Shown here piece after piece: positions 1-64,000 of a DNA stretch of 64,000 nucleotides (position 1 is the stretch's first letter; every line of letters begins with the position of its first letter). The stretch lies in contig CACWIW010000006.1 in the NCBI GenBank assembly GCA_902761035.1, positions 14,462 to 78,461 on the forward strand, written 5' to 3'. The translations under genes were made by a program, and so were the position numbers. This DNA comes from an uncultured bacterium. Its GTDB lineage: Bacteria > Verrucomicrobiota > Kiritimatiellia > RFP12 > UBA1067. A model generated the notes under the pieces. It did not search any database. It saw nothing but the letters and a program-made list of their open reading frames with translations, and was not told the DNA's origin.

Positions 1-826
1 TCCGCGCTCGGCGGTGTGCAGGATTTCCGTGAAGCTCCCGCGATTGTCGCAGTGCATCGTGAGCGGGTAGGAGAACTGGTCTTCGGGCAGGTAGCTGAGG
101 TACGTCGCGTAGAGCTTCTTCGCGAAGCCATCCCGCTGGTCCGGCACGTTGAGCGTTTGCGGCTCATCCACAAACGTCTCAATCAAATCAACAATCTCCC
201 CCAACGTCTTCGTATAGCTCGGCTCAACAGAGAGAACCGGTAGGGCGCGCGCCCCGCGCGCGCCGCCCCCTACCAAACCCAAACACTCCACAAAACTCTC
301 TACCACATCATCGATGTACACCAATGTCACGGTCGCGGCGCGGTCGCGCACCTGGATGTCGAGTCCGCGCGCACGGTTGTGGCACCACGTGGCGACGGCG
401 CTGTTGTAGTTCGGCCGACACCACTTGCCAAACACGTTCGCCAGCCTGTACACGAACACCGCCGCCCCCGTACGCTCCCCATACGCGCGCACCGCGTCCT
501 CCGCCGCGCGCTTGCTCACGCCGTAGGGGTTGTCCAGCGCGGCCTGGATGCTTGAGCTCAACAGCACGGGCACGGGACGCCGTTCCAGTAGCGCGAGCAG
601 TTCCTCGGTGAACCCGGTGTTGCCCGTCGCGAACTCGGCGAGGTCCTTCGGACGATTCACGCCCGCGAGGTGGAATACGAAGTCGCATGTCCCCGCCCAC
701 TCCGCCAGCTCTTCCGGCGTGTTGTCGAGATCATAGCGCAGAACCTCAACGTCCTCCATCCGACTCAAGGCCAGACACAGATTCCGCCCCACGAACCCCT
801 TCGCACCAGTCACCAACACGCGCATG
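1..826 (-). CDS. NAD-dependent epimerase/dehydratase, FnlB/Cap5F-like reductase (C-terminus off window)
   Basis: Reverse-complement of 781-826 reads ATG CGC GTG TTG GTG ACT GGT GCG AAG GGG TTC GTG GGG CGG AAT = MRVLVTGAKGFVGRN (Rossmann GxxGxxG). The frame stays open to position 1. It lies downstream of the FnlA-like gene on the same strand, matching the fnlA-fnlB order. The six-frame track lists no ORF here only because there is no stop codon in the window. Confidence 0.6.
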
Positions 827-839
827 ATGGCAATCCTCC

Positions 840-1898
840 TTATGCGTTGTCCAGACCGAACGCCTCGCGCACACACGCGAGCTTAAGGAGCAGCTTCTTC
901 ATGCCTTCGACGTCAAGCCGCTCTGTGTTGTTCGAGTCATAGTCCTCGATCGTCGGCGCGATCGTCTTGCCTTCCACGAAGTACTTGTCGTAGTTGAGGT
1001 CGCGCGTATCGGCGGGAATACGGAAATAATTACCCATGTCAATTGCCTTGTCCATCTCCTCGCGCGTCACGAGCGTCTCGAACTTCTTCTCGCCGTGGCG
1101 CGTGCCGATCACCTGCATCTTCGAAGACGATCCGCTCAGCTCGAGGATGGCCTGCGCGAGCGTGCCGATCGTGGCGGCAGGAGCCTTCTGCACAAAGAGA
1201 TCGCCATTTACGCCGTGTTCAAAGGCGAAGAGGACAAGATCCACCGCCTCATCGAGCGTCATCATGAAGCGCGTCATGTCAGGATCGGTCACGGTGATGT
1301 CCTTGCCAGCCTTGATCTGTTCAATGAAGAGCGGAATCACGCTGCCGCGGCTCGCCATCACATTGCCATAGCGCGTGCAGCAGATTGTGGTTCGGGCATC
1401 GCGACCGAGGGCGCGGCCCTTGGCGATCGCGACCTTTTCCATGAGAGCCTTCGACATGCCCATCGCGTTGATCGGGTAGGCGGCCTTGTCCGTGGAAAGC
1501 ACCACCACGCGCGAGACGCCATGCGCGATGGCGCTCTCGATCACGTTGTTCGTACCGAGCACGTTCGTGTGTACGGCTTCTATCGGGAAAAACTCGCAGC
1601 TCGGTACCTGCTTCAATGCTGCGGCGGCGAACACATAGTCCACCCCACGCATCACGCCGTCCACGCTCGCACGGTCGCGCACGTCGCCGATGTAGAACTT
1701 CACCTTGTCGTTCTGCAGCTCGTGGCGCATATCGTCCTGCTTCTTCTCGTCACGCGAGAAGATGCGGATTTCGCGGAAGTCGTTGATGCACCGCTTCAAC
1801 ACGGCGTGGCCGAAAGAACCCGTCCCGCCGGTAATCAAGAGTACTTTGTCGTCAAACATGGGTAATAGTATATCACATTTTTCGGCGTCTAAAGTCAA
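840..1898 (-). CDS. UDP-N-acetylglucosamine 4,6-dehydratase/5-epimerase (FnlA/CapE/WbjB family, CapD-like)
   Basis: 352 aa with the LITGGTGSFG nucleotide-binding motif and a short-chain dehydratase fold. It sits beside the FnlB-like reductase and divergent from the WbuB-like GT4 gene. Confidence 0.75.
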   Translation of the reverse strand: MTLDAEKCDILLPMFDDKVLLITGGTGSFGHAVLKRCINDFREIRIFSRDEKKQDDMRHELQNDKVKFYIGDVRDRASVDGVMRGVDYVFAAAALKQVPSCEFFPIEAVHTNVLGTNNVIESAIAHGVSRVVVLSTDKAAYPINAMGMSKALMEKVAIAKGRALGRDARTTICCTRYGNVMASRGSVIPLFIEQIKAGKDITVTDPDMTRFMMTLDEAVDLVLFAFEHGVNGDLFVQKAPAATIGTLAQAILELSGSSSKMQVIGTRHGEKKFETLVTREEMDKAIDMGNYFRIPADTRDLNYDKYFVEGKTIAPTIEDYDSNNTERLDVEGMKKLLLKLACVREAFGLDNA

Positions 1899-1942
1899 AA
1901 GTCCAAAAACCTTTGTCTTTCGTCATTTGTCTTCTGTCCTCC
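1886..1942. repeat. Partial copy of the pyrimidine-arm hairpin repeat (GTCC/TTTGTC motif) in the divergent promoter region
   Basis: gtctaaagtcaaaagtccaaaaacctttgtctttcgtcatttgtcttctgtcctcc resembles the Y-arm of the repeats at 3148, 4117 and 5772. Confidence 0.4.
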
Positions 1943-1976
1943 ATCCCCAAGGAATTGTGCTATACTATCCGCGCAC

Positions 1977-3137
1977 ATGAGCAAAGTCTTAGTCATCGTC
2001 GAGCGGTTCTATCCCGAGGATTTCCTCGTGAACGACCTTGTCGCGGAGTGGAAGAAACTCGGCGACGAGGTGGAAGTGCTCACCCAGGTGCCCAGTTACC
2101 CCTTCGACCGCATCTTCGACGGCTACAAGAACAAAGCCTACCAGACCACGCGCGAATACCTCGACATTCCCGTCCACCGCGTGAGCACCATCTTCGGCTA
2201 CAACACGAGCGTGAAGCGCAAGGTGCTCAACTACCTCCACTTCGGCTGGATGACGTTCTGGTGGGCGCTCTGGAACGGACGCAAGTACGACCGCGTGTTC
2301 GTGTACCACACGGCCGCCCTCACGATGGCGAGCGCCCTCTTTGCGCTCAAGACCGTCTGGCGCAAGCCCACCACGATCTGGACCCAGGACCTCTGGCCCG
2401 ACGCCGTCTGGGGCTTTGGCTTCCGGCGTACGCGCGGACGCGAAGCGTTTCTCAACTGGTTCGTGCGCCGCATCTACAAACGCTGCGACCGCATCTGCGT
2501 GAGCTGTCGGGGGTTCGTGCCGCGCATCCGAGAAATCTGCAACCGCGAGGCCGAATTCATCCCGCAGTGGGACCCCGCGCCGATGGACCTTCCCCCATCG
2601 CCGCCACACGCGGGAATTGTCTTCATGTTCGCGGGCAATCTCGGCGTACCGCAGGATCTCGACAACGTGCTCGAGGGCTTCACCCACGCGAACATCCCCG
2701 GCGCGGAACTCCACTTCGTCGGCGGCGGCGTACAGCTCGAACACCTCAAGGAGAAGGCGGCAACGTGCGGCGCGTCGGTCAAGTTCCACGGACGCCAGCC
2801 GAAGGCGGACATGCCGCGCTGGTTCGCGCAGGCGGACGCGCTGATCATTTCGCTCACGCCAGAATACCAGCTCACCCTGCCCGGGAAGTTCCAGAGTTAC
2901 ATCAAGACCGGCAAGCCGATTCTCGGCATCCTCCTCGGCGACGCACGCGAACTGATCGAGGAACACCAGCTCGGCATCACCGCCGACCCCGATGACGTCA
3001 CCGCCATCGCCGATGCCTTCCGTCGCATGGCGGAACTCATCCGCCGCGGCGACGGTCCATCCTGTGGCGCGCGCGCGCGCGAGCTCTCAGAGCAAATGTT
3101 CGACCGCTCGCGCCTCATCGCCGCGCTCCGCGCGTAG
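1977..3137 (+). CDS. Glycosyltransferase family 4 (WbuB-like L-FucNAc transferase type)
   Basis: 386 aa. It has the GT4 C-terminal signature (FMFAGNLG ... GKPILGIL) and is divergent from the fnlA/fnlB-like genes. Confidence 0.7.
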   Translation: MSKVLVIVERFYPEDFLVNDLVAEWKKLGDEVEVLTQVPSYPFDRIFDGYKNKAYQTTREYLDIPVHRVSTIFGYNTSVKRKVLNYLHFGWMTFWWALWNGRKYDRVFVYHTAALTMASALFALKTVWRKPTTIWTQDLWPDAVWGFGFRRTRGREAFLNWFVRRIYKRCDRICVSCRGFVPRIREICNREAEFIPQWDPAPMDLPPSPPHAGIVFMFAGNLGVPQDLDNVLEGFTHANIPGAELHFVGGGVQLEHLKEKAATCGASVKFHGRQPKADMPRWFAQADALIISLTPEYQLTLPGKFQSYIKTGKPILGILLGDARELIEEHQLGITADPDDVTAIADAFRRMAELIRRGDGPSCGARARELSEQMFDRSRLIAALRA

Positions 3138-3147
3138 CCATCACAAT

Positions 3148-3316
3148 GTCCAAGGTCCCAAGTCCTAAATCCTTTGTCTTCCGTCCTCTGTCCTTTGTCC
3201 TCTTCCCGTTTTAGGACAGAAGACGAAAGACAAAAGACAAAGGCCTTTAGGACAGAGGACAAAAGACGAAGGACAAAGGCTGGAGGACGAAAGACTAAAG
3301 GACGAAAGACGAAGAC
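3148..3316. repeat. Hairpin repeat copy 1 (pyrimidine-rich arm GTCCTTTGTCCTC ... loop ... purine-rich arm AGGACAAAAGACAAAGG)
   Basis: Begins gtccaaggtcccaagtcc. A Y-arm is followed by the loop cgtttt and then three R-arms. Copies also occur at 4117 and 5772. The sequence is translated into spurious low-complexity ORFs (FVFCPSSSVLK). Confidence 0.75.
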
Positions 3317-3360
3317 CGGCGCTTCGCACGTTCCTTGAAGACCGAGCGACTTGCTGCGGC

Positions 3361-4074
3361 TCACACGTTTCGCGTGAAGTCGCACTCCGGATACCCGGTA
3401 CAGCCCCAGAACTCGTTCCCTGCGTTACGGCCCTTGCGCGCCAGTATCTTGTGGAGGTTACGCCCACATCGCGGACATTTCGGGGTGTCGCCGTGGTTCA
3501 CACGCGCGTTCTCGTCGCGTACCGCGATTCGTGCCCGGCTCATCCGCTCGGTGAAACCGCCCTCCACGAGGAACGCATCGACCGTCTTGTCCATCTGGCC
3601 CTTCAGGAGCGCGGCGGCCCGGCGGATGGTAATCAGGATCGCATTCGCGGCAATGAGCGGGTCTTCGTTCTCCAGCCATTCGACACAACGCAGCCGCATC
3701 GCCAGGATGTATTTCCCGAACTCATGATCAAGGTCGTCCAATGCGTCGAAAGCGTCCAGTTGCAGTGCCTTGACCGCCTGATAGCGTTCGTCAGACTGCG
3801 ACCACGGCGCTTCGCCTGCATCCACAAGGTAGACTTCGTAATCACCGGCCAACTCGTCAAGCGAGCCCTTCGCGACATCGAGCTGACGCAGTTCCTGTTC
3901 TTTCGAGGTTGCGGCACGGGATGAGGCCTCCACGATGTTCTGGCGTGCGCTCCTGGCTGCGCCGACCATCTGTCCGACGGTCTTGCCGAGGGCATCGTTC
4001 TTGTAGTTGAAGTTGCGCTTGCAGAAAAGCGTCGTCGCATGATACACGAGGCACGTGAACCCGAAGGAGTACAT
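3361..4074 (-). CDS. Four-helix-bundle protein (TIGR02436 / 23S-rRNA-IVS / Avd-like) fused to a C-terminal topoisomerase-type C4 zinc ribbon
   Basis: The N-terminal half matches the four-helix-bundle family (KNDALGKT...NIVEAS...LDVAKGSLDELAGDYEVYL, compare ARGSLYELETQ of the paralog at 31409). The C-terminus CPRCGRNLHKILARKGRNAGNEFWGCTGYPECDF is a zf-C4_Topoisom motif. The track ORF 3361..4308 runs into repeat copy 2, and the start chosen here is the Met codon at 4072-4074. Confidence 0.55.
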   Translation of the reverse strand: MYSFGFTCLVYHATTLFCKRNFNYKNDALGKTVGQMVGAARSARQNIVEASSRAATSKEQELRQLDVAKGSLDELAGDYEVYLVDAGEAPWSQSDERYQAVKALQLDAFDALDDLDHEFGKYILAMRLRCVEWLENEDPLIAANAILITIRRAAALLKGQMDKTVDAFLVEGGFTERMSRARIAVRDENARVNHGDTPKCPRCGRNLHKILARKGRNAGNEFWGCTGYPECDFTRNV

Positions 4075-4116
4075 CTTTCGGTATCCGCCGTAATGGCCAA
4101 TGATCCGAAAACGTCC

Positions 4117-4300
4117 CGTCGCTTCGCGCGTCACGTGGTCCAAGGTCCTAAATCCTTTGTCCGTTGTCATCTGTCCTTTGTCCTTTCTCTTTTTTAGGAC
4201 AGAGGACGAAGGACAAAAGACAAAGGCCCGTCGCTTCGCGCGTTCCATTGTCCAAAGTCCTTTTGTCCTATCATCCTCTGTCCTTTGTCTTATGTCCTTT
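4117..4300. repeat. Hairpin repeat copy 2 (1.5 units)
   Basis: cgtcgcttcgcgcg + gtccaaggtcctaaatcctttgtcc ... ttttttaggacagaggacgaaggacaaaagacaaagg, then a second Y-arm. Confidence 0.75.
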
Positions 4301-4304
4301 GTCC

Positions 4305-5402
4305 TCAATCCTGTTGCTTCAGCAAATACCTGTTCGACACGATCTTGAAATGCGTGTCGTCGATCCCGTCCGAAGCCTTCAGCACGATTCCCTCCCGCTC
4401 GTTGCCGCGCAAGGTCTTGCCCTCTGCAAACTGAAGCGCAGCATCCATGGTCGTGACCTCGTCAAAGAAAGGGAAATCCTCATGCAACACCTGCACATGC
4501 GGAATCGCAAGCTTCGCGCAAAACGCCACGCGGTCGCGCGGCATCATGAAACGCTGTGCGCACACATCCCAGATTCTGAAAACATGGAACTCGTACTCCG
4601 GGTAACGGTCACGGTCGGCGTTGATTCCAGGACCGACCAATTCACCCTGCAACGCGATCTCAAGGTGCGATTCCTCAAAGACCTCCCTGAGCTTCGCCTC
4701 GATGTCGTATTTCACGGCAACCTGCCAGAACGCAGAGACCGTGCCCCCTTCCATCGGACGCTTCAGCCGCAGGTTCCGTGAGCAGACGCCGAACGGCTCC
4801 TCGGGATCGATTGTCGGCGAAAAGAACATCGTCGCGGACGAACCGTCGTCTTTCGCCGTGATTTCAAAGCGACGTCCCTTCAGCGACGTGAAATACTCGG
4901 TCAATCCTTGAAGCCGCTCCTCGTCGCTCTTTGGAATGTACGAAGGGAACGCCCCCATCGCGTCGGCGTTCAGCGGGTTCCCCATGGCGGGCTGCAACTG
5001 TTCCTTCACTTCGTCATAGTGGTCGACTTTCAGTAGGGCAGTAAGGTCTGCACCCTCAGCCATTCCCTCCGCCTCGGGAAAAGCCGAAGCGGGCATAAGC
5101 AGCCCCTGCGACACAACGCCGCGAAGTTTCGCGGTCTTGATGCGGAACCCCTCGCGAAGCACGCCACCGCTCTTTGACACGAACTTGCGAAGACACCGCT
5201 CGCGCAGAAACGCATAACGCTCGTCGTCCGGCGGGAGATAGCTGTCGATTTCAAAGTAGACAGCCCTGTCGCCCGGCGCGAACTCATCGCGCCCGGTGAC
5301 CACGCGCCACCCCTTGCCCTTCATCGTAGCCACGGAAAGCCGTTCCGTATCGGGGATTGGATCGCACGAGGCGATCTCCACCACTGATGCCAGTTTTCTC
5401 AT
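4305..5402 (-). CDS. ATP-dependent RNA ligase, DRB0094 (DraRnl/Rnl5-like) family
   Basis: MRKLASVVEIASCDPIPDTERLSVATMKGKGWRVVTGRDEFAPGDRAVYFEIDSYLP matches the family N-terminus. Nucleotidyltransferase motif I is ITAKDDGSS (KxDG). The likely start is Met17 of the track ORF. Confidence 0.7.
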   Translation of the reverse strand: MRKLASVVEIASCDPIPDTERLSVATMKGKGWRVVTGRDEFAPGDRAVYFEIDSYLPPDDERYAFLRERCLRKFVSKSGGVLREGFRIKTAKLRGVVSQGLLMPASAFPEAEGMAEGADLTALLKVDHYDEVKEQLQPAMGNPLNADAMGAFPSYIPKSDEERLQGLTEYFTSLKGRRFEITAKDDGSSATMFFSPTIDPEEPFGVCSRNLRLKRPMEGGTVSAFWQVAVKYDIEAKLREVFEESHLEIALQGELVGPGINADRDRYPEYEFHVFRIWDVCAQRFMMPRDRVAFCAKLAIPHVQVLHEDFPFFDEVTTMDAALQFAEGKTLRGNEREGIVLKASDGIDDTHFKIVSNRYLLKQQD

Positions 5403-5727
5403 TGAGACACTCCTGTTGTTACTCTGTTGAAACGGCCTTGCGGCCGCCATGCGGCATCCTCGCCACTCGACAGTGACGCCGCACCAGCAGTAACCCCACG
5501 CAGGAACAGCTCTGCATGGTCAGGAATAGGCCCTGCCTCGCCAACCCTTTCGGGCATTCCGCGTTTTTCAGCGGATGAACTCGCTACCCGGCCCAAGAGG
5601 ATCCCATGCACTCCAGTCATGGGTCCCGTCCGGACGGCTCCCGCTGTATAGCCCCACCGAGGGCATCAATTCCCGAGAGCGTCGATAGTGTAGCACACCC
5701 CTCACTGTGGCACAAGCGCAAAATCCC

Positions 5728-5757
5728 TAAAAAAACGAGCGGCAGCGCCACCGCGCC
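5728..5757 (-). terminator. Putative intrinsic terminator (minus strand)
   Basis: On the minus strand, a GC-rich imperfect stem gcggcggcgc/gcgctgccgc is followed by tttttttag. Confidence 0.35.
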
Positions 5758-5771
5758 GCCGCCTTCTCACA

Positions 5772-5960
5772 CCGTCCAAAGTCCAATGTCCAAAGTCCTA
5801 CATCCTCTGTCTTCTGTCCTCTGTCCTTTGTCCTCTCGTCCCGTCCCATCCTTTGTCTTCTGTCCTCTGTCCTTTGTCCTCTTCCCTTTTAGGACAAAAG
5901 ACGAAGGACAAAAGACAAAGGCCTTTAGGACAAAGGACAAAAGACAAAGGTGAAGGACGA
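5772..5960. repeat. Hairpin repeat copy 3 (two Y-arms, loop, two R-arms)
   Basis: gtccaaagtccaatgtccaaagtcc ... gtcctctgtcctttgtcctcttccctttt aggacaaaagacgaaggacaaaagacaaagg cctttaggacaaaggacaaaagacaaagg. Confidence 0.75.
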
Positions 5961-6046
5961 GCGACTCCCCCCTAGCCCCCCACGCGCCAAGCGGCGCGCG
6001 CGTCCTGTTCTGCGGCATATCATGCCGCAGTCCCCTCACATCCCCC

Positions 6047-6090
6047 TCCAAAAAAATCAGCGGCGGCACCACCGCGCCACCGCTCACCTC
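6047..6090 (-). terminator. Putative intrinsic terminator downstream of the Wzy-like gene
   Basis: The minus strand reads agcggtggcgc ggtggt gccgccgct followed by gattttttt. It is near-identical in architecture to the 5728 hairpin and lies on the other side of repeat copy 3. Confidence 0.4.
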
Positions 6091-6118
6091 ACGCCATCCA
6101 GCCACAAACCACTACCAA

Positions 6119-7714
6119 CTACCCCTTCAACCCATACCGCCTCACCGTGCGCTCGCTCTCAACCATCCGCCGGCGGCCAGATGCATCTTCCACAAGTTCA
6201 AAAGCTGGAGCGGTCATCTGGAATCCCATGCTCGCCCACTGTTGCTCAAGTTGGCGGCGGTAGAGAAGATACGTATCAATCGTAAACCCGCCGACCACAC
6301 CTATCATCCAGAGGATGCCCCCCGTTCCCCCAGGCGAAAAAAGCGTCGCCTCACCCATGTTCGTAACGAGCATGACAGTAAACAACGAAAGTGTGACGAT
6401 ATATTTGCGCCGAACACAGGCACCACAAAACGAAAAGATGAAAATGAGGAAGCACGTTTCCCCAAGTATCCCCGTCTCCCCCAGCACCATCACAGGCGCA
6501 ACGCCTTTCTCAATAGGGGCGGAAAAGATGAATCCCTTACTGCGTGCCACAAGATCTTGCGTATATTCGGCCACTTGGAATCCGCTTCCAATCAAAGGCT
6601 TGCGCTTGAACTCATAAAGACTTTGCTCCATCAACCCCAGTCGACTTGACGTCATCGCCTCGCCCAATGACCGTTGATCCTCCTCTTCCTCATTCGTCTT
6701 GCGCATCCACCGCGACATGGTTCCCGTAGTCAACTGGGCGACAACGGCCACAACCACGAGCAAGGCACCACTCACCATGATTCCCCGACTGAGACGTTCC
6801 CGCAACCCCGGCGGCAACTGAACTTTTCGCGCCGCATAAAACGCACTCATATACATCGCGGCAACAACGGAAATCAGACCTACACGCGACCGCGTCATAT
6901 AGACAAGCGGCAGAGCGAAAACAATGATGCTCAGATGCAACCAGCGGAAACGACGTTCGAGGAGGAGCATGTCGCAGAGCACCCATCCCACCGTCAACGC
7001 GAGAAGTGGCGCAAAGGTCTGCGCGTGGTTCGTTATACCACCAAAAAGGGACATACCTCCCGCTGCCTGTATCTGCTGGTAGACCTCATCGGCCACTGCA
7101 AATCTATCGTTCTCAAGCCACCATTGAAGAGTTGTGGAATAGCCGATACTGGGTATGGCCATCATCGGGATACTGCCAAAAACCAACACAAACGCCAATG
7201 CAAGGAAGAAACTCCGAAGAACAAGTACATCTTTCGGGCGTTCCTGGAGATTCTGTGTGCCAAACCAAATGCCAAACAGGAAGACACAAAAGTTTGTCAA
7301 CTTGATCAGGCTCACGCTGGGAGCCCATCCATCCACCGACGAAACGATTGCCGCCAGGACAAAAGGAACAATCCCAATCAGAGGCAACTTGTGCCGTCCC
7401 TGCCGTGACGCGCCACGCATAGCCAATATCAAGCCAATCAGAAGAGGTCCAAAGCGAATTGAAGCACCCCATAAAGACGACGCAGCCCCCGTGATCCCGT
7501 GGTTCAGGATGGCAAAAAAAGGCATCATAACGAAAAACACAAGCGCCCATCCCAAATTGTTCGCGAATGCCATGCATACACCAACCAAGGTATAAACAGG
7601 CATGATGTATCCACGCGTCAGACGGCAAAGGACAATGGTAAATACCGTAAAGATCACCATTCTAAAGGTGAGCTTATAGATGTCCGTGTCTTTATAAAAA
7701 TTCGACTGGTTCAT
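6119..7714 (-). CDS. O-antigen polymerase/ligase family membrane protein (Wzy_C-like), polytopic
   Basis: 531 aa with more than 10 predicted TM helices and a large periplasmic loop, typical of Wzy/WaaL. It is the first gene of the lower-GC locus. Confidence 0.6.
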   Translation of the reverse strand: MNQSNFYKDTDIYKLTFRMVIFTVFTIVLCRLTRGYIMPVYTLVGVCMAFANNLGWALVFFVMMPFFAILNHGITGAASSLWGASIRFGPLLIGLILAMRGASRQGRHKLPLIGIVPFVLAAIVSSVDGWAPSVSLIKLTNFCVFLFGIWFGTQNLQERPKDVLVLRSFFLALAFVLVFGSIPMMAIPSIGYSTTLQWWLENDRFAVADEVYQQIQAAGGMSLFGGITNHAQTFAPLLALTVGWVLCDMLLLERRFRWLHLSIIVFALPLVYMTRSRVGLISVVAAMYMSAFYAARKVQLPPGLRERLSRGIMVSGALLVVVAVVAQLTTGTMSRWMRKTNEEEEDQRSLGEAMTSSRLGLMEQSLYEFKRKPLIGSGFQVAEYTQDLVARSKGFIFSAPIEKGVAPVMVLGETGILGETCFLIFIFSFCGACVRRKYIVTLSLFTVMLVTNMGEATLFSPGGTGGILWMIGVVGGFTIDTYLLYRRQLEQQWASMGFQMTAPAFELVEDASGRRRMVESERTVRRYGLKG

Positions 7715-7770
7715 GTGGAAAAATAGTATATCATATTTGGTGGGTGACGTGTACGCGCAAAAAGAATGAC

Positions 7771-8571
7771 CTACCGCTGTCGCTGTCGCAAATCACGAAC
7801 AAGTGAGTCGATCATGAATTGATACCACATCTGCATACGGGCGAACTGCCAGCCGGCGCGCCCATCGAGAAATCCAAGATGGAAGAAATACGTGTAGCAG
7901 AAACGCAGGAACGGACGGAAAGGTAAATGGCGGGCAAGGCGAATCAAGCTCCTTCGACGCGCCATTTTCCCGGAGACTTCTCCGTCCACGCATTCGTCTT
8001 TCACCAGGAGTTCAGCTTCTCGACGGGCATAATCCACATGTTTCGCAAACCATTCGGTAAGCCCCTTGGAGAAATTGTAGTGGATGTACGGTTCCTTCAA
8101 ATACCCAATTCCCCGCTGTGCCGCACCCTCGCGTTGACCATGGCCATGCCCCACGAACCGAATCTCACCGAGTTTGTGGAATCGCATCTGGTAAACAGGA
8201 AATCCCGTTGACCTTTTCAACCACTTGCCCCACATGATGTTTTTGTAGGAGCAGTAGTAGGCGCTCTTCTCGTCCTTGCGCACCACGTCATCGCACTCTT
8301 CCTTCAGCGCATCCGTAAAACGCTCGTCGGCATCGAGATCGAACACCCACTTGTACTTGAAGTCCGCATTGTCTATGGCGTAGTTCCGCTGGTCGCCAAA
8401 GTTGTCAAACTTGCGCGTCAGCAACTTGCACCCACGCTCCCTGGCGATTTCAACCGTGCGATCTGTGGAGCCTGAATCCAACACCCAGATGTCGTCACAC
8501 CACGAAATCGAATCAAGACAGGCGGGAAGATTGCCTTCCTCGTTGTATGTCAGGATCAGGATGGAAAACAT
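7771..8571 (-). CDS. Glycosyltransferase family 2
   Basis: The start is taken at MFSILILTYNEEGNLPACLDSI (GT2 DXD fold). Its start codon abuts the galE stop, indicating translational coupling. Confidence 0.7.
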   Translation of the reverse strand: MFSILILTYNEEGNLPACLDSISWCDDIWVLDSGSTDRTVEIARERGCKLLTRKFDNFGDQRNYAIDNADFKYKWVFDLDADERFTDALKEECDDVVRKDEKSAYYCSYKNIMWGKWLKRSTGFPVYQMRFHKLGEIRFVGHGHGQREGAAQRGIGYLKEPYIHYNFSKGLTEWFAKHVDYARREAELLVKDECVDGEVSGKMARRRSLIRLARHLPFRPFLRFCYTYFFHLGFLDGRAGWQFARMQMWYQFMIDSLVRDLRQRQR

Positions 8572-8572
8572 G

Positions 8573-9562
8573 TCATTCTCCCTCGTATCCATTCGGGAAT
8601 CTCTGATGGGCAGCCCACGCATCGCGCACAATGGATTCGACATCGCTATGTGTCGGATTCCACCCCATCACCTCGCGCGCCTTCTTGCCACTCGCATACA
8701 ATGCAGGGGGATCCCCCGGACGGCGTGGACACATCTTCACGGGAATTGGATGCCCCGTCACTTTGCGGCAGGCATCCACAATCTCCTTAACGGATATCCC
8801 CTTCCCCGTTCCAAGATTGAACGCCCCCACCGCATCTTTCTCCAATGCGAGGATATGCGCACTCGACAAATCCTCAAGATGCACATAGTCACGAATACAT
8901 GTGCCGTCTGGAGTGGGATAATCATCTCCAAAAACTTGGACAAACTCCCTTTGCCCCAAAGCGACCTTCAGCACATTCGGGATGATGTGCGTCTCCGGCT
9001 CGTGATCCTCCACCATGCCTAGCGCCGCGCCCGCCGCATTGAAATACCGGAGGAACGTCGGCTCGAACCCCTTCGTCTCCTGAAGCCAAACGCACATCTG
9101 CTCAAACATCAATTTGGAATGTCCGTATGGATTAGTCGGCTTCTGCGGCATGTCCTCCTCAATCGGCAACGCCGGCGGCACCCCATACGTGGCGCAGCTT
9201 GACGAGAATATGATCCGCCTGCATCCAACCTCCTCCATCGCCGCAAGCAGATTCACCCCTCCCTTGACATTGTTCTCAAAGTACATCGTCGGATTCGCCA
9301 TGCTCTCACCGACAAGCGCGTATGCGGCGAAATGCAACACAGCTTCGGGGCGAACTTTATGCATAGCCGCACGAATCTCACCTTCATTCCGCAAGTCACC
9401 GACGATCAATTCCGCCTTCGGATCGACATTGCATCGATGTCCACGTTCCAGATTATCGAACACGGCCACATCATACCCATGTTCGATTAGCCGCTTTACG
9501 ACCACCGATCCAATATAGCCGCTCCCGCCAGTCACCAAGACTTTTCCATTACTGTTTTGCAT
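8573..9562 (-). CDS. galE: UDP-glucose 4-epimerase
   Basis: 329 aa with VLVTGGSGYIGS, YxxxK (PYGHSK) and full-length similarity to GalE. Confidence 0.85.
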   Translation of the reverse strand: MQNSNGKVLVTGGSGYIGSVVVKRLIEHGYDVAVFDNLERGHRCNVDPKAELIVGDLRNEGEIRAAMHKVRPEAVLHFAAYALVGESMANPTMYFENNVKGGVNLLAAMEEVGCRRIIFSSSCATYGVPPALPIEEDMPQKPTNPYGHSKLMFEQMCVWLQETKGFEPTFLRYFNAAGAALGMVEDHEPETHIIPNVLKVALGQREFVQVFGDDYPTPDGTCIRDYVHLEDLSSAHILALEKDAVGAFNLGTGKGISVKEIVDACRKVTGHPIPVKMCPRRPGDPPALYASGKKAREVMGWNPTHSDVESIVRDAWAAHQRFPNGYEGE

Positions 9563-9571
9563 AAAATTCCT

Positions 9572-10648
9572 CTATTTCCTCACTCTCTCGTATGCCCGTT
9601 CCATCAGCTTGACGACAGCAGACCACGTATACTTCTTTTCCACAAGCCTGCGTCCACGCTGGCCCATCTCATGACGTTCCTTGTCTTCAAGCAAAAGCGC
9701 CAAACGTAATGTTTTGACCAACGGCTCCACACCAATGTCAATCCACCAACCACAATGCGCCGTCTCAATTTCTGCCCACGGCGCACCCTTTGTAGTGATT
9801 ACGGGTAGACTATGAGCCAACGCCTCAATCACAACGCTTCCAAAGTTTTCCGAATGCGTCGGAAGAACGAATAAATCTGCGGACGCGTATTCGCGTTGAA
9901 GTTCATCTGCAAACTTCGGGCCCACAAACTCAAAGTCTTGCCTAACGCCTCGTTCGTTACAAAGCGACTTCAATTCCGCCGTGTGATTTTCCTGATCCGG
10001 GCCAACGATTCGCACCTTCCATCCTTGTTTGATCTCTTGGGGCAGAGCCGCCCACGCATTTACCAGATTGACCACCCCTTTTTTCTTCTGCACCCGGCTC
10101 ACAAACAACAGCACTTTTTCTCCTTCTACACGTTCTACATGTTCTACACGGCCATTGATCTTGACGCCCAATGGCGCAAGACATACCGGATTCTTAAGCC
10201 CCATTCGCCGAAAATCTTCAACCTCGCTTTGCGCAGTTGCATGCAAACACTTGGCGTATGACAAATCGCGCTTCTGGAACAACCACCAGATCGGCCATTT
10301 CTTCCACCAATGGTATTTCATTGCCCAAGGCGTGAGCGTTCCATGCGGGCTCCACACAATCGGCACATTGCTCCGTCTTGCCCAATTGCACAACTTGTGC
10401 ATAATCGGCAACCATATCACGTGGAAATGCGCAACATCTGGGACATAATCATTACATGAGGACAAAATGGATTCAATGGAGACAACGTGAACACGTCTGT
10501 CAACCTGATAACGGCCAGGTTCTGATGGATCTAAAATAGCAAGCGTCACATCGTGTCCACTCGCCGCAAGACCACTACATACCTCACCACAGAAGACCGT
10601 TGTACCGGCCGCCTTGCCGAAACCTGTTATGACATGCAGGATTTTCAT
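9572..10648 (-). CDS. Glycosyltransferase family 4; carries an in-frame RVEHVERVE insertion
   Basis: GT4 fold (MKILHVITGFGKAAG...; EX7E region). The 27-nt ccgtgtagaacatgtagaacgtgtagaa segment is identical to one in the DegT gene at 39505. Confidence 0.7.
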   Translation of the reverse strand: MKILHVITGFGKAAGTTVFCGEVCSGLAASGHDVTLAILDPSEPGRYQVDRRVHVVSIESILSSCNDYVPDVAHFHVIWLPIMHKLCNWARRSNVPIVWSPHGTLTPWAMKYHWWKKWPIWWLFQKRDLSYAKCLHATAQSEVEDFRRMGLKNPVCLAPLGVKINGRVEHVERVEGEKVLLFVSRVQKKKGVVNLVNAWAALPQEIKQGWKVRIVGPDQENHTAELKSLCNERGVRQDFEFVGPKFADELQREYASADLFVLPTHSENFGSVVIEALAHSLPVITTKGAPWAEIETAHCGWWIDIGVEPLVKTLRLALLLEDKERHEMGQRGRRLVEKKYTWSAVVKLMERAYERVRK

Positions 10649-10649
10649 T

Positions 10650-11732
10650 TCACAAAGTCCCATCTAAAAGACGCATCCCCTTCCGCAACACCCGAATACG
10701 ACAAGCAACGGCATAAATACCCCACATCAGCGGAACTCCCAGGAAAAACAGGGCAATCAGCAATGTCAACTTCCCTAAATCCAATTTTACATAAGAAGCC
10801 ATCACATGCAGTAAACATGAGCAAAAAAGGAAATGCCCTCCATATACGAAAAAACTTGAACGTTGTAAAAAGGCACAGAATTTTGTCTTGGTGAACCATT
10901 CTGGAATCATTTTAGCAACAAAGAACAAAAACGGCATTGCCATAACATTTGCGACATCCTTCCAAATGCTATACGTCCACCAGTCGCAAATAAATAAATA
11001 TCCTAACAATGACATCCCCATAAAACCCACTACTCCCCAAACTGGATGCTTGAATATGACAAACGGTGATACGCCTCTCCCCGCCATCGTCATTCCCAAA
11101 ACAAAAGCTACAATCGAATATGTTGGACAGACAAATTGCATTTTATCACCATATCCAAGCATCACAGAAAAATAAAGCGACACAATCGCTACTATAGCCA
11201 CAACCGCTATTCCAATTTTTTTTATTCCATACCCGAATACGACTGATACAAGACAATAAAAGAAGACCGCTCGTAAATACCAAAGCGGCATATCTATCGG
11301 TGCATCGAACAACGATACAGTTTTTGATAAGATTCCCCAAATGGAATCAAGACCAAATTGCTCAACCCTCTGTGACAAACGAGGAAACAAACCGGCAAGT
11401 AGAATGTAAAAAGCTACGAAAACGAGATTCCATGCGACAAAAGGCACGACAAGCCTACGTACTCTTCTTTTAATCTTTGAAACATACTCGCCCATGTTAC
11501 ATGACATAAGGTACCCACTTACGAGAAATAGAGCCGGCATAGCAACCCCGCCCACACCGTTGCACACGAACTGCCAGAAATGGAACTCCATGTTGTCGCG
11601 GACGCAATATTGAAAAGCTGCCCACGCATGAATAAGCACAACCAAATAATTGGCCATAAGCCGAACAGCGTCTAGACGGAAGTCGCGAACCATAGCAATA
11701 ATACCATTTGCTCCTAAAATAAGAATTGCCAT
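10650..11732 (-). CDS. Acyltransferase family 3 (sugar O-acetyltransferase, membrane)
   Basis: 360 aa polytopic protein with the N-terminal RLDAVRL...H motif of the acyltransferase_3 family. Confidence 0.65.
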   Translation of the reverse strand: MAILILGANGIIAMVRDFRLDAVRLMANYLVVLIHAWAAFQYCVRDNMEFHFWQFVCNGVGGVAMPALFLVSGYLMSCNMGEYVSKIKRRVRRLVVPFVAWNLVFVAFYILLAGLFPRLSQRVEQFGLDSIWGILSKTVSLFDAPIDMPLWYLRAVFFYCLVSVVFGYGIKKIGIAVVAIVAIVSLYFSVMLGYGDKMQFVCPTYSIVAFVLGMTMAGRGVSPFVIFKHPVWGVVGFMGMSLLGYLFICDWWTYSIWKDVANVMAMPFLFFVAKMIPEWFTKTKFCAFLQRSSFFVYGGHFLFCSCLLHVMASYVKLDLGKLTLLIALFFLGVPLMWGIYAVACRIRVLRKGMRLLDGTL

Positions 11733-12826
11733 TTACAATGCTGTTTAAGCACATCCAACACACGGCGGCGAAGGACATCCATTAGTACGCAAATCGAAAA
11801 GATCGTGACCGCGCAAGGAAGGAACGCGAGGACAACAGGTAAATTCGGGAATGTTCCTAGAAGCATCTGCGGAACAGGTTTGAAGAAAGTAGTCGTAAAG
11901 TTCCAATGCAGCATATAGACAGAGATCATCGACGGCGCGATAAACGAGCACAACCTCACCAACCGCGACTTTTCCGAGAACTTGGCGACACTGAAGCAAG
12001 CGACAAGGAATAGACCTGTCAAGACAATCGGTGGATCCGCATAGTCTCCACACGGCAATCCCAGTTTTATCCATGCAGCAACGCCATACTTACGGCAGAG
12101 CGCATCAAACACGATAAATGAAATCAATGCACCTAACACGCAGAACGCGCTTCGGCGAAACACGCGATTCTCCAGCATGGCACGCTTTACGCCTAAGATC
12201 ATCGCAAGCCGGACCACGATGTAAATGAAAATCACCGTCCGCGGCGAGTGGCCCGGCCAAGGAATCCACAAGGTGGAGAGGTACGACAAACCGACAACGA
12301 GTAACAACACGAGGACCGTCCAGATTTTTTTAATCCGCGCAAGAAAATCAAACGCTGGATTGAGAACGATTGTCAACAGCATCAATTTTATGTATGCGCC
12401 AAGATACCAATAGCGGAAACACTCGTATGAAAACGGCATGGCTGGGATTTCCAGCCCGAACTTAGTTGCAAACAGCGTCCCGCACATAACCCGCCCTAAT
12501 TGGTACATGAGCCAATGAACACACCCACAAAAGAAAATAAGGCAAGCAAGCCGATACAACTTGCGCAACGTACAGCGGACACCGAACCAACCGGAGATCG
12601 ACGTGAATCCATCCACCGAAGGATGGGTCAGGCAATCCCAGACAATATACGAGGAATAGGCAATCACGCCGCCATACTTGCACATCGCGAACGTGTGCTG
12701 CAACACGACGCCAAACATCAACAGACAGCGCAACACGTCCAACGCGACGTTGCGCTGCCCTCGCTTTACACAATCAGAATCTTGTGCTTCTCCTGGCGGC
12801 ATAACACTAACAAATCTTCTTTTCAC
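11714..12826 (-). CDS. Acyltransferase family 3 (second paralog)
   Basis: 370 aa. It has ALDVLRCLLMFGVVLQH and multiple TM helices. Confidence 0.6.
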   Translation of the reverse strand: MKRRFVSVMPPGEAQDSDCVKRGQRNVALDVLRCLLMFGVVLQHTFAMCKYGGVIAYSSYIVWDCLTHPSVDGFTSISGWFGVRCTLRKLYRLACLIFFCGCVHWLMYQLGRVMCGTLFATKFGLEIPAMPFSYECFRYWYLGAYIKLMLLTIVLNPAFDFLARIKKIWTVLVLLLVVGLSYLSTLWIPWPGHSPRTVIFIYIVVRLAMILGVKRAMLENRVFRRSAFCVLGALISFIVFDALCRKYGVAAWIKLGLPCGDYADPPIVLTGLFLVACFSVAKFSEKSRLVRLCSFIAPSMISVYMLHWNFTTTFFKPVPQMLLGTFPNLPVVLAFLPCAVTIFSICVLMDVLRRRVLDVLKQHCKWQFLF

Positions 12827-12834
12827 TCACGTCA

Positions 12835-13842
12835 TCAGAGACTCGGTGTATGTCCCAGCTTCTTCTTAATGCGAACAATCATCTTGTCACAGAACCTCGT
12901 ACCGAAAAACAGAAGCGCAAAGACATAGACATAGAAATAGATTGATGTGCCCATGCCGCCCTTGATGTATTCCCAGGCGACGCCTAACATGGCCAAGCGA
13001 CTCTTCCGCATCATCCAGGCCAGCACAGGATACGAATACTTGGACATGTCCTTCTTCACGTACTTAACGGAATGAAGTCCATACTTTTCATCAATGTACT
13101 GTGCAATCTTGATGAAACTGTTCATGAAGTTCATCTGGCCACGAACGGAAATCTTCTTGGGTTCATACAAACCCTTTTCCTTTTCGCTCGAGCCAAAATA
13201 GAACTCCGTCTCACCGGGAAGCTTTTCTGTAATCGTTTCGTCAAAGTAAGCGCTAGGATGCTTCAAACAGATTTCAGCAAGGATATAAAGCTGATAGAGC
13301 AATGAGCCGTCAAAGCGGTCTGTCATCGTATCAATCGCCAATTCGCGCTTGAATGTAAAACCAGCGACAATCACGCTCTTGCGATAGAGCATCTGGTATG
13401 TTTCTACACCTGGCTCAAAAAAACGCGTACCGGGGAAGTAGCGCATGTCGTCGCCACGTTCAGGATAGCGGGTACGCCGCAGAACATAGCCGAGTTCGGG
13501 ATGCTCTTTCAGGAATACGATCAGCTTGTCAAGCGCACCCTTCACAAATGCACCGTCGTCGTCGCAGAACACGATGTACTCGCCATCAGCAGTCGTGAGA
13601 AAGTCACGAAGGTTCCAATCATAGCCCTTGTTGACTTCGTTCTCGACGTACTTCACTTCGTACTTCGTTTCCGCCTTGAATTCGTCAACGGCGGCACGGA
13701 CTTCAAGCCGCTTCGGCGCATGGTCCTCGCAGACCACGATCTGCGTGACCGCCGGATCGCAATCGACCGTCCGCAACAACCGTAGAAGTTCTTTCGGACG
13801 GTTGTAGCTCGGAATGCAAACTGAAATGAACGGTTTCGCCAT
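12835..13842 (-). CDS. Glycosyltransferase family 2
   Basis: FISVCIPSYNRPKELLRLL ... DDDG motifs. Confidence 0.7.
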   Translation of the reverse strand: MAKPFISVCIPSYNRPKELLRLLRTVDCDPAVTQIVVCEDHAPKRLEVRAAVDEFKAETKYEVKYVENEVNKGYDWNLRDFLTTADGEYIVFCDDDGAFVKGALDKLIVFLKEHPELGYVLRRTRYPERGDDMRYFPGTRFFEPGVETYQMLYRKSVIVAGFTFKRELAIDTMTDRFDGSLLYQLYILAEICLKHPSAYFDETITEKLPGETEFYFGSSEKEKGLYEPKKISVRGQMNFMNSFIKIAQYIDEKYGLHSVKYVKKDMSKYSYPVLAWMMRKSRLAMLGVAWEYIKGGMGTSIYFYVYVFALLFFGTRFCDKMIVRIKKKLGHTPSL

Positions 13843-13846
13843 TACC

Positions 13847-14983
13847 TTATTTCCTCTTCAATCTTCTGTAAACATCCGCCAGCTGTGTCGCGCAGAGTTT
13901 CTTCATGTCAAAGTATTCATGAACGATGCGGTCACCTTCACGCACCATGGCGGCGTAGAGCGCATCGTCCGACAAGATGCGAATCACCGCATCCGCCGCC
14001 TTTGCACAATCACGTTCCTTGTTCATCAACGCCGCTTCGCAACCTTGCGCAAGGGCAAGGACTTCACTTGTTCCGCCCTCCGGCAGAAACCCGGCCACAG
14101 GCACATGCATTGCAAACGCCTCAAGCATGGTGGTTGGCAATTGCTCATGCTTTGACGTCATCACGAACACATCCATCTGCGAAATCAGTTCACGCGCATC
14201 CTGACGCGAACCAAACCATTTGACGTGCCGTGCATCTTCGCCGACATTCTCCTGCGCCCATTCCTCGCTTGCGCCAACGCCCCAGATCTCCAGTTCCGGC
14301 ATTCGTTCCTTCAAGAGATCCGCAACCTTAGCAAAACTCGGCCAGTCCTTCTGATCGGCCATGCGGCCAACCATACCCACCACTCTTTTCCGTGTCGACG
14401 AATTCTGTTGCGAAGCATCCTCGGTAGGGCGGTCGCCCCGCGACCGCCGTGCCGCCGGCAATGCGTCAAGGTTCAACGCATTGAAGAACACCTCCCCCTT
14501 CGCATCGGGATGAACGATTTTGAATTCATCCCAAGTTGCCTGCGAAACCGGGAGATAGTAATCTGGCTTGCGCTCAAGAATCCATGACAGAATCGACTTC
14601 ACCTTCCAAGCGACGCTCTTCCGTCGCGCCGCCCATTCCGCGCCGGAAACGGAGGGACCATGAACCGACTGCACGAGCGCGATTCGCGGGAAGAACCGCA
14701 TCACAATGTAGGGAATCAGCGCACCCGAATGGGCATGCACCACATCGGGCTTGAACTCACGCAAAAGCCGTATGAAACGTGGAAAAACGCGCACGTCATG
14801 CCCGTTGCATCCCCCAAGCACTCGCACATTCAAGCCCGCAGCCTGCATCGCCTCCGTCGCCTCACCGGCAGACACTGCGCAGATGCAATACTCAATTTCC
14901 TTGGGCAAAGACCTCACGAGCGTCATTACATGACGTTCACGGCCGCCCATTATCCCCGCATTTATCAGATACAAAACTTTCAT
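13847..14983 (-). CDS. Glycosyltransferase family 4
   Basis: 378 aa. MKVLYLINAGIMGGRERHV and a C-terminal GT4 region (FVMTSKHEQLPTTMLEAFAMHVPV). Confidence 0.7.
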   Translation of the reverse strand: MKVLYLINAGIMGGRERHVMTLVRSLPKEIEYCICAVSAGEATEAMQAAGLNVRVLGGCNGHDVRVFPRFIRLLREFKPDVVHAHSGALIPYIVMRFFPRIALVQSVHGPSVSGAEWAARRKSVAWKVKSILSWILERKPDYYLPVSQATWDEFKIVHPDAKGEVFFNALNLDALPAARRSRGDRPTEDASQQNSSTRKRVVGMVGRMADQKDWPSFAKVADLLKERMPELEIWGVGASEEWAQENVGEDARHVKWFGSRQDARELISQMDVFVMTSKHEQLPTTMLEAFAMHVPVAGFLPEGGTSEVLALAQGCEAALMNKERDCAKAADAVIRILSDDALYAAMVREGDRIVHEYFDMKKLCATQLADVYRRLKRK

Positions 14984-15816
14984 CAGGATCTCTCAACAAC
15001 CGATTTTATAAGAGGAACTATAATTCTGGCATGAGTCTGTCGCTTCTCCTTCGGTGGCAGTTTCATATAGTCACCATAAACAGTACATAAATATTTGTCT
15101 GAGTCTTCTGGTACTGGGAATTCAAAACCCTCAAACATCTGCATTCTGACTGGGAAAGGATACTCTGGTAATATTTTCAAGCTCCCCCACATGCTCAAGG
15201 GAACACCAGTCCATTTCCCTGTTCTGGAACTGTTGAAGAAATCAATCGGATAACACATGCAATACTTCACTATTTCCCAAAACCATTTTTGAAATACACT
15301 CATTAATGTAACTCGCCCAATAGAACAAGTTTTCAAGATGGCCTGCCGAACAATTCGCTTCGTAAATTCATACAATGATGCACTTCTATACCTTCGTAAT
15401 GGGAAAATATCAATGAAAATACCACTCGGCATGTTACCAGGATGTAGGACCGTCTCATCTTGATAATATGATATCAAATCTATTAATTTCCCGAAACCAC
15501 ACTGTGTAGCCTTTCCAAAATACAAACCCATTTCGGGAGGTAAAACATCTTGCGCAATACTCACAAATTTTTTATAGTCAGATAACGGCATGTGGACATC
15601 AATATCATCATCCCAAGGGATGAATCCCTTATGCCGAATCGCGCCCAACAAAGTCCCATAAGCCAGACAATAAGAGAGATTATACGTCTTGCATATTCTG
15701 TCGAATATCCTAAGCATACGTAGTTCAACCTTCTTAGCACACTCAAGCGGAGTCTTACCCGTCAAACGATCATCAACGATGTCTGAAAAATCAATGCTCA
15801 TTACAGACCTCTTCAA
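14983..15816 (-). CDS. LicD-family phosphotransferase (paralog 1 of 4)
   Basis: [25 protein letters not shown] (LicD DxD nucleotidyltransferase-fold motif). Confidence 0.75.
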   Translation of the reverse strand: MKRSVMSIDFSDIVDDRLTGKTPLECAKKVELRMLRIFDRICKTYNLSYCLAYGTLLGAIRHKGFIPWDDDIDVHMPLSDYKKFVSIAQDVLPPEMGLYFGKATQCGFGKLIDLISYYQDETVLHPGNMPSGIFIDIFPLRRYRSASLYEFTKRIVRQAILKTCSIGRVTLMSVFQKWFWEIVKYCMCYPIDFFNSSRTGKWTGVPLSMWGSLKILPEYPFPVRMQMFEGFEFPVPEDSDKYLCTVYGDYMKLPPKEKRQTHARIIVPLIKSVVERS

Positions 15817-15866
15817 GATACTTGTCCATATTCACAATCCTTTTCATGCACAGGTTCTGCAACATA

Positions 15867-16880
15867 TTACCTATGAACTCCCTTTCGCTTTAGCCAGTCT
15901 GGGAAATAACATACTGCAAGCGCGGTGATACGAAATGGAAGAATACGGCAAATCACAATTGTGAACCTACGCCACAGCGTCAATGGTCGATACGACTGCG
16001 CCTCCTTCAAAGAATTAAACCAATGTCTCCAGATGGCTTTGCGTTCACGGGAAGAAATGTGATCTACCAGATAGCGAGGCGAGACCTCCATCCATTTCGT
16101 CATCTGAAAACGCATCAGCGATGGTTCAATCATCTTGCCACTTGCCTTAAGCGTTTGAAGCATGTCACGAGTTGCATCAAGATAGCCAATGCACTGACTC
16201 TGTGTCATTTTGATATGCGTAATCGAACCATCACGATCTCTAAATCCAAGAACGGCATGATTTAGTGCTACGATGTAGCTCGCCCTAGCAATGCACTTTG
16301 CGAAATATGGGCGTTCCTCGCACCAGCTCTCCCCGACAAAAGGAATATCGCCAAACACCGATCTCTTGTAAAAATAGCGCTGAAAATGACTCATGAAATG
16401 CTTCGACATTGCTACCTTGCTGACATCATCAATCGAGCATGAATCCTCATTCTCATGCCAAGGGCAGGGATTCCCGTCATTGAAACGAACCATCTGTCCC
16501 CATACCATATCAGCATCTGGATACTTCTCCAGAACATGGCAAACGGCAACCAATGTTCCAGGTCCCATCAAATCATCGCTGTCGAGATAATATATCCAGT
16601 CGCCCTTCGCGACCTTCAATGCCGAGTTACGCGCCGCGCTGAGTCCACCGTTCTTCTGATGTATGACAACAATGCGCGGATCTCTGGCTGCATATTCATC
16701 CAGAATGATTCCCGTCTTATCAGGTGACCCATCATCTACACAAATCGCCTCCCAATCCTGAAAGCCCTGCGACAATACTGATTCAAGACATTCGTCTATA
16801 AATTTCTCCACCTTGTAACAGGGAATGACAATAGAGAATTTCGCCATAACCACTGAGTCCTTCATTTCCGCAAAAGACAT
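15867..16880 (-). CDS. Glycosyltransferase family 2
   Basis: KFSIVIPCYKVEKFIDECLESV ... DDGSPD. An alternative start is the Met codon at 16842-16844 (MAKFSIV). Confidence 0.7.
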   Translation of the reverse strand: MSFAEMKDSVVMAKFSIVIPCYKVEKFIDECLESVLSQGFQDWEAICVDDGSPDKTGIILDEYAARDPRIVVIHQKNGGLSAARNSALKVAKGDWIYYLDSDDLMGPGTLVAVCHVLEKYPDADMVWGQMVRFNDGNPCPWHENEDSCSIDDVSKVAMSKHFMSHFQRYFYKRSVFGDIPFVGESWCEERPYFAKCIARASYIVALNHAVLGFRDRDGSITHIKMTQSQCIGYLDATRDMLQTLKASGKMIEPSLMRFQMTKWMEVSPRYLVDHISSRERKAIWRHWFNSLKEAQSYRPLTLWRRFTIVICRILPFRITALAVCYFPDWLKRKGVHR

Positions 16881-17965
16881 GAGGCAATCTTAGCTAGACG
16901 AGAATATGCTTTCAGATAAAAGGCCACCCATCTATTCGACCATTTGTGGTCTTGCCAAAAACGAATCAGACGGAATCCTCTACGGCTGGGATATGCAACG
17001 GACCTCAATGCCCCATACATTTCCGCATCTATCGCTTTGATTGATTCATCAAATGGTCGCAACTGCCGTTTCATTTCTTCAGAGCCAAATTCTTGGTAAA
17101 ACCTTAGATAAACCCCTACAAGATATTTCAACACAAAAGCCCGTGCGACTTCCCTGTTTTCACTGCTGGCGTAATCAACCTGCTGCGCGACAAACTGCAC
17201 AATGTTCTTGCGCACTTCAATACACTGTTGAAGATTTGCGCGCCAGACAGTCTCGTTCATGCTTTGCCCCTCGCGCCCGATAGAATACAGATACAACGTA
17301 CCGGGCCAATATCGGATCTTGCGCACCATACAGAGCGGTAGAATCACCCATTCCGTATCCGTGTATAACATCCCCTCCGTCTGACGATATTTCAGCAAAC
17401 GAAGACGTTCCGTTCGATAAGTAAGCGCCGGCATCAAGTAATAAGGGGAATCCCGCCCCACAAGCCTATCCACGCCAAATTGGACATCCGTTGGATAGGA
17501 ATACTCAACTGGCTTCTCAAATGGCGAACCGTCAAAATGAATACGCTGGAAACCAGACATCACCAAGTCCGTTTCTTCATCATCTTGACGATTCTCAATT
17601 ACGCAAAGAGCTTTCAGGAAGTCATAGAAAACTGAAGTAGCCAAGGAATCGTCAGCATCCAAAATCTTGATAAATGTCCCTTGTGCTTCGGCAAGACCGC
17701 GATTCACACATGAACCATAATGCCCGTTGGGCTTGTCGATTGCACGGACGATCTGCGGGTAACGTGACTCAAAATCATGAGCGATTTCACCTGTTCTATC
17801 CTTGCTACCATCATTGACTATCAGCACCTCAAGCCTATCGCCAAGCGTACCAGCATCAGGGAGAACAACTTCCTTTAGTGAATCGATCCCTAGGCTGTCA
17901 ATGCAACGCGGAAGATATGCCTCCATGTTGTATGACGGGATTACTAGCGTCAGTGTCTTATGCAT
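16862..17965 (-). CDS. Glycosyltransferase family 2
   Basis: TLVIPSYNMEAYLPRCIDSL ... NDGSKD. Confidence 0.7.
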   Translation of the reverse strand: MHKTLTLVIPSYNMEAYLPRCIDSLGIDSLKEVVLPDAGTLGDRLEVLIVNDGSKDRTGEIAHDFESRYPQIVRAIDKPNGHYGSCVNRGLAEAQGTFIKILDADDSLATSVFYDFLKALCVIENRQDDEETDLVMSGFQRIHFDGSPFEKPVEYSYPTDVQFGVDRLVGRDSPYYLMPALTYRTERLRLLKYRQTEGMLYTDTEWVILPLCMVRKIRYWPGTLYLYSIGREGQSMNETVWRANLQQCIEVRKNIVQFVAQQVDYASSENREVARAFVLKYLVGVYLRFYQEFGSEEMKRQLRPFDESIKAIDAEMYGALRSVAYPSRRGFRLIRFWQDHKWSNRWVAFYLKAYSRLAKIASCLLRK

Positions 17966-19086
17966 TACCGGTCTCCAGTTAGTCGTGATATAATCCGTTC
18001 AGACATTTCACGTGCAGCGATGATGGTGTCCTGCATATCCGTGTAGCAATATGTTCCCAAGCGTCCACCAAAGAAAACATTTGGTACCTGCACCGCCATG
18101 TTTTTATATTGCTCGTAGCGGCCTTGATTCTTTTCATCATTTATCGGGTAGTATGGCTCAATGCCAGGTTTCCATTCAAAAGGATATTCTTTTGATACGA
18201 CCGTGAACTGCTGATTGCCAAATTCAAAGTGCTTGTGTTCAATCGTTCGCGTATAGGGGACCGTATTGTCGGTGTGGTTGACAACCGCTACGCCCTGTAG
18301 ATTGTCCGTCTCGTCGTGACGCTCATGTTCAAAACGGAGCGATCTATATTCCAACGTTCCACAGCAATAATCGAAATACTCGTCTATTGCGCCTGTGTAG
18401 AGGACACACTGAGACCTCGACGTGATCGGCTCTCTCTCCTTAAGAAAATCTACACCGAGGCGTACTTCACATCCCTTCAGCATCTTTTCAAAAATCGCCG
18501 TATATCCTCCAACGGGAATCCCCTGATATGGATCGTTGTAATAATTATTATCGTAAATAAGGCGCACCGGCAGACGTCGTAAAATCGAGGCGGGCAGTTC
18601 AGAACACGGACGCCCCCACTGCTTTTCGGTGTAGTCTTTCACAAGTATCTCGTAAACGTCCCGTCCAACAAGGCTTATCGCTTTCTCTTCAAGGTTATGC
18701 GGCTCGCCAACGATCTCCTTGCGCTGTTCTTCTATTCGGGCTTTCGCTTCCGCTGGCGTCGTCACCCCCCAGATGCGATTGAAGGTATTCATGTTGAATG
18801 GCATGTTGTATATTTTGCCATGATACAACGCAATAGGCGAATTGACATAATGATTAACTTCCGCAAATTGCCTGATATAGTCCCATACATCCTTGCGCGA
18901 AGTCCGGAATATATGTGCCCCATAGCTGTGGACATTGATTCCATCCACATTCTCCGTATAGCAGTTCCCACCGATGTGCGAACGCCGATCTACAACAAGA
19001 ACCCGTTTCCCGGCCTCGGACACTTCATGCGCGACAACAGCACCGAAGAGTCCTGCACCAACAACTGTCAAATCGTGATTGCTCAT
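17965..19086 (-). CDS. glf: UDP-galactopyranose mutase
   Basis: VVGAGLFGAVVA FAD-binding motif and 373-aa length match Glf. This implies galactofuranose in the glycan. Confidence 0.85.
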   Translation of the reverse strand: MSNHDLTVVGAGLFGAVVAHEVSEAGKRVLVVDRRSHIGGNCYTENVDGINVHSYGAHIFRTSRKDVWDYIRQFAEVNHYVNSPIALYHGKIYNMPFNMNTFNRIWGVTTPAEAKARIEEQRKEIVGEPHNLEEKAISLVGRDVYEILVKDYTEKQWGRPCSELPASILRRLPVRLIYDNNYYNDPYQGIPVGGYTAIFEKMLKGCEVRLGVDFLKEREPITSRSQCVLYTGAIDEYFDYCCGTLEYRSLRFEHERHDETDNLQGVAVVNHTDNTVPYTRTIEHKHFEFGNQQFTVVSKEYPFEWKPGIEPYYPINDEKNQGRYEQYKNMAVQVPNVFFGGRLGTYCYTDMQDTIIAAREMSERIISRLTGDR

Positions 19087-19094
19087 GTCTCTAA

Positions 19095-20012
19095 TTAAGC
19101 CAAATCCAAACCGGCCTTTTTAATTAGGTCCTTCATCTTCACGATGGCCTGTTCGGAAAGTCTGCTGCGGATGTCGTCGTGGATTCTAAACTCGCGTGGG
19201 TACTGCATATAGTCGCCGAACTGCTGCACAAGTAATTTGTCGCAATCATGCGGCGCTTTGAAATGGATTCCCTCGAACTCAATCTCTGAAAGCGGGAACA
19301 CTGATTCGTAGGGCGTGAAGAAATCCGTGTCACCGTGCATTTCAAACCCGGCGAGAAGAAGCCGACGGTCCCCCGTATGAGATTTCACAAGATCGGCACT
19401 CGCCGCATCTATCTCGTCAAAGCTCATACCCGATAGAATGTGCCCATCCGTTTTAAGACGCTTCCAGTCCAGCTTGATCTTCTCATGCAATGGCCGCCAA
19501 GCGTCCCATATTTCCTTTTCAGCCTGTTCTTGCTCCGTCTCCGAGACGTTGTAGATGTCGTATTGGAAGATGTCGATCTGGCAGGGGGTTCCCATCAATT
19601 GGAATCGAATGCAGTTTGAACGGAGTGCTCTGAATCCCGCAGATTCCGGCAACTCCTTCGCAACCATCTTCTCAATTTTGAGATAGTCCTCTCGCGTCAC
19701 GCTGATGTCAATGTCATCATCCCAAGGAATGAAACCCTTGTGCCGGACAGCGCCAAGCAACGTTCCGGACTCAAGCCAATAATCCAAACCATTCCGCGTC
19801 ATCGCATCAGCAAGCACCTTCAGCAAAGCCGCATTCGCCATTTGCATCAAGCGCAAGCCACCGGTCGCGCGTGGCATTGTCCGAATGTCAAAAAGAGACT
19901 TGATGAGTATGTCCAAAGACTCGACTCGTCCCCTCAATTCGTTAATCTCATCAGCTGTATTCCCAAATATACGCCTGCGAATACGGCCTAACATGCTTCG
20001 AAACGATCCCAT
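19095..20012 (-). CDS. LicD-family phosphotransferase (paralog 2)
   Basis: [23 protein letters not shown]. Confidence 0.75.
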   Translation of the reverse strand: MGSFRSMLGRIRRRIFGNTADEINELRGRVESLDILIKSLFDIRTMPRATGGLRLMQMANAALLKVLADAMTRNGLDYWLESGTLLGAVRHKGFIPWDDDIDISVTREDYLKIEKMVAKELPESAGFRALRSNCIRFQLMGTPCQIDIFQYDIYNVSETEQEQAEKEIWDAWRPLHEKIKLDWKRLKTDGHILSGMSFDEIDAASADLVKSHTGDRRLLLAGFEMHGDTDFFTPYESVFPLSEIEFEGIHFKAPHDCDKLLVQQFGDYMQYPREFRIHDDIRSRLSEQAIVKMKDLIKKAGLDLA

Positions 20013-20032
20013 AACTCTCTCCTTAACTTAAC

Positions 20033-20512
20033 CTACCTTTTCCGCTTCCGCCGGGCAGTCTCTACGGCATCCATCGGCAGATGATTGTCTGTCGTTTTCT
20101 TCATCTTCTCGAAGCGATCGTGGATTTTCTTCTTGAGGGACGTAGAAGATGTGCCGCGGCCATAAGGGGTATACACAACCGATACCCCCTGCTCTTCAAG
20201 ATAATCGTACTTGCCGACCCAGTCATCTCCGACAACAAACACGTCGAACTTCAACTTCTTCACCTTGTCGCGATGGTCAAGCGAATGTTGGGGGATAACC
20301 AAATCCGGTCCCTTGATGGCACGCATCAACGCGATGCGGTCCTCAAACGGAATCATCGGCGTCGATTTGTAGGAGGCCACAAGCTCGTCAGTGTTCACCC
20401 CGACGATCAAGATGTCCCCCAACCCACGCGCATACTCAATCAACCGCAGATGGTTGATGTGCAGCATGTCGAACGTACCGCTCGTGTAAACAACTGTCTT
20501 TCCGCCTATCAC
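20033..20512 (-). CDS. Cytidylyltransferase, glycerol-3-phosphate cytidylyltransferase (TagD)-like
   Basis: 159 aa with GTFDMLHINH (HxGH) and RTSSTS (RTxGISTT-like). Confidence 0.75.
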   Translation of the reverse strand: MIGGKTVVYTSGTFDMLHINHLRLIEYARGLGDILIVGVNTDELVASYKSTPMIPFEDRIALMRAIKGPDLVIPQHSLDHRDKVKKLKFDVFVVGDDWVGKYDYLEEQGVSVVYTPYGRGTSSTSLKKKIHDRFEKMKKTTDNHLPMDAVETARRKRKR

Positions 20513-20555
20513 CTTAATACTCCTTCATTGTTCTGCCACTCAGTGACATCCAGTG

Positions 20556-22235
20556 TCATTTAAGCAATGATTCAATTAAATCACCCCTACGGAATGTTGC
20601 CGCAAGTTGTTGGAAAGACAATTCAGCCCTATTTTTGTAGAGATCGGACAGCACTGAATCAACATTGTTTACGGCTTCTTTGTATAATGCCACTTTTGAA
20701 CTTTCAAAGGCTGCATATACATCCGAAAATGTCCGATGAGTAATATCAGACAAACTCATCGACATCTGCCGCAGCAAAAGCGCACCCACCCGCATTGCAA
20801 CATAGTGTCCGGAATACGGCAAGAAGTCTTTATCGGTCACAATGGTCGGCCGCTTGCGCTCGTTCTCCACAAAACGGAATATCATGTTTGCCATAATTGC
20901 CTGTGCTGCATTTAAACCATTGAAGATCGAATCGTACAATTTTCCAAACAACTCTCGACGCATGAATTTTGACTGATGCGGTCTCCGGCGCCAAATCGCC
21001 AAGACGGCCTCCGCCGTAATGGAACTTTGAAGAATCTTCCCTCCGGTACCAGATTGTGCGTCATCACGTTTGTGCCGGTAAACAAATCCAAGTTCCGACA
21101 TCCCAAGTTCAAGACTTTTTTGTATTTCATCATTTGCGTGCAAATCCCGAAGCTCTACAGGATTCTGGCTGTTTGTCGCAAATGTTATGTCCTTTATGAA
21201 ATCTGCTGAATCCGAATCCAGCTCATAGAGCCTGAGCAAAACGTCAACCCCGCCTAATTTCTCCCGAAGCGATGGGTCTTCTTTGAGAGTCAGCTGTATT
21301 GTCTTGCAAGTCTGTCCGCCATTTATGATTTGCATGCCGGAGACTTTCACTTTGAAATTTCCCTGTTGCAATGCATTATGCGTAAACTTGTTACAGACGA
21401 CAGTAATTCCGTTGTTGAAAAAGTAGAAATTGTCCCGCTTTTCATCACTGCGCAACGTATCGGAAATTGCGGAATTCACGCGATTTGACCGAAGCCCCAA
21501 ATAACGACGCACATTGCGTTCAAGCAATTGAACGTCATGCTTATCAAACAGATCGGCAATTGACACGACAGGCAATTTGCCGATGAGCACACGCTTGAAG
21601 TTGAACTCCTCTACAATTGCAGCACCGTGTAGATCCAAAACGGCATCTATCGGCTTTGTCCGCTTCAAGACCTCAACTATTCGATCATGATTGAAATGGA
21701 TGAAATCGACCTGGTCTTTGGGAAAGTTTGCCTGGGCAATAATCTCGTCGCCAGCATCGGTCCATTTAAGGCCGTTATTGCACAATACAACCCGAACATT
21801 CGGGATCATCCCATCCCGAACCCGCGAGCGAACTTCCTCTATGCGAGGACGCAATTTCTCATTAAGAGTAACATTGACGTATGGATCGAACAGAACCTTT
21901 ACGGCCGACACGACCTGCTGAAGCCCATTCGCAGGGAAGTTCGCCTCTCCTGAAAGGTCTTTATATTTGTATTTCCCCTGAAAAATTACCACATCAAACT
22001 CGCCATCATCAAGATCCCCTACAGAAATCGCATCAACCGCAAAATCATTCCCTCCATCCGTTAAACACTCAACTGCTTGATCGAAATCACAATCAAGAAC
22101 GCATTTTACAACCAGAAGAACAAACGCCGTAGCCTTTTGCTTGATTTCATCACCACATGAAGAAAAAAAGTCACTATGGCTTTCGATAAGACCTTGCACC
22201 TGCTGATCAACTATCGACACATGAAGATTTTCCAT
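20556..22235 (-). CDS. AIPR-family protein (abortive infection phage resistance-like)
   Basis: 559 aa, no TM helices. It is AT-rich relative to its neighbours. The central FFNNGITVVCNKF ... INGGQT motifs are as remembered for Pfam AIPR (PF10592). It is packed 8 nt from the downstream gene. Confidence 0.5.
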   Translation of the reverse strand: MENLHVSIVDQQVQGLIESHSDFFSSCGDEIKQKATAFVLLVVKCVLDCDFDQAVECLTDGGNDFAVDAISVGDLDDGEFDVVIFQGKYKYKDLSGEANFPANGLQQVVSAVKVLFDPYVNVTLNEKLRPRIEEVRSRVRDGMIPNVRVVLCNNGLKWTDAGDEIIAQANFPKDQVDFIHFNHDRIVEVLKRTKPIDAVLDLHGAAIVEEFNFKRVLIGKLPVVSIADLFDKHDVQLLERNVRRYLGLRSNRVNSAISDTLRSDEKRDNFYFFNNGITVVCNKFTHNALQQGNFKVKVSGMQIINGGQTCKTIQLTLKEDPSLREKLGGVDVLLRLYELDSDSADFIKDITFATNSQNPVELRDLHANDEIQKSLELGMSELGFVYRHKRDDAQSGTGGKILQSSITAEAVLAIWRRRPHQSKFMRRELFGKLYDSIFNGLNAAQAIMANMIFRFVENERKRPTIVTDKDFLPYSGHYVAMRVGALLLRQMSMSLSDITHRTFSDVYAAFESSKVALYKEAVNNVDSVLSDLYKNRAELSFQQLAATFRRGDLIESLLK

Positions 22236-22244
22236 TATAAGACC

Positions 22245-23381
22245 TCAGTGTTGTTGCTTCATTATTCCCTTTAGGGCTGTCAGTAGTGTATCATAATCTT
22301 TCTCTGCCAAGCACCCCATGTGCCCAACGCGAAACACCTTATCCTTCAGTTCGCCGCCGTTGGGGCATATCCAGATGCCATGTTCGTCCTTCAGCTTCAG
22401 GAAAATATCATATGCAGACATCCCATTCGTCGGATGGAGCGGCGTCACGGCATTGCTCAAACTTTCGCTGACAATCTCGAGGGGCAAGTCTGCAATCCGC
22501 GAACGGAAATACGCCGCCATCGCCTTAGCTTTTTGCACCTCGGCAGTAACGCCACCTGCCGATTCAATTTCCCTCAACCGCGCATTGATCTGCAAGAGCG
22601 TACCAACCGCCGGCGTGAACGGGGTTTGCCCCCTATCCTGATTGGCAAGCATATCCTTCAAATCAAAATACATGCACTTCGGATCGTTCTTTGCAACGCG
22701 CTCCAGCGCACGCGGCGACAGGACAATGACGCTCACTCCCGGCGGACACGCCAATGCCTTCTGCGATCCGGTAATCATCACATCCGCACCGATTTCCGCC
22801 ATTTTGAATTCATCGCATAAAAATGAACTGATGCAATCCACAATCAATAAGAGGCCATGATGCCGACAGTAATCTCCAATCAACTTCATATCGTAGAGTA
22901 CGCCCGTACTCGTCTCATGCATATTGACAATAAACGCAGTATATCCCTTCCCTTCACTATTCCCGCAAGTACCCTTTGCGCTCTTTGCGTTCTTTGCGGC
23001 TAAATCCTCTTCCCTTAACTTACACCCGACTTCCAACCTAATCTCGTCATGCGGCACGCCATGTATCTCGCATATCTTGCAGAACCTTGCGCCGAAGCTC
23101 CCGCCATTCACCACAAGCGCCCTGTCTTCCGACGTGAGCAGATTCATCACCGCAGCCTCCATCGAGGCCGTCCCCGAACCCGTGATGAACACCGCCCGCG
23201 AACCCTCCGGCGCACCGGCAAACTTCAGCATCAACCGCTCGTTCTCGAGCATCACCTCCGAGAACTCCGCCGTCCTAAAATACGGCACATTCTGCGCACC
23301 AATAGTACGAACTATGGCACTACTTTGAACCGGACCGACTGTAAAATTGATCATATCGCCTACCTTTGGGATGAAGTTCAT
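22245..23381 (-). CDS. Class V (PLP) aminotransferase, serine-pyruvate/phosphoserine aminotransferase-like
   Basis: 378 aa, AAT_V fold. It is distinct from the PhnW copies. Confidence 0.6.
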
Positions 23382-24316
23382 TGGATGTATTTGGTATAAC
23401 TGTTATCCAAGTCTATAAATGCGTCGCCAGAGGGGTCGTGCGCTATTACATGCTTGTGCCAATTGCCATAGAAAATTGTCAAATACTCATTCCAATACTT
23501 TGTCGCCTGAAATTTGTATCCCTCAAACTCAACCATAGTTAATTCTTCAAGGAAATGACGTGGCACACAAGCAGAAAGACGATCCTTGCTATTGGCACAA
23601 AAAGTCAAGCGGGAAACATTCTCCTCATCTGTTCCACGATACTTTTGCGCCATCAGATTAAGTTTCTCACGAACTTGGGGCACTCTATCAATACCCAATA
23701 CCTTATAACAAATCAGATGCCGAATTGCTCGTAACAGGGCACGAGGATGCAAAAACAATTTCATCTTCCACTTGATTGTTTTTTGCATTCGAATACGCCA
23801 TGCATAATCTTGCATAGCAGCCAACGCATCCATGAATTTAGCACGCTTCATTAAATCATCGGGCACTTTATCACATACGAATATGTCTATAAATACCCCT
23901 TGGTTATGCGAAAAGAAAGACTTTTCCCCATCCCATTCAGAATGCAGAATATATGTCGTTGAAGAATTACGCAACCGAGCGAATCCTCGGCCATGATCGG
24001 GATCAGTAAGAAACGTCTGCCAAAAATATGGTTCAGAAAATTTCTCTGACGCTATCTTGTCCAATTTCTCATACTCTTCCCTAAGCATTACGACATCAAC
24101 ATCATCATCCCAGGGGATGAATCCCTTATGTCGAATTGCGCCCAACAACGTACCAGCATCTAGACTGTACTTTATTCCATTTTCCTGGCACACACGGTCA
24201 AACTCGATGAGCAAGTCCAATTGAACTGCCCAAAGTCGTTTCCGATCTTCGGATATTACTATTGAACGTTCTTCTTCCGTGAAGAACTTCTCTGGGAACT
24301 CCGTTGTAAGCTTCAC
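23378..24316 (-). CDS. LicD-family phosphotransferase (paralog 3)
   Basis: [26 protein letters not shown]. Confidence 0.75.
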
Positions 24317-24335
24317 TTGTACACCTTATCTTCCA

Positions 24336-25658
24336 TCAAATCAAGCCAACTATTTCCTTAATTGGCAAACAGAGTTCCGCACTGGCCTCCTGTGCACGTT
24401 CACATTCAAGGATGCGCTCAGCACACTTAAGCATGGCAGGATAGGCTGCACGAAGAAGTTGGTTCGCGTAAATGACAATATTGACGCCGATCGCGGCAAG
24501 CTCGGTCTCCGTAACCTGTGAGTAGGTGGAGGGAACAACCACAATTGGCTTGTCCACAGAGACCTCGGCACGAAAGCGCCTGACAAAAGACAGTATCTCG
24601 TCTGGCGTTTTCGCCTTGGAGTGAATCATGATTCCATCAGCGCCTGCGTTAATGTAAGCACGACAACGATTGATTGCGTCGTCCTCGCCGGCTCCGGTGA
24701 TGAGCGATTCGCAGCGAGCGAAAATCATGAAGTCATCCGTAATCTGCGCCTGCTTGCCGACCGTGATTTTATGGCACTGGTCCTCAGTTGAAGCCTGACG
24801 CTGAACATTACCCTGTTCAAGAAGCGAATTTTGCTTGAGCCCCACCTTGTCCTCGATGATGACAGCAGAGACGCCAAGGCGTTCAAGCGAACGAACAAGA
24901 AACACAAAGTGCTCGGGAAGTCCGCCGGAATCGCCGTCATAGATAATCGGTTTCGTCGTCACTTCGAGGATGTCGTTGACCGTGCGAAGACGTGAGGTGA
25001 TATCGACGGATTCGTTATCAGGCTTGCCCTTCAACGTAGAATCGGTGAGCGACGAGAGCCACATCGCATCGAACTCGTGCTTCACCTTTGCACCATTCGG
25101 ATCACCGGGATCCTTCGGCACCATCACACTCGTGTTTTCGACGATGAGGCCGGAAAGTCCGCTGTGCGCCTCCATTACGCGAACGATGGGTTTGGCGTTC
25201 AAGAGACGGCGCAAGCGGCGACGGCGGATGTCCGGCGTGGTACCAACTTCGCGGATGGCCTTGTTGAGTTGCGTCGAAGAAATGCCTTCCGTGTATTCCG
25301 GCTCAACGAGCTCGCCGCCCCATGTCGCGAGGGTGTCGATCACGCGCTGGCGCGTCTTCGCCTGGACGCCCTCACGCCAGTCGGTGCCGTGAACGACATA
25401 GTCCGGCTTGAGTTTGAGGAGGTTCGGGATGTAGTCGAGCTGCTCCTGGGGGATGACTTCATTCACGCCCTTGAGCGAGCGCACCACTGCGGCGCGCTGC
25501 TCGTAATTCATGTAGGGCAGACGCTTGTAGCTCGCAATGGCCGCGTCGGTCAAGACGCCGACGGTGACTTCACCAAGCTTAGATGCTTCCTTGATGATAT
25601 TGAGATGCCCCGGATGAATGATATCCGCAGACATCGCAACATATACGCGCTTAGACAT
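24336..25658 (-). CDS. Bifunctional cytidylyltransferase (PntC-like) / phosphoenolpyruvate phosphomutase fusion, copy A
   Basis: N-terminal [13 protein letters not shown] (HxGH cytidylyltransferase) is fused to a PEP mutase/isocitrate-lyase-superfamily domain ([29 protein letters not shown]). It is about 95% identical to copy B at 40121. Confidence 0.8.
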
Positions 25659-26631
25659 TGAATGATTCCTTTCTGACCTCAACAGGATTGTTTCCGAGGC
25701 GCTTCAGGTTGACATGGGAGAAAAGCTCATCGACGAGAGAAGTGCAGTCGATGCCTTTTTCAGTGGCAAGTTCCCGGAGAGTCTTCAATTCAGGCACATT
25801 CTTGATGTACTCTGGATGCCCGTTGTTGCGGCAGATGTACTCGAAGACCATATACACGGCGTGCCCATGCGGGATGCCGTAATGCGAAGTGAGATAATAC
25901 GAGAACGCATGCGCGGCAGTTGTGCGCGAGATGTCAATCGCTCTTCCCGCCCAGTAGCTCGCCTCCGGCCAGTCATCCCCCTTCATCAGCGCAAGCGCAC
26001 GATTCGCATATTCCTTCGACTCATCCGTTGCACCCTTCGCCCAAAGCGATTCAACCGCCTGGGCGTATGCGTCAAAGTTCGTCGCTGCTTTCTGATAGGC
26101 GGGCAATGTGGCAGAAAACTCCGGGACAATTGCCACGTCAGAAGGGCGGAGCACCTCAAAGTCGATGGAGTATTTCGTTTCGCCATCATAGCAGACGGCA
26201 AAGCGCGTGGCCTCTGCGCCTGTTCCCGCCGTTGTCGGGATTGCAAAACATGGCAACACGGTCGATGGCGCTGTTTTATGAGTTAGCAGTTCCCTGATCG
26301 ACATTCCAGAAACAATCGCGAGATTAAGTAGCTTCGAAGTATCAATCGGAGTGCCACCGCCTACGGCAATGAAGCCATCTACAGGTTCCTTGATCGCTGA
26401 AAGCAACGACTGCACCTCTTCAACCTTAGGATTTGAACTGGGAACAGCAAGATGTGTGATGATTGGTTTGTTAACGCAGAGACGCAGGGACGCAGAGATA
26501 AAATCCTCCGCACCGCAAAGCCTGTACGACGCTCCCCCTGTCACGAGGCAGATGTGAGACTTACTTGTAGAAAACTTAACCAGAGCCTCTACAGCATTTT
26601 CCCTACCAACTACCAATTTTTGTTCATTCAT
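25651..26631 (-). CDS. Iron-containing alcohol dehydrogenase, phosphonoacetaldehyde reductase (PhpC)-like, copy A
   Basis: Group III Fe-ADH fold (GGGTPIDT..., [19 protein letters not shown]). It sits in the phosphonate block. It carries the in-frame (ACGCAGAG)3 repeat encoding SLRLC. Confidence 0.7.
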
Positions 26632-26635
26632 ATCC

Positions 26636-28045
26636 TCATGTCCTTTTACCATGCAGTACAAAGAAAACAATTCCGAGAAGAGACCAGAGGCCCAGCATCA
26701 TGTATGCCTGCTTGTTCAGGCAACCCGGCATTCCCGGGATGAGCAGCAGCGCGACAAAACCGAGGGATAGAATGGTTCCTAGCACTGCAAGGCATCGCAG
26801 AGCCGTCCTTGGCTGTGCCTCAAGACCCTGTGAACGTCTCCGGCGGATTGTCACAAAGCAACTCCAGGTAGCATATCCAAAACCGATCGCTCCACCTATC
26901 GCCGCCATGTCCACAAACCATCCAAGCGCCGTACGCCCGAACCAAGGGCCGACTACCGAGAACACCAGACAAAATAGGATCGCATTTGCAGGCGTACCAT
27001 GCGTGGGATGAAGCTTCGCAAACATTGCAGGGATATACCCATCTCGTGCCATCGAATAGAGCAGACGACTTGTAGCCGTGAGAAATCCAAGTATGCCGGT
27101 CAAGATCGCGCTTGCTACGGCTATCCCAAGTACCACCAGTCCCGCCTTGCCCATCAGCGCCTCTACTGCCGCACCCACAGCCCAATCGTGTTGTTTGATG
27201 AATTCCGTCCATTCCGGAGATGCCGCCGCCGTCACGAGGTTGTTGCAGGAATACACCACACATCCAAAGGCGATTGCCACAATCATGATCAAGTTCACCT
27301 TGCCGATCGAGAAATTGAGCTCCTCGGCCGCCTGCGGAATCGTCTCAAATCCGACGTATGCCCATGGCGCCACCGCCACGATTGCCAGGATTCCGCCCAC
27401 GGCTTGCTTGGAGAACACGCTCGTGCAGTCGGCAGATGGTCCCCACAGCGGAACGAGGTTTGACCAGTGCGTAATCGGGCTAAACAACGCCGAGATAGTA
27501 ATCACCAGAAAGGCCGTTGCGAGCGAGATGGCCATGATCGACTGAACCAAGCCAGATTTCTTAATGCCGCGAATCGAGAGCCAAGAGACAAACACCAGTA
27601 CCGCAATGGAAAGCAGCACCTCCCCAAACCAGATGTCATATCCCACCACTTGATACAGTTTGCCAAACTGGAACACGCCGAAGAACAACTTGCGCGTCAT
27701 CAACCCCAACGCCGTGCAGTTCATGGGGACATTCGCCAAATAGGCCAATGCCAGAAACCAGCCGCAGAAGCACGCATGTTTGTCGCCAAAGCACTCGCGC
27801 GCAAAATTGACCTCGCCTCCGGCCTTGGGATGAAGCGACACCATGTAGCTGTAGCTGAAGGCGATGACCACCATGATCAGCGCCCCAATCACCATGGCGA
27901 TGGTCGTACCCAGCGTCCCTGCGGTTGGAAGGAACGTCGTTCCAGGCATCATGAACGCGCCCCATCCAATGATGCAGCCAAACGCTAGCGCCCACACGCT
28001 CATCGGCGAAAGGTCGCGCTTGAATCTGGTGTTGTCCGAGGACAT
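26636..28045 (-). CDS. APC-superfamily amino acid permease, copy A
   Basis: 469 aa with 12 predicted TM helices and the APC/AA_permease_2 pattern. Confidence 0.65.
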   Translation of the reverse strand: MSSDNTRFKRDLSPMSVWALAFGCIIGWGAFMMPGTTFLPTAGTLGTTIAMVIGALIMVVIAFSYSYMVSLHPKAGGEVNFARECFGDKHACFCGWFLALAYLANVPMNCTALGLMTRKLFFGVFQFGKLYQVVGYDIWFGEVLLSIAVLVFVSWLSIRGIKKSGLVQSIMAISLATAFLVITISALFSPITHWSNLVPLWGPSADCTSVFSKQAVGGILAIVAVAPWAYVGFETIPQAAEELNFSIGKVNLIMIVAIAFGCVVYSCNNLVTAAASPEWTEFIKQHDWAVGAAVEALMGKAGLVVLGIAVASAILTGILGFLTATSRLLYSMARDGYIPAMFAKLHPTHGTPANAILFCLVFSVVGPWFGRTALGWFVDMAAIGGAIGFGYATWSCFVTIRRRRSQGLEAQPRTALRCLAVLGTILSLGFVALLLIPGMPGCLNKQAYMMLGLWSLLGIVFFVLHGKRT

Positions 28046-28047
28046 CG

Positions 28048-29169
28048 TCAGGAATTGTATCTCACCTTGACACCAAACGCTGTGATCGCGTCTTTCAAGA
28101 CTTTCATGAAGTCATCAATGTCGCACGCATCAATTGCGCCGAGTGCACACAACCTGAAGGTCTTCACGGAACCGACCTTGCCGGCATAAATGGTAAAACC
28201 ACGGTCACGGCAATAGTCATGGATCTTCTCAAAGGACCAGTTCGGATCATCGGGATAGCAGACGGATATCACAAGGCCAGCCTGATACTCTCTTTTGATG
28301 AGGCTGCGGAGTCCAATCTCTGCAAGTCCCTTGTGAAGTGCTTCGAACACACGGGTATGCCGAGCCCATTTTGCAGTCTCGCCCTCTGCAAAATACTCCT
28401 TCATCGCCTGCCTCGTTGCGTAGATGGTCTGGACAGGCGGCGTGAAATGCATCTCGCCGGTCTTCTCGAAGAAATCATACTGACGGAAGAGGTTGCAGTA
28501 GAAGGACCTCTTCGGGAAGGTGGCCGACTCCTTGATCTTGTCCTCGCGTCCGACCACGAAGGATAACCCCGTCATCGACTGCAAGCCCTTCTGGGCACTT
28601 GCCATCAGGAAGTCCACGTTGTCGTCGATGATGTTAATGGGGCGCATCGCGTATGTTGATGTCGTATCCACAATGAAGGTACAGCCATGTTTGTGGGCAA
28701 CAGCACCGATCTCGCGCATTGGATTGAGCACACCAGAACCCGTTTCATGATGGGTGGTGTACACGAGAGCGACATCGGGGTTCACGGTAAGAGCCTTGTC
28801 CACCAGTGAAGGATCGACAGGCGTCTCGATCGGCAAACTGAGGTCGATATGCGGCATGCCGTAATACTGGCACACTTCTACCGCCCTGCTCGAATACGCT
28901 CCGTTGTTGGCCACGAGGATCTTCTTGTCTGCGGGCAGAAGCGAATTGAGGCAGACATCCATGTTCAACGTTCCCGAACCGCAGAAGAGAACGCTCGTGT
29001 ACCGCTCGTCGCCATGAACGACCTTCACCAAATCGCGGCGGAGGTCTTTCATGATGTCGAGGAACTCCTGCTCGCGCGGACAAATGTCCGGTATCACCTG
29101 CGCCATCTTGACAGTGTCCGTGGTCGTTGCAGGGCCAGGGTTCAACAGCACATTACGTTTGACAGTCAT
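28048..29169 (-). CDS. phnW: 2-aminoethylphosphonate--pyruvate transaminase, copy A
   Basis: LLNPGPATTTDTV N-terminus is typical of PhnW. It is a class V aminotransferase of 373 aa. Confidence 0.75.
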   Translation of the reverse strand: MTVKRNVLLNPGPATTTDTVKMAQVIPDICPREQEFLDIMKDLRRDLVKVVHGDERYTSVLFCGSGTLNMDVCLNSLLPADKKILVANNGAYSSRAVEVCQYYGMPHIDLSLPIETPVDPSLVDKALTVNPDVALVYTTHHETGSGVLNPMREIGAVAHKHGCTFIVDTTSTYAMRPINIIDDNVDFLMASAQKGLQSMTGLSFVVGREDKIKESATFPKRSFYCNLFRQYDFFEKTGEMHFTPPVQTIYATRQAMKEYFAEGETAKWARHTRVFEALHKGLAEIGLRSLIKREYQAGLVISVCYPDDPNWSFEKIHDYCRDRGFTIYAGKVGSVKTFRLCALGAIDACDIDDFMKVLKDAITAFGVKVRYNS

Positions 29170-29224
29170 TTCATCGTACCTTTCTTTTTCTTGGTGATTC
29201 TGAAATTATGATCGCAGTCATTGT

Positions 29225-30340
29225 TTATGCGTCCGCCAAAGTCTTCATATAGAGCGCCTTGTTGACCTGCGGCGGCTCCTTCGGGCGCCCGAGGTCCTTG
29301 CGTGCACCTTTTGCCACCTTGACCTCTACGAATACCGGACGGGTATTATTTAACGCAGAGACGCAGAGGCACAGAGCGTGTTCAAGAAGCTGAACATCGT
29401 ATCCTAAGGCAGCAGCAACTGACATAAGGTTAATTGCCCCACCGACGGTTGGCTGACCACCGACTGAGTCATGCGCGGCATTGTTGAAGACGATGTGCGT
29501 CAAATTGGAACAGCCGGATTGTCCGACAATCGCCATATTACCCATCTGCATAATACTTGCGCCGTCGCCGTCTAGGCAATAGACTTTGCGGTGGGGTTGC
29601 GCCTTGGCGATTCCAAGGGCAATCATTGACGCATGGCCCATTGAGCCAACTGTCAGGAAGTCGCGCGAATGGTCCTGCCCGAGGCGTTCGCGCGTCTCAT
29701 ACACCTCACGCGAAATCATACCGGTTGTCGAAACGACAACGGCGTCTTTCGGTAATGCCCTCAGTACGCCCTCAATCGCCTGCTCGCGGGGGAGCGTTGC
29801 GATGTCGAGTTTTTTGTTCTGCAATTTGTATTCGGCAAAGAGTCCCTTTCGGACAACAAGCGCGACTGGACGCGATTCCGCCTTGGCGCGTTCGACCATC
29901 TTCCGTGTCAGTTCAAGCGCGGCGACCTCGTCATCCGGCAGAATTTCCGTCGGGATGCCCAGCGTCTCGAAAAGCGAGACCGTCACCTTGCCCTGTTTCA
30001 CGTGCTGCGGCTCGTCCTTCACGCCTGGCTCACCGCGCCAGCCGACGAGCAGCACCATAGGAATGGAGTAGACATCCGGATCGGCTAGTGACGCAAGCGG
30101 ATTCACGGCATTGCCCTGTCCCGAGTTCTGCATGTACACGAGCGCGGGCTTTCCTGTTGCGAGGTAATGTCCTGCGGCCAACCCAACCGACCCTCCCTCA
30201 TTCGCGGCAATCACATGCTCTCCCCCACAGTTGTCTGTGACGTAGGCGCAAAAGCTCTTCAACAGCGAATCTGGAACTCCTGTGAAGAAATCTACTCCGC
30301 TCTTTTGCAGAGCCTCAACGACTTTAGCGACATTAACCAT
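29225..30340 (-). CDS. ppd: Phosphonopyruvate decarboxylase, copy A (TPP enzyme)
   Basis: TPP_enzyme_N domain (GVPDSLLKSFCAYV) and the TPP-binding GDGA...N motif (CLDGDGASIMQMGNMA). It is co-located with ppm. Its C-terminal region contains the (ACGCAGAG)-type repeat encoding LCLCVSAL. Confidence 0.8.
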   Translation of the reverse strand: MVNVAKVVEALQKSGVDFFTGVPDSLLKSFCAYVTDNCGGEHVIAANEGGSVGLAAGHYLATGKPALVYMQNSGQGNAVNPLASLADPDVYSIPMVLLVGWRGEPGVKDEPQHVKQGKVTVSLFETLGIPTEILPDDEVAALELTRKMVERAKAESRPVALVVRKGLFAEYKLQNKKLDIATLPREQAIEGVLRALPKDAVVVSTTGMISREVYETRERLGQDHSRDFLTVGSMGHASMIALGIAKAQPHRKVYCLDGDGASIMQMGNMAIVGQSGCSNLTHIVFNNAAHDSVGGQPTVGGAINLMSVAAALGYDVQLLEHALCLCVSALNNTRPVFVEVKVAKGARKDLGRPKEPPQVNKALYMKTLADA

Positions 30341-30354
30341 TATTCTTTGCTTTC

Positions 30355-31407
30355 CTATAATCTTGTAATCTTATGAAATAGTTTACGGCAAATCGCACCG
30401 ATACCATCATACTTTAGTACCTCGCACACTCGCTTTAGGAGATGAACTTTGCCTTGATCAGATAGGACCCTATCAATATATATCTTAATTTCTCCACAAG
30501 AACAAGAGTGCTGAATTATGTCCCGTTTCGTCGCTTGCACAAACCAATCCCACCGATCACGAACCATCTCGCGGTACTTGTCTTGCAACTGTTCAATCAG
30601 TTTTCTGTCCGCAGAAATCATCTGCCTCAACTTTAGTATGTCATCACCAACCAACAAAAAATATTGTTCTAACGTAAACCGTTCAGCACTCTCAAGTCCT
30701 TTGTCATGAAAAAAGTGCATCTGCTCTTCATAAGCAAGGTGCTGCTGTTCGGCAATTTGGGGCTTCCATTTTGATCCGAAGGCACTATCACTTCTCGAAC
30801 GATATCTGTATAGTGCTTCAGCGACAAAAGGCACTTTCGAATAATCATACAAAATCTTGTGCAAAACATACCTATCCTCGCTGTACGCGATACCGACTGG
30901 AAATCTGATATTATCCCACAACCGCCGTTTGTAGATTTTTCCACATGACCACGCACAAAGCGAATTGTATTCAACGTAGAGTTCTTCAGGCGGGAACATT
31001 CCGCTCGCGCAAGGCCCCACAAAAACATCTTTTCGATCACAGCCGAAACGAAGTACTCCTCCAATTGCAAGATCGGCATTGGATTTCTTCGCTGCGTCAA
31101 GTAAACGGGCCAGAAAATCCTCCCGCAAAAGATCGTCAGCATCAAGAAACGCTATCCATTCTCCCTGTACCGTGTCCAGTGCCTTGTTCCTCGCCGCGCT
31201 GACACCGGCGTTGGGTTGGTGGATGACGCGGAAGCGGGTGTCCTTCGCCGCGTATTCATCAAGGATTGTGCCCGAACCGTCAGTCGAACCATCATCAACG
31301 CAGATCGCCTCCCAGTCGGGGAAGGTCTGGGCGAGAACTGAATCCAAGCACTCGCACAGATACGGCGCGACGTTATAGACCGGAATGATAATGGAGAAGA
31401 AAGGCAT
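30355..31407 (-). CDS. Glycosyltransferase family 2
   Basis: FSIIIPVYNVAPYLCECLDSV ... DDGSTD. Confidence 0.7.
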   Translation of the reverse strand: MPFFSIIIPVYNVAPYLCECLDSVLAQTFPDWEAICVDDGSTDGSGTILDEYAAKDTRFRVIHQPNAGVSAARNKALDTVQGEWIAFLDADDLLREDFLARLLDAAKKSNADLAIGGVLRFGCDRKDVFVGPCASGMFPPEELYVEYNSLCAWSCGKIYKRRLWDNIRFPVGIAYSEDRYVLHKILYDYSKVPFVAEALYRYRSRSDSAFGSKWKPQIAEQQHLAYEEQMHFFHDKGLESAERFTLEQYFLLVGDDILKLRQMISADRKLIEQLQDKYREMVRDRWDWFVQATKRDIIQHSCSCGEIKIYIDRVLSDQGKVHLLKRVCEVLKYDGIGAICRKLFHKITRL

Positions 31408-31408
31408 T

Positions 31409-31466
31409 TTAGTCGCTAGTCGTTAGTCGATAGTCGTTAGTCGCTGGTCGTTTGTCGCTGGTCGAT
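31409..31466. repeat. Tandem TAGTCGN heptamer array (left arm)
   Basis: tagtcgctagtcgttagtcgatagtcgttagtcgctggtcgtttgtcgctggtcg overlaps the 3' end of the four-helix-bundle ORF. Confidence 0.7.
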
Positions 31467-31819
31467 AGATAGCGAGAAAGACCGTTGATTAGCTTGGCTA
31501 CTTCACTGAATAAATCGATAAGTTCAGAAGACATTCGTAAAAAGCCAAGTGATTCTGCCAACTCAAGTTGAGTCTTTGTTTCATAAAGCGAACCTCTTGC
31601 AATAGACAAAAAATGCTTGAAATCCTTATCTGTCTCTCGTCCAAAACCTTCAGCAATATTCGATGGGACAGATACTACCGCTCTTCTAATCTGATCACCT
31701 AATCCATACACCTCATCTTTAGGAAATTGCTTCTGTACCCCATACACAATCTTTGCCAAGAGCATGGCCTTCTGCCACGCCAATAGCTCTTCATAGCTCT
31801 TCACTTTCATACTCACCAT
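31409..31819 (-). CDS. Four-helix-bundle protein (TIGR02436, 23S rRNA intervening-sequence protein family)
   Basis: SYEELLAWQKAMLLAKIVY...FPKDEVYGLGDQIRRAVVSVPSNIAEGFGR...FLSIARGSLYETKTQLELA is the canonical family sequence. Confidence 0.85.
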   Translation of the reverse strand: MVSMKVKSYEELLAWQKAMLLAKIVYGVQKQFPKDEVYGLGDQIRRAVVSVPSNIAEGFGRETDKDFKHFLSIARGSLYETKTQLELAESLGFLRMSSELIDLFSEVAKLINGLSRYLSTSDKRPATNDYRLTTSD

Positions 31820-31826
31820 CTCAACT

Positions 31827-31877
31827 ACTAGCGACTAACAACTAGCGACTAACAACTAGCGACTAACGACTAAACGA
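31827..31877. repeat. Tandem CGACTAN array (right arm, inverted relative to the left arm)
   Basis: ctagcgactaacaactagcgactaacaactagcgactaacgactaaacga lies immediately upstream of the four-helix-bundle start. Confidence 0.7.
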
Positions 31878-32094
31878 TACGCTCCGCGCCCCTAGGGTAT
31901 GCAGCCGAATACCCCGTCCTGTCGTTTGATCTTTTTTTGTTGCGCCGATTGCGCTCATGAAACACCGCATATTATACCAAATTTTGTAGTCCCTTGGCAG
32001 ACGAACCTACACTACATTCATCATCAATCCTTCGGCAACACACAATCCTTCCGCGCGTGTCACAAACCCCTCTATACGCGTGAACAACTTCCGC

Positions 32095-33291
32095 CTAAAC
32101 TCCGTGTTGTGACTGCGAATATGTTATCAATTCCATAACAGTTTTCTCAAACTTTTTTTGACTGAAATTTTCCGAAATATAATTTGCTGCCGTCTTTTCG
32201 CTTTTCTCTAGCCAATTTTTATCAGTTCTAATTCTTTCGATTGCAGAAACAAACTCTTCAGCAGAGTTGTAGATAACAACCCCCCCACACCCATTCTGTA
32301 ATACATCCTTTGGAAGCCCCCTTGCACCGAACGGCGTTGATAAGCAGATTTTAGCATGCGCCATTGACTCTAATGTCTTGATGCATGTTCCACCACCACT
32401 CAATACTGGGACAACTGATGCGATGCATTCTCGATACAGCTTCGAGAGATCGTCAACAAATCCGAGAATTTCAACATTTTTAACTTTAGCCCATTTCTCC
32501 AACAAGTTAACCGGGACTCCCTGTCCAACAATTTTATATTTAAGACTAGTATATTGTGCTCGAACAACAGGCCATATATTTTCCAAGAAGAAATCAACCC
32601 CGAGATAGTTTGGCGTATAACTCATCCGGCCCACCGTAAATATAAATTCATCATGGGCAGACGATTTCAATCGTGTCGTTTTCAAACAATCCCCTAAATT
32701 CATTTTCACAGACTGATTGAATGGGATATTCTCAAGTACCAAGCAACGGCAATAGGGATTTACCAATTTGACTTGATCTGGATTTGAAATCCAACTCCCA
32801 GCCAATTTTCTCAAAACAAAATTGCATAGACACCCATTTATAAATCGTGACCATGTTCTCTTTATCAATTTGTACTTAATACTGTAAACTGTATCAAAGA
32901 CCTGTATCGGATGATCATCTATATCAACATACAAACAACAAGAAACATTCCAAAGCGCCAATATCCCAACATGAAACAAATACCTTGCCACCACTACATC
33001 AAACCTTATACCTGGAAACAATTCTTCCACCGACCAACGTAACGGGAATGGATATACTGGAACTAGACATATTCCACATGGCCTGATCACCAAACGTTGC
33101 CATATCGCGTTCACAAATTTTTTGATACCCGTTTGGGGAGATAACCGCAAATTCCGTACATCAAAAACATGCACATTACCCATCTTACACAATGCATCAT
33201 ATAAAAGCCGCGTCCGTTGCGCATTGCCAAACGCAGGCTTTTCAATGTCAGCATTGACTATATACAGAATGTTCATGGGAATAAAAAGCAA
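32095..33291 (-). CDS. Glycosyltransferase family 4
   Basis: 398 aa with a C-terminal GT4 region (ILGFVDD...SVVPVLSGGGTCIKTLE). The start may instead be the Met codon at 33274-33276 (MNILYIV). Confidence 0.65.
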   Translation of the reverse strand: MLFIPMNILYIVNADIEKPAFGNAQRTRLLYDALCKMGNVHVFDVRNLRLSPQTGIKKFVNAIWQRLVIRPCGICLVPVYPFPLRWSVEELFPGIRFDVVVARYLFHVGILALWNVSCCLYVDIDDHPIQVFDTVYSIKYKLIKRTWSRFINGCLCNFVLRKLAGSWISNPDQVKLVNPYCRCLVLENIPFNQSVKMNLGDCLKTTRLKSSAHDEFIFTVGRMSYTPNYLGVDFFLENIWPVVRAQYTSLKYKIVGQGVPVNLLEKWAKVKNVEILGFVDDLSKLYRECIASVVPVLSGGGTCIKTLESMAHAKICLSTPFGARGLPKDVLQNGCGGVVIYNSAEEFVSAIERIRTDKNWLEKSEKTAANYISENFSQKKFEKTVMELITYSQSQHGV

Positions 33292-33306
33292 TTATAACAG
33301 TAGTTA

Positions 33307-35001
33307 TTATGTAAACCATTCTGGAAACCTACATTTATAGTCTAGTCCACGGACACGTTCACCTATCTTTTTGGCAGGAACTCCGCCAACAATCGCATAC
33401 GGCTCAACACTTTTAGTAACAACAGCACCGGCCGCCACGACTGCTCCCTCTCCAATGACAACGCCCTTCAAGATTGTAGCATGCACTCCAATCCAAACGT
33501 AATCGCCTATCGTTATTTTATCTTTCACATAAGCAAACGATTTAGAATGAACATCATGACCAGCCGAAACCAAAGCAACTCGGTGTGAAATCGAAACGCA
33601 ATTACCTATACTAATTCCCCCTCGACCATCCAAAAGTGTTCCACGATTTATATGGCAATCCTGCCCCATTTCAATCCCCTGAACTCCTTGCAAAAATACA
33701 CCCATGGACACATCACACCCCCGCCCCATCTTCATGCCAAGGCTACGGCAAAATAACCTACGAAATGCCTTATTCGGGAAATATGCAAACAAATTGTTAT
33801 ACATACTACAAAACATTTCATGCACTATACGCGAAACAGTCCTTTTTATCTTGGACAGACCTCTTCTTAGACGATTTATAAATGAACAAGTCGTTAATAT
33901 TAAATATCTTGTGGTTCCATTATAAAGCCCAAATTTCATCAAATAAATCAACAACCATTGAGAACGCCTGAAACAGCCACGATACAATAATCTATTTCTT
34001 GAGATATTCCTTGCATTGCCAATCTTCTTGGCAAATGTCCAATTTAATGCTACATTCAGAAGTCTCTCTCCGACCTTCTTTCGCACTGAAAGTGCTTCTT
34101 GAATCGTGCACTTTTTCGTTTGTATTATTAAATAATATGCTATTAGATCCGAATCTAACATTACGCCCCAAAAATTGCGTCCCATGGATCCTACAGCATG
34201 CCTTCGGTAAACCGACGCCCTATCTGGAAGGAAAGCTACATCGAACTGAGTTGCTATAGACCACCAAAGTGTAGAATCACCCAACCTGAATCTCCAAGAA
34301 AACAAGTCCCTATAAACTTCATGCACATGTTTAACGGCACTTTTTCGCACCATCGCCGAAGCCGTAGTTCGATGTACCCAACTCAACATTGGCACTTCTT
34401 GAGGTACTGTTTCAAACAGCTCAAAATCAAGAAAAATGCCTCCCTTCATTACATACAACTTATCAGAATATGGTAATGTATCTTGTAAATCACCATTTCT
34501 CATATTCAATAATGCCGCTGCACAAAAGCATTCGCCTACATTAGGGTATCTCCTCATCACATCAACTTGCTTTTGAAGCTTCAGCGGATCAATCCAATAG
34601 TCATCGCCCTCGCAAAACGCGATGAAATCACCGCGACAATGAGCTGTCACACGATGACTATTACCACCAAACTTCGCAACATTTTCATTCCACCAAAGGA
34701 CACGGATTTTTTCCGGATATTGCTTCTGATACTCAAAGCATATTTCACGAGTCTTATCTTGTGAACAATCTTCACCAATTACAAGTTCGAACTCAAAATC
34801 CGTCTTCTGCATCATCACGCCTTCAATTGCCTGACGGATATATGATTCATGATTGTAGGCACACATCTGAACGGAGACTACAGGGTGTGAGCAGAGTTTC
34901 TCCATATCCGATGTTTCAATGTATGGTATATCCCTCGGATCGCCATCAAAAACTTCAATCGGCTCTCCGCGCAGGATTTCAAGTTGTTCTTTCAGTGTCA
35001 T
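33307..35001 (-). CDS. Bifunctional glycosyltransferase family 2 / hexapeptide-repeat (LbH) sugar O-acetyltransferase
   Basis: N-terminal GT2 ([21 protein letters not shown] ... GEDCSQD). C-terminal left-handed beta-helix hexapeptide repeats ([15 protein letters not shown]...[31 protein letters not shown]). Confidence 0.65.
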
Positions 35002-36542
35002 TTACCGAACCTCCGCTCCAGCAACCGTGCAATCTTCGGGAACCTTCCTCCAATCACCGTCGACGTCATTCTCACATACTCTCTCAATGGATCCAGCCTG
35101 AATGTATAAGCAAGGCCAATGAATATGCTGGTCCCCAAAACAAACTGCAACATCAGTTTGCACGCCAAGAACACATTGAGGCGGACTCCAGCATCACCTA
35201 CGCCTAATATCGGTGCGCAGATATCGCACGCAAAATCAATTCCAAACACGACCGCCGCCTCTGCTACACATACTAAGGCCGTTGGCAACACATCTCTAAT
35301 CTGCATACCGATAGTGTAATCGAGAAGTTTTCGATTCGGCCAAGAATTAATCAACACCCCCACGGGGCCCAGTACAAACGTTGAAATAGCAATCCATTTG
35401 AAAACCCCCAATCTAAAGGTCGATAAGATAACGATAAGAGACAACGACTTTTTGATTATCTCAAGTTTAAGAAACACGTCGCTACGACCAAGAGCCATGA
35501 TTCCCTTCAGGTTTATCGTATGGAAAGGCCAAAGCGCGAACCCGAAACAGGCTAGCATCATGTATGGTGTAGCCGGGACCCACTGCGGTCCGTAGAGAAG
35601 AAGCAATTCTGATTTTGCGCAAGCAGCCACACCCACCATAAGTGGAAACACCAGAAATGTGGAACAGCGCATCATTTTTCGCATTGACTCCCGGAGCTTG
35701 ACTTTGTCATCTTGAAGGAGCACAAGTGCCGGAAAGGTGACACGCCCAAGCGTGGCGTCAACCTCGTTCATCGCCAACTGTGGCAGTGACCGCCCCTTGT
35801 TCACATAAGCAAGATCCGCCTTTGTGTAGAACTTTCCTATGAGAAGTCCGGTTAAGTTCACGAATACCTGATCCAGCAACGCGGACACAGACATCTTCCA
35901 ACCATACGAGAACAGCGGCTTGAGCCTCGAGAAACTGAACATCAGTCTTGGACGCCACGCAATAATGAACCAACGAGCGATCATCCCCACAAATCCAGAA
36001 AGCAACGTTGACCAAACAAGCGCCCAGACGCCATATCCCATGAACGCCAAAGTCACGCCACAAATCGCCGAAGTCAAACACGTAATTAACGAAATACGAA
36101 AACTCAGATGGAAGAGCATCTTCTTCGTCAGCTCTGCTCCCTGAATCGCGTTCACAGCATTGAAGATAAAGCAGACTGCAGATACGCGAACGATATTCTT
36201 CAATACAGGCGTCTCATAGAAATCCGCAATCCAAGGTGCAGCGAAGAACAGCGCGATATATGCGACCATCGACAAGAACAGGTTGAGGAAGAACACCGAG
36301 TTGTAGTCGAGTGCGTCGGCGTTTTTCTTCTGAATGAGCGCCCCGCCGAAACCACCATCCACCAATACGTAGGCGACGGCGAAGAAAATTCCCGTAAGCG
36401 CCACCGTACCATAGTCGTTCGGCGTCAGTAACCGCGCAAGGATCATTCCAACGATAAAACCGACGACCTGTGTGGACAACTTCTCAAGCAATGTCCACAT
36501 AGCACCCTTCGCGACTTTAGATTTTAGGGATTGAGAGGGCAT
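34998..36542 (-). CDS. wzx: Oligosaccharide flippase (Wzx, MOP/Polysacc_synt family)
   Basis: 514 aa with 12-14 TM helices. The N-terminus [34 protein letters not shown] is typical of Wzx. Confidence 0.7.
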
Positions 36543-36843
36543 CTTTCAATCGTTCAACTCACAGATCACATGAAATTGTCTAGCCATAAATGTTGTATAG
36601 TCTCATGGGGTATTCCGTGTATTTAAAGAATCCAACATATTTGCATCTATTCAAGAGTACCAACCTTGTCGTTAAGCAGGTTTTCCGTCAAATACCCCGC
36701 ATCCCCAAAAACGGAGTCGGTACTTTATCTTACTTGATATGGTGCGGCAACGTGAAGCAATCAAACTGGCATTCTTCCAACTTTTTACAATATTACAGAT
36801 ATCAACCATATTGCATTCCTATAGGCCAACGACCTACTACATA

Positions 36844-37647
36844 CTATTTAAACACCACTTTATCAAGACTTGGCAATCGTTTTACATAAGGAGGTAAAGT
36901 CAGATACTCACCATAAATACTCCTTAGCATTTTATCTGGCGAACCAGGACAGGCAAACTTACTACCTCGGAAACTACAACTTGACAGAGGCTCAACAATC
37001 TGTGCTGGTACAAACTTACATTTATAGATGTTGATCATCGCATACCCATCAATGTCTTTGAATATATCTGGTACTGGCGAACTAAGCGACATTGCTGACT
37101 TACGCCGCATATATTCGGCTTCAGAAATTAACCCATTCTGCCTTCTGCGTTCCAAATACTCTTTGTTCTCGTTGTCCAAATACGATTTCACATCTCCACC
37201 CTTCATCTTTTTTATACGATACAAATCAATATGCAAACCTTTATGCGCATACGCATTGTCTTGTTCCCACTTCCCACAAGTGGCAATTGTCCCCAAGTCT
37301 TTCACATGTGCCCATCCATGAAAATAATGGGGTTCTGTCTTTGAATCTTCAAGGAACATCTCCTTCGGGAGATTGGCCCGCAATGCCTCAATGGCTACTT
37401 CGTATGTATCATCAAAAAGATTAAAGTCAAAATCATCATCCCATGGAATAAAATCCCTGTGCCGGATCGCCCCCAGTAGAGTCCCATAGGCTATCATGTA
37501 AGGGATATGAAACGATTCAAGTACATCTCTTACTGCAATCGCCATTTCAAAAAGTCGGTTTTGTACCCGCACAAGTTCTCCCTTCCCGTATCCAGTTTTT
37601 TCTGGAAAATCTAATATCTCTTTCATGTCTACCTCCAATTGTCGCAC
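36844..37647 (-). CDS. LicD-family phosphotransferase (paralog 4)
   Basis: [23 protein letters not shown]. Confidence 0.75.
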   Translation of the reverse strand: MRQLEVDMKEILDFPEKTGYGKGELVRVQNRLFEMAIAVRDVLESFHIPYMIAYGTLLGAIRHRDFIPWDDDFDFNLFDDTYEVAIEALRANLPKEMFLEDSKTEPHYFHGWAHVKDLGTIATCGKWEQDNAYAHKGLHIDLYRIKKMKGGDVKSYLDNENKEYLERRRQNGLISEAEYMRRKSAMSLSSPVPDIFKDIDGYAMINIYKCKFVPAQIVEPLSSCSFRGSKFACPGSPDKMLRSIYGEYLTLPPYVKRLPSLDKVVFK

Positions 37648-38912
37648 AAGGCATCTATCATATCTAGGCCAAACGAAGGAATTCTACATTTTTTTATTAC
37701 GACTACTCTTTCCGCATAAGAATCATCTATGAAAATTGCCTTTTTATTGTCAATGAAATCAGCTTTACTATTATTTTTGCCAATGTGTATTACCCTTGTG
37801 AACAAACCGTCAAGCTTGTGTTTACGTATATCGGAAAATAAATCTCCATCATGCCGTGAAAGAACGGTCACCTTTATACCTCTGTTAATACACGAGAACA
37901 CCAGACACATCACTTTGGGATTTATCATTCCCGTTGAGGACATCACCACCGTATCATCATAGTCTAAAAAAATCTCATTATACTCTAGGCTCAATTTATA
38001 ACGGTTATCCAATGCTCGATCCATTTCAATAGGAAAATTGTTTGTCACAACTGACACATCGGCACCAAGTGCATCCCAAAGGGAAAGAAGGGCAAAGTTT
38101 ATACCCCGTCCGCGGAACAAACTTGACGATCCCCCGAATCGAGCAGCCACCTCAAGCAGAGCTAGTTCGCCATCGCAAGCACGCTTAAACTGTGCAAACC
38201 ACGCTCCTCTAAACTTCAACGCATAATTGATTTTGCTGACCAAATTGCCAAACTCATTTTGTTCCACATCGTCAACAGGCTCTGTGTGAACACTAATGCC
38301 ATTCATGGTACGGGCCCTTACACGCGCACCCGCAAATAGCAATTTTCCATTCTTGTCAGAAAAGCAATCCACCGTATATTCGTCACCTGGAAGGAGTTCA
38401 AGTAGCAAGACATTCTTGTTTTTTAAAAGGAACGCCTCTTTCTCCGATTCCGAGCCTAAGATTGCGACTCCTCTTGAACTATGCCCTATGTCTGGTTTGG
38501 CAAAGACAGGATATTCCATACGATCATTTTCTGAATATACCGTAGGGGTACGAATTATATTTTTCAGGGCGGAATAAGTCATACGTTTTGACAAACAGGT
38601 CTTAACCGTATCAACTGGGGACGTTACCACATAACAACCGAGTTCTATTTCTGCTTGTTTCAAAACAGCAAGGGACATATCCGTGGCTGGGTAAATCAAG
38701 TCTATGTTATGTGTCTTAACGATTTTCTTTACAAATGGAATAAACTCTTCGCTATCAATCCATGGGATACCATCAACGATGTCATCATAAACAAAACGAC
38801 CATGATCATCAACAGAAGAGCCCCCTACAAGGTGAAAGTGTCGATCACCTGACAGTGATCGCGCAATCTCAAGTGCGATTTCAGATCCGCATGGAAAAAC
38901 GAACACATTTTT
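37629..38912 (-). CDS. ATP-grasp domain protein with C-terminal HAD-like domain
   Basis: N-terminal ATP-grasp (carboxylate-amine ligase) pattern. C-terminal KAIFIDDSYAERV HAD motif I-like. Such enzymes decorate sugars with amino acids. Confidence 0.5.
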   Translation of the reverse strand, partial: KNVFVFPCGSEIALEIARSLSGDRHFHLVGGSSVDDHGRFVYDDIVDGIPWIDSEEFIPFVKKIVKTHNIDLIYPATDMSLAVLKQAEIELGCYVVTSPVDTVKTCLSKRMTYSALKNIIRTPTVYSENDRMEYPVFAKPDIGHSSRGVAILGSESEKEAFLLKNKNVLLLELLPGDEYTVDCFSDKNGKLLFAGARVRARTMNGISVHTEPVDDVEQNEFGNLVSKINYALKFRGAWFAQFKRACDGELALLEVAARFGGSSSLFRGRGINFALLSLWDALGADVSVVTNNFPIEMDRALDNRYKLSLEYNEIFLDYDDTVVMSSTGMINPKVMCLVFSCINRGIKVTVLSRHDGDLFSDIRKHKLDGLFTRVIHIGKNNSKADFIDNKKAIFIDDSYAERVVVIKKCRIPSFGLDMIDALCDNWR

Positions 38913-38916
38913 CATA

Positions 38917-40044
38917 CTACAACACAATCTCCTTTACATTCTCTGCTATCGCCTTGGTATCCTCAAACGGCAAACCGTAGTATGTTGGGAGAGTCAATAC
39001 TCGTGCGGCAACATTCTCTGCATTTGGACAAGTACCCTTTGCGTATGCGTATGGTGCAAAGTCCGTCAGAAGCGGATAGAAGTAGCGACGAGAGAACACA
39101 TTGCACTTCTCCCTCAATTCAGAATAAACCCGTTCTCGCGTGGCGAAGTCCTTGAACAAGACAGGAACATACGCCTTGTTCTGTGAGTACGGGATAAGCT
39201 TCACTTCTTCGCAACCTGCAAAACTCTCTGCATACGCATCGTAAATCTTCTGACGATAATCCAATAGTTCGTCAATCTTCTTCAAGCACTCCAACCCCAT
39301 CAACGCCTGAAGCTCGTTCATCTTCGCATTCGATCCGACATCCACGCATTCCGTTTCGCTATGGATCGCAAAGTTCCTCAGCTCAAACAACTTCTCCTGT
39401 ACCTTCGCATCTTTGAATACCAGCAATCCGCCCTCGCATGAATGGAACAGCTTCGTCGGATGAAAACTAAACATGCTCATATCCCCACAACACCCGATGC
39501 TCTTCTTTTCTACACGTTCTACATGTTCTACACGGCTAAAAACCCCAAAAGCATGCGCCGCATCGTAAATGATCTTCACGCCATACTTCTTGCCCAGCCT
39601 CTCAAACCCTTCCACGTCGCACACATTCCCATACACATGCACTGGTACAATTGCTTTCGTGCGGGGCGTTATCAATTTCTCCGCCGCCTCCGGCGAAAGG
39701 CACATTGTTTCAGGATCGATGTCAGCAAAAATCGGATTCGCGCCAATCCGCTTCAGCGCATGGCTTGTCGCGACAAACGTAAACGGCGTTGTTATGACGT
39801 CACCGCCCGATAGTCCCATCGCGTAATAACCAAGCTCGAGCGCAAGCGTACCGTTGTTGAAGAGCGCAAGGTTTGTTTCAGGTACGCCAAGGTACCCCGA
39901 CAGTTCCTTCTGGAACCGTTGCAGCATCGGCCCGTTGTTCGTGAGCCACTGGTTTGACCACACCTCCTCCAACCCCCGCTTGAATTCCTCCAGCGGCGGC
40001 AGATACGGCCTCGTCACCAATATCGGTTTCTCAAATCGTCTCAT
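38917..40044 (-). CDS. DegT/DnrJ/EryC1/StrS-family sugar aminotransferase; carries an in-frame RVEHVERVE insertion
   Basis: 375 aa with the PLP-dependent sugar aminotransferase pattern (FSFHPTKLF lysine). The 30-nt ttctacacgttctacatgttctacacgg is identical to a segment in the GT4 gene at 10125. Confidence 0.7.
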   Translation of the reverse strand: MRRFEKPILVTRPYLPPLEEFKRGLEEVWSNQWLTNNGPMLQRFQKELSGYLGVPETNLALFNNGTLALELGYYAMGLSGGDVITTPFTFVATSHALKRIGANPIFADIDPETMCLSPEAAEKLITPRTKAIVPVHVYGNVCDVEGFERLGKKYGVKIIYDAAHAFGVFSRVEHVERVEKKSIGCCGDMSMFSFHPTKLFHSCEGGLLVFKDAKVQEKLFELRNFAIHSETECVDVGSNAKMNELQALMGLECLKKIDELLDYRQKIYDAYAESFAGCEEVKLIPYSQNKAYVPVLFKDFATRERVYSELREKCNVFSRRYFYPLLTDFAPYAYAKGTCPNAENVAARVLTLPTYYGLPFEDTKAIAENVKEIVL

Positions 40045-40059
40045 TAAAACGCTCCGCGC

Positions 40060-40100
40060 ACATGGTACATCTCTGCGACTCTGCGTCTCTGCGTTAAAAC
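40060..40100. repeat. Inverted 40-bp fragment of the Fe-ADH gene, including the (CTCTGCGT)n motif, at the duplication boundary
   Basis: atctctgcgactctgcgtctctgcgttaaaaccaatc is the reverse complement of gattggttt(a)ttaacgcagagacgcagagacgcagagat, which is found inside the ADH genes at 26462 and 42244. Confidence 0.7.
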
Positions 40101-40120
40101 CAATCAGGCCACTTTTAAAC

Positions 40121-41443
40121 TCAAATCAACGATATGATTTCCTTAATCGGCATGCAGAGTTCCGTGCTGGCTTCTTGTGCGCGTTCACATTCGAGGATGC
40201 GCTCGGCGCACTTGCGCATCGCTGGGTAGGCGGCACGGAGAAGCTGGTTTGCGTAGATGACGACGTTGACACCGATTGCAGCGAGTTCGGATTCCGTCAC
40301 CTGTGAATAGGTGGAGGGAACAGCAACAATCGGCTTGTCAGCGGAAACCTCAGCACGGAAAAGTTTGACGAAAGATACGATTTCATCCGGAGTCTGAGCC
40401 TTGGAGTGGATCATGATTCCGTCAGCGCCCGCATCGATATAGGCGCGACAACGATTGATGGCGTCCTCCTCGCCCGCACCGGTTATGAGCGATTCGCAAC
40501 GAGCAAAGATCATGAAGTCATCTGTAATCTGTGCCTGCTTGCCGACCTTGATCTTGTGGCACTGATCTTCAATGGATGCCTGACGCTGGACGTTACCCTG
40601 CTCAAGGAGCGAGTTCTGCTTGAGTCCGATTTTGTCCTCGATGACAACTGCCGAGACGCCAAGGCGTTCAAGCGAACGAACGAGAAACACGAAGTGCTCG
40701 GGAAGCCCACCAGAGTCGCCATCGTAAATGATGGGTTTGGTCGTCACTTCAAGGATGTCATTCACCGTGCGAAGGCGCGAGGTGATATCGACGGATTCGT
40801 TATCAGGCTTGCCTTTCAACGTAGAGTCGGTAAGCGACGAGAGCCACATCGCGTCGAACTCATGCTTCACCTTGGCTCCGTTTGGGTCGGCGGGATCCTT
40901 CGGCACCATCACGCTCGTGTTCTCGACGATGAGGCCGGAAAGTCCGCTGTGCGCCTCCATCACACGAACGATGGGTTTGGCGTTCAAGAGGCGACGTAGG
41001 CGGCGGCGGCGGATATCCGGCGTGGTGCCTACTTCGCGGATGGCCTTGTTGAGCTGTGTGGAGGAAATGCCCTCGGTGTATTCCGGTTCAACAAGCTCGC
41101 CGCCCCAGGTCGCGAGGGTGTCGATGACGCGCTGGCGCGTCTTCGCCTGTACTCCCTCGCGCCAGTCGGTGCCGTGGACGACGTAGTCCGGCTTGAGCTT
41201 GAGGAGGTTCGGGATGTAGTCAAGCTGCTCTTGCGGAATGACTTCGGTCACGCCCTTGAGCGCACGGACCACAGCAGCGCGCTGTTCGTAGTTCATGTAA
41301 GGCAGGCGCTTGTAGCTCGCAATGGCAGCATCCGTAAGAACGCCAACGGTTACGTCACCAAGCTTGGACGCTTCCTTGATGATGTTCAGGTGGCCGGGGT
41401 GAATGATGTCGGCCGACATCGCGACATAGACGCGCTTATGCAT
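40121..41443 (-). CDS. Bifunctional cytidylyltransferase / PEP phosphomutase fusion, copy B
   Basis: [22 protein letters not shown]...; near-identical to copy A. Confidence 0.8.
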
Positions 41444-42416
41444 TGAAAGACTCCTTCTTTACTTCAACAGGATTGTTTCCAAGACGCTTTAGGTTAACAT
41501 GGGCGAAAAGATCGTCAACGAGAGCATCCCAAGTGAGGCCCTTTTCGGCGGCGAGTTCGCGGAGTGTCTTCAATTCTGGTACACTCTTGATGCACTCAGG
41601 ATGTCCGTTGTTACGGCAGATATACTCAAACACCATGTACACCGCATGACCATGCGGAATGCCGTAGTGCGAGGTAAGGTAGTACGAAAACGCATGCGCG
41701 GCAGTGGTGCGAGAGATGTCAATCGCCCTTCCCGCCCAGTAGCTTGCCTCCGGCCAATTATCCTCCTTCATCAGCGCAAGCGCACGGTTCGCATACTCTT
41801 TCGATTCCACCGTGGCGCCCTTCGCCCAAAGCGACTCCACTGCTTGCGCGTATGCGTCAAAGTTTGTCGCCGCCTTCTGGTACGGCGTCTGCGTGGCAGA
41901 AAACTCTGGAACAAGTGCAACGTCCGAAGGACGTATCACCTCGAAGTCGATGGAGTACTTAACCTCTCCATCATAACACACCGCAAACCGCGTTGCCTCG
42001 GCGCCAGTGCCGGCTGTTGTCGGAACAGCCATGCACGGCAAGACTTTCGATGGCGCGGACTTGTTCGTTAGAAGCTCCTTGACTGACATCCTGGAAACAA
42101 TCGCGAGATTAAGCAGCTTCGCAGTATCAATCGGAGTTCCCCCGCCTACGGCGATAAAACCATCTACAGGTTCCTTGTTCTCTGAAAGCAACGCCTGGAC
42201 CTCTTCTACTTTGGGATTTGCACTGGGAACGGCAAGATGCGTGATGATTGGTTTATTAACGCAGAGACGCAGAGACGCAGAGATTAAATCCTCCGCACCG
42301 CAAAGTCCATACGATGCTCCCCCCGTCACGAGGCAGATGTGAGACTTGCTTGTAGAAAACTTAACCAGAGCCTCTACAGCATTTTCCCTACCAACTACTA
42401 ATTTTTGTTCAGCCAT
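41436..42416 (-). CDS. Fe-alcohol dehydrogenase (phosphonoacetaldehyde reductase-like), copy B
   Basis: Near-identical to copy A and overlaps the ppm start by 8 nt in the same way. Confidence 0.7.
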
Positions 42417-42420
42417 ATCC

Positions 42421-43830
42421 TCATGCCCCTTTACCATGCAGTGCAAAGAAAACAATTCCAATAAGAGACCAGATGCCCAGCATCATGTATGCCTGCTTGT
42501 TAAGGCAACCCGGCATTCCCGGGATGAGCAGCAGCGCGATAAAACCGAGGGATAGGATGGTTCCTAGCACTGCAAGGCATCGCAGAGCCGTCCTTGGCTG
42601 TGCCTCAAGACCCTGTGAACGTCTTCTGCGGATTGTCACAAAGCAACTCCAGGCTGCATACCCAAAACCAATCGCCCCGCCAATCGCCGCCATGTCCACG
42701 AACCATCCAAGCGCCGTGCGCCCAAACCACGGACCAACTACCGAGAACACCAGACAGAAGAGGATTGCGTTCGCAGGAGTACCATGCGCGGGGTGAAGCT
42801 TCGCAAACATTGCAGGAATATACCCATCCCGTGCCATCGAATAGAGCAGACGGCTTGTAGCCGTAAGAAAGCCAAGTATGCCGGTCAAAATTGCACTTGC
42901 CACAGCTATACCAAGCACCACCAGCCCCGCCTTGCCCATCAGCGCCTCCACGGCCGCGCCAACTGCCCAGTCATGCTGTTTGACGAATTCCGTCCACTCC
43001 GGCGATGCCGCCGCCGTCACGAGGTTGTTACAGGAATACACCACGCATCCAAAGGCGATTGCCACAATCATGATCAGGTTTACCTTGCCAATCGAGAAAT
43101 TAAACTCCTCAGCTGCCTGCGGAATCGTCTCGAATCCAACGTACGCCCACGGCGCTACCGCCACAATCGCCAGGATGCCGCTCATGGCTTGCTTGGAGAA
43201 CAAGCTCGTGCAGTGGGTGGAAGGCCCCCAGAGCGGAACAAGGTTTGACCAGTGCGTAATCGGACTGAATAACGCCGAGATGGTAATCACCAGAAAGGCT
43301 GTCGCAAGAGAGATTGCCATGATCGACTGCACCAAGCCCGATTTCTTAATGCCGCGAATCGAGAGCCACGAGACAATCACCAAAACCACAATGGAAAGCA
43401 ATACCTCCCCGAGCCAGATATCATATCCCGCCACTTGATACAGTTTGCCGAACTGAAACACGCCGAAGAACAACTTGCGCGTCATCAATCCCAACGCCGT
43501 GCAGTTCATGGGGACATTCGCCAAATAGGCCAATGCCAGAAACCAACCGCAAAAGCACGCATGTTTGTCGCCAAAGCACTCTCGCGCAAAGTTGATCTCG
43601 CCTCCGGCCTTGGGATGAAGCGACACCATGTAGCTGTAGCTGAAGGCGATGACCACCATGATCAGCGCCCCAATGACCATAGCAATAGTCGTACCAAGCG
43701 TTCCAGCCGTAGGAAGGAAAGTCGTTCCGGGCATCATGAACGCACCCCATCCTACGATGCAGCCAAACGCCAGCGCCCACACGCTCATCGGCGAGAGGTC
43801 GCGCTTGAATCTGGTCTTGTCCGATGACAT
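42421..43830 (-). CDS. APC-superfamily amino acid permease, copy B
   Basis: 469 aa, about 95% identical to copy A. Confidence 0.65.
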   Translation of the reverse strand: MSSDKTRFKRDLSPMSVWALAFGCIVGWGAFMMPGTTFLPTAGTLGTTIAMVIGALIMVVIAFSYSYMVSLHPKAGGEINFARECFGDKHACFCGWFLALAYLANVPMNCTALGLMTRKLFFGVFQFGKLYQVAGYDIWLGEVLLSIVVLVIVSWLSIRGIKKSGLVQSIMAISLATAFLVITISALFSPITHWSNLVPLWGPSTHCTSLFSKQAMSGILAIVAVAPWAYVGFETIPQAAEEFNFSIGKVNLIMIVAIAFGCVVYSCNNLVTAAASPEWTEFVKQHDWAVGAAVEALMGKAGLVVLGIAVASAILTGILGFLTATSRLLYSMARDGYIPAMFAKLHPAHGTPANAILFCLVFSVVGPWFGRTALGWFVDMAAIGGAIGFGYAAWSCFVTIRRRRSQGLEAQPRTALRCLAVLGTILSLGFIALLLIPGMPGCLNKQAYMMLGIWSLIGIVFFALHGKGA

Positions 43831-43832
43831 TC

Positions 43833-44954
43833 TCAGGAATTGTACCTTACATTGATGCCGTATGTCGTAATAGCGTCCTTCAAAACCTTCATGAAGTTTT
43901 CAATGTCACATGCATCAATTGCACCGAGAGCACAGAGTCTGAAAGTCTTCACCGATCCGACCTTGCCTGCGTAAATTGTGAAACCACGGTCACGACAATA
44001 ATCGTGTATCTTCTCGAAGGACCAGTTCGGGTCATCGGGATAGCAGACGGATATCACGAGGCCGGCTTGATATTCACGCTTGATGAGGCTGCGAAGTCCA
44101 ATCTCTGCAAGCCCTTTGTGAAGTGCTTCGAACACGCGGGTATGCCGTGCCCATTTTGCAGTCTCTCCCTCTGCAAAATACTCCTTCATCGCTTGCCTTG
44201 TCGCGTAGATGGTCTGGACAGGCGGCGTGAAATGCATCTCACCGGTCTTCTCGAAGAAATCATACTGACGAAAGAGATTACAGTAGAAGGATCTCTTCGG
44301 AAACGCAGCCGACTCCTTGATCTTGTCCTCGCGCCCGACCACAAAGGACAACCCCGTCATCGACTGCAAGCCCTTCTGCGCGCTTGCCATCAGAAAATCA
44401 ACATTGTCGTCGATTATGTTGATAGGGCGCATCGCGTATGTTGATGTCGTATCTACAATGAAGGTACAGCCATGTTTGTGGGCAACAGCACCGATCTCGC
44501 GTATTGGATTGAGTACTCCGGACCCGGTTTCGTGATGGGTAGTGTACACGAGAGCAACATCTGGGTTCTCGGCAAGAGCCTTGTCCACTAACGAAGGATC
44601 GACAGGCGTCTCAATCGGCAGACTCAAGTCTATGTGCGGCATGCCGTAATACCGGCATACATCTACCGCCCTGCTGGAATAAGCACCGTTGTTGGCCACG
44701 AGAATCTTCTTGTCTGCGGGAAGAAGCGAATTGAGGCAGACATCCATGTTCAACGTTCCTGATCCACAGAAGAGAACGCTCGTGTACCGCTCATCGCCAT
44801 GAACGACCTTCACCAAATCGCGACGGAGGTCTTTCATGATATCGAGGAACTCCTGTTCGCGCGGGCAAATGTCCGGTATCACCTGCGCCATCTTAACAGT
44901 GTCCGTTGTCGTTGCAGGACCAGGGTTCAACAATACATTACGTTTGACAGTCAT
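43833..44954 (-). CDS. phnW: 2-aminoethylphosphonate--pyruvate transaminase, copy B
   Basis: Near-identical to copy A. Confidence 0.75.
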   Translation of the reverse strand: MTVKRNVLLNPGPATTTDTVKMAQVIPDICPREQEFLDIMKDLRRDLVKVVHGDERYTSVLFCGSGTLNMDVCLNSLLPADKKILVANNGAYSSRAVDVCRYYGMPHIDLSLPIETPVDPSLVDKALAENPDVALVYTTHHETGSGVLNPIREIGAVAHKHGCTFIVDTTSTYAMRPINIIDDNVDFLMASAQKGLQSMTGLSFVVGREDKIKESAAFPKRSFYCNLFRQYDFFEKTGEMHFTPPVQTIYATRQAMKEYFAEGETAKWARHTRVFEALHKGLAEIGLRSLIKREYQAGLVISVCYPDDPNWSFEKIHDYCRDRGFTIYAGKVGSVKTFRLCALGAIDACDIENFMKVLKDAITTYGINVRYNS

Positions 44955-45008
44955 TTCATCGTACCTTTCTTTTGAGGGTGATTCTGGGGTTACGGCCGCA
45001 ATCGTTTC

Positions 45009-46211
45009 TCATGCGTCCGCCAAAGTTTTCATATAGAGCGCCTTGTTCACTTGCGGCGGCTCTTTCGGGCGTCCAAGGTCCTTGCGGGCGCCCTTCGCGA
45101 CTTTGAAAAGGATGAAGTTGGGTTTCTTGGGCAATTCATCACTATACTCGGACTTGTGCTGATTGAACTGCTCTTCCATCGAAATGAGCCAACGCATTCC
45201 AGAAGCGACATCATCAACGCCGATTCCTTGAGGATTGACGTACTGGTCTTGCGGAGACTGGAGGACATTGTAGCCCAGTTCTTCCGCAATCTTCTCGAAG
45301 TCGATCTCACCACCAACCGTTGGCTGACCACCAACCGAGTCGTGTGCGGCGTTGTTGAAGACGATGTGCGTGAGGTTGCCACATCCCGACTGTCCGACAA
45401 TCGCCATGTTGCCGAGGTGCATGATGCTGGCGCCGTCGCCGTCCAGGCAATAGACTTTACGATTCGGTTGCGCCTTGGCGATCCCAAGGGCGATCATTGA
45501 CGCATGGCCCATTGAGCCGACGGTCAGGAAGTCGCGCGAATGGTCCTGCCCGAGGCGTTCGCGCGTCTCATACACTTCACGCGAAATCATGCCGGTTGTC
45601 GAAACGACCACGGCGTCTTTCGGCAATGCCTTCAGAACGCCTTCGATCGCCTGTTCGCGCGGAAGCGTAGCGATGTTGGGTTTCTTGTTCTGCAATTTGT
45701 ATTCGGCAAAGAGTCCCTTTCGGACAACAAGCGCGACTGGACGCGATTCCGCCTTGGCGCGTTCGACCATCTTCCGCGTCAGTTCAAGCGCGGCGGCCTC
45801 GTCATCCGGCAAAATCTCCGTCGGGATGCCCAACGTCTCGAAGAGAGAGATGGTCACTTTACCTTGTTTCACGTGCTGTGGCTCGTCCTTCACGCCCGGC
45901 TCGCCCCGCCACCCAACGAGCAGAACCATCGGAATAGAGTAGACATCTGGATCGGCGAGTGATGCAAGCGGATTCACGGCATTGCCCTGTCCCGAGTTCT
46001 GCATGTACACGAGTGCTGGCATTCCCGTCGCAAGAAAATGCCCAGCCGCCAATCCAACCGCTCCACCTTCGTTCGCGGCAATCACGTGGTTCTTCCCGAA
46101 CGTATCGGTCACATACGCACAGAAGCTCTTCAACAGCGAATCCGGTACGCCTGCGAAGAACTCCACGCCCGCCGCCTTCAACCTATCAACAAACCTTTCA
46201 ACTTCAACCAT
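45009..46211 (-). CDS. ppd: Phosphonopyruvate decarboxylase, copy B (has about 30 extra residues near the C-terminus)
   Basis: MVEVERFVDRLKAAGVEFFAGVPDSLLKSFCAYVTDTFGKNHVIAANEGG.... Its 5' end and promoter are the sequence that is reiterated across the defence island. Confidence 0.8.
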   Translation of the reverse strand: MVEVERFVDRLKAAGVEFFAGVPDSLLKSFCAYVTDTFGKNHVIAANEGGAVGLAAGHFLATGMPALVYMQNSGQGNAVNPLASLADPDVYSIPMVLLVGWRGEPGVKDEPQHVKQGKVTISLFETLGIPTEILPDDEAAALELTRKMVERAKAESRPVALVVRKGLFAEYKLQNKKPNIATLPREQAIEGVLKALPKDAVVVSTTGMISREVYETRERLGQDHSRDFLTVGSMGHASMIALGIAKAQPNRKVYCLDGDGASIMHLGNMAIVGQSGCGNLTHIVFNNAAHDSVGGQPTVGGEIDFEKIAEELGYNVLQSPQDQYVNPQGIGVDDVASGMRWLISMEEQFNQHKSEYSDELPKKPNFILFKVAKGARKDLGRPKEPPQVNKALYMKTLADA

Positions 46212-46247
46212 CTCTCACCTTACCTCAACAATCATCTCACGTACACG

Positions 46248-46271
46248 GTACGTCACATATCGCAATATGTG
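46248..46271. promoter_or_regulatory. Operator-like imperfect palindrome GGTACGTCACATAT-N4-ATATGTG in the ppd-B promoter
   Basis: CACATAT/ATATGTG 7-bp inverted arms. It is reiterated at 46467, 52622, 54865, 61365 and 61610. Confidence 0.45.
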
Positions 46272-46466
46272 AAGCAACGCGGCAACGCTCCGCGCCCGTG
46301 GGGTATGCAGCCGAATACCTCATTCCTTCGCATTCTGATGTTTTAGCCACCATCGCGTTGCCGCATAGTGTAACCTATTTGTTGCGGGGTGTCAATGGGG
46401 AGACTTTGGATCTTCAGTTCCCAAACTCACCTTCACCACCACACACTTCACTCTGTCTGTCCACGC

Positions 46467-46491
46467 GGTACGTCACTTATCCGAATATGTG
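46467..46491. promoter_or_regulatory. Second copy of the operator-like palindrome (cacttatccgaatatgtg variant)
   Basis: ggtacgtcacttatccgaatatgtg. Confidence 0.4.
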
Positions 46492-46591
46492 ACGACGATA
46501 TTAGGAACCGCATCCGCATCTATCCTTTTCTGCAACTGTTCCCTGTGAGGGGAATCGACTACAGTGCATGAATGGGAAAAACCTTCGACGT

Positions 46592-47611
46592 TTACTGCGT
46601 GAGGCGAACTCGGAAGAATCTGGCCGTAGCACCGTCAGGAAGCGACCATGAGGTGCCAGTTGAATCTGGTTCCAGAATGACGGGCGAGGACCACTCATTC
46701 AGATTGCCTGTACCAATAACCGAAATGGTAAAACCAGTATGGTCTTCGACAACAGGAGGCGTGGTGATTACAGGTTTTCCGGAAGCGTCGAAGGATATCG
46801 ACAGCAGAGTTGTCTCACCGGAAACCAGACCTTCACCGAAGGTATAGACGAGCGCATTCGCCCACGTACCACCCCACTTGGCAGGTTTGGCGTCCCAGGC
46901 CGCATCTCCGCCCGAAAGACCGTTCGTTGACAACCACACTTGAAAACGATCCTCAACATGCACCGTCCACATTGTCTCCGTGATGTTGTAGCCGTCAGAG
47001 ATCGAGCAACTGACCGTATATACTCCGACCTCGGCTGGCGTGAACGTAAACGAACTGTCCGACGTATCACCCGACGAGGCATATTCCGCACAGTCGAAAT
47101 TGGGGTACTCAATGTTCACAACCCAACTATAGGTCAATTCGCTCAACTCGCTATCAGATGCGTTGACGCTGAACGCCAATCTTTCACCACGATTTGTGGC
47201 AATCTCCGAGGCATCTGGAGAGCGGGAAGTTACCTCGGGTGCCTGGTCGGGGATTGAGTAGATTGACGCCGTCGCCTCAGCCATTGTACCGTTTGAGTCT
47301 GTCACAGTCACGGTCACGGACTGTTCGCCCATCAGATTGTGGCCAATCGTCACGTAGAACCTAGCCGACAACTGGTCCGGAGACACATACGTATCGTACC
47401 AGGAGATGTCGCCTCCGCCACTAAACTCCCAGTTATACGACCCCACTCCGCCTGTCGCTATAGCCTCGAAGATCCATATCTGTCCCTCCGAAACGAAATA
47501 CATCGATTCGGTGAACGAGACTGTCAAAGGTTCAGTTTCATTTTCACCGTCCGCAAATCCTGGTATGGTGAACGCCAAGCAGGCGAGCAAAACACTGAAT
47601 TTGTTTTTCAT
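46592..47611 (-). CDS. Secreted/lipoprotein with Ig-like (PKD-type) repeats, unknown function
   Basis: Signal peptide MKNKFSVLLACLAFTIPGFA. Repeated YNWEFSGGG / YSWVVN beta-sandwich-like segments. The track ORF continues upstream in frame into a ppd 5' fragment (MVEVGRFVDGLKAADV). Confidence 0.5.
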   Translation of the reverse strand: MKNKFSVLLACLAFTIPGFADGENETEPLTVSFTESMYFVSEGQIWIFEAIATGGVGSYNWEFSGGGDISWYDTYVSPDQLSARFYVTIGHNLMGEQSVTVTVTDSNGTMAEATASIYSIPDQAPEVTSRSPDASEIATNRGERLAFSVNASDSELSELTYSWVVNIEYPNFDCAEYASSGDTSDSSFTFTPAEVGVYTVSCSISDGYNITETMWTVHVEDRFQVWLSTNGLSGGDAAWDAKPAKWGGTWANALVYTFGEGLVSGETTLLSISFDASGKPVITTPPVVEDHTGFTISVIGTGNLNEWSSPVILEPDSTGTSWSLPDGATARFFRVRLTQ

Positions 47612-47760
47612 GATGCTTCTCCTTCCATTAAAGCGTGGACTTGTATTCACATCCGCCGCCTTCAACCCATCAACAAACCTTCCAACTTCAACCATCTCTC
47701 ACCATCCAACCCGCCCACAAACCTTACAACCATCTCTTATCATCCCTTTTTGTCAAAACA
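47612..47760. repeat. ppd 5' fragment + promoter unit 1 (junction unit), with 23-bp perfect palindrome caaaacaggtcagacctgttttg
   Basis: acatccgccgccttcaacccatcaacaaaccttccaacttcaaccat (= MVEVGRFVDGLKAADV) followed by ctctcaccat...; the palindrome is at about 47750-47772. Confidence 0.7.
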
Positions 47761-47762
47761 GG

Positions 47763-47981
47763 TCAGACCTGTTTTGACATGGTGCCTCCTGCCTCGTCTC
47801 TGTCAAGTGTCCATGGCACGATGATGCGTCCACGCGCCGCATAGATGGGCCGCAACCGCTCTTGCAGCATGACCAGCTGCCGTACCTTCTCGGGATACGA
47901 CAAGGCCGCCTGACTCGCCCTGAAAGTCTCCTTGGCGTACTGCCTCTCGCTCAGAGGTCGCATTTTCACTGCAACTGCCAT
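47763..47981 (-). CDS. Small protein, possible antitoxin partner of the downstream NTase-like gene
   Basis: 72 aa. It overlaps the downstream ORF by 16 nt. There is no recognisable motif. Confidence 0.3.
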   Translation of the reverse strand: MAVAVKMRPLSERQYAKETFRASQAALSYPEKVRQLVMLQERLRPIYAARGRIIVPWTLDRDEAGGTMSKQV

Positions 47982-48472
47982 TTGTCAAACCTCTCTTTCA
48001 AGTTGAAGGTTGAGAGCAAACCCAGAAACTGCGACTCGGAAAACCCCCTGCTCAACTGAAGCATCTGCACGCGCAATTTGTCCTTGAGCCGCCCGGTTTT
48101 GACGCATATCGCCGCCAGATATTCGGCCAACATGACTTTTGTCTCAACACCTTCGTAGTCGAATGACCGCGCCTGAACAAGTGCTTCCTGCAGCAGAGCA
48201 TCATAGGCAGGAAGGAATTGAACCGGCGTTCCTTCAATGTTTATACATTCTTTTTCATACTCATCCGGCAGATATCCCCATTCTTTCAGCTTGCCGTAGA
48301 CAGGCGAAAGCGGCGCCAAGTCGGAATCATCAGGGAAAAGAACAAATATATCAAGATCCATCGTCGTGACGGTCTCAACATAAAACATGGCACCCATCGC
48401 ACCACCAATGGCATAGTCATCAATGACCTTTTCGCGCACCAGGCGATTCAAGACTTCAAGCGTCTTTTTCAT
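47966..48472 (-). CDS. Nucleotidyltransferase-fold protein (MNT/AbiEii-like), putative toxin
   Basis: YAIGGAMGAMFYVETVTTMDLDIFVLF fits the hG[GS]x(9-13)DhD Pol-beta-superfamily NTase signature. Confidence 0.4.
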   Translation of the reverse strand: MKKTLEVLNRLVREKVIDDYAIGGAMGAMFYVETVTTMDLDIFVLFPDDSDLAPLSPVYGKLKEWGYLPDEYEKECINIEGTPVQFLPAYDALLQEALVQARSFDYEGVETKVMLAEYLAAICVKTGRLKDKLRVQMLQLSRGFSESQFLGLLSTFNLKERFDKWQLQ

Positions 48473-48528
48473 ACCATAAGCCTTTCACACCATGCTCTGC
48501 GTGCGTGGGGACTAAAGTGATGCTCAAA

Positions 48529-48700
48529 GGGTCTGACCCCATTGGTGAAGTAGAAGTGGTGGAGTAGTTTTTTTCACAACACAGGTGTCGGTCACATACG
48601 CGCAGAAGCCCTTCAGCAGCGAATCCGGCACGCCAGCGAAGAACTCCACGCCAGAATCATTCAAACAATCAACAAATCTCTTAACTTCTACCATACCATC
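48529..48700. repeat. Junction unit 2: GGGTCTGACCCC palindrome + conserved linker + ppd 5' fragment (MVEVKRFVDCLNDSGVEFFAGVPDSLLKGFCAYVTDTCVVKK)
   Basis: gggtctgaccccattggtgaagtagaagtggtggagtagttttttt cacaacacaggtgtcggtcacatacgcgcagaagcccttcagcagcgaatccggcacgcc.... Confidence 0.75.
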
Positions 48701-48814
48701 AACCCTTCAGCGCCATTGTCGCAATCCAATCTGCCCCAAATGAACCAAATCATACCAACGACTGGTGGACATAACTTCGCAATTATAATATAAGAAATAG
48801 CATTTAAGCACACA

Positions 48815-51385
48815 TCAATCTGTAATTCTCGTCAAAACTGAGACTTGTTCAATCTCATTCAATATTTCTGTGTGAGGCTGTACTTTGGCTGCTATCTCTG
48901 CATAAATATCCGCATTTAATGCTTCAGAAACCTCGTATGTGACAAATAAAGCATATTTCACCGGCTCCACAATCGCTGCAGCATTCTGGCGGCAATTAAC
49001 CTTAACCGTTACATTTTCTGTATCAACAACTGCAATAGCACGTTCATTTACAAAAACTTCATGTTGCACTGTCCCTCGCTTTACCTTTCGATAATCCACT
49101 TCTGTTCGCACACCAATACTACTATCATCAAGGATATTAAACCACAGTTTTGCATTTCGATACTTTCTATTAGTTGTCGTTACAGGTGTCAACCACGCCA
49201 ATGTTACAGTAAACTTCTTATAGCCACGAAATGAATTGACAGAAGGTGGGAGCGGAAAAACGTATGTATGCGCTTTATTATTTTTTAATTGCCCATATCC
49301 AATAAGAGTTACTCGATGATCGCTACATTCAAGTACTCGACTAATGCAACTCAGCCCATAGCCAATGTACTTAGCTATTTTCTTTCGTCCTACTTCGTCC
49401 TTATCATTTAAGCCCAACTTGTCCCCTAGATTACTTCTAATGTCATCCCAACCGGAAGAATGAACAACCATCGCTTTAAGAAGGCATGCTATATATTTAT
49501 CAAACTCTTCCCTTCCAATTCTATTAAGCAGGACATCATACAGCGCTACATATCCTCGACAACAATTGTGTGTTATCAAAGCTGCAGAACAACTGGTTCC
49601 GCGAAAATAACATGTCCTATTCAATTCACCGGGGGCACCTGGACAAGCAACCTTTATCCCTGGAGCACCGCTCGTATTACAAATATTGTATTCGACAAAA
49701 TCAGGCCCACAAGAGCCACTGCCATATAATTGCCGACCGCCATCCATAACTACATCTGGTTTAACGGATCGATTATACCCATCCCCAACAGAAGTTATAG
49801 GACTTGGCATTACTTGTTCAAATGGATTATGTCTATATCCTAGCACAAACTCGGAACAACTATCATTATGAATTGAACCAACAGTAATCGCATTTACAGA
49901 CTCCGCAGGCGAAAGTAACCTTCTATTACGCAAATTTGAATTAATGAATCTGAAGAATAACACCTCTTGCGTTCTCCGATCTTTTGATTCAAATTCCCTT
50001 GCCCCAAGATTAAGCGTTATTTTATCAGCATGATTACCAGAGCTTACAATTATCAGCACATTATACTTATAACTAAGCCAGTCAATCAATCTTGCGAGCG
50101 GGCTCATATCACTAAAAAACTCGCGAGACTCATCCCCGAGTGAGAGATTAATCAGTTTTACTGTCGGTGCTGCTGGAGTTAACTGTCCCTCGCCCTCAAA
50201 AATTCGCCTAATAGCCCTGTGTAATAAATCTACAACAAATACATTTTCAGGTATTTGTTCCCGCCCGTTTTCATATTTGAATATTGGTCTGAGATATATC
50301 TTGCTATTAACTGGCGGCTCGTGTGTATTGAGATCACCATGCAACACAAGTGATGCCATCGCTGTTCCATGAATCTGGTTCTCGAATTGATAATCTTCCG
50401 CGAATTCATCTGGGTCATCTATAATTACCCTGTCCTTCAATAAAGTATGTTCAACTATAGGCAGACCGTCCAACACACCAACTATCGGTTCGGTACACAC
50501 GGCTTCAGTATCACCTGTTACCGTAGTATATGGCTCAACAAACTCCACTTCATCTCTTGTAATCACTTTATTTACGAATTGGCCACAGGGACGAACATAC
50601 ATTATCTCCTCTGCTTTTATAAACTCCGCGTCCCCAGATTCTATAATCTGGGAGACCACGCTCAATGGCATAGCTACCTTAAGAGCGTGATATTTAATTT
50701 CTTCAACACAACATGATGCTATCACCATTCCCTGAGATTCAACAACTAAGGACCTGATTCGTGATTCGGCCTCACTTCTTCTCATATTATCATTCCTATA
50801 CCACAATTCTATATCAAACCTTAGGAAGGTCTCCCCCATGTCGATTGCATGCCTCCAATCCTCCTCAATCCCCGTGTCATGCATTCTATCCTTAACACCC
50901 CAGCGTCGAACATCTTTCAACAAAATAAACAATTGCTTGAACTTTCCAAATCCATGTTCAAAGGTATAATCCGGATTCTCTTTATAATGTTTCCACAAAT
51001 TATATAACTGATCAAGTGCCGTCCTATTACTCATCATCAAATACAAACGCCCATCCGATTGCGTATCTAGTTCTTCATCGTCTTCGTTTATTCTATTTTC
51101 AACAAGCCATTCTAGCCCTTGAATTCTGGCCACACAATTATAAAATGCATCTATCTCACCTAACACCTCCAGAACCAATACCAATTCAGGTTCGACACCC
51201 ATTGCCGATTCTGCCAGATTAGCTCTTTCGGAAACAAAGTTCTCTCTAATGGCAGTTAATTTCGGAGAACAGCTATTCCAAACATCACTTACCGTCTGGC
51301 GGACTGGATGTCCATGACTCGACGGCAACGATTCGCGATCCGCCTCGCTTGGTCTTGGAAATATTAAGAGTGGCCTCTGTGGCAT
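48815..51385 (-). CDS. Subtilisin-like S8 serine peptidase (IetS-like)
   Basis: 856 aa with an S8 catalytic triad context: VGVLDGLP (Asp), HGTAMASLV (His), GTSCSAALITH (Ser). It is paired with the upstream AAA ATPase. Confidence 0.6.
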   Translation of the reverse strand: MPQRPLLIFPRPSEADRESLPSSHGHPVRQTVSDVWNSCSPKLTAIRENFVSERANLAESAMGVEPELVLVLEVLGEIDAFYNCVARIQGLEWLVENRINEDDEELDTQSDGRLYLMMSNRTALDQLYNLWKHYKENPDYTFEHGFGKFKQLFILLKDVRRWGVKDRMHDTGIEEDWRHAIDMGETFLRFDIELWYRNDNMRRSEAESRIRSLVVESQGMVIASCCVEEIKYHALKVAMPLSVVSQIIESGDAEFIKAEEIMYVRPCGQFVNKVITRDEVEFVEPYTTVTGDTEAVCTEPIVGVLDGLPIVEHTLLKDRVIIDDPDEFAEDYQFENQIHGTAMASLVLHGDLNTHEPPVNSKIYLRPIFKYENGREQIPENVFVVDLLHRAIRRIFEGEGQLTPAAPTVKLINLSLGDESREFFSDMSPLARLIDWLSYKYNVLIIVSSGNHADKITLNLGAREFESKDRRTQEVLFFRFINSNLRNRRLLSPAESVNAITVGSIHNDSCSEFVLGYRHNPFEQVMPSPITSVGDGYNRSVKPDVVMDGGRQLYGSGSCGPDFVEYNICNTSGAPGIKVACPGAPGELNRTCYFRGTSCSAALITHNCCRGYVALYDVLLNRIGREEFDKYIACLLKAMVVHSSGWDDIRSNLGDKLGLNDKDEVGRKKIAKYIGYGLSCISRVLECSDHRVTLIGYGQLKNNKAHTYVFPLPPSVNSFRGYKKFTVTLAWLTPVTTTNRKYRNAKLWFNILDDSSIGVRTEVDYRKVKRGTVQHEVFVNERAIAVVDTENVTVKVNCRQNAAAIVEPVKYALFVTYEVSEALNADIYAEIAAKVQPHTEILNEIEQVSVLTRITD

Positions 51386-51391
51386 AACATT

Positions 51392-52378
51392 TTACTCTTT
51401 GTTTGACAATTCCTTGATTACATTCCTAATTGCCTTTTGTATATCTCCATTTGGCAGACTCAAGACGTATTTACGCATAACCGACAAACATACTTCCTCG
51501 AGTTCCGCATACGATAAGTATGCTCTTTTAGCCAATATCTCCTGTAATCTTGTTCCAAACACAATAGCAGACTTCCTTTCAAAACGCCTTATAAATTCAC
51601 CTATACCCCAAGTATCCGGTCCCGGTATTTCTACATGGAGCTGAAATCTCCGCCAAACGGCCCTATCAAGAAGTTCTGGATGATTAGAAGCACCAATAAT
51701 TACAACATGACTCGGCAAATCGTCAATCTTTAACAATAGCGTACTAACAACGCGTTTAACTTCACCTACATCATGTATATCTCCCCGTTCTTTCGCAATT
51801 GCATCAAATTCATCTAGGAAAAGCACACATCTTCGTGTTTTTACAAAATCAAATAAAGCGCTAATACGTGATGCTGTTTCCCCCAAATATGATGCCACTA
51901 GAGTTTCATATTTAACTGTATAAAGCGGAATCATCAGCGCTTCGGCCAAGCCTTCTGCAATAGAAGTTTTACCATTACCCGGGGCCCCAGTTAATAAAAC
52001 TCTATTTCTCGGTGCAAGCGCGTAAGATGCAAGCAAATCAGACCTCAAGTACTCATCCTTTAAATTATCGAGTTTCGTCCTAACACTATCTAAAATAACC
52101 AATTCATCCAGTCTCCTCTTAGGAATCTTTTCGTATACATATTCAGCGCCATTTTGTTTTGGAGCTAAGACAAGATTCCGCGAATAAGAATCTTCGACTT
52201 TATCAATGCCAAATCTACTTCTTTGAAGAGCTTCTTCAATAGCAAGCGCTACTACATCATGCTTCTTCGCCCTCTCTTCTGAAGCGACTGTTTCAGCAAT
52301 TCGTCGAGTTGCGATCCGATCGCCTCGCAATCCAGACTGAATCAATTTAATTATCAAATCAGATCTTGCCATTTCCAC
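51392..52378 (-). CDS. AAA+ ATPase (IetA-like)
   Basis: Walker A GAPGNGKT, Walker B VLFLDEFD, sensor-1 region IGASNHPELLD. Confidence 0.65.
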   Translation of the reverse strand: MEMARSDLIIKLIQSGLRGDRIATRRIAETVASEERAKKHDVVALAIEEALQRSRFGIDKVEDSYSRNLVLAPKQNGAEYVYEKIPKRRLDELVILDSVRTKLDNLKDEYLRSDLLASYALAPRNRVLLTGAPGNGKTSIAEGLAEALMIPLYTVKYETLVASYLGETASRISALFDFVKTRRCVLFLDEFDAIAKERGDIHDVGEVKRVVSTLLLKIDDLPSHVVIIGASNHPELLDRAVWRRFQLHVEIPGPDTWGIGEFIRRFERKSAIVFGTRLQEILAKRAYLSYAELEEVCLSVMRKYVLSLPNGDIQKAIRNVIKELSNKE

Positions 52379-52440
52379 CTCACGAATCTTTAATTATTTG
52401 TCCTGAAATAAGGCCTCGAAGTGTCCCACATGGAACTAAA

Positions 52441-52660
52441 GGGTCAGACCCTTTTGATAAAGTTCATTGATACAGTTGGTGGGACAACCGCCCTTATCCG
52501 TACAATGGCATCCGATTGAAAACTTCACCTGCACGCCTGTAAAGAACTCCACGCCCGCCGCCTTCAACCCATCAACAAACTTTCCAACTTCAACCATCTC
52601 TCACCATCATTTCAAATGCGCGGTACGTCACATATCACAATATGTGCAGCGCTCCACGCC
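52441..52660. repeat. Junction unit 3 (GGGTCAGACCC + short ppd 5' fragment + operator palindrome)
   Basis: gggtcagacccttttgat ... aaagaactccacgcccgccgccttcaacccatcaacaaactttccaacttcaaccatctctcaccatcatttcaaatgcgcggtacgtcacatatcacaatatgtg. Confidence 0.65.
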
Positions 52661-52914
52661 CGCAGCCTTCAATCCACCACCAACAAACCTGTCTCATACC
52701 TTTTGCCAAAACAGGTCAGGCCTGTATTTACACGGCAACGCATAGGCGTTCCTTCTTGTGTTCACGGGCAATCCACCGTGCGAACGCCTCTGCTTCCCTA
52801 TACAAAAACGACAGGTCAGGCGGCGGCGCATCCATTATCATTCGATAAATTTTATTGTTTTGAAGCGCCTCGTATTGTTCTTTAGTAAATACTCGCATAA
52901 TGCCTCCTTGTCAA

Positions 52915-53090
52915 TTTTATGATGTCTCAAAGGGCCCCATTGGTGGAGTAGAAGTGGTGGAGTAGCTTTTTTCACAACACAGGTGTCGGTCACACACGTG
53001 CAGAAACCCTTCAGCAGCGAATCCGGCACGCCGGCGAAGAACTCCACGCCCACCGCCTTCAACCCATCAACAAACTTTCCAACTTCAACC
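52915..53090. repeat. Junction unit 4 (degenerate palindrome + linker + ppd 5' fragment with its start codon lost)
   Basis: agggccccattggtggagtagaagtggtggagtagcttttttcacaacacaggtgtcggtcacacacgtgcag ... ttcaaccccgtgcg; the track ORF 52838..53104 is this relic. Confidence 0.7.
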
Positions 53091-53105
53091 CCGTGCGAAA
53101 ACAAT

Positions 53106-54596
53106 TCAGCCCTCTTTTCGTAGTGTCACCTTCCAAAAACCACGCGTACCGCCTTCACGGACAAGTACACCCTTTGTCTTCAATGCGGCTATCTGTTTCT
53201 CGACAGTTCTTGGCCTAACATCTAAGGTTGATGCTATCTTACGGATTGCGGTCCTTGGATTCTCGATCAATATCTCACAAATGCGACGCTGTTCATTGGG
53301 AAGACCCACAAAGGAATTGTCCCCCCTATTGCCCCCCCCATTGTCCCCCCTATTGGTTGCGGGGGCCGGGCGCCAGATGACAATGCGAAAGCGACCAGAA
53401 ACCTCCTCCAAAAGAGGTTCCCTAAGCCCCTTTGCCTTGCATTCTTTCAGTAAATCGGTAAGTCCTGTCCCAATTGTCTCGATGTACTTCACCTGATACA
53501 TGGCGCGGGCGATTCGCGGATTCGTGGCAAACGACTCGTGCTTCTTGTACAATTCGGCAACGGTTATCGCGCGGTGGATCCGTCCTGGGCTGATGACCTC
53601 CACGCGATCCGAATAGACCTCAACCTGAATGCTGCCAATGCTCGCATAGTTTCGGTGGGCGATTGCGTTGTTGACGGCCTCGGCGATCACCGTGTTCGGA
53701 ATCTCGTCCACATCGTCCGCTGCCGCGCCGTGGCTATGTACTCCGGCACCATGATTCAGGTGTCGGCTGATGAATGCTATCGCCTGGTCAGCCATCAGAA
53801 ACAGATCTCCCTCGACAAGCTCCATGTCAATGTTGGGCTTGCGCTTTTCTGTTCCTGGATAACACGCGCACTTTATAGCAGAACTGGGAAACGGTCCCTG
53901 TACGTCACGCCCGAACAGTAGCACACCTGCCTTCGTCGGCGCGTTCCGCTTAGCGTCAAACAAGTGCAATGACCGCAGGACGTCAACAACCGACGGGTTT
54001 GGTGGATATTTGGCCTGACGTATACGGACGGCTCTCTCGACAAACCAAGCGATTCGGGCCGCATCAATGTCCTCCAGCGAAGCATCGGCCAGACACTGAT
54101 CTTCGAACGGCTTCTCCGATAAAATGCCGTCGTCAAGCATGATGTCGCGAAGGCTGTTCCGCACCTCGTCCAGCAGATCGTCGACAGCCTGTTCCGGTTC
54201 CGCATCCTGATATCTGACGCGCACACGTTCTTTTGAAACCTTGTCCAAGAAGCGCGCTTCACGATCTTCTCGCTTCGAGTTGTCCGAACCTCTCACCATT
54301 ACCAGTTTCGTGAGCCCCAGTTCCCTGGCTTTGTCAAATTCTTGTTCCGTTGGAGACAATTCCCCTTCACGGCAATATCCATATCGATTTCCAATCAGGA
54401 CAAGATAGATGTCACATTTCTCGATTTCTCCCAGATAGACTTGTTGCGTGGATTTGTCCGAAGCCGGTGCATCTATCTCAAAGACAAACACAGTGAAATA
54501 TGGCTTCAGTATCGGATCGGACTCAATCATCCGCTTGATTGCAGCCCGTTCGTGCTCGAATTCCTTCTGCACACTCGATATGAATAGCCGTTTCAT
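53106..54596 (-). CDS. DUF4062 domain fused to a Schlafen/AlbA_2-like domain, HATPase_c_4 and a C-terminal winged-HTH (RecG-C-like putative regulator)
   Basis: N-terminal MKRLFISSVQKEFEHERAAI is DUF4062-like. FDAKRNAPTKAGVLLFGRD matches the AlbA_2/Schlafen core. EAVNNAIAHRNYASIGSIQVEVYSDRVEVISPG matches HATPase_c_4. The C-terminal EQRRICEILIENPRTAIRKIASTLDVRPRTVEKQIAALKTKGVL is an HTH. Confidence 0.55.
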   Translation of the reverse strand: MKRLFISSVQKEFEHERAAIKRMIESDPILKPYFTVFVFEIDAPASDKSTQQVYLGEIEKCDIYLVLIGNRYGYCREGELSPTEQEFDKARELGLTKLVMVRGSDNSKREDREARFLDKVSKERVRVRYQDAEPEQAVDDLLDEVRNSLRDIMLDDGILSEKPFEDQCLADASLEDIDAARIAWFVERAVRIRQAKYPPNPSVVDVLRSLHLFDAKRNAPTKAGVLLFGRDVQGPFPSSAIKCACYPGTEKRKPNIDMELVEGDLFLMADQAIAFISRHLNHGAGVHSHGAAADDVDEIPNTVIAEAVNNAIAHRNYASIGSIQVEVYSDRVEVISPGRIHRAITVAELYKKHESFATNPRIARAMYQVKYIETIGTGLTDLLKECKAKGLREPLLEEVSGRFRIVIWRPAPATNRGDNGGGNRGDNSFVGLPNEQRRICEILIENPRTAIRKIASTLDVRPRTVEKQIAALKTKGVLVREGGTRGFWKVTLRKEG

Positions 54597-54662
54597 GGCG
54601 ACACTACATATCCGTTCACAAAATTACCCAGACTTGGATGTTCAGTTCCCAACGGGGCTAGA

Positions 54663-54950
54663 GGGTCTGGCCCCATTGGTGGAGTAGAAGTGGGGGAGTA
54701 GCTTTTTTCACAACACAGGTGTCGGTCACACACATGCAGAAACTCTTCAGCAGCGAATCCGGCACGCCGGCGAAGAACTCCACGCCCGCCGCCTTCAACC
54801 CATCAACAAACCTTCCAACTTCAACCATCTCTCACCTTACCTCAACAATCATTTCACATGCACTGTACGTCACATATCGCAATATGTGAAGCAACGCGGC
54901 AACGCTCCGCGCCCGTGGGGTATGCAGCCGAATACCTCATTCCATTTCCG
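54663..54950. repeat. Junction unit 5 (full-length copy of ppd-B promoter + 5' fragment + junction palindrome)
   Basis: 54700-54945 is near-identical to 46112-46330, including the operator and the cgctccgcgcccgtggggtatgcagccgaatacctcattcc motif. Confidence 0.8.
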
Positions 54951-55335
54951 CATGTGCATTTCTCCGCTCATGTTTGAGCCGTATAGTATACCATTTCCCC
55001 GCTGACTTATCCACCGTTTGACCATGCTGTTGATGATTTTCTTCTGTTGTTCCGCCACATGTGCCTAACGGCCTTTATCAACTCAAAACCACATCTCGAA
55101 ACAAGAATCGCTCTAAACCCTTACGACAATACTAGTTGTTCCAGAGTTGGCAATCATCCCATGATCCGCCGCGATTTCTCGTCCTTGTCCCACATATTCT
55201 TGAACAGATTCTTGTCCTTCAGCATATCCCAGCACTAATCCATCAATACCGGCTTATACCCAGCCGCTCAATCGTTTTATAATGCCCCCGCCGCATTTTA
55301 TACCATATTCCCGTATTTTCACCTCGTCTGAAAAT

Positions 55336-55971
55336 TCATGCCGCCTCTCGGTATGTTACAGTAGCGCAATCACGACTTGAAGAAGTCACCCTGTAGATTC
55401 GCCTTACCTCTGGCAAGACCTCTGTCTTAAAACTTGCAGAGAACGCCGTCTCCAAATTGATGTGTACGGGACCACCGCCATGCCATTTCAATGCCAACAA
55501 TGCCCGATTAACTTTAAGTTCGCAATCGCGCTCCTCTTCATAAGTCCTCGGTAGCGGACACTGTACAGAAAGATTCACGATGTCAGACGGCAAATGGATA
55601 CGGTCTGTCATCTGAGGCCACATGTTCCCGATATGGGAACTGTGCTGTGAACTTGTTATAGCCAGAACCGGCAACTTGCGATAATATGCCTCGGTAAGGG
55701 CTGGCATGTAATTCCTACTGGCCGTGGCTCCTGTACAATTGATAACAACTGGCTCTCCAGATTCCTCTGCGATGCCAACAGCGAGATATCCTGCGTGCCG
55801 TTCATCGACAGCAGAATACAACTTGAAGAACGGATCGCCCTGCACACTTAAGACGAAGCAATCATTCGTCGCCCCAGGGCTTAAGATCAAATGCTTAATC
55901 CCATACGCCTTCAGCAGCGCAATCACAATCTGCGCATTCTTCTCGTCAGTGTAGTAATGCTTTCCACTCAT
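55336..55971 (-). pseudogene. TPP-enzyme N-terminal domain only (truncated MenD/ALS/ppd-like gene, or ComD-like alpha subunit)
   Basis: 211 aa: KNAQIVIALLKAYGIKHLILSPGATNDCFVL ... GPVHINL is a TPP_enzyme_N domain, and no middle or C-terminal domains follow. Its first 23 codons are duplicated at 59472-59541. Confidence 0.45.
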
Positions 55972-56322
55972 TTTCTCGCTCCGCTTTTGTTATCCGCTAG
56001 TTTTCGTACCCAAATGTTTATCATGTTGTCCGCACTTACACGACAACAGTATTCAATTTCATCCTACGATTCGGGGACAAGTCTTTAGGCTAATAGGTTG
56101 CAGACCTATTTACTCTCCTTGGCATAACATAATATAGTCCGGGGACCCTACTTCCATGATACGATTTTCATAAATGGCCACATCCTTATCACAAGATTTA
56201 TCGTTGTAAACAAAAAGACGAATTGGTCTGCCAACAACTCTACTGACTTCATCAGAGACCCCACCGTACGATGTTTTATGGATACACTCGTCCTCAATAC
56301 GAAACTACCACTCCCATATTAA

Positions 56323-56793
56323 TTACTGTTTGCTTATATATTTACATAATTTTGTCAAATCAACAAGGGCATATTCATAGGCTTCTTTTATTGCACCAAG
56401 TAACTCTGCTTTCGATTCACATTCTACCGTTTTTCCCATATACTTCAAGTTTACAGGATAACCAGTAACAGGATTTAACTCATAACCAAAAATCCTTACA
56501 CCCCTATCAAGGACATAAACAACTACTTCATCCTTCATTTGTCTTGGTACCGTTGGGTTTTTCACCATCCCTGGCAATCCAATCATCATTGAATTCTCTT
56601 GGAAATGTGATATCGTAGAGGATAGTATTTGTAAACTTGAATTGAATTGTATTGTTATATCATATTTTTCCTTGAATGCTTCTACCATTGAATCTTTAAA
56701 ATCAGAAATTGTAGATATTATTTCTCTCCTATTTGCGAGACCTATTGGTATCTTATCTAATCCTACTTTAACAAAATTGAAATCCTCTTTCAC
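56323..56793 (-). CDS. Hypothetical protein, partner of the EEP nuclease
   Basis: 156 aa with no recognisable motif. There is a 1-nt gap to the upstream EEP gene. Confidence 0.4.
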   Translation of the reverse strand: MKEDFNFVKVGLDKIPIGLANRREIISTISDFKDSMVEAFKEKYDITIQFNSSLQILSSTISHFQENSMMIGLPGMVKNPTVPRQMKDEVVVYVLDRGVRIFGYELNPVTGYPVNLKYMGKTVECESKAELLGAIKEAYEYALVDLTKLCKYISKQ

Positions 56794-56794
56794 A

Positions 56795-57589
56795 TTATGC
56801 TCCTTTCTGCCATGAAATGGTTATTCCAACAGGGCTGTGTTCACTTTTTTCTGGATTATATGTCGTTGTTCCATAAATTCTTTCAGTACAATCAAACCTA
56901 TCCAATGAAAGAAAGGAAGACGATATTAGTAAAAAATCAAACAGTGCTCTTGTACTCTTTATGTCATCCACATTTTTGCAATTCAAACTTCCCACTTCAT
57001 CATGCATCTGACGCCAAAATGGATTGAAGAATCCTCCATGTTTTTTGACAAAATCACTTGATCGACTGACATTTAATGACCGCAATGCAGGCGACCATGG
57101 CTCAACGTTAAAATCCCCCATTACTATAGCAACTGCATCCTTTAATCGCCGCTGATCATCTCCAAATGCCAATCTATTCAACTTTCCTGCTGCGGCACGT
57201 TTTCTATCATCGCTATATGGAGCATCTTTTTGATTCCAATGGACAAGAAAGACATCCAACGAGGCATATAGCGCACTAACATTAAGCCGAACTCGTTGAC
57301 AAACGCGATATTGCCCACTAACTTCTGCCGAATCTGTCTTAACAATATTCCTATCCTCTTCACCAAAACTACAATCTACCTTTATTCGAGCTGAATTATA
57401 AATAAGCATTGTCTTAAAATTTATGCGACCAGATTGATGTATAAGTGGCATGATCTTCATTTTCTTTGGGCACAATGAGCCTATTCTCTTAACTAAGTCC
57501 AAATCACCTATTTCGCCCAACCCAATGATATCATTCTCTTTAGACAACAGATTGATTGTCCGCAATACCGATGCTGTGTTACAACACAC
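56795..57589 (-). CDS. Endonuclease/exonuclease/phosphatase (EEP) family protein
   Basis: VAIVMGDFNVEPWSPAL (EEP catalytic DFN motif) and an H-containing C-terminal motif. Confidence 0.55.
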   Translation of the reverse strand: MCCNTASVLRTINLLSKENDIIGLGEIGDLDLVKRIGSLCPKKMKIMPLIHQSGRINFKTMLIYNSARIKVDCSFGEEDRNIVKTDSAEVSGQYRVCQRVRLNVSALYASLDVFLVHWNQKDAPYSDDRKRAAAGKLNRLAFGDDQRRLKDAVAIVMGDFNVEPWSPALRSLNVSRSSDFVKKHGGFFNPFWRQMHDEVGSLNCKNVDDIKSTRALFDFLLISSSFLSLDRFDCTERIYGTTTYNPEKSEHSPVGITISWQKGA

Positions 57590-57722
57590 ATCACCACCAT
57601 AGGGACTAAGGCTCGTATTCCACCAAGCGATAGAAAGCGATCCTCCCTTTCTAGGTTTACCTATACACGACTCGTTAATAACAGAAAACCCTTTAAGATT
57701 TTATGCCAAGGCCTCCATGAGG

Positions 57723-58142
57723 TTAGACCCCATTGACGCAAACACTGGCGTTAATTCGATCTAGGGGGATTGTTAGGACGTGCCTCACAGCCCATTCACC
57801 AATTGGATAGCCAATTGCCAGCAAGACAATTGGGAACACAGTCTCGATTGTCAGCGCAGTGTTGAACCACCGTCTACTTTCCTCAAGGGCGGCCTCCTTA
57901 TCATTGGCGGCCATAGCCTGTCCAATTGATATCGCGTAAAACCTAGTAGCCCCTCCAACAACGACGCTGTTGAAAAAGCCGATGAAACCTATCAGACATC
58001 CAACAGCTCCCAATAACCCATAGTCCACTTCGCCTAGCGCCATCAGTATCCACCGTCCGCAAAACAACCCGATTATAAGCGCATACAGGCTCCGCCCATA
58101 TGTGGCTATAATGTTCAGAAATATTCTACGATTCGGAGACAT
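57723..58142 (-). pseudogene. Wzx flippase N-terminal fragment (remnant)
   Basis: The 139 aa (ATYGRSLYALIIGLFCGRWILMALGEVDYGLLGAVGCLIGFIGFFNSVVVGGATRFYAISIGQ) match the first 3-4 TM helices of Polysacc_synt/Wzx. The reading frame ends at the junction palindrome at 57720. Confidence 0.55.
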
Positions 58143-58208
58143 GGCTGTTATTTCTCAAAGATCAATGGCGTTTGACCAATCGTTGTAATTAACCCAATCA
58201 CTTCATTA

Positions 58209-59336
58209 TTATCCATTAGAATCGGCTTTAGGCGGTTGATTTCGCACAGTTGACACCGCATTCGCTAATTTTGCTACACAGTCAGCTACTTCGGACAATG
58301 GGGTTTGTGTTTTAACCTTATCAAGTGTCGAATTCGGATTCGAGCAAAGCACCCTAATCGTTTTTGACATCAAATCCTCGCTCAATTCTTTAGCACTTGA
58401 CACACCCTTATTCGCAAGCTCTTCTACCTGTTTTGCCATTCCAGTATATGTCTGCGCAACAACTACCTTATGGGCATATTCTTCCATTAATCGCCTATCT
58501 TGATTCATCAACTTATTTAGATGACACGTTAACCAAAATAGTGGCAGCACAAGCGGAGCTTTGCTCAACATGGCTTTTACAATCTTACCCCATAGGTCAT
58601 CACCAACTATTGATCCAACAGAAGAAACTGCGCACGAACCAATTATGCAAAACCCAATCAAACAGGCATAAAAGGAAATTCGTTCAAATATATACCTATT
58701 ACCTATCGACTTACGTTTCTCCTCAAATTGTGAACTCAATGTAGCAACTGTAGCCGTTGCCAACATGTCCTTCAACTTGCCCTGAAGCTCCTCGCAAGTG
58801 CTCTTGTTTTCTTCGATGAATTTCTTCAATGAATTAACAGCATTAGTCTGGCACTTTAAGGAGAATGTTTCAATTGATCTTTCTGCATCTTCTATTTTCT
58901 TGTCTACTTTGTCATGCAGATCATCAGAGGCTTTACGCAACTCATCCAAATCGGCATCTTCTCGCTGCCGTTCTTGCATCCAAGATTCTTTAGTTGATTG
59001 TAGTTTCGTCTCAAACTCACTAATGCTGCGCTCACAACGACCAAGCCTTTCAGCTAGTTCTTTGCTTTTGGTAAGGTCACTTACCAGATTACTCAAAGCA
59101 TCTGATGAATGCGCCGCCAAGTTATTATTTCCAGATGGGGTAAGAGATCTGGATGCGTTCCCTACTGCAGCTGAGGCAGCTCGCATTGCTACTAAGAACT
59201 GCTTCTGCAACTCTGGCGATACACCATTAAATGTCTTCAGCAGCGATTCCTCCGGCTCAATACCCAAGGCATCTCTGAGCCGCTGTTTTGCATCTGCATT
59301 TATCGCATTCTGGACTACTGGATTTGAACTCTTCAA
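58209..59336 (-). CDS. Coiled-coil membrane protein (2 TM), unknown function
   Basis: 375 aa with an N-terminal coiled coil of about 190 aa, two hydrophobic helices (ISFYACLIGFCIIGSCAVSSVGSIV; APLVLPLFWLTCHL) and a C-terminal soluble region. Confidence 0.45.
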   Translation of the reverse strand: MKSSNPVVQNAINADAKQRLRDALGIEPEESLLKTFNGVSPELQKQFLVAMRAASAAVGNASRSLTPSGNNNLAAHSSDALSNLVSDLTKSKELAERLGRCERSISEFETKLQSTKESWMQERQREDADLDELRKASDDLHDKVDKKIEDAERSIETFSLKCQTNAVNSLKKFIEENKSTCEELQGKLKDMLATATVATLSSQFEEKRKSIGNRYIFERISFYACLIGFCIIGSCAVSSVGSIVGDDLWGKIVKAMLSKAPLVLPLFWLTCHLNKLMNQDRRLMEEYAHKVVVAQTYTGMAKQVEELANKGVSSAKELSEDLMSKTIRVLCSNPNSTLDKVKTQTPLSEVADCVAKLANAVSTVRNQPPKADSNG

Positions 59337-59471
59337 TTTGTTTGATCCTCACTGTCGCGTTCCATAAACTTCACCCGTCTCTTTATGTTCTTTAAGTATT
59401 ATTCGCATACATGTCCTCCCGTTTTATTTGCCGCAAATTATACCATTTATCTTCTCTCTACAAGCCGCACC

Positions 59472-59541
59472 ATGCGTCTTCAGCAACGCAATCACAATCT
59501 GCGCATTCGTCTCGTCTGTGTAGCAATGTTTTCCACTCATA
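59472..59541 (-). repeat. Duplicated 5' fragment (23 codons) of the TPP-N gene at 55336..55971
   Basis: atgagtggaaaacattgctacacagacgagacgaatgcgcagattgtgattgcgttgctgaag is about 90% identical to 55902-55971. Confidence 0.75.
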
Positions 59542-59673
59542 CAACCACTCTCCTCATGTCAAGGCTTCGCGCCATAACACAATGTTTCCAACCCTTTCCT
59601 TTAAGTAACGCAACTGATAAATCTATGTCATGTACAATCATGCACAATCCTACGACACCGTCATATCAGAACG

Positions 59674-60162
59674 TCAACTTGACGATTCGGAAGATTCTGA
59701 ATTCCGTATCTCCGCATATTCATGTGCCTTTTCCAATAAATCTATACTCTCAAGAGAATGCGCAGATGAAGATAATATCGGATATGTTGAAAGCACAAAA
59801 GTTGCAAGCCCAGAATGCTGTCTTTCTTTATAGATGGAAACCACTTTATTTATAACATTCCTGATCTGTTCGGGAATGTCTTCTGGAGGGCGAATCAAAC
59901 ACCGCACCTCTTGATTTACATCATCCACCTCAAATTCTTGTTTTGAAGATCTAAGATATGATTCCAACCCTTCGTCCGCCAAACCATGTCGAAATACTTT
60001 CCATTGAACATCGACCACACGACAATTGTATTTAATGCAGGAATGCCAATCACATAGATAAACCAATAACAACAAGGTTATTTGGTCGACCCGATTACTT
60101 CCTGTCGCCGCACTTATAAGTACGGAAACAAATTGACCAAGTTGTATTTTTTCGCTGTCCAT
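59674..60162 (-). CDS. Hypothetical protein (first of a two-gene cassette)
   Basis: 162 aa with no recognisable motif. It is separated from the upstream gene by 1 nt. Confidence 0.4.
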   Translation of the reverse strand: MDSEKIQLGQFVSVLISAATGSNRVDQITLLLLVYLCDWHSCIKYNCRVVDVQWKVFRHGLADEGLESYLRSSKQEFEVDDVNQEVRCLIRPPEDIPEQIRNVINKVVSIYKERQHSGLATFVLSTYPILSSSAHSLESIDLLEKAHEYAEIRNSESSESSS

Positions 60163-60163
60163 G

Positions 60164-61024
60164 TTAAAACTCCTCCAATTCTTTTACCTTGTCCGGCGAC
60201 GGGATATAGTCTTTAAATGCATGGATAACAGCTCCGAGTTTCTGGCAACTAGGCTTTACGATCTTTTCTATTTCCGCATCATCTCTGCCACCAATCCCTT
60301 TTATCAATGAAGCGATAACAATAATGGCAAGATGTTCCCCCTTACAATCAATCCGAGTTCCCCAATATGTCCGTCCATGAAATTTAATACTCTGTATATC
60401 ATCCGCTGATAAATTATAAACTTTTTTACAATATGATTCATACTCTCGCTTCCCCTTCTTTCCATTGGAGATTTTAGGGAATTTATCATCATATAACTTT
60501 CCTTCATCCCAAATCTTCTTGAACATTTTTGCTAATGGTCTCATTCGACAACTTTTCTTTTCATATTCGAGATTAGTTGAACATCTTTCACAACAGAAAT
60601 ATTGTTGCGCATCCCCATTGCCCTGTACAAGGTAGAGAGATATTCTGTCACTGTTGCCCAAATCTAGTTCACTACGAAGGCTCTCCAATATGCCATGAAG
60701 CGCGGATGGAACAACTTTCTCCATCGTGGATATTTTACCTTGGAATTCTTCTACTTTATCCCTTAATCCATCGTTCTCATCTGATAACTTTGTCACACTT
60801 TTCTTCGTGATATGAGAAATTAGAACACGAACTACTACTAGTATAATAATCATTCCAAAGGCGCTCCATGCAACGGCTCGCCCATAAGACATATTAACAC
60901 TATCTGGGAGAAGCGCACCACGAACCTCTGAAGACAGAAACAACGGAGAAACCACGACCAAACCTTCATATACAATACGAAGAGGTATTGCATATTTCTC
61001 TATCCACATTATAAAAGTTTTCAT
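60164..61024 (-). CDS. Membrane-anchored (2 TM) protein with a Cys-rich globular domain, unknown function
   Basis: The start is taken at MKTFIMWIEKY because the longer track ORF runs into the junction palindrome. It has two N-terminal TM helices, a coiled coil and a CCERC...C region. Confidence 0.45.
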   Translation of the reverse strand: MKTFIMWIEKYAIPLRIVYEGLVVVSPLFLSSEVRGALLPDSVNMSYGRAVAWSAFGMIIILVVVRVLISHITKKSVTKLSDENDGLRDKVEEFQGKISTMEKVVPSALHGILESLRSELDLGNSDRISLYLVQGNGDAQQYFCCERCSTNLEYEKKSCRMRPLAKMFKKIWDEGKLYDDKFPKISNGKKGKREYESYCKKVYNLSADDIQSIKFHGRTYWGTRIDCKGEHLAIIVIASLIKGIGGRDDAEIEKIVKPSCQKLGAVIHAFKDYIPSPDKVKELEEF

Positions 61025-61047
61025 ACTAAACCTTTGGCGGACGGATA

Positions 61048-61068
61048 CTATGGGGTCAGACCCCATAG
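61048..61068. repeat. Perfect 21-bp palindrome CTATGGGGTC-A-GACCCCATAG (junction site)
   Basis: Seen directly in the sequence. The same GGGGTCAGACCCC core occurs at 48529, 52441, 54663, 57720 and 61422. Confidence 0.85.
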
Positions 61069-61286
61069 TAAGAATCAGCGAAGTATGTTCAACCATCTTA
61101 ACGCGAATACCTTCTTGCCGCCCACTTCACAACTTCCAGCGGCACTGTCTTCCGTTCGCGCGGAAACGCAGACTTCTCGCTTTTCGACACCTTGGTGACG
61201 AAGTTTGCCGATCCAATTATACCACCCGACGTGAAGAGCGCATCTTCCCGATCTTCCTGTTCCGCCATGTCTGCGTCCATCCTGAT

Positions 61287-61400
61287 CCGCAACTGCCCGC
61301 CGCCTTCAACCCATCAATGAATCTTACAACACCAACCATTTCTCGACATCATTTCATCTGCGCGGCACGTCACTTATGCGAATATGTGCAAGGTTGGGAT
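61287..61400. repeat. Junction unit 6 (short ppd 5' fragment + operator)
   Basis: ccgccgccttcaacccatcaatgaatcttacaacaccaaccat ... cgcggcacgtcacttatgcgaatatgtg. Confidence 0.65.
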
Positions 61401-61421
61401 GGAGACGTGGAGGGGCTCAAA

Positions 61422-61650
61422 GGGTCTGACCCCATTGGTGGAGTAGAAGTGGTGGAGTAGCTTTTTCACAACACAGGTGTCGGTCACACACGTGCAGAAA
61501 CTCTTCAGCAACGAATCCGGCACACCGGCGAAGAACTCCACGCCCGCAGCCTTCAACCCATCAATGAATCTTCCAACTTCAACAATCTCTCACCATCATT
61601 TCACATGCGCGGTACGTCACTTATTTGAATATGTGCAGCCGCTCATGTTT
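61422..61650. repeat. Junction unit 7 (palindrome + linker + ppd 5' fragment + operator)
   Basis: gggtctgaccccattggtggagtagaagtggtggagtagctttttcacaacacaggtgtcggtcacacacgtgcagaaactcttcagcaacgaatccggcacacc ... ggtacgtcacttatttgaatatgtg; the track ORF 61374..61556 is this relic. Confidence 0.75.
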
Positions 61651-61669
61651 CATCTTCCCATGGCGTGAT

Positions 61670-62110
61670 TTATGCCAACAAAGGATGCTTTTGGTCTTTC
61701 GGCGACAGAATCAATGGGACGCCAATATCCGGCCATTTGACTTCAAGAACCGGATCGTCGAATCGCATTCCACGGTCGGACGCGGGGCAATAGAGATTGT
61801 CACACTTGTAACTGAACAGCGTATTGTCCTCCAGGACGATGAAGCCATGCGCGAACCCGCGAGGAATGTAGAACTGCTTTCTGTTCTCGCCTGTCAGCGT
61901 GACTACTACGTGCTTTCCAAAGGTTGACGAGCCTTTCCGGATGTCGACAACCACATCCCAGACCGCGCCCTGAATCACCCTCACCAGTTTAGCCTGGGTG
62001 TGCGGCGCGGCTTGCCAATGGAGTCCTCTCACAACGTCCTTCGACGTAGGGCCGGGATTGAAAACGTCTTTGTGCAGGACAACAAAAGTTTCTCGTCTTA
62101 CGTCCCCACT
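61670..62110 (-). pseudogene. rmlC: dTDP-4-dehydrorhamnose 3,5-epimerase (rmlC), 5'-truncated
   Basis: VVRGLHWQ...AKLVRVIQGAVWDVVVDIRKGSSTFGKHV...FYIPRGFAHGF is the RmlC cupin. The frame is open upstream to a TAG stop at about 62127-62129, with no Met codon. It encodes SGDVRRETFVV, corresponding to RmlC residues about 20-30. The first 20 or so codons are absent, and the region overlaps the 3' end of the RloB-like gene. Confidence 0.6.
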
Positions 62111-62778
62111 TCCGCTACGGATAGTTGCCTACTGATGAAATCAAACAATGGGGCGACCTTTGGCGAATTCCAATCCCAAAGATTCGGATCTAACAAACCC
62201 TTCATAATTCCTCCGCGATCCCACACAGAAGGGCCGAGTACTGCCGCCTCATAATCGTTCATCTTTGATTTCTGCGATGGCTTCTGTCCTCCATGAATCT
62301 CAAGACAGGCTTCGTACCGTCGCCAGCACTCAGCAATGAGGGAAACGTATTTTTGCGGCACAATGTCTTCAAGCAGATTCTCAAGTTCTCCGTCCCGGTT
62401 GTTATCTGGGAAGAGGAAAATATCAATGGCGTTTTTGGGCGGCGCCAGAAGCCGCCAAGTCGAAATCGCTTCCTTCAAGAACTTCGTTCGGTCGGCAACA
62501 CCACCTTTTTCCACACCTGTTTCATCTGCGTCAAATATCAGCGCAACATACAACCCGTCGCCATTTTTGTCCTCAGCAGAAGACTTTGCGCGGTCAAGTT
62601 TTGTGTACCCACCGACAGGAATTACCTCCACGCTCATCACTTCCGACCGAAGCAACACCCCGTCTACTGAACTTTCCGGAACACCAAATTCCGTGAACCC
62701 GGGGAATCTCGCGGCAAATAATGCACGAATAAAGCATGCGTCTTTCTTCCCTTCAACGAGAAATCTGACGGTTTTCAT
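62098..62778 (-). CDS. RloB-like / DUF4435 (TOPRIM-like) protein, AbiLii-like
   Basis: 226 aa. There is a 4-nt overlap with the upstream AAA_21 ATPase gene. The acidic DADETG ... DNNRDGE motifs are consistent with a TOPRIM-like fold. Confidence 0.45.
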   Translation of the reverse strand: MKTVRFLVEGKKDACFIRALFAARFPGFTEFGVPESSVDGVLLRSEVMSVEVIPVGGYTKLDRAKSSAEDKNGDGLYVALIFDADETGVEKGGVADRTKFLKEAISTWRLLAPPKNAIDIFLFPDNNRDGELENLLEDIVPQKYVSLIAECWRRYEACLEIHGGQKPSQKSKMNDYEAAVLGPSVWDRGGIMKGLLDPNLWDWNSPKVAPLFDFISRQLSVAEVGT

Positions 62779-63866
62779 CGTACCTCCAGATTCATCGAAA
62801 GCGAATGGGTAAGTTCCTGATGGTTATACGGGAAAGCAACCACTTTATCGCCACAGCGCCTCACCATGTTCAAATACACAAATTCTCCGTCATCCACACA
62901 ATCGGTTTCCTCACCTATTGCCTTCAACATTTCAATATTATGCGTCGTAACAATCAGTTGGATATTTCTATCTCTGGCCAGGCATACAATTGACTTCCAC
63001 AACTCCTTCATCGCGGAATAATGCAACCCATTCTCAATCTCATCTACACAGAGTATGCCACCTCCGGGGCACAGCGCAAGAATTGACAGTATTTCTGCCG
63101 CCTTGACCACCCCATCGCCCATCACATTTATCGGCAGGCGCATCTTGCCATCACCGACTCCAACTAACAGCATGTCCCCATCGTAGGCAATATCCAAAAT
63201 ACGCGAGTCCACGAACTGCAAATATGGTAGAACTTTTTTTTCATCTCCCGATTTGAAAAGTCGTGAATAAACTGGAGAGATGTTGTTCCTTCGTTGCGAC
63301 TGGTAGAAAACACACTCCCAATCATCATCCGTAGTCCGTCCATCTATTTTCCCGTACTCGGAACCTGTCTTCTGGGGATCAAAGGGATAGCATCGATATT
63401 CGTCCTTGATGAAAGCTATCATCATTGCTCCGCAGCTGACCGCATTTTCGCCACGATTCGTATAGAATTGTTGAACATAAGTAAAGGGTTGCCGTTCGTT
63501 GATGTTATCTTTAGGCGAATCTTCCAGCTTAAACTCAATCGCCGACCTGTGCGTACATTCAAAAGAAACCCCTCGGGTTGTTTTATCGGAGAATATACCA
63601 TGCATGGTAATCTCTCCTTCGTCGCCAGCACCGTAAAAGAGCGTCGCGAGGCTTCTTGTTTTCATCCTCTCACCACGGTTCCATACCAATTTTCCAGGAA
63701 TCGCACCGTTGGCACGATTGGATAAAAAGCAAATCGCTTCCAGCAAGGTAGACTTACCGCTGTTGTTCTTGCCGCCAATGATTGTAATCGGCCGAAAACT
63801 ATCACAGGAGAAATCTTTGAACCCGCGGAAATTTACAATGTTAAGCGACGAAAGAAACCTTTTCAT
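62775..63866 (-). CDS. AAA_21/ABC-type ATPase (AbiLi/RloA-like)
   Basis: Walker A IIGGKNNSGKSTLLEAI, Walker B ILCVDEIENGLH, and a C-terminal IVTTHN (H-loop). Confidence 0.6.
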   Translation of the reverse strand: MKRFLSSLNIVNFRGFKDFSCDSFRPITIIGGKNNSGKSTLLEAICFLSNRANGAIPGKLVWNRGERMKTRSLATLFYGAGDEGEITMHGIFSDKTTRGVSFECTHRSAIEFKLEDSPKDNINERQPFTYVQQFYTNRGENAVSCGAMMIAFIKDEYRCYPFDPQKTGSEYGKIDGRTTDDDWECVFYQSQRRNNISPVYSRLFKSGDEKKVLPYLQFVDSRILDIAYDGDMLLVGVGDGKMRLPINVMGDGVVKAAEILSILALCPGGGILCVDEIENGLHYSAMKELWKSIVCLARDRNIQLIVTTHNIEMLKAIGEETDCVDDGEFVYLNMVRRCGDKVVAFPYNHQELTHSLSMNLEVR

Positions 63867-64000
63867 TTGCGACTCCTTGCTGGCGCTAATACCATTGGCA
63901 CATCCTGCCTTAATAACATAGGACTTGTGTTGTGAGGATTATTTTCAGCAACGCACATCGGTACTATGTAGACTCTACCATCAGAACTGCGGACATGCGC

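Follow-up and report, generated by a model that had tools for sequence, protein, structure and literature searches.

A transposase-linked repeat carried in ppd gene stubs between the cassettes of a defence-gene array

A short palindrome recurs in the window (the whole stretch of DNA analysed, 64,000 nucleotides), in several places beside a gene cassette. What kind of sequence is it, and does it have a part in joining the cassettes? The exact core GGGTCWGACCC is found four times (at 48529, 52441, 61053 and 61422) against 0.03 expected, and the narrower core GGTCWGACC five times against 0.28 expected, the extra site being at 47761. All these sites lie within 47.7–61.5 kb of the window. A 29-nt linker also occurs four times (48539, 52937, 54673 and 61432), where 0 are expected. 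The recurrence described in an earlier note on this DNA is borne out by the strong over-representation of the core, with its four exact copies, but of the seven or eight sites listed there no more than three or four have the linker too, and the linker copy at 52932–52965, the fourth, was missed. The palindrome and the constant linker, taken there for separate parts, are one element, a 39-nt repeat, REP-A: CTACTCCACCA-CTT-CTACTCCACCA-ATG-GGGTCAGACCC, followed by a tail of ~9 nt. That is, REP-A is built of two 11-nt direct repeats and a palindromic core of 11–13 nt. It contains two CTAC/GTAG motifs, and its palindromic part is confined to the core. The copies in the window are as follows.

61422..61460, minus strand: REP-A copy 61b, CTACTCCACCA CTT CTACTCCACCA ATG GGGTCAGACCC, core intact, coming after the ppd stub at 61461–61586
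54663..54701, minus strand: REP-A copy 54, a full copy with a one-mismatch core (GGGTCTGGCCC / GGGGCCAGACCC); the DUF4062 gene starts 66 nt on
52932..52965, minus strand: REP-A copy 52b, linker intact, palindrome with a 4–5 bp deletion
48529..48567, minus strand: REP-A copy 48, core intact; the gene of the 168-aa cargo protein starts 56 nt on
57720..57735, minus strand: possible REP-A relic, CAATGGGGTCTAACC; CAATGGGGTC-TAACC at the truncated end of a wzx fragment

The palindrome was said always to lie at the boundary between cargo and linker. This holds at 48529, 54663 and 61422 and at the damaged copy at 52932; the sites at 52441, 61046, 47751 and 57720 have no linker. The site at 54663, described as degenerate, is a single-mismatch core within a full copy, and 57720, listed as a core site, is at most the relic given above. 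Other palindromes sharing the core are as follows.

52441..52475, minus strand: REP-B, CTGTATCAA TGAA CTTTATCAA AAGGGTCTGACCC, containing the 17-bp palindrome listed at 52441
47751..47779, no strand assigned: Pal2, a 29-bp perfect palindrome, TGTCAAAACAGGTCAGACCTGTTTTGACA
52701..52735, no strand assigned: degenerate copy of Pal2, with 86% identity to that at 47748–47782
61046..61070, no strand assigned: 25-bp perfect palindrome, TACTATGGGGTCAGACCCCATAGTA, of which ATGGGGTCAGACCC is common to REP-A; without linker

REP-B resembles REP-A in build (two direct repeats and the same core) but differs in its arms. Pal2 is a separate repeat family, and the 9-bp core is all that it has in common with REP-A. 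In the copy at 47751–47779, the TGA of the core is the stop codon of a 72-aa ORF, and a ppd mini-stub follows ~25 nt later; the palindrome at 61046–61070 comes directly after a ppd mini-stub of 3 codons. Two lengths given previously are too short: the palindrome placed at 61048 has 25 bp rather than 21, and that placed at 47750 has 29 rather than 23 and belongs to the Pal2 family.

Related genomes indicate what REP-A is. In loci L006–L011, L016, L026, L063 and L065, inverted REP-A copies bracket the ORF of a 361-aa Y1 HUH transposase, the hosts being rumen PVC (Kiritimatiellae/Lentisphaerae-like) MAGs and metagenomes. In L008 the two copies lie at 2651–2689 (minus strand) and 3803–3841 (plus strand), on either side of the ORF at 2715–3800, and the layout is alike in about 10 loci. 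The flanking inverted repeats are 39 nt long, 95% identical to each other and 2–25 nt from the coding sequence, and the palindrome is the outermost part at the ends of the unit. The transposase is RayT/“TIRYT”-like, with a C-terminal wHTH. The L008 ORF matches Pfam Y1_Tnp with 33 bits (cut-off 23), the CNHFHIL part being covered, and the transposase matches NCBIfam REP_Tyr_transpos (NF047646) over residues 121–191, YIDRNPV included, with 56.2 bits, which is below the RAYT equivalog cut-off of 80. A sequence search returned no PDB relative. The family comprises at least 162 clusters, and JGI names its members “REP element-mobilizing transposase RayT”. On sequence grounds, REP-A belongs to a RayT/TIRYT-type Y1 (HUH) transposase family of rumen PVC bacteria. 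The transposase may be that of an active IS rather than a domesticated RAYT, because it is found in at least five flanking contexts, mostly on contigs of 1–3 kb.

Of the 85 REP-A copies, 38 flank the transposase gene (23 at its 3′ end in the same orientation, 11 at its 5′ end in the opposite orientation and 4 beside gene fragments), 15 come after ppd stubs and 32 lie elsewhere. The repeat is also found solo, around deletion derivatives of 200–480 nt and as tandem dimers (L008 5305–5393, L010 4605–4692). Six copies lie within 8 kb of L008, in material that consists of fragmented MAGs and metagenome contigs. One MAG, RUG14821, carries both a transposase unit (L007) and a ppd-REP module (L004). 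Palindrome and linker together are not specific markers of cassette junctions, as had been supposed: 70 of the 85 copies lie elsewhere, 38 of them at the transposase gene. The proposal of a recombinase core site is supported in that the site does belong to the field of DNA rearrangement: in relatives, a Y1 HUH transposase gene has the repeat as its terminal inverted repeat. A tyrosine or serine recombinase domain was not found among the genes of the window from ~18 to 64 kb or in two other arrays. The attC-like alternative fails its own folding check. In eight 101-nt windows, read on both strands, no attC-like bulged hairpin was seen and the z-scores stayed near those of shuffles (−1.65 to +1.82). 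The 41-nt REP-A element folds with −2.7 kcal/mol, no better than its shuffles (z about 0, +0.15).

In the window, four REP-A copies sit in pseudogene stubs of ppd, the phosphonopyruvate decarboxylase gene, each stub consisting of promoter, ~37 codons and repeat. The modules that carry ppd stubs lie between co-oriented defence cassettes, upstream of an intact, repeat-free ppd. The gene and the modules are as follows.

45009..46211, minus strand: intact ppd (TIGR03297, 461 bits), repeat-free, promoter boxes at 46250–46271 and 46470–46491
54702..54943, minus strand: module 54, ppd upstream region, ribosome-binding site and first ~37 ppd codons (ATG at 54828)
48568..48694, minus strand: module 48, ppd 5′ stub of a divergent allele (MVEVKRFVDCLNDSG...)
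52966..53104, minus strand: module 52b, ppd 5′ stub and degenerate Pal2 overlapping the DUF4062 stop codon
61461..61640, minus strand: module 61b, promoter box at 61614–61635 and ppd 5′ stub (61461–61586), its start codon mutated to ATT
52528..52650, minus strand: module 52a, promoter box at 52625–52646 and 19-codon ppd stub, without REP-A
61295..61392, minus strand: module 61a, promoter box at 61367–61388 and 16-codon ppd stub, without REP-A
47650..47748, minus strand: module 47, in which ppd mini-stubs (~14 codons) are fused with the beginning of a Big_9 secreted-protein gene

Over 225 nt, module 54 and the upstream region of intact ppd share 93% identity, and the module has a promoter-like box, TTCACA-17-TACAGT, at 54867–54888 within CACATATTGCGATATGTGACGT. 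The modules in the window differ from one another by 3–22% and therefore do not stem from recent copying in place. Many ppd stubs have no repeat (for example a 58-aa class and stubs of 14–19 codons), and the extent of the stubs varies at both ends, from 3 to 58 codons. Comparison of L045 with repeat-free alleles reveals a 66-nt insertion in ppd that carries REP-A. In the stub peptides REP-A is read in all three frames, and no full-length Ppd with the insertion was found, all 95 of the 95 retrieved peptide clusters being stubs.

The window's cassettes are IetAS, an AbiL-like pair, DUF4062-HATPase_c_4 and one unclassified two-gene cassette, as follows.

48815..52378, minus strand: IetA + IetS defence system (IetA 51392–52378, IetS 48815–51385; E 2e-123 and 4e-286)
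53106..54596, minus strand: DUF4062 / HATPase_c_4 / wHTH protein, by family matches
47763..48472, minus strand: 168-aa and 72-aa proteins, the unclassified cassette
62098..63866, minus strand: AbiLi-like AAA ATPase (62775–63866) and DUF3226 protein (62098–62778), by family matches

The cargo genes are co-oriented and start 30–90 nt downstream of the repeat. Defence-system models match much of the cargo, in the window and in other loci. The 168-aa and 72-aa proteins have no family match in Pfam, PADLOC or NCBIfam; by eye, the 168-aa protein appears nucleotidyltransferase-like. Their cassette is also present, with an identical REP-A junction, in L028 and L079. This cassette and an SLFN cassette recur with the flanking repeats kept and with different neighbours, and arrays punctuated by modules are found in other species as well (L029, L060 and L079–L082). 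At 15 unique ppd-REP junctions the left side is identical and the cargo downstream is different in each. Homology stops 9–15 nt past the palindrome, pairwise identity being 0.95 within the repeat, 0.63 in the tail and 0.30 farther on, where the first figure is inflated because most loci were retrieved through a 25-nt exact match within REP-A.

Our preferred reading, to which we give a probability of about 0.65, is that REP-A is a transposase-linked repeat and that the array in the window consists of shuffled ppd modules, which supply promoters and possibly a breakpoint. On this reading, one REP-A copy once inserted into the ppd coding region, as 66 nt flanked by TGTG. The ppd promoter, ~37 codons and REP-A now form a recurring spacer of 160–330 bp between co-oriented anti-phage cassettes; the palindrome marks the junctions because the whole module does. 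Most likely, the array was built and shuffled by recombination between homologous modules among strains, such that a unit of module plus cassette could be excised and then re-integrated at any other module. Each cargo gene would receive a promoter and a leader from its module. E. coli TnpA-REP and IS608 suggest, by analogy, that the HUH domain would use the palindromic core as its hairpin or cleavage substrate and that the two direct repeats would be binding sites, plausibly of the transposase's C-terminal winged helix. Homologous recombination between modules does not explain the 15 unrelated cargos that stand directly after the repeat tail, nor the many repeat-free stubs. Since homology stops ~9 nt past the palindrome beside 15 different cargos, a role of REP-A in junction formation is possible, and its outer end, where homology stops, may additionally be a preferred breakpoint.

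A stronger version of that role, unlikely in our judgment but deserving some weight, is that DNA is actively captured: a Y1 transposase, or host processing of a nick, would cut single-stranded DNA a few bases past the palindrome and join foreign DNA there. If so, REP-A would be the entry point for defence genes, and the array would be a transposase-driven structure resembling an integron. HUH enzymes of the IS200/IS605 family cut DNA a short and constant distance away from a hairpin. At all 15 unique junctions, each with its own cargo, homology is lost 9–15 nt after the palindrome. The copies that flank the transposase behave alike: the 9-nt tail at their outer end is followed by five or more different sequences. 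In L004, a 1.7-kb cargo lies between CCCCTCCAC and GTCTCCATC, which are contiguous in the window at 61404–61421; the two loci look like a filled-site/empty-site pair, 15 nt from the palindrome. Against capture, the transposase gene is absent from the window and from three arrays, the cargo has no conserved second end, and many junctions have repeat-free stubs. Moreover, in 6 of 9 array copies the palindrome is damaged and the linker intact, the palindrome decaying ~10 times faster than the linker, and it may be the few ppd bases after the insertion, not REP-A itself, that hold the breakpoints.

It is improbable that the module itself moves, as a composite, non-autonomous REPIN/MITE-like element of Pal2, ppd 5′ stub and REP-A that spread into the gaps of an existing defence island. 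A REPIN is described as two REPs flanking a spacer (PMC3337134), and the module at L079 (9965–10171) recalls this arrangement, with Pal2 25 nt before the ATG of the stub, REP-A at the stub's end and the GGTC-W-GACC core at both outer ends. The size of the module, 190–330 nt, is typical of a MITE, and its right end is constant. Its left boundary differs widely among copies, which may have a promoter box, Pal2, both or neither and a stub of 3 to 37 codons. The copies found are confined to defence arrays and the heads of glycan loci and never lie in unrelated intergenic regions, and Pal2 is never beside the transposase gene.

Still more doubtful is a role in transcription, in which the palindromes are terminators, insulators between cassettes or operator sites of a regulator and lie at junctions for the sake of gene expression, not of recombination. 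Pal2 does overlap or directly follow stop codons and precedes ppd start codons by ~25 nt, its outer arms vary among copies yet remain perfectly complementary, it folds strongly, as does the 25-bp palindrome (z −6 to −7), and the transposase has a wHTH domain. Yet no T-run follows any of the palindromes, the terminator scan picked up none of them, none has an Rfam match, and REP-A lacks a stable fold and has its main home at transposase ends.

Finally, cassette exchange by crossover within the palindrome, as the core site of a tyrosine or serine recombinase or as an attC-like folded site, is very improbable: the palindrome is short, perfect and strongly over-represented, the cargo is preceded by a REP core and, in three cassettes, followed by a Pal2 core, and an integrase could lie beyond the contig end at 64 kb, but the arms GGGTC-W-GACCC meet at a single central base, too short a spacer for staggered cuts, no integrase or tyrosine or serine recombinase domain is found among the genes of the window from ~18 to 64 kb or in two other arrays (L079 and L081), REP/Pal2 hybrids are 0 of the 107 cores examined, no attC-like fold is formed, most copies are at transposase ends rather than cassette junctions, and in arrays the core decays faster than the linker.

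Among known systems, the array resembles an integron in its co-oriented, promoter-proximal cassettes, mostly of one or two genes, split by a recurring structured sequence. An attC site folds, as a single strand, into a long imperfect hairpin with extrahelical bases (R''-L''/L'-R'). The array differs in that no IntI was found in the window from ~18 to 64 kb or in L079 and L081, a bulged hairpin of attC type is missing, the cassette boundaries read GACCC-TYTRNNCCCC without a conserved GTTRRRY, and its spacer is a promoter plus gene stub of 160–330 bp instead of attC. Xer/dif-type sites have a central region of 6–8 bp between inverted arms of ~11 bp, where the present core has one base. As in CIMEs and the tandem accretion of integrative elements, an end fragment of the target gene is repeated between units and the intact gene adjoins; here, however, the fragments vary in extent at both ends, the units are of 0.5–4 kb with defence genes only, and no integrase was found in the window from ~18 to 64 kb or in two other arrays.

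Rickettsia palindromic elements (RPE) are insertions within genes. REPs located inside genes also occur (PMC3733652). The ppd insertion is like these in that a short repeat has entered a protein-coding gene in frame (66 nt), and unlike them in that no full-length Ppd containing it was found and all three frames of the repeat are read. IS200/IS605 elements, such as IS608 with its LE/RE hairpins, share with the present system a Y1 HUH enzyme, a short hairpin near the element end and a junction with foreign DNA a few bases from the hairpin. Neither of their ends is an inverted repeat of the other, and a single strand carries both subterminal hairpins, whereas the ends of the transposase unit here are true inverted repeats of one 39-nt sequence. 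The REP/RAYT systems (REPtron, REPIN) of Enterobacteria and Pseudomonas are similar in that a short dispersed repeat flanks a Y1 transposase in inverted orientation; REP-A also contains GTAG (CTAC) tetranucleotides, and relatives of the transposase are annotated RayT by JGI. Relative to E. coli REP, the GTAG of REP-A is found at the other side of the hairpin strand. Classical REPs are imperfect palindromes of 20–40 nt that fold as hairpins with a GTAG head, and their systems have many extragenic copies per genome and a single-copy transposase. REP-A does not appear to be an extended imperfect palindrome and folds no better than shuffles; the transposase falls below the NCBIfam equivalog cut-off, and its gene is found in several contexts, as an IS would be.

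A further parallel is the TIRYT, or “TIRtron”, which Di Nocera et al. 2013 (PMC3733652) describe as a RAYT-like tyrosine transposase gene with long terminal inverted repeats on either side. Here, too, a Y1 HUH transposase gene lies between inverted repeats of ~40 bp in place of classical REPs, and the repeat is dispersed as singles, dimers and clusters. The TIRs of TIRYT genes are described as carrying the motif GGGGWSAS, which the REP-A core GGGGTCAG fits in sequence (PMC3733652). The present system is set apart by the C-terminal winged-helix domain of its transposase, the two 11-nt direct repeats in REP-A, its PVC-group rumen host, and the presence of copies inside the stub of a coding gene, where they punctuate arrays of defence genes. 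As a kind of repeat REP-A is known, but its arrangement here, which resembles an integron, is unusual.

The window is the sequence of metagenome contig k141_1583631 (ENA ERZ27279956), and nearly every gene lies on its minus strand. The first 46 kb hold genes for surface-glycan and 2-aminoethylphosphonate (AEP) biosynthesis. The AEP/phosphonate set occurs twice, at 24336–30340 and 40121–46211, and each set consists of a PEP mutase-CTP transferase, Fe-ADH, a permease, a PhnW-type aminotransferase and ppd, the phosphonopyruvate decarboxylase gene. The two ppd copies are ~87% identical in DNA, and an array of ppd stubs is found upstream of that of the second set only. Two side observations concern this region: a 559-aa AIPR (abortive infection) gene lies at 20556–22235, in the middle of the glycan operon, between aminotransferase and cytidylyltransferase genes, and the glycan cluster also contains, at 31409–31819, a small 133-aa member of the 23S_rRNA_IVP family (four-helix bundle).

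From 46 to 64 kb, transcriptionally upstream of the intact ppd, there is a row of genes in one orientation, and several of them match anti-phage defence models. The identified features are as follows.

45009–46211: intact ppd, adjacent to the array and free of the repeat (TIGR03297, 461 bits)
Cargo: IetA and IetS (defence-model matches, E = 2e-123 and 4e-286)
46–64 kb, cargo: AbiLi-like ATPase with a DUF3226 partner
46–64 kb, cargo: DUF4062-HATPase_c_4 protein

The cargo also includes several genes of no assigned identity, and fragments of glycan genes (wzx, rfbC, a second ThDP enzyme) are scattered among the defence genes. A cargo pair of 168 and 72 aa has no family match in Pfam, PADLOC or NCBIfam; judged by eye only, the 168-aa protein may be nucleotidyltransferase-like.

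The earlier note described a palindrome recurring at the cassette junctions, and this palindrome is real. GGGTCWGACCC is found at 48529, 52441, 61053 and 61422 (4 matches against 0.03 expected), the shorter core GGTCWGACC additionally at 47761 (5 against 0.28), and the 29-nt linker has four copies, with 0 expected. Among the sites listed, the core at 54663 has one mismatch, and 57720 is only a 15-nt relic that ends a truncated wzx fragment. Two others are present but longer than noted, i.e., 29 bp at 47751–47779 and 25 bp at 61046–61070. The palindrome was said always to mark the boundary between cargo and linker. Core and linker do adjoin in four places, one of them the fourth linker copy (52932–52965), which has lost part of the palindrome, but the remaining palindromes have no linker. 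Thus, the observation stands far above chance, yet "always" overstates it. Where the two adjoin, they form a single 39-nt repeat with a ~9-nt tail, here called REP-A.

On the coding strand, each full REP-A copy is preceded by a promoter-like box, a ribosome-binding site and the first ~37 codons of ppd. The box, TTCACA-17-TACNGT inside CACATATTnnnATAnGTGACGT, is present in six copies. This promoter and 5′ stub, with or without REP-A, is a module, named by its window position in kb. The reading frames of two stubs close just past the palindrome:

48524–48694: 56-aa pseudo-ORF of a ppd stub
54658–54828: 56-aa pseudo-ORF of a ppd stub

The origin of the module is seen in L045, a locus from a related genome or metagenome. 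Here, ppd is interrupted between ...TD(T)C and GKNHV by 66 nt made up of the repeat and short flanks; TGTG flanks the insertion, and 13 more ppd codons follow. Since ppd is uninterrupted at this point in another locus, L060, and in the intact gene, a copy of the repeat entered ppd. The ppd promoter, the 5′ coding part and the repeat then became the 160–330-bp module found repeatedly between the cassettes. Divergence between modules is 3–22%, so they are not recent duplicates made in place, and they probably came with their cassettes from other strains. No variants of array order were found for the window strain: all contigs with an identical IetS, DUF4062 or Ppd share the order and show small module indels only. 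The near-identical strain L002 (ERZ913629, another sample) differs only by small indels within repeated modules: it lacks 90 bp that include the second promoter box (window 46405–46494), has a 147-bp deletion in the 72-aa ORF (window 47826–47972), and has a module 47 longer by 60 bp. A second gene shows the stub pattern: the opening 24 codons of a further ThDP enzyme (MSGKHYYTDEKNAQIVIALLKAYG) are present in two copies, 90% identical, at 55901–55971 and 59470–59540 (also 55336–55971), one as a 211-aa fragment and one as a short stub.

REP-A is also found away from ppd. When one genome per species was scanned for the exact pattern, the junction of linker and palindrome turned up in seven contigs. 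These come from rumen MAGs that carry the labels Kiritimatiellae, Lentisphaerae, 'Spirochaetales' or uncultured. In 4/7 the sequence left of the linker is not ppd; a gene whose product contains MRQPRNFVPDRCYHLISRIANRAFYF...CNHFHIL starts there instead. In the retrieved locus L008 this gene is a 361-aa ORF (2715–3800) between inverted copies of CTACTCCACCACTYYTACTCCACCAATGGGGTCAGACCC, the palindrome being outermost:

L008 2651–2689, minus strand: REP-A copy flanking the transposase
L008 3803–3841, plus strand: REP-A copy flanking the transposase

Four further copies lie close by, two of them in tandem. The 361-aa protein matches Pfam Y1_Tnp over the gathering score, has a winged-helix region at its C-terminus, and scores 56 bits, under the cut-off of 80, against the NCBIfam 'REP-associated tyrosine transposase'. 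Its family counts at least 162 clusters (90% identity) of the same architecture, annotated by JGI as 'REP element-mobilizing transposase RayT / HxlR regulator'. Members reside mostly on 1–3 kb contigs, as expected of assembly-breaking repeats. A relative with a solved structure was sought by sequence and none was found.

A metagenome scan added 58 loci. Over all sequences, 85 repeat copies were classified, with 38 flanking a transposase homologue, 15 placed after a ppd stub and 32 elsewhere. Among the 38, 23 copies share the orientation of the gene and are at its 3′ end, 11 are oppositely oriented at its 5′ end, and 4 adjoin gene fragments. Six loci (L013, L017, L030, L036, L050 and L059) have inverted REP-A pairs only 200–480 nt apart around transposase remnants, in one example residues 1–30 only; these pairs look like MITE-type deletion derivatives. 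The element very probably belongs, as a REP/TIR-type repeat, to a family of RayT/TIRYT-like Y1 transposases and is a new variant, unusual in build and host.

The stub arrays are widespread. A protein search using the in-frame stub returned 95 clusters, all of 47–136 aa. At least 30 have repeat-coded tails by strict motif match, and all three reading frames are used. Full-length Ppd with an in-frame insertion was not among the hits of this word-indexed search, which may miss full-length proteins; stubs alone were recovered, and a functional ppd carrying the repeat in frame is rejected. A second large class, seen among proteins P0012–P0065, consists of 58-aa ppd stubs that end in ...GAVGLAAGH followed by a stop, without REP-A. 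It represents a second recurrent truncation point of ppd and likewise serves as a spacer between defence cassettes, as in the arrays of L081 and L082:

L081 7640–7816: 58-aa ppd stub
L081 10001–10177: 58-aa ppd stub

In another species (L079/L080), five repeat copies occupy five successive junctions. The cassettes carry SLFN/HATPase_c_4, RhuM, an unknown gene, the 168-aa plus 72-aa pair and a 426-aa gene, and the array sits directly upstream of a glycan locus whose first gene is not ppd. L029 and L060 hold comparable arrays. Cargo in the other loci is often defence-like (HEC-01A, PD-T4-4_A at 6e-109, PDC-S05/RhuM, pAgo-associated-like domains); it begins 30–90 nt past the repeat and is co-oriented with it. 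To summarize, ppd stubs, many ending in the repeat, occur on dozens of public rumen and gut metagenome contigs, and cargo punctuated by them (IetAS, AbiL-like, PD-T4-4, HEC-01, RhuM-like, SLFN/HATPase_c_4) lies directly upstream of surface-glycan and phosphonate operons.

Where homology stops was determined from mean pairwise identities over 15 unique ppd-repeat junctions. The ppd part stands at 0.85, the 17-nt left flank at 0.89 and the repeat at 0.95, the last figure being inflated because retrieval relied on 25 nt of it. Identity then drops to 0.63 over the 9-nt tail TYTRNNCCC and to 0.30 over the following 25 nt, where the downstream sequences differ in 15/15. Transposase-flanking copies behave likewise, with the 9-nt tail followed by at least five different contexts. 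A strain comparison gives one empty-site/filled-site pair. From the end of the DUF4062 gene through the module to the repeat, L004 corresponds to the window; L004 then has a 520-aa SLFN-type gene, with CCCCTCCAC on one side and GTCTCCATC on the other. In the window, these two sequences are adjacent at the 61b/61a module junction. L004 meets the window again at 46398–46300. The match at the right junction of L004 was read directly from the sequence. At the outer end of REP-A, therefore, constant DNA repeatedly gives way to variable DNA, which is compatible with a breakpoint hotspot and also with the repeat being the last conserved part of the module. Nine array copies, four of them from the window and five from L079, were ascertained independently of the core. 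Their 28-nt linker is nearly invariant, with ~4 changes in 252 nt by eye count, whereas the core is mutated or deleted in six:

L079 7843, 8608, 9189 and 10150: REP-A, core mutated or deleted
Window 52932 and 54663: REP-A, core mutated or deleted

Either the palindrome is not maintained in arrays or it is a mutational hotspot.

Two other repeat families share the core GGTC-W-GACC. Pal2, (TGTC)AAAACAGGTCWGACCTGTTTT(GACA), is a separate family of perfect palindromes of 21–33 bp, with 15 copies in the sequences examined. REP-B, CTGTATCAA-TGAA-CTNTATCAA-AAGGGNCNGACCC, contains the 17-bp palindrome of 52441 and is built as REP-A is, with other direct repeats: two CTGTATCAA stand beside the same GGGNCNGACCC core.

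Window 47751–47779 and 52701–52735: Pal2
L045 580–600: Pal2
L060 2729–2757 and 5276–5304: Pal2
L079 5918 and 9965: Pal2
L081 3583, 4003 and 7497: Pal2
Window 52441–52475: REP-B
L081 4337–4371 and 10244–10278: REP-B, which with the window copy makes three independent copies

Pal2 usually lies on or after the stop codon of the cargo, ~25 nt ahead of the ppd start codon. Its outer arms vary between copies with perfect complementarity, i.e., they covary. The 72-aa ORF and the DUF4062 gene, which are unrelated, both stop on the TGA of a Pal2 core or a degenerate copy. No transposase was seen next to REP-B in the loci examined. The 25-bp palindrome at 61046 has ATGGGGTCAGACCC in common with REP-A and has no linker. 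Among 107 cores, 91 are of the G...C type and 15 of the A...T type. A common protein partner for the three families is the obvious idea. In L081, a REP-B-like core (AAAGTCAGACCC), 12 nt and Pal2 follow one another with no gene between, three times in one array (3560–3600, 3980–4020 and 7470–7510); this may be an empty cassette position.

We suggest, with a probability of about 0.45, that REP-A at the junctions is a passenger: ppd promoter and stub are duplicated as a module, which keeps the defence cassettes apart and probably drives their expression, the arrays being most likely shuffled by recombination between modules. An active part in cassette capture, played by the transposase or by hairpin breakage, is judged unlikely; it would be the interesting outcome. 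MAG RUG14821 contributes both L007, with a transposase unit, and L004, with a ppd-repeat module; the window contains no homologue of the transposase. Quite improbable, in our estimate, is an integrase-free cassette system, in which an HUH transposase acting in trans, or hairpin-directed breakage, would capture defence genes between REP-type and Pal2 cores, which share GGTC-W-GACC; their expression would come from the ppd promoter-leader module and their shuffling from homologous exchange. Were it true, it would be a second, independent bacterial route to integron-like arrays, devoted in this case to anti-phage genes located at the start of surface-glycan loci.

The remaining candidates find no support. 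The site had been proposed as a recombinase core: no integrase occurs among the genes examined in the window (~18–64 kb) or in two further arrays, and 0 of 107 cores is a REP-type/Pal2-type hybrid, so there is no trace of crossover between these types at the core. It had also been likened to attC: the 41-nt element and 101-nt windows, on both strands, fold no better than shuffled sequence. In Rfam (45–64 kb, E ≤ 1) there was no family match except one at chance level. No palindrome is detected as an intrinsic terminator or followed by a T-run, extended pairing of CCAATGGGG with the tail CCCCNTTGG is strong in copy 54 and L060 only and is not general, and a phage or satellite origin is rejected with 0 exact matches of the repeat in IMG/VR.

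If modules or repeats drive cassette gain, they would show defence-island assembly without an integrase and offer a sequence tag by which such islands, along with new defence genes, could be found in uncultured PVC bacteria. Otherwise, the case still carries a warning: a palindrome recurring at 'cassette junctions' can be a passenger in a duplicated promoter and gene stub.

The closest known systems are those of Di Nocera et al. (PMC3733652), who describe RAYT-like genes with long TIRs in place of the classical GTAG REPs and name the units 'TIRtrons' and the enzymes 'TIRYT'. According to the same authors, TIR copies are dispersed, moderately abundant and single, dimeric or clustered, REPs within genes also occur, and some TIRs have the motif GGGGWSAS in common. 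The REP-A core GGGGTCAG fits this motif. Bertels et al. (PMC5581495) note that the E. coli RAYT was shown in vitro to bind and cleave REP, and it is by analogy with that enzyme that a function may be proposed for REP-A. The repeat is a new member of the RAYT/TIRYT repeat world, from a little-studied phylum.

Follow-up and report, generated by a model that had tools for sequence, protein, structure and literature searches.

What does the gene on the minus strand at 53106-54596 of the window (the whole stretch of 64,000 nucleotides that was analyzed) encode, and is it a self-contained defence gene? It had been described as a four-part fusion of DUF4062, a Schlafen-like (AlbA_2) core, a HATPase_c_4 domain of the GHKL type and a winged HTH (wHTH). 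The DUF4062 and HATPase_c_4/GHKL parts were recovered by profile HMMs, and the wHTH in the structure model and by profile in 34 of 64 relatives, whereas the Schlafen/AlbA_2 part was not recovered. The best explanation, to which we give a probability of roughly 0.62, is a single-protein abortive-infection anti-phage system with an NADase effector under GHKL-wHTH control. The parts of the gene, all on the minus strand, are as follows.

53106..54596, minus strand, complete ORF of 496 aa plus stop, DUF4062-GHKL-wHTH protein (ORF list, homologs, AlphaFold2)
54207..54596, minus strand, residues 1-130, DUF4062 / NIR TIR-like domain, predicted NADase effector (Pfam, phmmer, Foldseek)
54345..54347, minus strand, codon of E84 (in SPTE), predicted catalytic glutamate (alignment to KpSwz; codon read from the sequence)
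54123..54206, minus strand, residues 131-158, long helix joining the effector to the GHKL module (DSSP helix 134-155 in the model)
53700..54122, minus strand, residues 159-299, N-terminal subdomain of the GHKL module (homology to canonical residues 119-~280)
53367..53699, minus strand, residues 300-410, Bergerat-type GHKL ATP-binding fold (PF13749 covers 322-407)
53667..53681, minus strand, E306-x3-N310 (N-box), predicted Mg-ATP site (invariance and spacing)
53307..53366, minus strand, residues 411-430, disordered linker from a 12-nt tandem repeat (pLDDT, Tandem Repeats Finder)
53109..53306, minus strand, residues 431-496, C-terminal wHTH, hypervariable predicted specificity module (HTH_24, model)

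The ORF is uninterrupted, has an ATG start and begins MKRLFISSVQKEFEHER. Its AlphaFold2 model had a mean pLDDT of 86.6, and the same Pfam pair was found in 412 homologs. The DUF4062-GHKL-wHTH family showed a patchy distribution over many bacterial phyla and archaea. Carriage by phages was rare: only one of 14 viral-contig relatives had the full architecture, and GenBank phages carried only the GHKL-wHTH part. Homologs, among them the Legionella protein WP_106195501.1 (L129:7545-9116), were also detected on Legionella conjugative plasmids, where they adjoin partition and TA genes; on Legionella pLPP, two separate genes make up the homolog. Relatives have been named "predicted HTH transcriptional regulator" by JGI. 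The PADLOC search returned no system model for the 496-aa protein, and its partial matches were only to Argonaute-associated and CARF/Csa3 HTH models. NCBIfam gave weak HTH and anti-sigma-kinase matches only and no family assignment. The statement that this combination is not a named system agreed with the searched literature: the text of the DUF4062 and Schlafen papers that was searched did not describe a DUF4062-GHKL-wHTH architecture, and HATPase, AlbA and PF13749 were absent from the text of the Swarozyc preprint supplement.

An inactive or decaying remnant in a recombination-prone region might be suspected from the split Legionella pLPP homolog and from several truncated glycan genes nearby. 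However, the ORF is full-length with all conserved residues intact, the identical protein was called on five independent metagenome contigs, copies 96.5-97.4% identical in DNA were found in two genomes, and the model is confident throughout save for the linker. This explanation is therefore the least credible of all and already largely refuted.

The DUF4062 profile (PF13271) matched residues 3-90 over its full length (profile positions 1-82) with an E-value of 1.4e-20 and 73.7 bits (cut-off 24.7), and both PF13271 and PF13749 matched in all 64 relatives. In the model, strands and helices alternate over residues 2-129, and the Foldseek matches of the N-terminal fold included TIR-STING (9lmq, E 2.4e-4), the RPS4/RRS1 TIR (4c6t) and the SARM1 TIR (9mw2, TMt 0.67). 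The model and Foldseek thus both indicated a TIR-like / flavodoxin-like alpha-beta fold. By phmmer, residues 4-111 aligned to residues 8-109 of the KpSwz DUF4062 domain (PDB 10wc), a weak similarity to a proven NADase (E 2.6e-4).

Experiments in three preprints have identified DUF4062 as the TIR-like NADase effector of the anti-phage systems Swarozyc, Evangelion and NIR (10.64898/2026.05.01.722283, 10.64898/2026.06.25.731849, 10.64898/2026.09.04.749371). Infection is aborted by these proteins through depletion of NAD+, for which a catalytic Glu is required (E97 in KpSwz, E87 in Eva01 and E108 in PsAvs2). E84 was aligned by phmmer with the Glu of the KpSwz motif SFTE and was invariant in 64 of 64 relatives, as were F5, S7, S8, S81, E306 and N310. 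The SFTE glutamate stands at chain position 82 and would be E97 of the paper, assuming the offset of 15 residues given by a 16-C construct. On the model of these other proteins, the 496-aa protein would be an NADase.

It is also conceivable, albeit considerably less probable, that the gene encodes a defence protein in which DUF4062 uses a different substrate from NAD+. The domain might be an N-glycosidase of nucleotides or nucleosides, or it might make a signalling nucleotide rather than deplete a metabolite. The N-terminal fold also matched the nucleoside 2-deoxyribosyltransferases 2a0k and 6qai, the original annotation of the DUF4062 domain in Avs proteins was that of a CMP hydrolase, and the likeness to proven NADases is distant. 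However, NAD+ was depleted or hydrolysed by every DUF4062 protein assayed (KpSwz, PsAvs2, Vulcan, Vesta, Eva01 and human TEP1), and the catalytic Glu motif is common to them. Moreover, the homolog neighbourhoods examined had no partner effector gene conserved beside the family, which also argues against this reading.

The original prediction rightly expected PF13271 and PF13749 to be found, both of which scored above their cut-offs, but it also expected the Schlafen profile PF04326 (SLFN_AlbA_2). No PF04326 match was obtained in the 496-aa protein at E <= 1, and in the 64 relatives, searched to E <= 10, it did not rank among the 25 families with the most matches; positive controls with the same profile gave 3.5e-19 and 1.9e-22. 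The Schlafen catalytic motif Ex4(E/D)xK (PMC13056530) was absent from the protein and was present in at most one of the 64 relatives at any position. In BLASTP against a canonical SLFN_AlbA_2(6-116)-HATPase_c_4-HTH protein, residues 147-490 of the query aligned to residues 119-452. The canonical homology starts past the end of AlbA_2, so DUF4062 takes the place of the Schlafen nuclease. Residues 159-299 were considered as a "Schlafen core" and rejected, being homologous to the canonical GHKL part downstream of AlbA_2. For the "Schlatpase" supradomain (SLFN_AlbA_2 plus PF13749), only the PF13749 half was found. As had been remarked, Schlafen and DUF4062 domains do both recur in anti-phage contexts; of the two, DUF4062 alone is present here.

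The exchange was not a recent one, since the shared part is only 24-30% identical. In related metagenome contigs (L099) a Schlafen-GHKL(-HTH) protein is located behind the same junction tail as described below; a recent Schlafen-to-DUF4062 swap within the lineage was rejected, as this Schlafen version was only 24-29% identical. Of all prokaryotic Schlafen proteins, 53-59% have the Schlafen-GHKL(-HTH) pairing.

Behind the effector, the long helix leads to the GHKL module; in KpSwz the TIR-like domain is likewise followed by helical stalks. The HATPase_c_4 profile (PF13749) matched residues 322-407 (E 9.5e-20, 70.8 bits, cut-off 26), and weak HATPase_c matches were obtained in seven of the 64 relatives. 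The part beyond the N-terminal domain matched 3LMM in Foldseek with E 7e-16 over 353 columns, which takes in residues 159-299, and phmmer aligned the protein with 3LMM residues 287-400 (E 1.3e-3). The GHKL fold also matched the catalytic cores of histidine kinases in Foldseek. The E306/N310 pair, invariant as noted above, has the spacing of E314/N318 in RzAgo, a correspondence by motif and position and not by alignment. In RzAgo these residues of the PF13749 domain coordinate the gamma-phosphate and Mg2+, and the domain binds and hydrolyses ATP, which leads to tetramerisation and activates the fused effector (10.64898/2026.05.29.728809). The same study is the only experimental evidence on the function of a PF13749 GHKL domain. 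By analogy, the 496-aa protein may also oligomerise in an ATP-driven manner.

Residues 414-427 of the linker had pLDDT values below 50. Tandem Repeats Finder reported a repeat at 53316-53355 with a period of 12 and 3.3 copies, and the linker was the least conserved region, with an all-pairs identity of 16%. The wHTH behind it is less evident by profile, since HTH_24 matched the protein with E 8.9e-4 and 19.2 bits, below the Pfam cut-off of 21.9. HTH_24 is the profile matched by the 34 relatives mentioned above (best 1.7e-14), and DIP2311-like_C matched 18 of the 64. In the AlphaFold2 model, residues 434-490 form three helices (434-445, 451-458 and 462-474) followed by a hairpin of strands 478-481 and 487-490. 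The all-pairs identity of the wHTH was 24%, compared to 54% for the other domains, and it dropped to 19% among relatives at least 76% identical overall. These identities indicate that the wHTH is exchanged among close relatives. Such hypervariability is as expected of a specificity module, and the phage sensor of KpSwz is also an HTH/winged domain.

Among the known systems most like this one is Swarozyc (KpSwz; Osinski et al. 2026, PDB 10wc), also a single gene with an N-terminal DUF4062 TIR-like NADase, its catalytic Glu in an S-x-T-E context, a helical stalk and a C-terminal HTH/winged sensor. KpSwz acts by abortive infection via NAD+ depletion. However, it is 326 aa long and without a GHKL ATPase, only residues 4-111 of our protein align with it, and the AUX domain with which it binds the phage portal has no detectable homology to the wHTH found here. 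Membership in Swarozyc was rejected, as the last 340 residues instead share homology with the GHKL-HTH proteins of the Schlafen family. Evangelion (Eva01), Vulcan, Vesta and NIR-Avs2 likewise combine a DUF4062/NIR effector with a C-terminal region that has diversified and on which defence depends, and F5 and S81/E84 correspond to the aromatic residue conserved near the N-terminus and to the catalytic Glu region of Evangelion and NIR. The effector is partnered there by HEAT repeats, by a STAND NTPase with TPR repeats, by a short AUX without annotation or by a phosphatase encoded in its own gene; PF13749 was described in none of them.

The control part has its counterpart in the Schlafen-GHKL(-HTH) proteins ("Schlatpase", pSlfn-HisKinase-HTH, COG2865, 3LMM/DIP2311), in which the GHKL part, linker and wHTH are homologous over ~340 residues. 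These proteins have the same length and order and also occur in RM operons and defence islands, but carry an N-terminal SLFN_AlbA_2 tRNA-nuclease domain where DUF4062 stands here. The SLFN-pAgo RzAgo shares the PF13749 GHKL domain with its E-x3-N ATP/Mg site (10.64898/2026.05.29.728809), but differs in its size of about 1,100 aa, its guide-loaded Argonaute sensor, its Schlafen effector and its lack of wHTH and DUF4062. Residues 161-388 also matched the PADLOC model "Aga_SIR2-PNTD1-PNTD2" of an Argonaute-associated SIR2 protein at E 1.8e-13. This likeness is a profile match only, and it suggests that another NAD+-degrading effector, SIR2, may be fused to a related module.

The genomic neighbourhood was consistent with a role in defence. 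Immediately downstream of the gene is a full Iet system, IetA (2e-123) and IetS (4e-286), and upstream is an AbiL-like pair consisting of an AbiLi-like gene (6e-51) and a DUF3226 gene. Homologs were located between Res and Mod genes beside a Gabija-like pair, within a DISARM-like cluster, and beside RT, SIR2+DUF87 and ATPase_2/DUF234 genes. Judged qualitatively on about 10 neighbourhoods, the homologs thus had defence genes as neighbours. The gene is retained while its neighbours differ between strains, and it is present or absent independently of them.

The gene is also co-oriented with a long glycan-biosynthesis locus. Truncated glycan genes occur in this region, namely a TPP_N fragment at 55336-55971, a C-terminal piece of rfbC at 61670-62032 and a flippase-like start at 57723-58142. 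Glycan-biosynthesis loci also surround close relatives, which are always accompanied there by other defence-type cassettes, so that the objection that the homologs might belong to housekeeping operons does not apply in the ordinary sense. A role linked to surface polysaccharide may nevertheless exist, given the position of these close relatives. The co-orientation, the similar loci of close relatives and the JGI name could all be explained by a transcriptional regulator, which would contact DNA through its wHTH, take up a small ligand in its GHKL domain and control the polysaccharide or phosphonate genes around it. Such a regulator is very improbable, since an invariant NADase-type active site would be out of place in it and the wHTH is the least conserved of the domains and exchanged between close relatives. 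Furthermore, distant homologs are found in RM, DISARM-like and Gabija-containing islands and on plasmids, where glycan genes are not nearby, and the presence of the gene does not depend on its neighbours.

The gene had been placed alone between two junction units, and it is indeed bracketed by repeat units, at 52933-53145 and 54669-54947. Their structure is as follows.

54658..54947, minus strand, upstream junction unit: leader, first ~43 codons of a phosphonopyruvate-decarboxylase-like gene and ~60-nt tail (core 54671-54702)
52933..53092, minus strand, downstream junction unit, without leader: 5' fragment of the decarboxylase gene and tail core 52935-52966, beginning ~10 nt past the stop codon

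Over 225 nt the upstream unit shared 93% identity with 46102-46326, where the intact gene begins, and a search with the tail core detected four copies, compared to none expected. In a related contig (L100) the downstream junction then leads into a different cargo gene. A promoter-like site, a consensus match only, runs from 54890 to 54862 in the upstream unit. The scans yielded seven sigma-70 promoter-like sites (3.1 expected) and one terminator-like site (3.0 expected), all of them matches at the consensus level.

The junction units combine duplicated gene starts with a repeat that is associated with an IS200-like transposase. On one related metagenome contig, L098, an ORF matched Y1_Tnp with 33 bits (cut-off 23); the Y1 transposase of this contig, at 1303-2388, has 361 aa. 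On another, L112, inverted cores at 2688-2712 (minus) and 3826-3850 (plus) flank the gene at 2738-3823. Related contigs, though not the window, thus display the arrangement of a RAYT, a Y1 (HUH) transposase flanked by inverted repeat copies. The 31-nt core as ssDNA folded at -5.2 kcal/mol, with a z-score of 0.03 against shuffles, and formed no REP-type hairpin. An integron cassette with attC sites was rejected, because the junctions consist of duplicated gene starts and of a core that lacks significant self-structure. No integron integrase was found among the scanned ORFs of the window, a scan that left out ~30 ORFs between 8.6 and 40 kb. A tRNA, a tmRNA, any Rfam family and a stable hairpin were all ruled out for the junctions. 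The first five homolog loci lacked the junction tail and had other direct repeats or heptamer arrays.

A discrete repeat-bounded cassette would also suit a toxin-like addiction module that stabilises a mobile cassette or plasmid, with loss of the element or stress unleashing the NADase and killing the cell. The homologs on conjugative plasmids beside partition and TA genes fit this idea, and the split homolog of Legionella pLPP resembles a two-part toxin/regulator pair. However, the family has no conserved partner resembling an antitoxin, DUF4062 systems that consist of one gene with a C-terminal sensor respond to specific phage proteins, and the C-terminal hypervariability fits an arms race with phages better. 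An addiction module is therefore improbable. The proposal of a self-contained defence gene, on the other hand, was borne out by the literature on DUF4062 NADases, the conserved Glu, the defence neighbours, the homologs in defence islands and the independent assortment of the gene.

For the abortive-infection system preferred here, both trigger and phenotype are modelled on other proteins. As the effector, the DUF4062 (NIR) domain at the N-terminus would be a TIR-like enzyme that hydrolyses NAD+, with E84 as its catalytic glutamate. Its control module would consist of the GHKL ATPase (PF13749 with its N-terminal subdomain), the flexible repeat-encoded linker and the hypervariable wHTH, a module that appears to govern a Schlafen tRNA nuclease in thousands of other prokaryotic proteins and for which the NADase would be substituted here. 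In the uninfected cell the NADase would be kept inactive. Upon infection, a phage-derived protein or nucleic acid might be recognised by the wHTH, or by the wHTH together with the surface of the GHKL domain. ATP bound at E306/N310 would then bring about a GHKL dimer or tetramer, and this would gather the DUF4062 domains in an active assembly. The sensor of RzAgo is its Argonaute core and not its GHKL domain or an HTH (10.64898/2026.05.29.728809). Stand-alone Schlafen-HisKinase proteins in E. coli did not protect against the phages used, and the role of the control module outside RzAgo is thus unproven.

A further step can be suggested only tentatively: the GHKL-wHTH unit may be a portable infection-sensing switch for Schlafen or DUF4062 effectors, possibly also SIR2, with the genes shuffled as cassettes by an integron-like capture. 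If this is true, tens of thousands of proteins annotated as "COG2865 / RecG-like / HTH regulator" would be sensor-effector immune proteins with one activation mechanism. Promoter-carrying cassettes would be shuffled into a surface-glycan operon in a Kiritimatiellae-like rumen lineage, by a capture platform of other chemistry in which duplicated gene starts and a repeat are served by an IS200-like Y1 transposase.

Both halves of the protein were characterized only in 2026 and separately, DUF4062 as an NADase and the PF13749 GHKL domain as an ATP switch of Schlafen-type immune proteins. The two are joined in this natural chimera, and exchange of effectors on one chassis is a classic signature of sensor-effector immunity. 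It argues that the abundant, uncharacterized Schlafen-GHKL-HTH proteins sense infection via their GHKL-wHTH part. One chassis would offer two read-outs, NAD+ loss and tRNA cleavage, and the Legionella conjugative plasmids are a cultivable source. Here, defence genes are independently assorting cassettes inside a phosphonate/polysaccharide operon, so that surface glycan and intracellular immunity, both of them traits that face phages, vary together at one locus.

The protein encoded at 53106-54596 (-) is a Schlafen-family chassis that carries DUF4062 in place of the Schlafen domain, and not a Schlafen protein to which DUF4062 has been added. The gene was an uninterrupted 496-aa ORF with an ATG start, and its N-terminus was MKRLFISSVQKEFEHER, as in the original prediction. 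The identical protein was called on five independent metagenome contigs, and DNA copies with 96.5-97.4% identity were detected in a rumen MAG and a sheep-rectum Kiritimatiellae MAG. The source of the window is most likely a ruminant-gut member of the Kiritimatiellae group. That this intact gene is a decaying remnant was considered extremely improbable.

Both DUF4062 (residues 3-90, E 1.4e-20) and HATPase_c_4 (residues 322-407, E 9.5e-20) were confirmed far over the curated Pfam cut-offs. The predicted winged HTH (wHTH) was sub-threshold in the target protein (HTH_24, 19.2 bits vs a cut-off of 21.9), yet the call was upheld by its relatives, 34 of 64 matching HTH_24 and 18 of 64 DIP2311-like_C, and by the AlphaFold2 model (mean pLDDT 86.6), in which residues 434-490 formed three helices and a beta-hairpin. 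Linker residues 414-427 had pLDDT < 50. A 12-nt tandem repeat inside the gene (53316-53355, 3.3 copies) encodes this disordered GHKL-wHTH linker (NRGDNGGGNRGDN). Relatives carry other short peptide repeats at the same position, therefore linker length may vary by slippage.

The Schlafen/AlbA_2 core that had been predicted between these domains was not found. PF04326 had no match in the target protein at E <= 1 and was outside the 25 most-matched families of the 64 relatives (Pfam, E <= 10). Nor did the protein contain Ex4(E/D)xK, the catalytic motif of Schlafen proteins according to PMC13056530, and this motif was conserved at no position among the 64 relatives. Canonical Schlafen-type relatives for comparison were found in plasmids by tblastn:

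Mycoplasmopsis protein: SLFN_AlbA_2 6-116, HATPase_c_4 285-355, HTH_24 394-439
Klebsiella protein: SLFN_AlbA_2 14-127, HATPase_c_4 297-361

Residues 147-490 of the target aligned to 119-452 of the Mycoplasmopsis protein (BLASTP, E 5e-23), starting directly past its Schlafen domain. Foldseek agreed, aligning about 353 columns with 3LMM (DIP2311, a protein of the Schlafen-GHKL-HTH type; E 7e-16), and 3LMM 287-400 was collinear in sequence with target 290-403. Homology to the canonical proteins thus begins where their Schlafen domain ends, indicating replacement of that domain by DUF4062. Residues 159-299 were rejected as a Schlafen core and make up the GHKL module's N-terminal part. Classification as a Schlafen or 'Schlatpase' protein was likewise rejected because the Schlafen half is absent.

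In several anti-phage systems the effector is DUF4062, a TIR-like domain that hydrolyses NAD+ and has one essential glutamate in each of them (three 2026 preprints: 10.64898/2026.05.01.722283, 10.64898/2026.06.25.731849, 10.64898/2026.09.04.749371). They comprise Evangelion, NIR-Avs2, Vulcan, Vesta and Swarozyc, whose KpSwz protein is switched on by the phage portal. Target residues 4-111 aligned to KpSwz (phmmer), and the Glu of KpSwz SFTE fell on E84 in the target SPTE; as the 16-C construct is offset by 15 residues, we infer that the former is E97 of the paper. E84, F5, S7, S8, Q10, E12, Y72 and S81 were invariant in all 64 relatives, in agreement with the Evangelion motifs termed 'aromatic' and 'acidic-S-x-T'. 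The N-terminal fold resembled TIR-STING, RPS4/RRS1 TIR, SARM1 TIR and nucleoside 2-deoxyribosyltransferases (Foldseek). By profile, fold, catalytic Glu and context, the protein is assigned to the DUF4062/NIR domain family, and an effector of NADase type with an intact active site is predicted.

PF13749 was characterised in RzAgo, an SLFN-Argonaute, as a GHKL ATPase with a Bergerat fold; E314 and N318 mediate ATP binding and hydrolysis, and its ATP-bound form drives tetramerisation, assembling the active Schlafen nuclease (10.64898/2026.05.29.728809). According to the same preprint, PF13749 occurs in 58.6% of 103,533 prokaryotic Schlafen proteins (the 'Schlatpase' pair), most of which are short, with or without a C-terminal HTH. 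An independent Nature Microbiology study gave Schlafen-'HisKinase' (34.0%) and Schlafen-'HisKinase-HTH' (19.2%) as the commonest Schlafen architectures. E306 and N310 of the target, spaced as RzAgo E314/N318, were invariant among the 64 relatives, as were H314, R315, Y317, P337, G338, E373, G376 and G378. The GHKL site, with its N-box intact, is predicted to bind ATP. Conservation differed sharply by region (all-pairs identity):

DUF4062 core, 54%
Bergerat fold, 54%
GHKL N-terminal subdomain, 46%
wHTH, 24%
linker, 16%

For nine relatives with an overall identity of 76% or more, mean wHTH identity was 53% with a minimum of 19%, indicating that the wHTH is swapped between close relatives. Many full-length matches of the exhaustive HMMER search aligned just to about residue 410, and alternative C-terminal winged-helix types (Fic-like_C, DIP2311-like_C) were present among relatives. 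A wHTH that sets specificity would be expected to give such a pattern, with effector and switch conserved and the end module hypervariable. In KpSwz, too, there is an HTH/winged domain, which binds a phage protein and not DNA (2026 preprint). The reading of the target as a transcription regulator is very unlikely. Three relatives from the same search (P0141, P0158 and P0189; 870-897 aa) had an extra 400-470 residues ahead of the DUF4062-GHKL unit, and a giant relative of 2918 aa (P0128) contained the GHKL part only.

All long ORFs of the window are on the minus strand. Most of it is taken up by a locus for the biosynthesis of polysaccharide and phosphonate (PEP mutase, phosphonopyruvate-decarboxylase-like TPP enzyme, aminotransferase, glycosyltransferases, Wzy), broken up by inserted genes at 46.2-64 kb. 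Two paralogous phosphonate blocks of PEP mutase / Fe-ADH / permease / aminotransferase / decarboxylase (24336-31400 and 40121-46211; repeat families D4, D5, D12) were about 80% identical, about 15.8 kb apart and in the same orientation. Around the target the following were identified:

48815-52378 (-), complete two-gene Iet system directly downstream of the target, in its own junction-bounded cassette
51392-52378 (-), IetA AAA ATPase (PADLOC, E 2e-123)
48815-51385 (-), IetS S8 protease (PADLOC, E 4e-286)
62098-63866 (-), AbiLi-like AAA_15/AAA_21 ATPase (E 6e-51) and downstream DUF3226 protein, upstream of the target
61670-62032, truncated dTDP-sugar isomerase fragment, after that pair

The DUF3226 partner had a weak PDC-M38B match. 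An endonuclease/exonuclease/phosphatase-family gene and several genes without assigned function also lie upstream of the target. Close relatives were likewise nested in glycan loci, their neighbours being a 1018-aa reverse transcriptase with SIR2_2 + DUF87; ATPase_2/DUF234 with AAA_14/DUF4143; a YobI-ATPase; or a Zeta-toxin-like gene with AAA_15/21 + DUF4435. Among distant relatives (35-40% identity), one had a ResIII restriction subunit on one side and an N6_N4 methylase on the other, with a Gabija-like pair (OLD-TOPRIM/UvrD) next to it, and one was within a helicase/SNF2/methylase (DISARM-like) cluster. Others on conjugative Legionella plasmids were fused (523 aa, L129:7545-9116) or split into two adjacent genes, as in Legionella pneumophila Paris pLPP (L089:39-1539; DUF4062 of 173 aa, GHKL and Fic-like_C of 323 aa). 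Their database names are 'ATP-binding protein', the sole annotation of the 523-aa form, and 'DUF4062 domain-containing protein'. Canonical Schlafen versions were located in type I restriction-modification operons, a setting also reported for Schlafen-GHKL proteins (10.64898/2026.05.29.728809).

The family extends over many bacterial phyla and some archaea, with at least 582 genome loci encoding a relative and 243 clusters (50% identity level) at E <= 1e-30 in the exhaustive HMMER search, and is rare among viral contigs. This distribution, together with the defence-type neighbours and the restriction-modification, DISARM-like and Gabija-like settings, argues against a location mainly in housekeeping operons, which the original prediction had named as contrary evidence.

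Junction units separate the inserted genes inside the glycan operon. Each repeats the beginning of the phosphonopyruvate-decarboxylase-like gene (its leader and ~43 initial codons; the intact copy starts at 46211) and adds a ~60-nt tail, ACCTGTGTTGTGAAAAAAG-CTACTCCACCA-CTT-CTACTCCACCA-ATGGGGTCAGACCC, absent from the intact gene. Eight copies, some partial, were detected (sense strand minus):

46052-46330
47626-47748
48535-48692
52528-52650
52933-53145
54669-54947
61270-61392
61427-61639

The 31-nt tail core was found in 19 further metagenome stretches ahead of diverse, mostly defence-like cargo, including a canonical Schlafen-GHKL-HTH protein, an AAA_21/15 ATPase, a Tle1-like hydrolase, a DUF2326 and HNH pair, and genes without assigned function. 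In 5 of the 19 it abutted a 361-aa IS200-like Y1 (HUH) transposase with a winged-helix-like C-terminal region (Y1_Tnp, 33 bits vs a cut-off of 23), for example:

L098:1303-2388 (-), Y1 transposase, core abutting
L112:2738-3823 (+), Y1 transposase flanked by inverted cores 2688-2712(-) and 3826-3850(+)

Such an arrangement suggests a relationship of the REP/RAYT kind. Since the core lacks a significant hairpin, it was rejected as a textbook REP; the junctions involved neither a tRNA nor any Rfam family.

Cassette content varied between strains. In two otherwise near-identical genomes (L009:138-2134 and L010:9479-10674), the target gene directly follows a homolog of window 62046-61608, and ~7 kb (54653-61607) are missing. 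Those ~7 kb hold an EEP-family gene (56795-57589) and its 156-aa partner, together with a TPP_N fragment, a flippase-like start (57723-58142) and three ORFs (375, 162 and 310 aa); the breakpoints fall within junction and leader sequence. In a further stretch (L100), the downstream junction leads to a different gene. Given these differing neighbours, the target gene assorts as a unit together with its own ~55 nt of upstream sequence, in keeping with its description as self-contained, and gain and loss have their breakpoints at the junctions. That the target is an addiction module appears quite improbable. Arrays of a 7-nt repeat, inverted on either side, were also present (3141-3314, 4138-4311, 5774-5950, 31410-31468, 31823-31873). 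They bracket a 23S_rRNA_IVP (four-helix-bundle) gene (31409-31819) and, at the left end, a pair of non-glycan genes (3361-4308, Zn_ribbon_Top1; 4305-5450, RNA ligase with OB fold). A target homolog in another stretch is surrounded by similar arrays (L001:9926-9986, 11638-11684, 14024-14190). Arrays of this type may mark cassette boundaries of a second kind.

With a hypervariable wHTH attached through a flexible linker, a defence context and a replaced Schlafen effector on a homologous chassis, the protein is probably an abortive-infection immune protein (probability about 0.62). The conservation pattern suggests that the wHTH would recognise a phage cue. As in RzAgo, ATP binding would cause the GHKL domains to oligomerise; by analogy with KpSwz and TIR biology, rearrangement of the oligomer would activate the NADase, which would split NAD+, giving ADP-ribose plus nicotinamide. 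Weak points are that the stand-alone Schlafen-HisKinase proteins assayed to date gave no protection against the phages tried (PMC13056530), that the RzAgo sensor is the Argonaute core (10.64898/2026.05.29.728809), and that similarity to a proven NADase is distant. Action of DUF4062 on another substrate, or formation of a signalling product, is unlikely.

The target was rejected as a Swarozyc protein, the auxiliary half not being homologous. Swarozyc, Evangelion and Vulcan are nearest to it in output, and Schlafen-GHKL-HTH proteins in control. GHKL, HATPase, histidine kinase, AlbA and Schlafen are unmentioned in the text, figures aside, of the DUF4062 papers, as is DUF4062 in the text, figures aside, of the Schlafen papers. 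The cassette platform is a side issue, potentially the more novel one. The protein itself is of moderate interest for its effector-swap logic and the experimental handle that it offers.

Follow-up and report, generated by a model that had tools for sequence, protein, structure and literature searches.

The gene pair and the boundaries of its slot

The window analyzed here is a 64,000-nt stretch of DNA from an uncultured bacterium (GCA_902761035.1 CACWIW010000006.1:14462-78461). Its part between positions 59674 and 61024 carries two genes, both on the minus strand. The gene transcribed first, at 60164-61024, is 861 nt long (ATG at 61024, TAA at 60164-60166) and encodes a membrane protein of 286 aa; the second, at 59674-60162, encodes a protein of 162 aa. 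As detailed below, we assign the former as the gene of a putative toxin of the toxFtsL-like type (PanT cluster T13/D9), on the basis of the ORF, its homologs, an AF2 model, and hhalign, and the latter as the gene of its putative antitoxin, PanA, a diverged stand-alone Panacea (SocA/DUF4065) protein, on the basis of a sub-threshold PF13274 match, BLASTP, and hhalign. Between the TAA of the toxin gene and the ATG of the antitoxin gene there is only one base (60163). The first-pass annotation had located both ORFs and their 1-nt spacing correctly, but the 287 aa that it gave for the membrane protein counts the stop codon.

Two ATGs farther upstream, at 61066 and 61096, would give longer versions of the ORF of the 286-aa protein. 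We rejected these longer starts because the homologs, which are 283 to 286 aa long, begin at the methionine equivalent to the one at 61024. Within the last codons of the toxin gene, a Shine-Dalgarno-like run, GGAGGAG (60170-60176, minus strand), lies 7 nt before the ATG of the antitoxin gene, and it is possible that it would serve the translational coupling of the antitoxin gene. A scan for sigma-70 promoters and intrinsic terminators returned nothing relevant upstream of the pair.

The slot holding the two genes has recognizable edges. Downstream, at 59470-59540 on the minus strand, is a relic of a TPP-enzyme gene, namely its initial 71 nt, or about 24 codons. This relic shares 90% identity with 55901-55971, the initial segment of the ORF at 55336-55971 (TPP_enzyme_N), and thereby confirms the duplicated TPP-N fragment reported earlier at this edge. 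The relic belongs to the surrounding cassette array and not to the pair. On the upstream side, a perfect 23-nt palindrome, ACTATGGGGTCAGACCCCATAGT, spans 61047-61069 (assigned to neither strand), 23 nt before the toxin ATG; it is unique in the window and was obtained in 0 of 100 shuffles. This element, initially described as a 21-bp palindrome at 61048, is indeed a perfect inverted repeat, but it is not specific to the cassette: its core is also present at other cassette junctions in loci L005, L007, and L008, where the flanks are unrelated and the toxin gene is not adjacent. Since the core occurs at junctions that have no toxin gene beside them, the palindrome is a junction element that recurs in the array and does not belong specifically to this pair. 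We also considered it as an operator of the operon, which is unlikely because the toxin gene is far away from the core at those three loci. In the window, the pair adjoins genes for an AbiLi-like ATPase and its DUF3226 partner, and a gene of the endonuclease/exonuclease/phosphatase (EEP) family is another neighbor, as are genes for a DUF4062 protein and for an S8 peptidase accompanied by an AAA ATPase.

Conservation and coding signal

A search of 5.8 billion protein clusters returned 9 clusters of homologs for the 286-aa protein (45 to 100% identity) and 14 for the 162-aa protein (41 to 100% identity), and the homologs of both proteins were found on the same contigs. The two genes of this close family are adjacent and in the same order on all related contigs inspected, with a 1-nt gap or a 1-nt overlap, and the genes next to the pair vary from one contig to another. 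In those comparisons in which synonymous sites were unsaturated, dN/dS was 0.08 to 0.14 for the 286-aa gene and 0.10 to 0.11 for the 162-aa gene; in the remaining comparisons, synonymous sites were saturated and the proteins could still be aligned. With homologs at hand and a dN/dS of about 0.1, neither ORF is unconserved or devoid of coding signal, and both genes are real and under purifying selection. The pair is an autonomous and conserved module of two genes with a slot of its own between defense-type cassettes, and this part of the initial interpretation is supported.

The 162-aa protein as a putative Panacea antitoxin

No Pfam, NCBIfam, PADLOC, or PHROG model matched the 162-aa protein at threshold. 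Against PF13274 (SocA_Panacea), it scored 16.0 bits (E = 0.024), which is under the gathering threshold of 25.7 bits, and a sub-threshold match to this model was obtained for 9 of the 14 family members (best E value, 1.6e-4). The proteins encoded downstream of distant relatives of the toxin pass the PF13274 threshold, with 48 to 53 bits. BLASTP aligned the 162-aa protein with one bona fide PF13274 partner protein over residues 30 to 149 (E = 8e-11), and hhalign matched the 162-aa family with the true PF13274 partner family at a probability of 99% (E = 4.7e-18, 143 columns). In addition, the motifs LVYL(C/S)DWH and STYPI(L/I)SS are common to the two families. These alignments identify the 162-aa protein as a diverged Panacea protein of the stand-alone kind, and the earlier statement that it has no nameable domain no longer holds.

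Architecture of the 286-aa protein

The 286-aa protein likewise had no match at threshold to any Pfam, NCBIfam, PADLOC, or PHROG model. A profile of its 9 close homologs retrieved 251 proteins (E values up to 1e-3) from 1.84 billion representative proteins. Almost all of them are 255 to 320 aa long, with a match that starts near residue 55 and extends to the C terminus, and they form a broad family with a single architecture. One of the matches of the close-family HMM is P0094 from Vibrio cholerae (E = 2.9e-8 among 1.8 billion representatives).

An AF2 model computed from an alignment of 102 relatives reached a pLDDT of 93.7 and a pTM of 0.78; with the 9 close homologs alone, the pLDDT was 52 and the model was unusable, so the larger alignment was used instead. 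The model consists of helices at residues 2 to 30 and 32 to 38, a continuous helix from 41 to 119, and an alpha/beta domain from 126 to 280. Two N-terminal transmembrane helices had been noted from the sequence. Judged by Kyte-Doolittle 19-residue maxima, the segment at about residues 51 to 70 is a strong one (~2.5), but that at about residues 12 to 30 is marginal (1.68). The predicted strong transmembrane helix covers residues about 50 to 72 (60809-60877, minus strand; hydropathy up to 2.54) and is followed by the basic stretch TKKSVTK, and the marginal hydrophobic helix covers residues about 11 to 32 (YAIPLRIVYEGLVVVSPLFLSS; 60929-60994, minus strand), in line with a model helix at residues 12 to 30.

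For the coiled coil noted from the sequence, the model offers, at high confidence, the continuous helix of residues 41 to 119 (60668-60904, minus strand; pLDDT above 90); it combines the second transmembrane helix with a stalk of ~45 residues, which is presumed to be a dimerization or "FtsL-like" region. In single-sequence scans, weak Pfam matches to DivIC, FtsL, or FtsL_2 were seen in 9 of the 102 wider-family members, and a Pfam scan of the close-family toxins gave DivIC/FtsL similarity in 0 of 9. Basic residues follow the second hydrophobic segment, and lysines are present at the N terminus. According to the positive-inside rule, this distribution points to a hairpin of in-out-in topology that would leave the stalk and the C-terminal domain in the cytoplasm. 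As the first hydrophobic helix is marginal, this placement of the C-terminal domain is tentative.

A PDB sequence-profile search with the 286-aa family matched only coiled coils and membrane helices. When the model was compared with the PDB by Foldseek, GAF domains or GAF-containing proteins made up nearly all of the top 50 matches. They included PtsP (3ci6; E = 1.7e-5) and free methionine-R-sulfoxide reductase (4mmn; TM-score, 0.74 to 0.75), as well as PDE6, DosS, CyaB2 (1ykd), and Lcd1 (5w10). The Foldseek probability for the GAF domains was 1.00, and the TM-scores normalized to the target were 0.65 to 0.75. None of the Pfam GAF models matched the window protein, nor was any of them among the 25 most often matched families listed for the 102 relatives (E values up to 0.1). 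Together with conservation counts, the model places a GAF-fold domain at residues about 122 to 280 (60185-60661, minus strand), so that this protein too, first listed as having no nameable domain, can be assigned one from AF2 and Foldseek. The fold is the same as that of the GAF domains of 3ci6, PDE6, DosS, and 4mmn, but in the window protein it has no Pfam GAF match, shares its chain with a membrane anchor, and has a putative antitoxin as partner.

Pairing with Panacea genes in the wider family

Most of the toxin relatives inspected have a gene of 142 to 173 aa located 0 to 7 nt downstream, which usually encodes a Panacea protein. The downstream partner matches PF13274 at loci L009/L010, L012, L013, L019/L020, and L022; the match is weak at L023/L024 and at L011, where the partner is 154 aa long (E = 0.0032). 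On a conjugative Vibrio harveyi plasmid, the partner is annotated as "Panacea domain-containing protein" (RefSeq). The downstream gene at L025 (142 aa) is interrupted by the contig end, and its class was not assigned. Locus L014 is an exception, with a toxin homolog that lacks a downstream Panacea gene.

Relatives of the pair lie in or next to type I restriction-modification (RM) operons at L009, between hsdS and hsdR, and at L013, where hsdS overlaps the toxin gene. Others adjoin AbiEii, KAP NTPase, RhuM, and Bro-N genes, and at L005 and L006, relatives of the pair head similar glycan loci led by a TPP gene.

Relation to the toxFtsL(D9):PanA family

Panacea antitoxins (PanA) have been catalogued with at least 88 types of toxin domain, and the toxin gene comes first in 325 of 1,268 families (Kurata 2022, PMC8832971). 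Cluster pT13/T13 in Dataset S1 of that study contains 22 pairs, all of them toxin-first and none of them tested, with gaps mostly between -11 and +4 nt and outliers up to +79 nt; one member is annotated as GAF. T13 includes WP_027127282.1 and WP_027127283.1 from Gelidibacter mesophilus (PMC8832971), a pair that was later validated as toxFtsL(D9):PanA (Ernits 2023, PMC10440598); toxFtsL(D9) is the same as the predicted toxin cluster pT13/T13. According to the latter study, toxFtsL is a 281-aa protein with transmembrane helices, a helix with partial homology to FtsL, and a GAF domain, and it is neutralized directly by the stand-alone Panacea protein, with no added signal. The toxin is slow: cells become filamentous and FtsZ is delocalized, and the culture then collapses or lyses late, after about an hour. 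Divisome assembly is affected, and the membrane is not depolarized (PMC10440598). The same paper reports no phage-defense test for the pair, and in the literature searched, the name toxFtsL appears in no other paper.

The clusters of the proteins found with our profile carry WP_105030053.1 (Photobacterium aquimaris) and WP_105052395.1 (Psychrosphaera saromensis), both of which are T13 toxins in Dataset S1 of PMC8832971, as established by accession match. When the window toxin family was aligned with T13 members by hhalign, the match had a probability of 96.9% (E = 1.3e-10; 260 of 286 columns); the T13 profile used contained WP_105052395.1 (P0207) and P0177, the cluster representative of WP_105030053.1, and the link to the validated toxFtsL runs via two other T13 members and not via WP_027127282.1 itself. 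The window toxin is only about 20 to 25% identical to the T13 members examined, and for this reason its target may differ from that of toxFtsL.

The window pair and toxFtsL(D9):PanA are both toxin-first, two-gene operons with a gap of a few bases. In both, the toxin of ~280 aa begins with membrane helices and continues with a long helix and a GAF domain, and the antitoxin of about 155 to 160 aa consists of the Panacea domain alone; each of the two window proteins, moreover, has profile-level homology to family members or their partners. The present data themselves supply the homology, the fold, the purifying selection, and the conservation of both pairing and gene order. The window pair differs from the published one in that its subfamily has an invariant Cys/His set of its own, its antitoxin is under the PF13274 threshold, and its close family is without FtsL/DivIC similarity in Pfam. 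The PanT toxins of E. coli STEC O31, Bartonella, and Helicobacter (Kurata 2022) are likewise associated with the membrane and bound and neutralized by Panacea. However, they are small peptides that depolarize or permeabilize the membrane and are mostly encoded after the antitoxin, whereas the window toxin is large, has a GAF domain, and is encoded first.

The first-pass annotation had singled out the pair as a genuinely undescribed module. This claim has to be withdrawn, as the family is catalogued in PMC8832971 and validated in PMC10440598 and is reached by hhalign with the E value given above. The pair adds a strongly diverged new member to a known, barely studied toxin-antitoxin family. We consider it likely that the cassette belongs, as a diverged member, to the toxFtsL(D9)/T13:PanA family and follows its toxin-antitoxin logic.

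The cysteine cluster

A CCERC...C...C cluster in the 286-aa protein had been pointed out as a potential metal site. The cluster is present, and C144, C145, C199, C260, and H231 are invariant in the 9 close homologs, but it is not kept across the wider family (102 relatives). Among 94 distant relatives, P or L predominates at position 144, Y at position 148, and R at position 159, and position 260 is A, K, or E; position 145, which is Cys in 37 of the 94, is the sole position of the cluster that is often Cys. A metal site as a core feature was ruled out by these residue counts across the 102 relatives. With their invariance limited to the nine closest relatives, any metal site formed by the cysteines would be a trait peculiar to the subfamily and not the basis of function.

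These counts also bear on the reading of the pair as an undescribed defense module in which the cluster is a functional metal site. Such a module would be in keeping with the invariance of the four cysteines and H231 in the nine close homologs, with the lack of a Pfam, NCBIfam, PADLOC, or PHROG model at threshold for either protein, and with the position of the cassette among defense-type genes. Nevertheless, the family has already been published (PMC8832971, PMC10440598) and the cysteines are mostly replaced in the 94 distant relatives, so we judge this reading to be extremely unlikely.

Proposed mode of action and alternatives

As a member of the toxFtsL(D9)/T13:PanA family, the window toxin would be anchored in the inner membrane by its N-terminal hydrophobic hairpin, with the long helical stalk bearing the GAF-fold domain, which is probably cytoplasmic; the toxin is probably dimeric. 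By analogy with the G. mesophilus pair, the stand-alone Panacea protein would bind the toxin directly and keep it inactive. Were the antitoxin lost, titrated, or switched by a trigger, for which phage infection and cassette loss are candidates, the free toxin would act. By the same analogy, it would disturb divisome assembly, with delocalization of FtsZ and filamentation, and the cells would lyse after a delay, so that an infection would be aborted or the island stabilized. Toxicity, direct neutralization, and a cell-division target are thus carried over from the published homolog, and for a member as diverged as this one, cell division is perhaps the target, a call that we regard as evenly balanced.

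R127, Y131, R147, S149, W172, and S239 are nearly invariant across the wider family, in which mean column identity is 16%. Six near-invariant residues on such a background suggest a conserved pocket or interface, and the structural matches include cAMP- or cGMP-binding GAF domains (PDE6, CyaB2 1ykd, and Lcd1 5w10). Both observations would suit a ligand-gated membrane effector of the CBASS or Pycsar kind, in which the GAF domain senses a small molecule, e.g., a cyclic nucleotide, and membrane damage follows; the 162-aa protein would then be an accessory protein or regulator and not an antitoxin. However, we found no nucleotide cyclase or other signal-producing enzyme conserved beside the pair, either in the window or in the related loci examined. 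The sole conserved partner is Panacea, and the published homolog is neutralized without an added signal (PMC10440598). We therefore hold a ligand-gated effector to be very unlikely as a replacement for the toxin-antitoxin reading, with which ligand gating could coexist.

Foldseek comparison with viral models brought out another likeness, namely, to the T holin of Serratia phage PS2 (E = 2.2e-4; TM-score, 0.65), with further matches to the class III holin of Proteus phage Stubb and to the holin of phiP4-3. The window toxin might accordingly be imagined as a lysis protein related to T4-type (class III) holins, which would kill by membrane lesions, with Panacea as the antiholin. It resembles holin T and its antiholin RI in the combination of a membrane helix, a globular alpha/beta domain, and a small binding partner, and the culture collapse seen with the published homolog after about an hour would fit as well (PMC10440598). 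Yet the likeness is at the fold level only, with 9 to 10% identity, and an endolysin neighbor was found neither in the window nor in the related close-family contigs. T4 holin T has its soluble domain in the periplasm. In the window toxin, the basic residues after the second helix, together with the lack of a signal peptide in the partner, speak for a GAF domain in the cytoplasm and thus, probably, for the opposite topology. The tested homolog, furthermore, has a different phenotype, since it does not depolarize the membrane and acts on divisome assembly (PMC10440598). Taken together, these points make a holin a highly improbable explanation, and we retain the toxin-antitoxin reading.

A further proposal draws on both likenesses. 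In it, the GAF domain would be a gated sensor or enzyme-like, the toxFtsL-type proteins would be domesticated holin-like lysis timers that have Panacea as their antiholin and a small molecule or a phage protein as their trigger, and the Cys/His set of the window protein would be a redox or metal switch. We regard this proposal as unlikely. Its starting points are the pocket of R127, Y131, R147, S149, W172, and S239 and the fold and build common to these proteins and the T4-type holins.

Size, distribution, and context of the family

All of the close-subfamily members seen came from metagenome-type contigs. A degenerate-pattern scan for the close family across 185,579 species-representative genomes was negative, a tblastn search with the window toxin gave no match in plasmid or phage collections, and a genome scan with a subgroup alignment of the wider family yielded 3 loci only. 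The toxFtsL:PanA family as a whole is far larger than the 22 T13 pairs of 2022, since no fewer than 251 clusters (50% identity) match the profile used here. Names can now be given to two proteins for which all of the annotation libraries tested had none, and one candidate "new defense system" is removed.

An anti-phage or island-stabilizing role for the pair is plausible from its genomic context, because it has AbiLi-like neighbors and its relatives are found in type I RM and defense-cassette contexts. The repeated placement of family members in type I RM operons and in defense-cassette arrays makes an anti-phage test of a cell-division toxin worthwhile.

Genomic setting of the toxin-antitoxin pair

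The region 46000-63900 of the window is an array of minus-strand cassettes, set apart by remnants of two genes for thiamine pyrophosphate (TPP) enzymes, in each case of the 5' end. The first of these genes, at 45009-46211, begins with MVEVERFVDRLKAAGVEFFAGVPDS, and relics of its start lie at 48535-48692, 52528-52650, 52933-53090, 54669-54943, 61270-61392, and 61427-61639. The second is represented by a 211-amino-acid (aa) ORF fragment (55336-55971), and its start is copied at 59470-59540. The pattern suggests that cassettes were gained repeatedly through recombination, with the first gene of the glycan/phosphonate locus as the anchor.

Directly upstream of the pair, we found an AbiLi-like AAA ATPase gene (AbiLi match with an E value of 6e-51 in PADLOC) and its DUF3226/PDC-M38B partner (together at 62098-63866), separated from the toxin and antitoxin genes by a truncated fragment of RmlC (dTDP-sugar epimerase) of 120 aa (61670-62032). 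The next cassette downstream carries, on the minus strand, a gene for a 375-aa protein (58209-59336) with a long coiled coil and C-terminal hydrophobic segments, for which the only matches were weak ones of the coiled-coil type (DUF3584 and LmuB, E values of about 1e-4).

A palindrome at cassette junctions

The short, perfect palindrome upstream of the toxin start codon (61047-61069) has a core, ATGGGGTCNGACCCCAT, that recurs with different flanks at cassette junctions of unrelated contigs, namely, at 5011-5027 in L005, 1667-1683 in L007, and 71-87 in L008. No run of T's follows the palindrome. A recombination site, a protein-binding site, and an RNA hairpin are all candidates for its role.

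Possible variant modules and a plasmid-borne relative

One branch of the close family carries a 322-aa gene without any Pfam match, 53 nt upstream of the pair (8979-9947 in L001, 1346-2314 in L006, and also in L002 to L004). The window, L005, and L007 lack this gene, which could be either a third, optional component or a cassette of its own. Among the wider relatives, locus L014 (3425-4597) encodes a 280-aa toxin homologue with no downstream Panacea gene. Just upstream, on the opposite strand, is a 99-aa ORF that has no Pfam match and whose end (...STYPLKSS...) is reminiscent of the Panacea C terminus. The module in L014 may have been rearranged or may be decaying.

Another toxin relative is located on a conjugative plasmid of Vibrio harveyi (NZ_CP154269.1, 47617-54519), near a Hok/Gef toxin gene. 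It is still an unnamed "hypothetical protein" in RefSeq, and the gene that follows it is annotated as "Panacea domain-containing protein."

Resemblance of the toxin model to phage proteins

Foldseek searches of viral models with the predicted structure of the toxin (60164-61024, minus strand) returned T4-type holins, including the T holin of Serratia phage PS2 (TM-score of 0.65) and holins of Proteus phages Stubb and phiP4-3, as well as several phage "GAF domain-containing" proteins of 200 to 260 aa. These matches between models hint at a GAF-like soluble domain in class III holins and at look-alikes of the toxin in phages.
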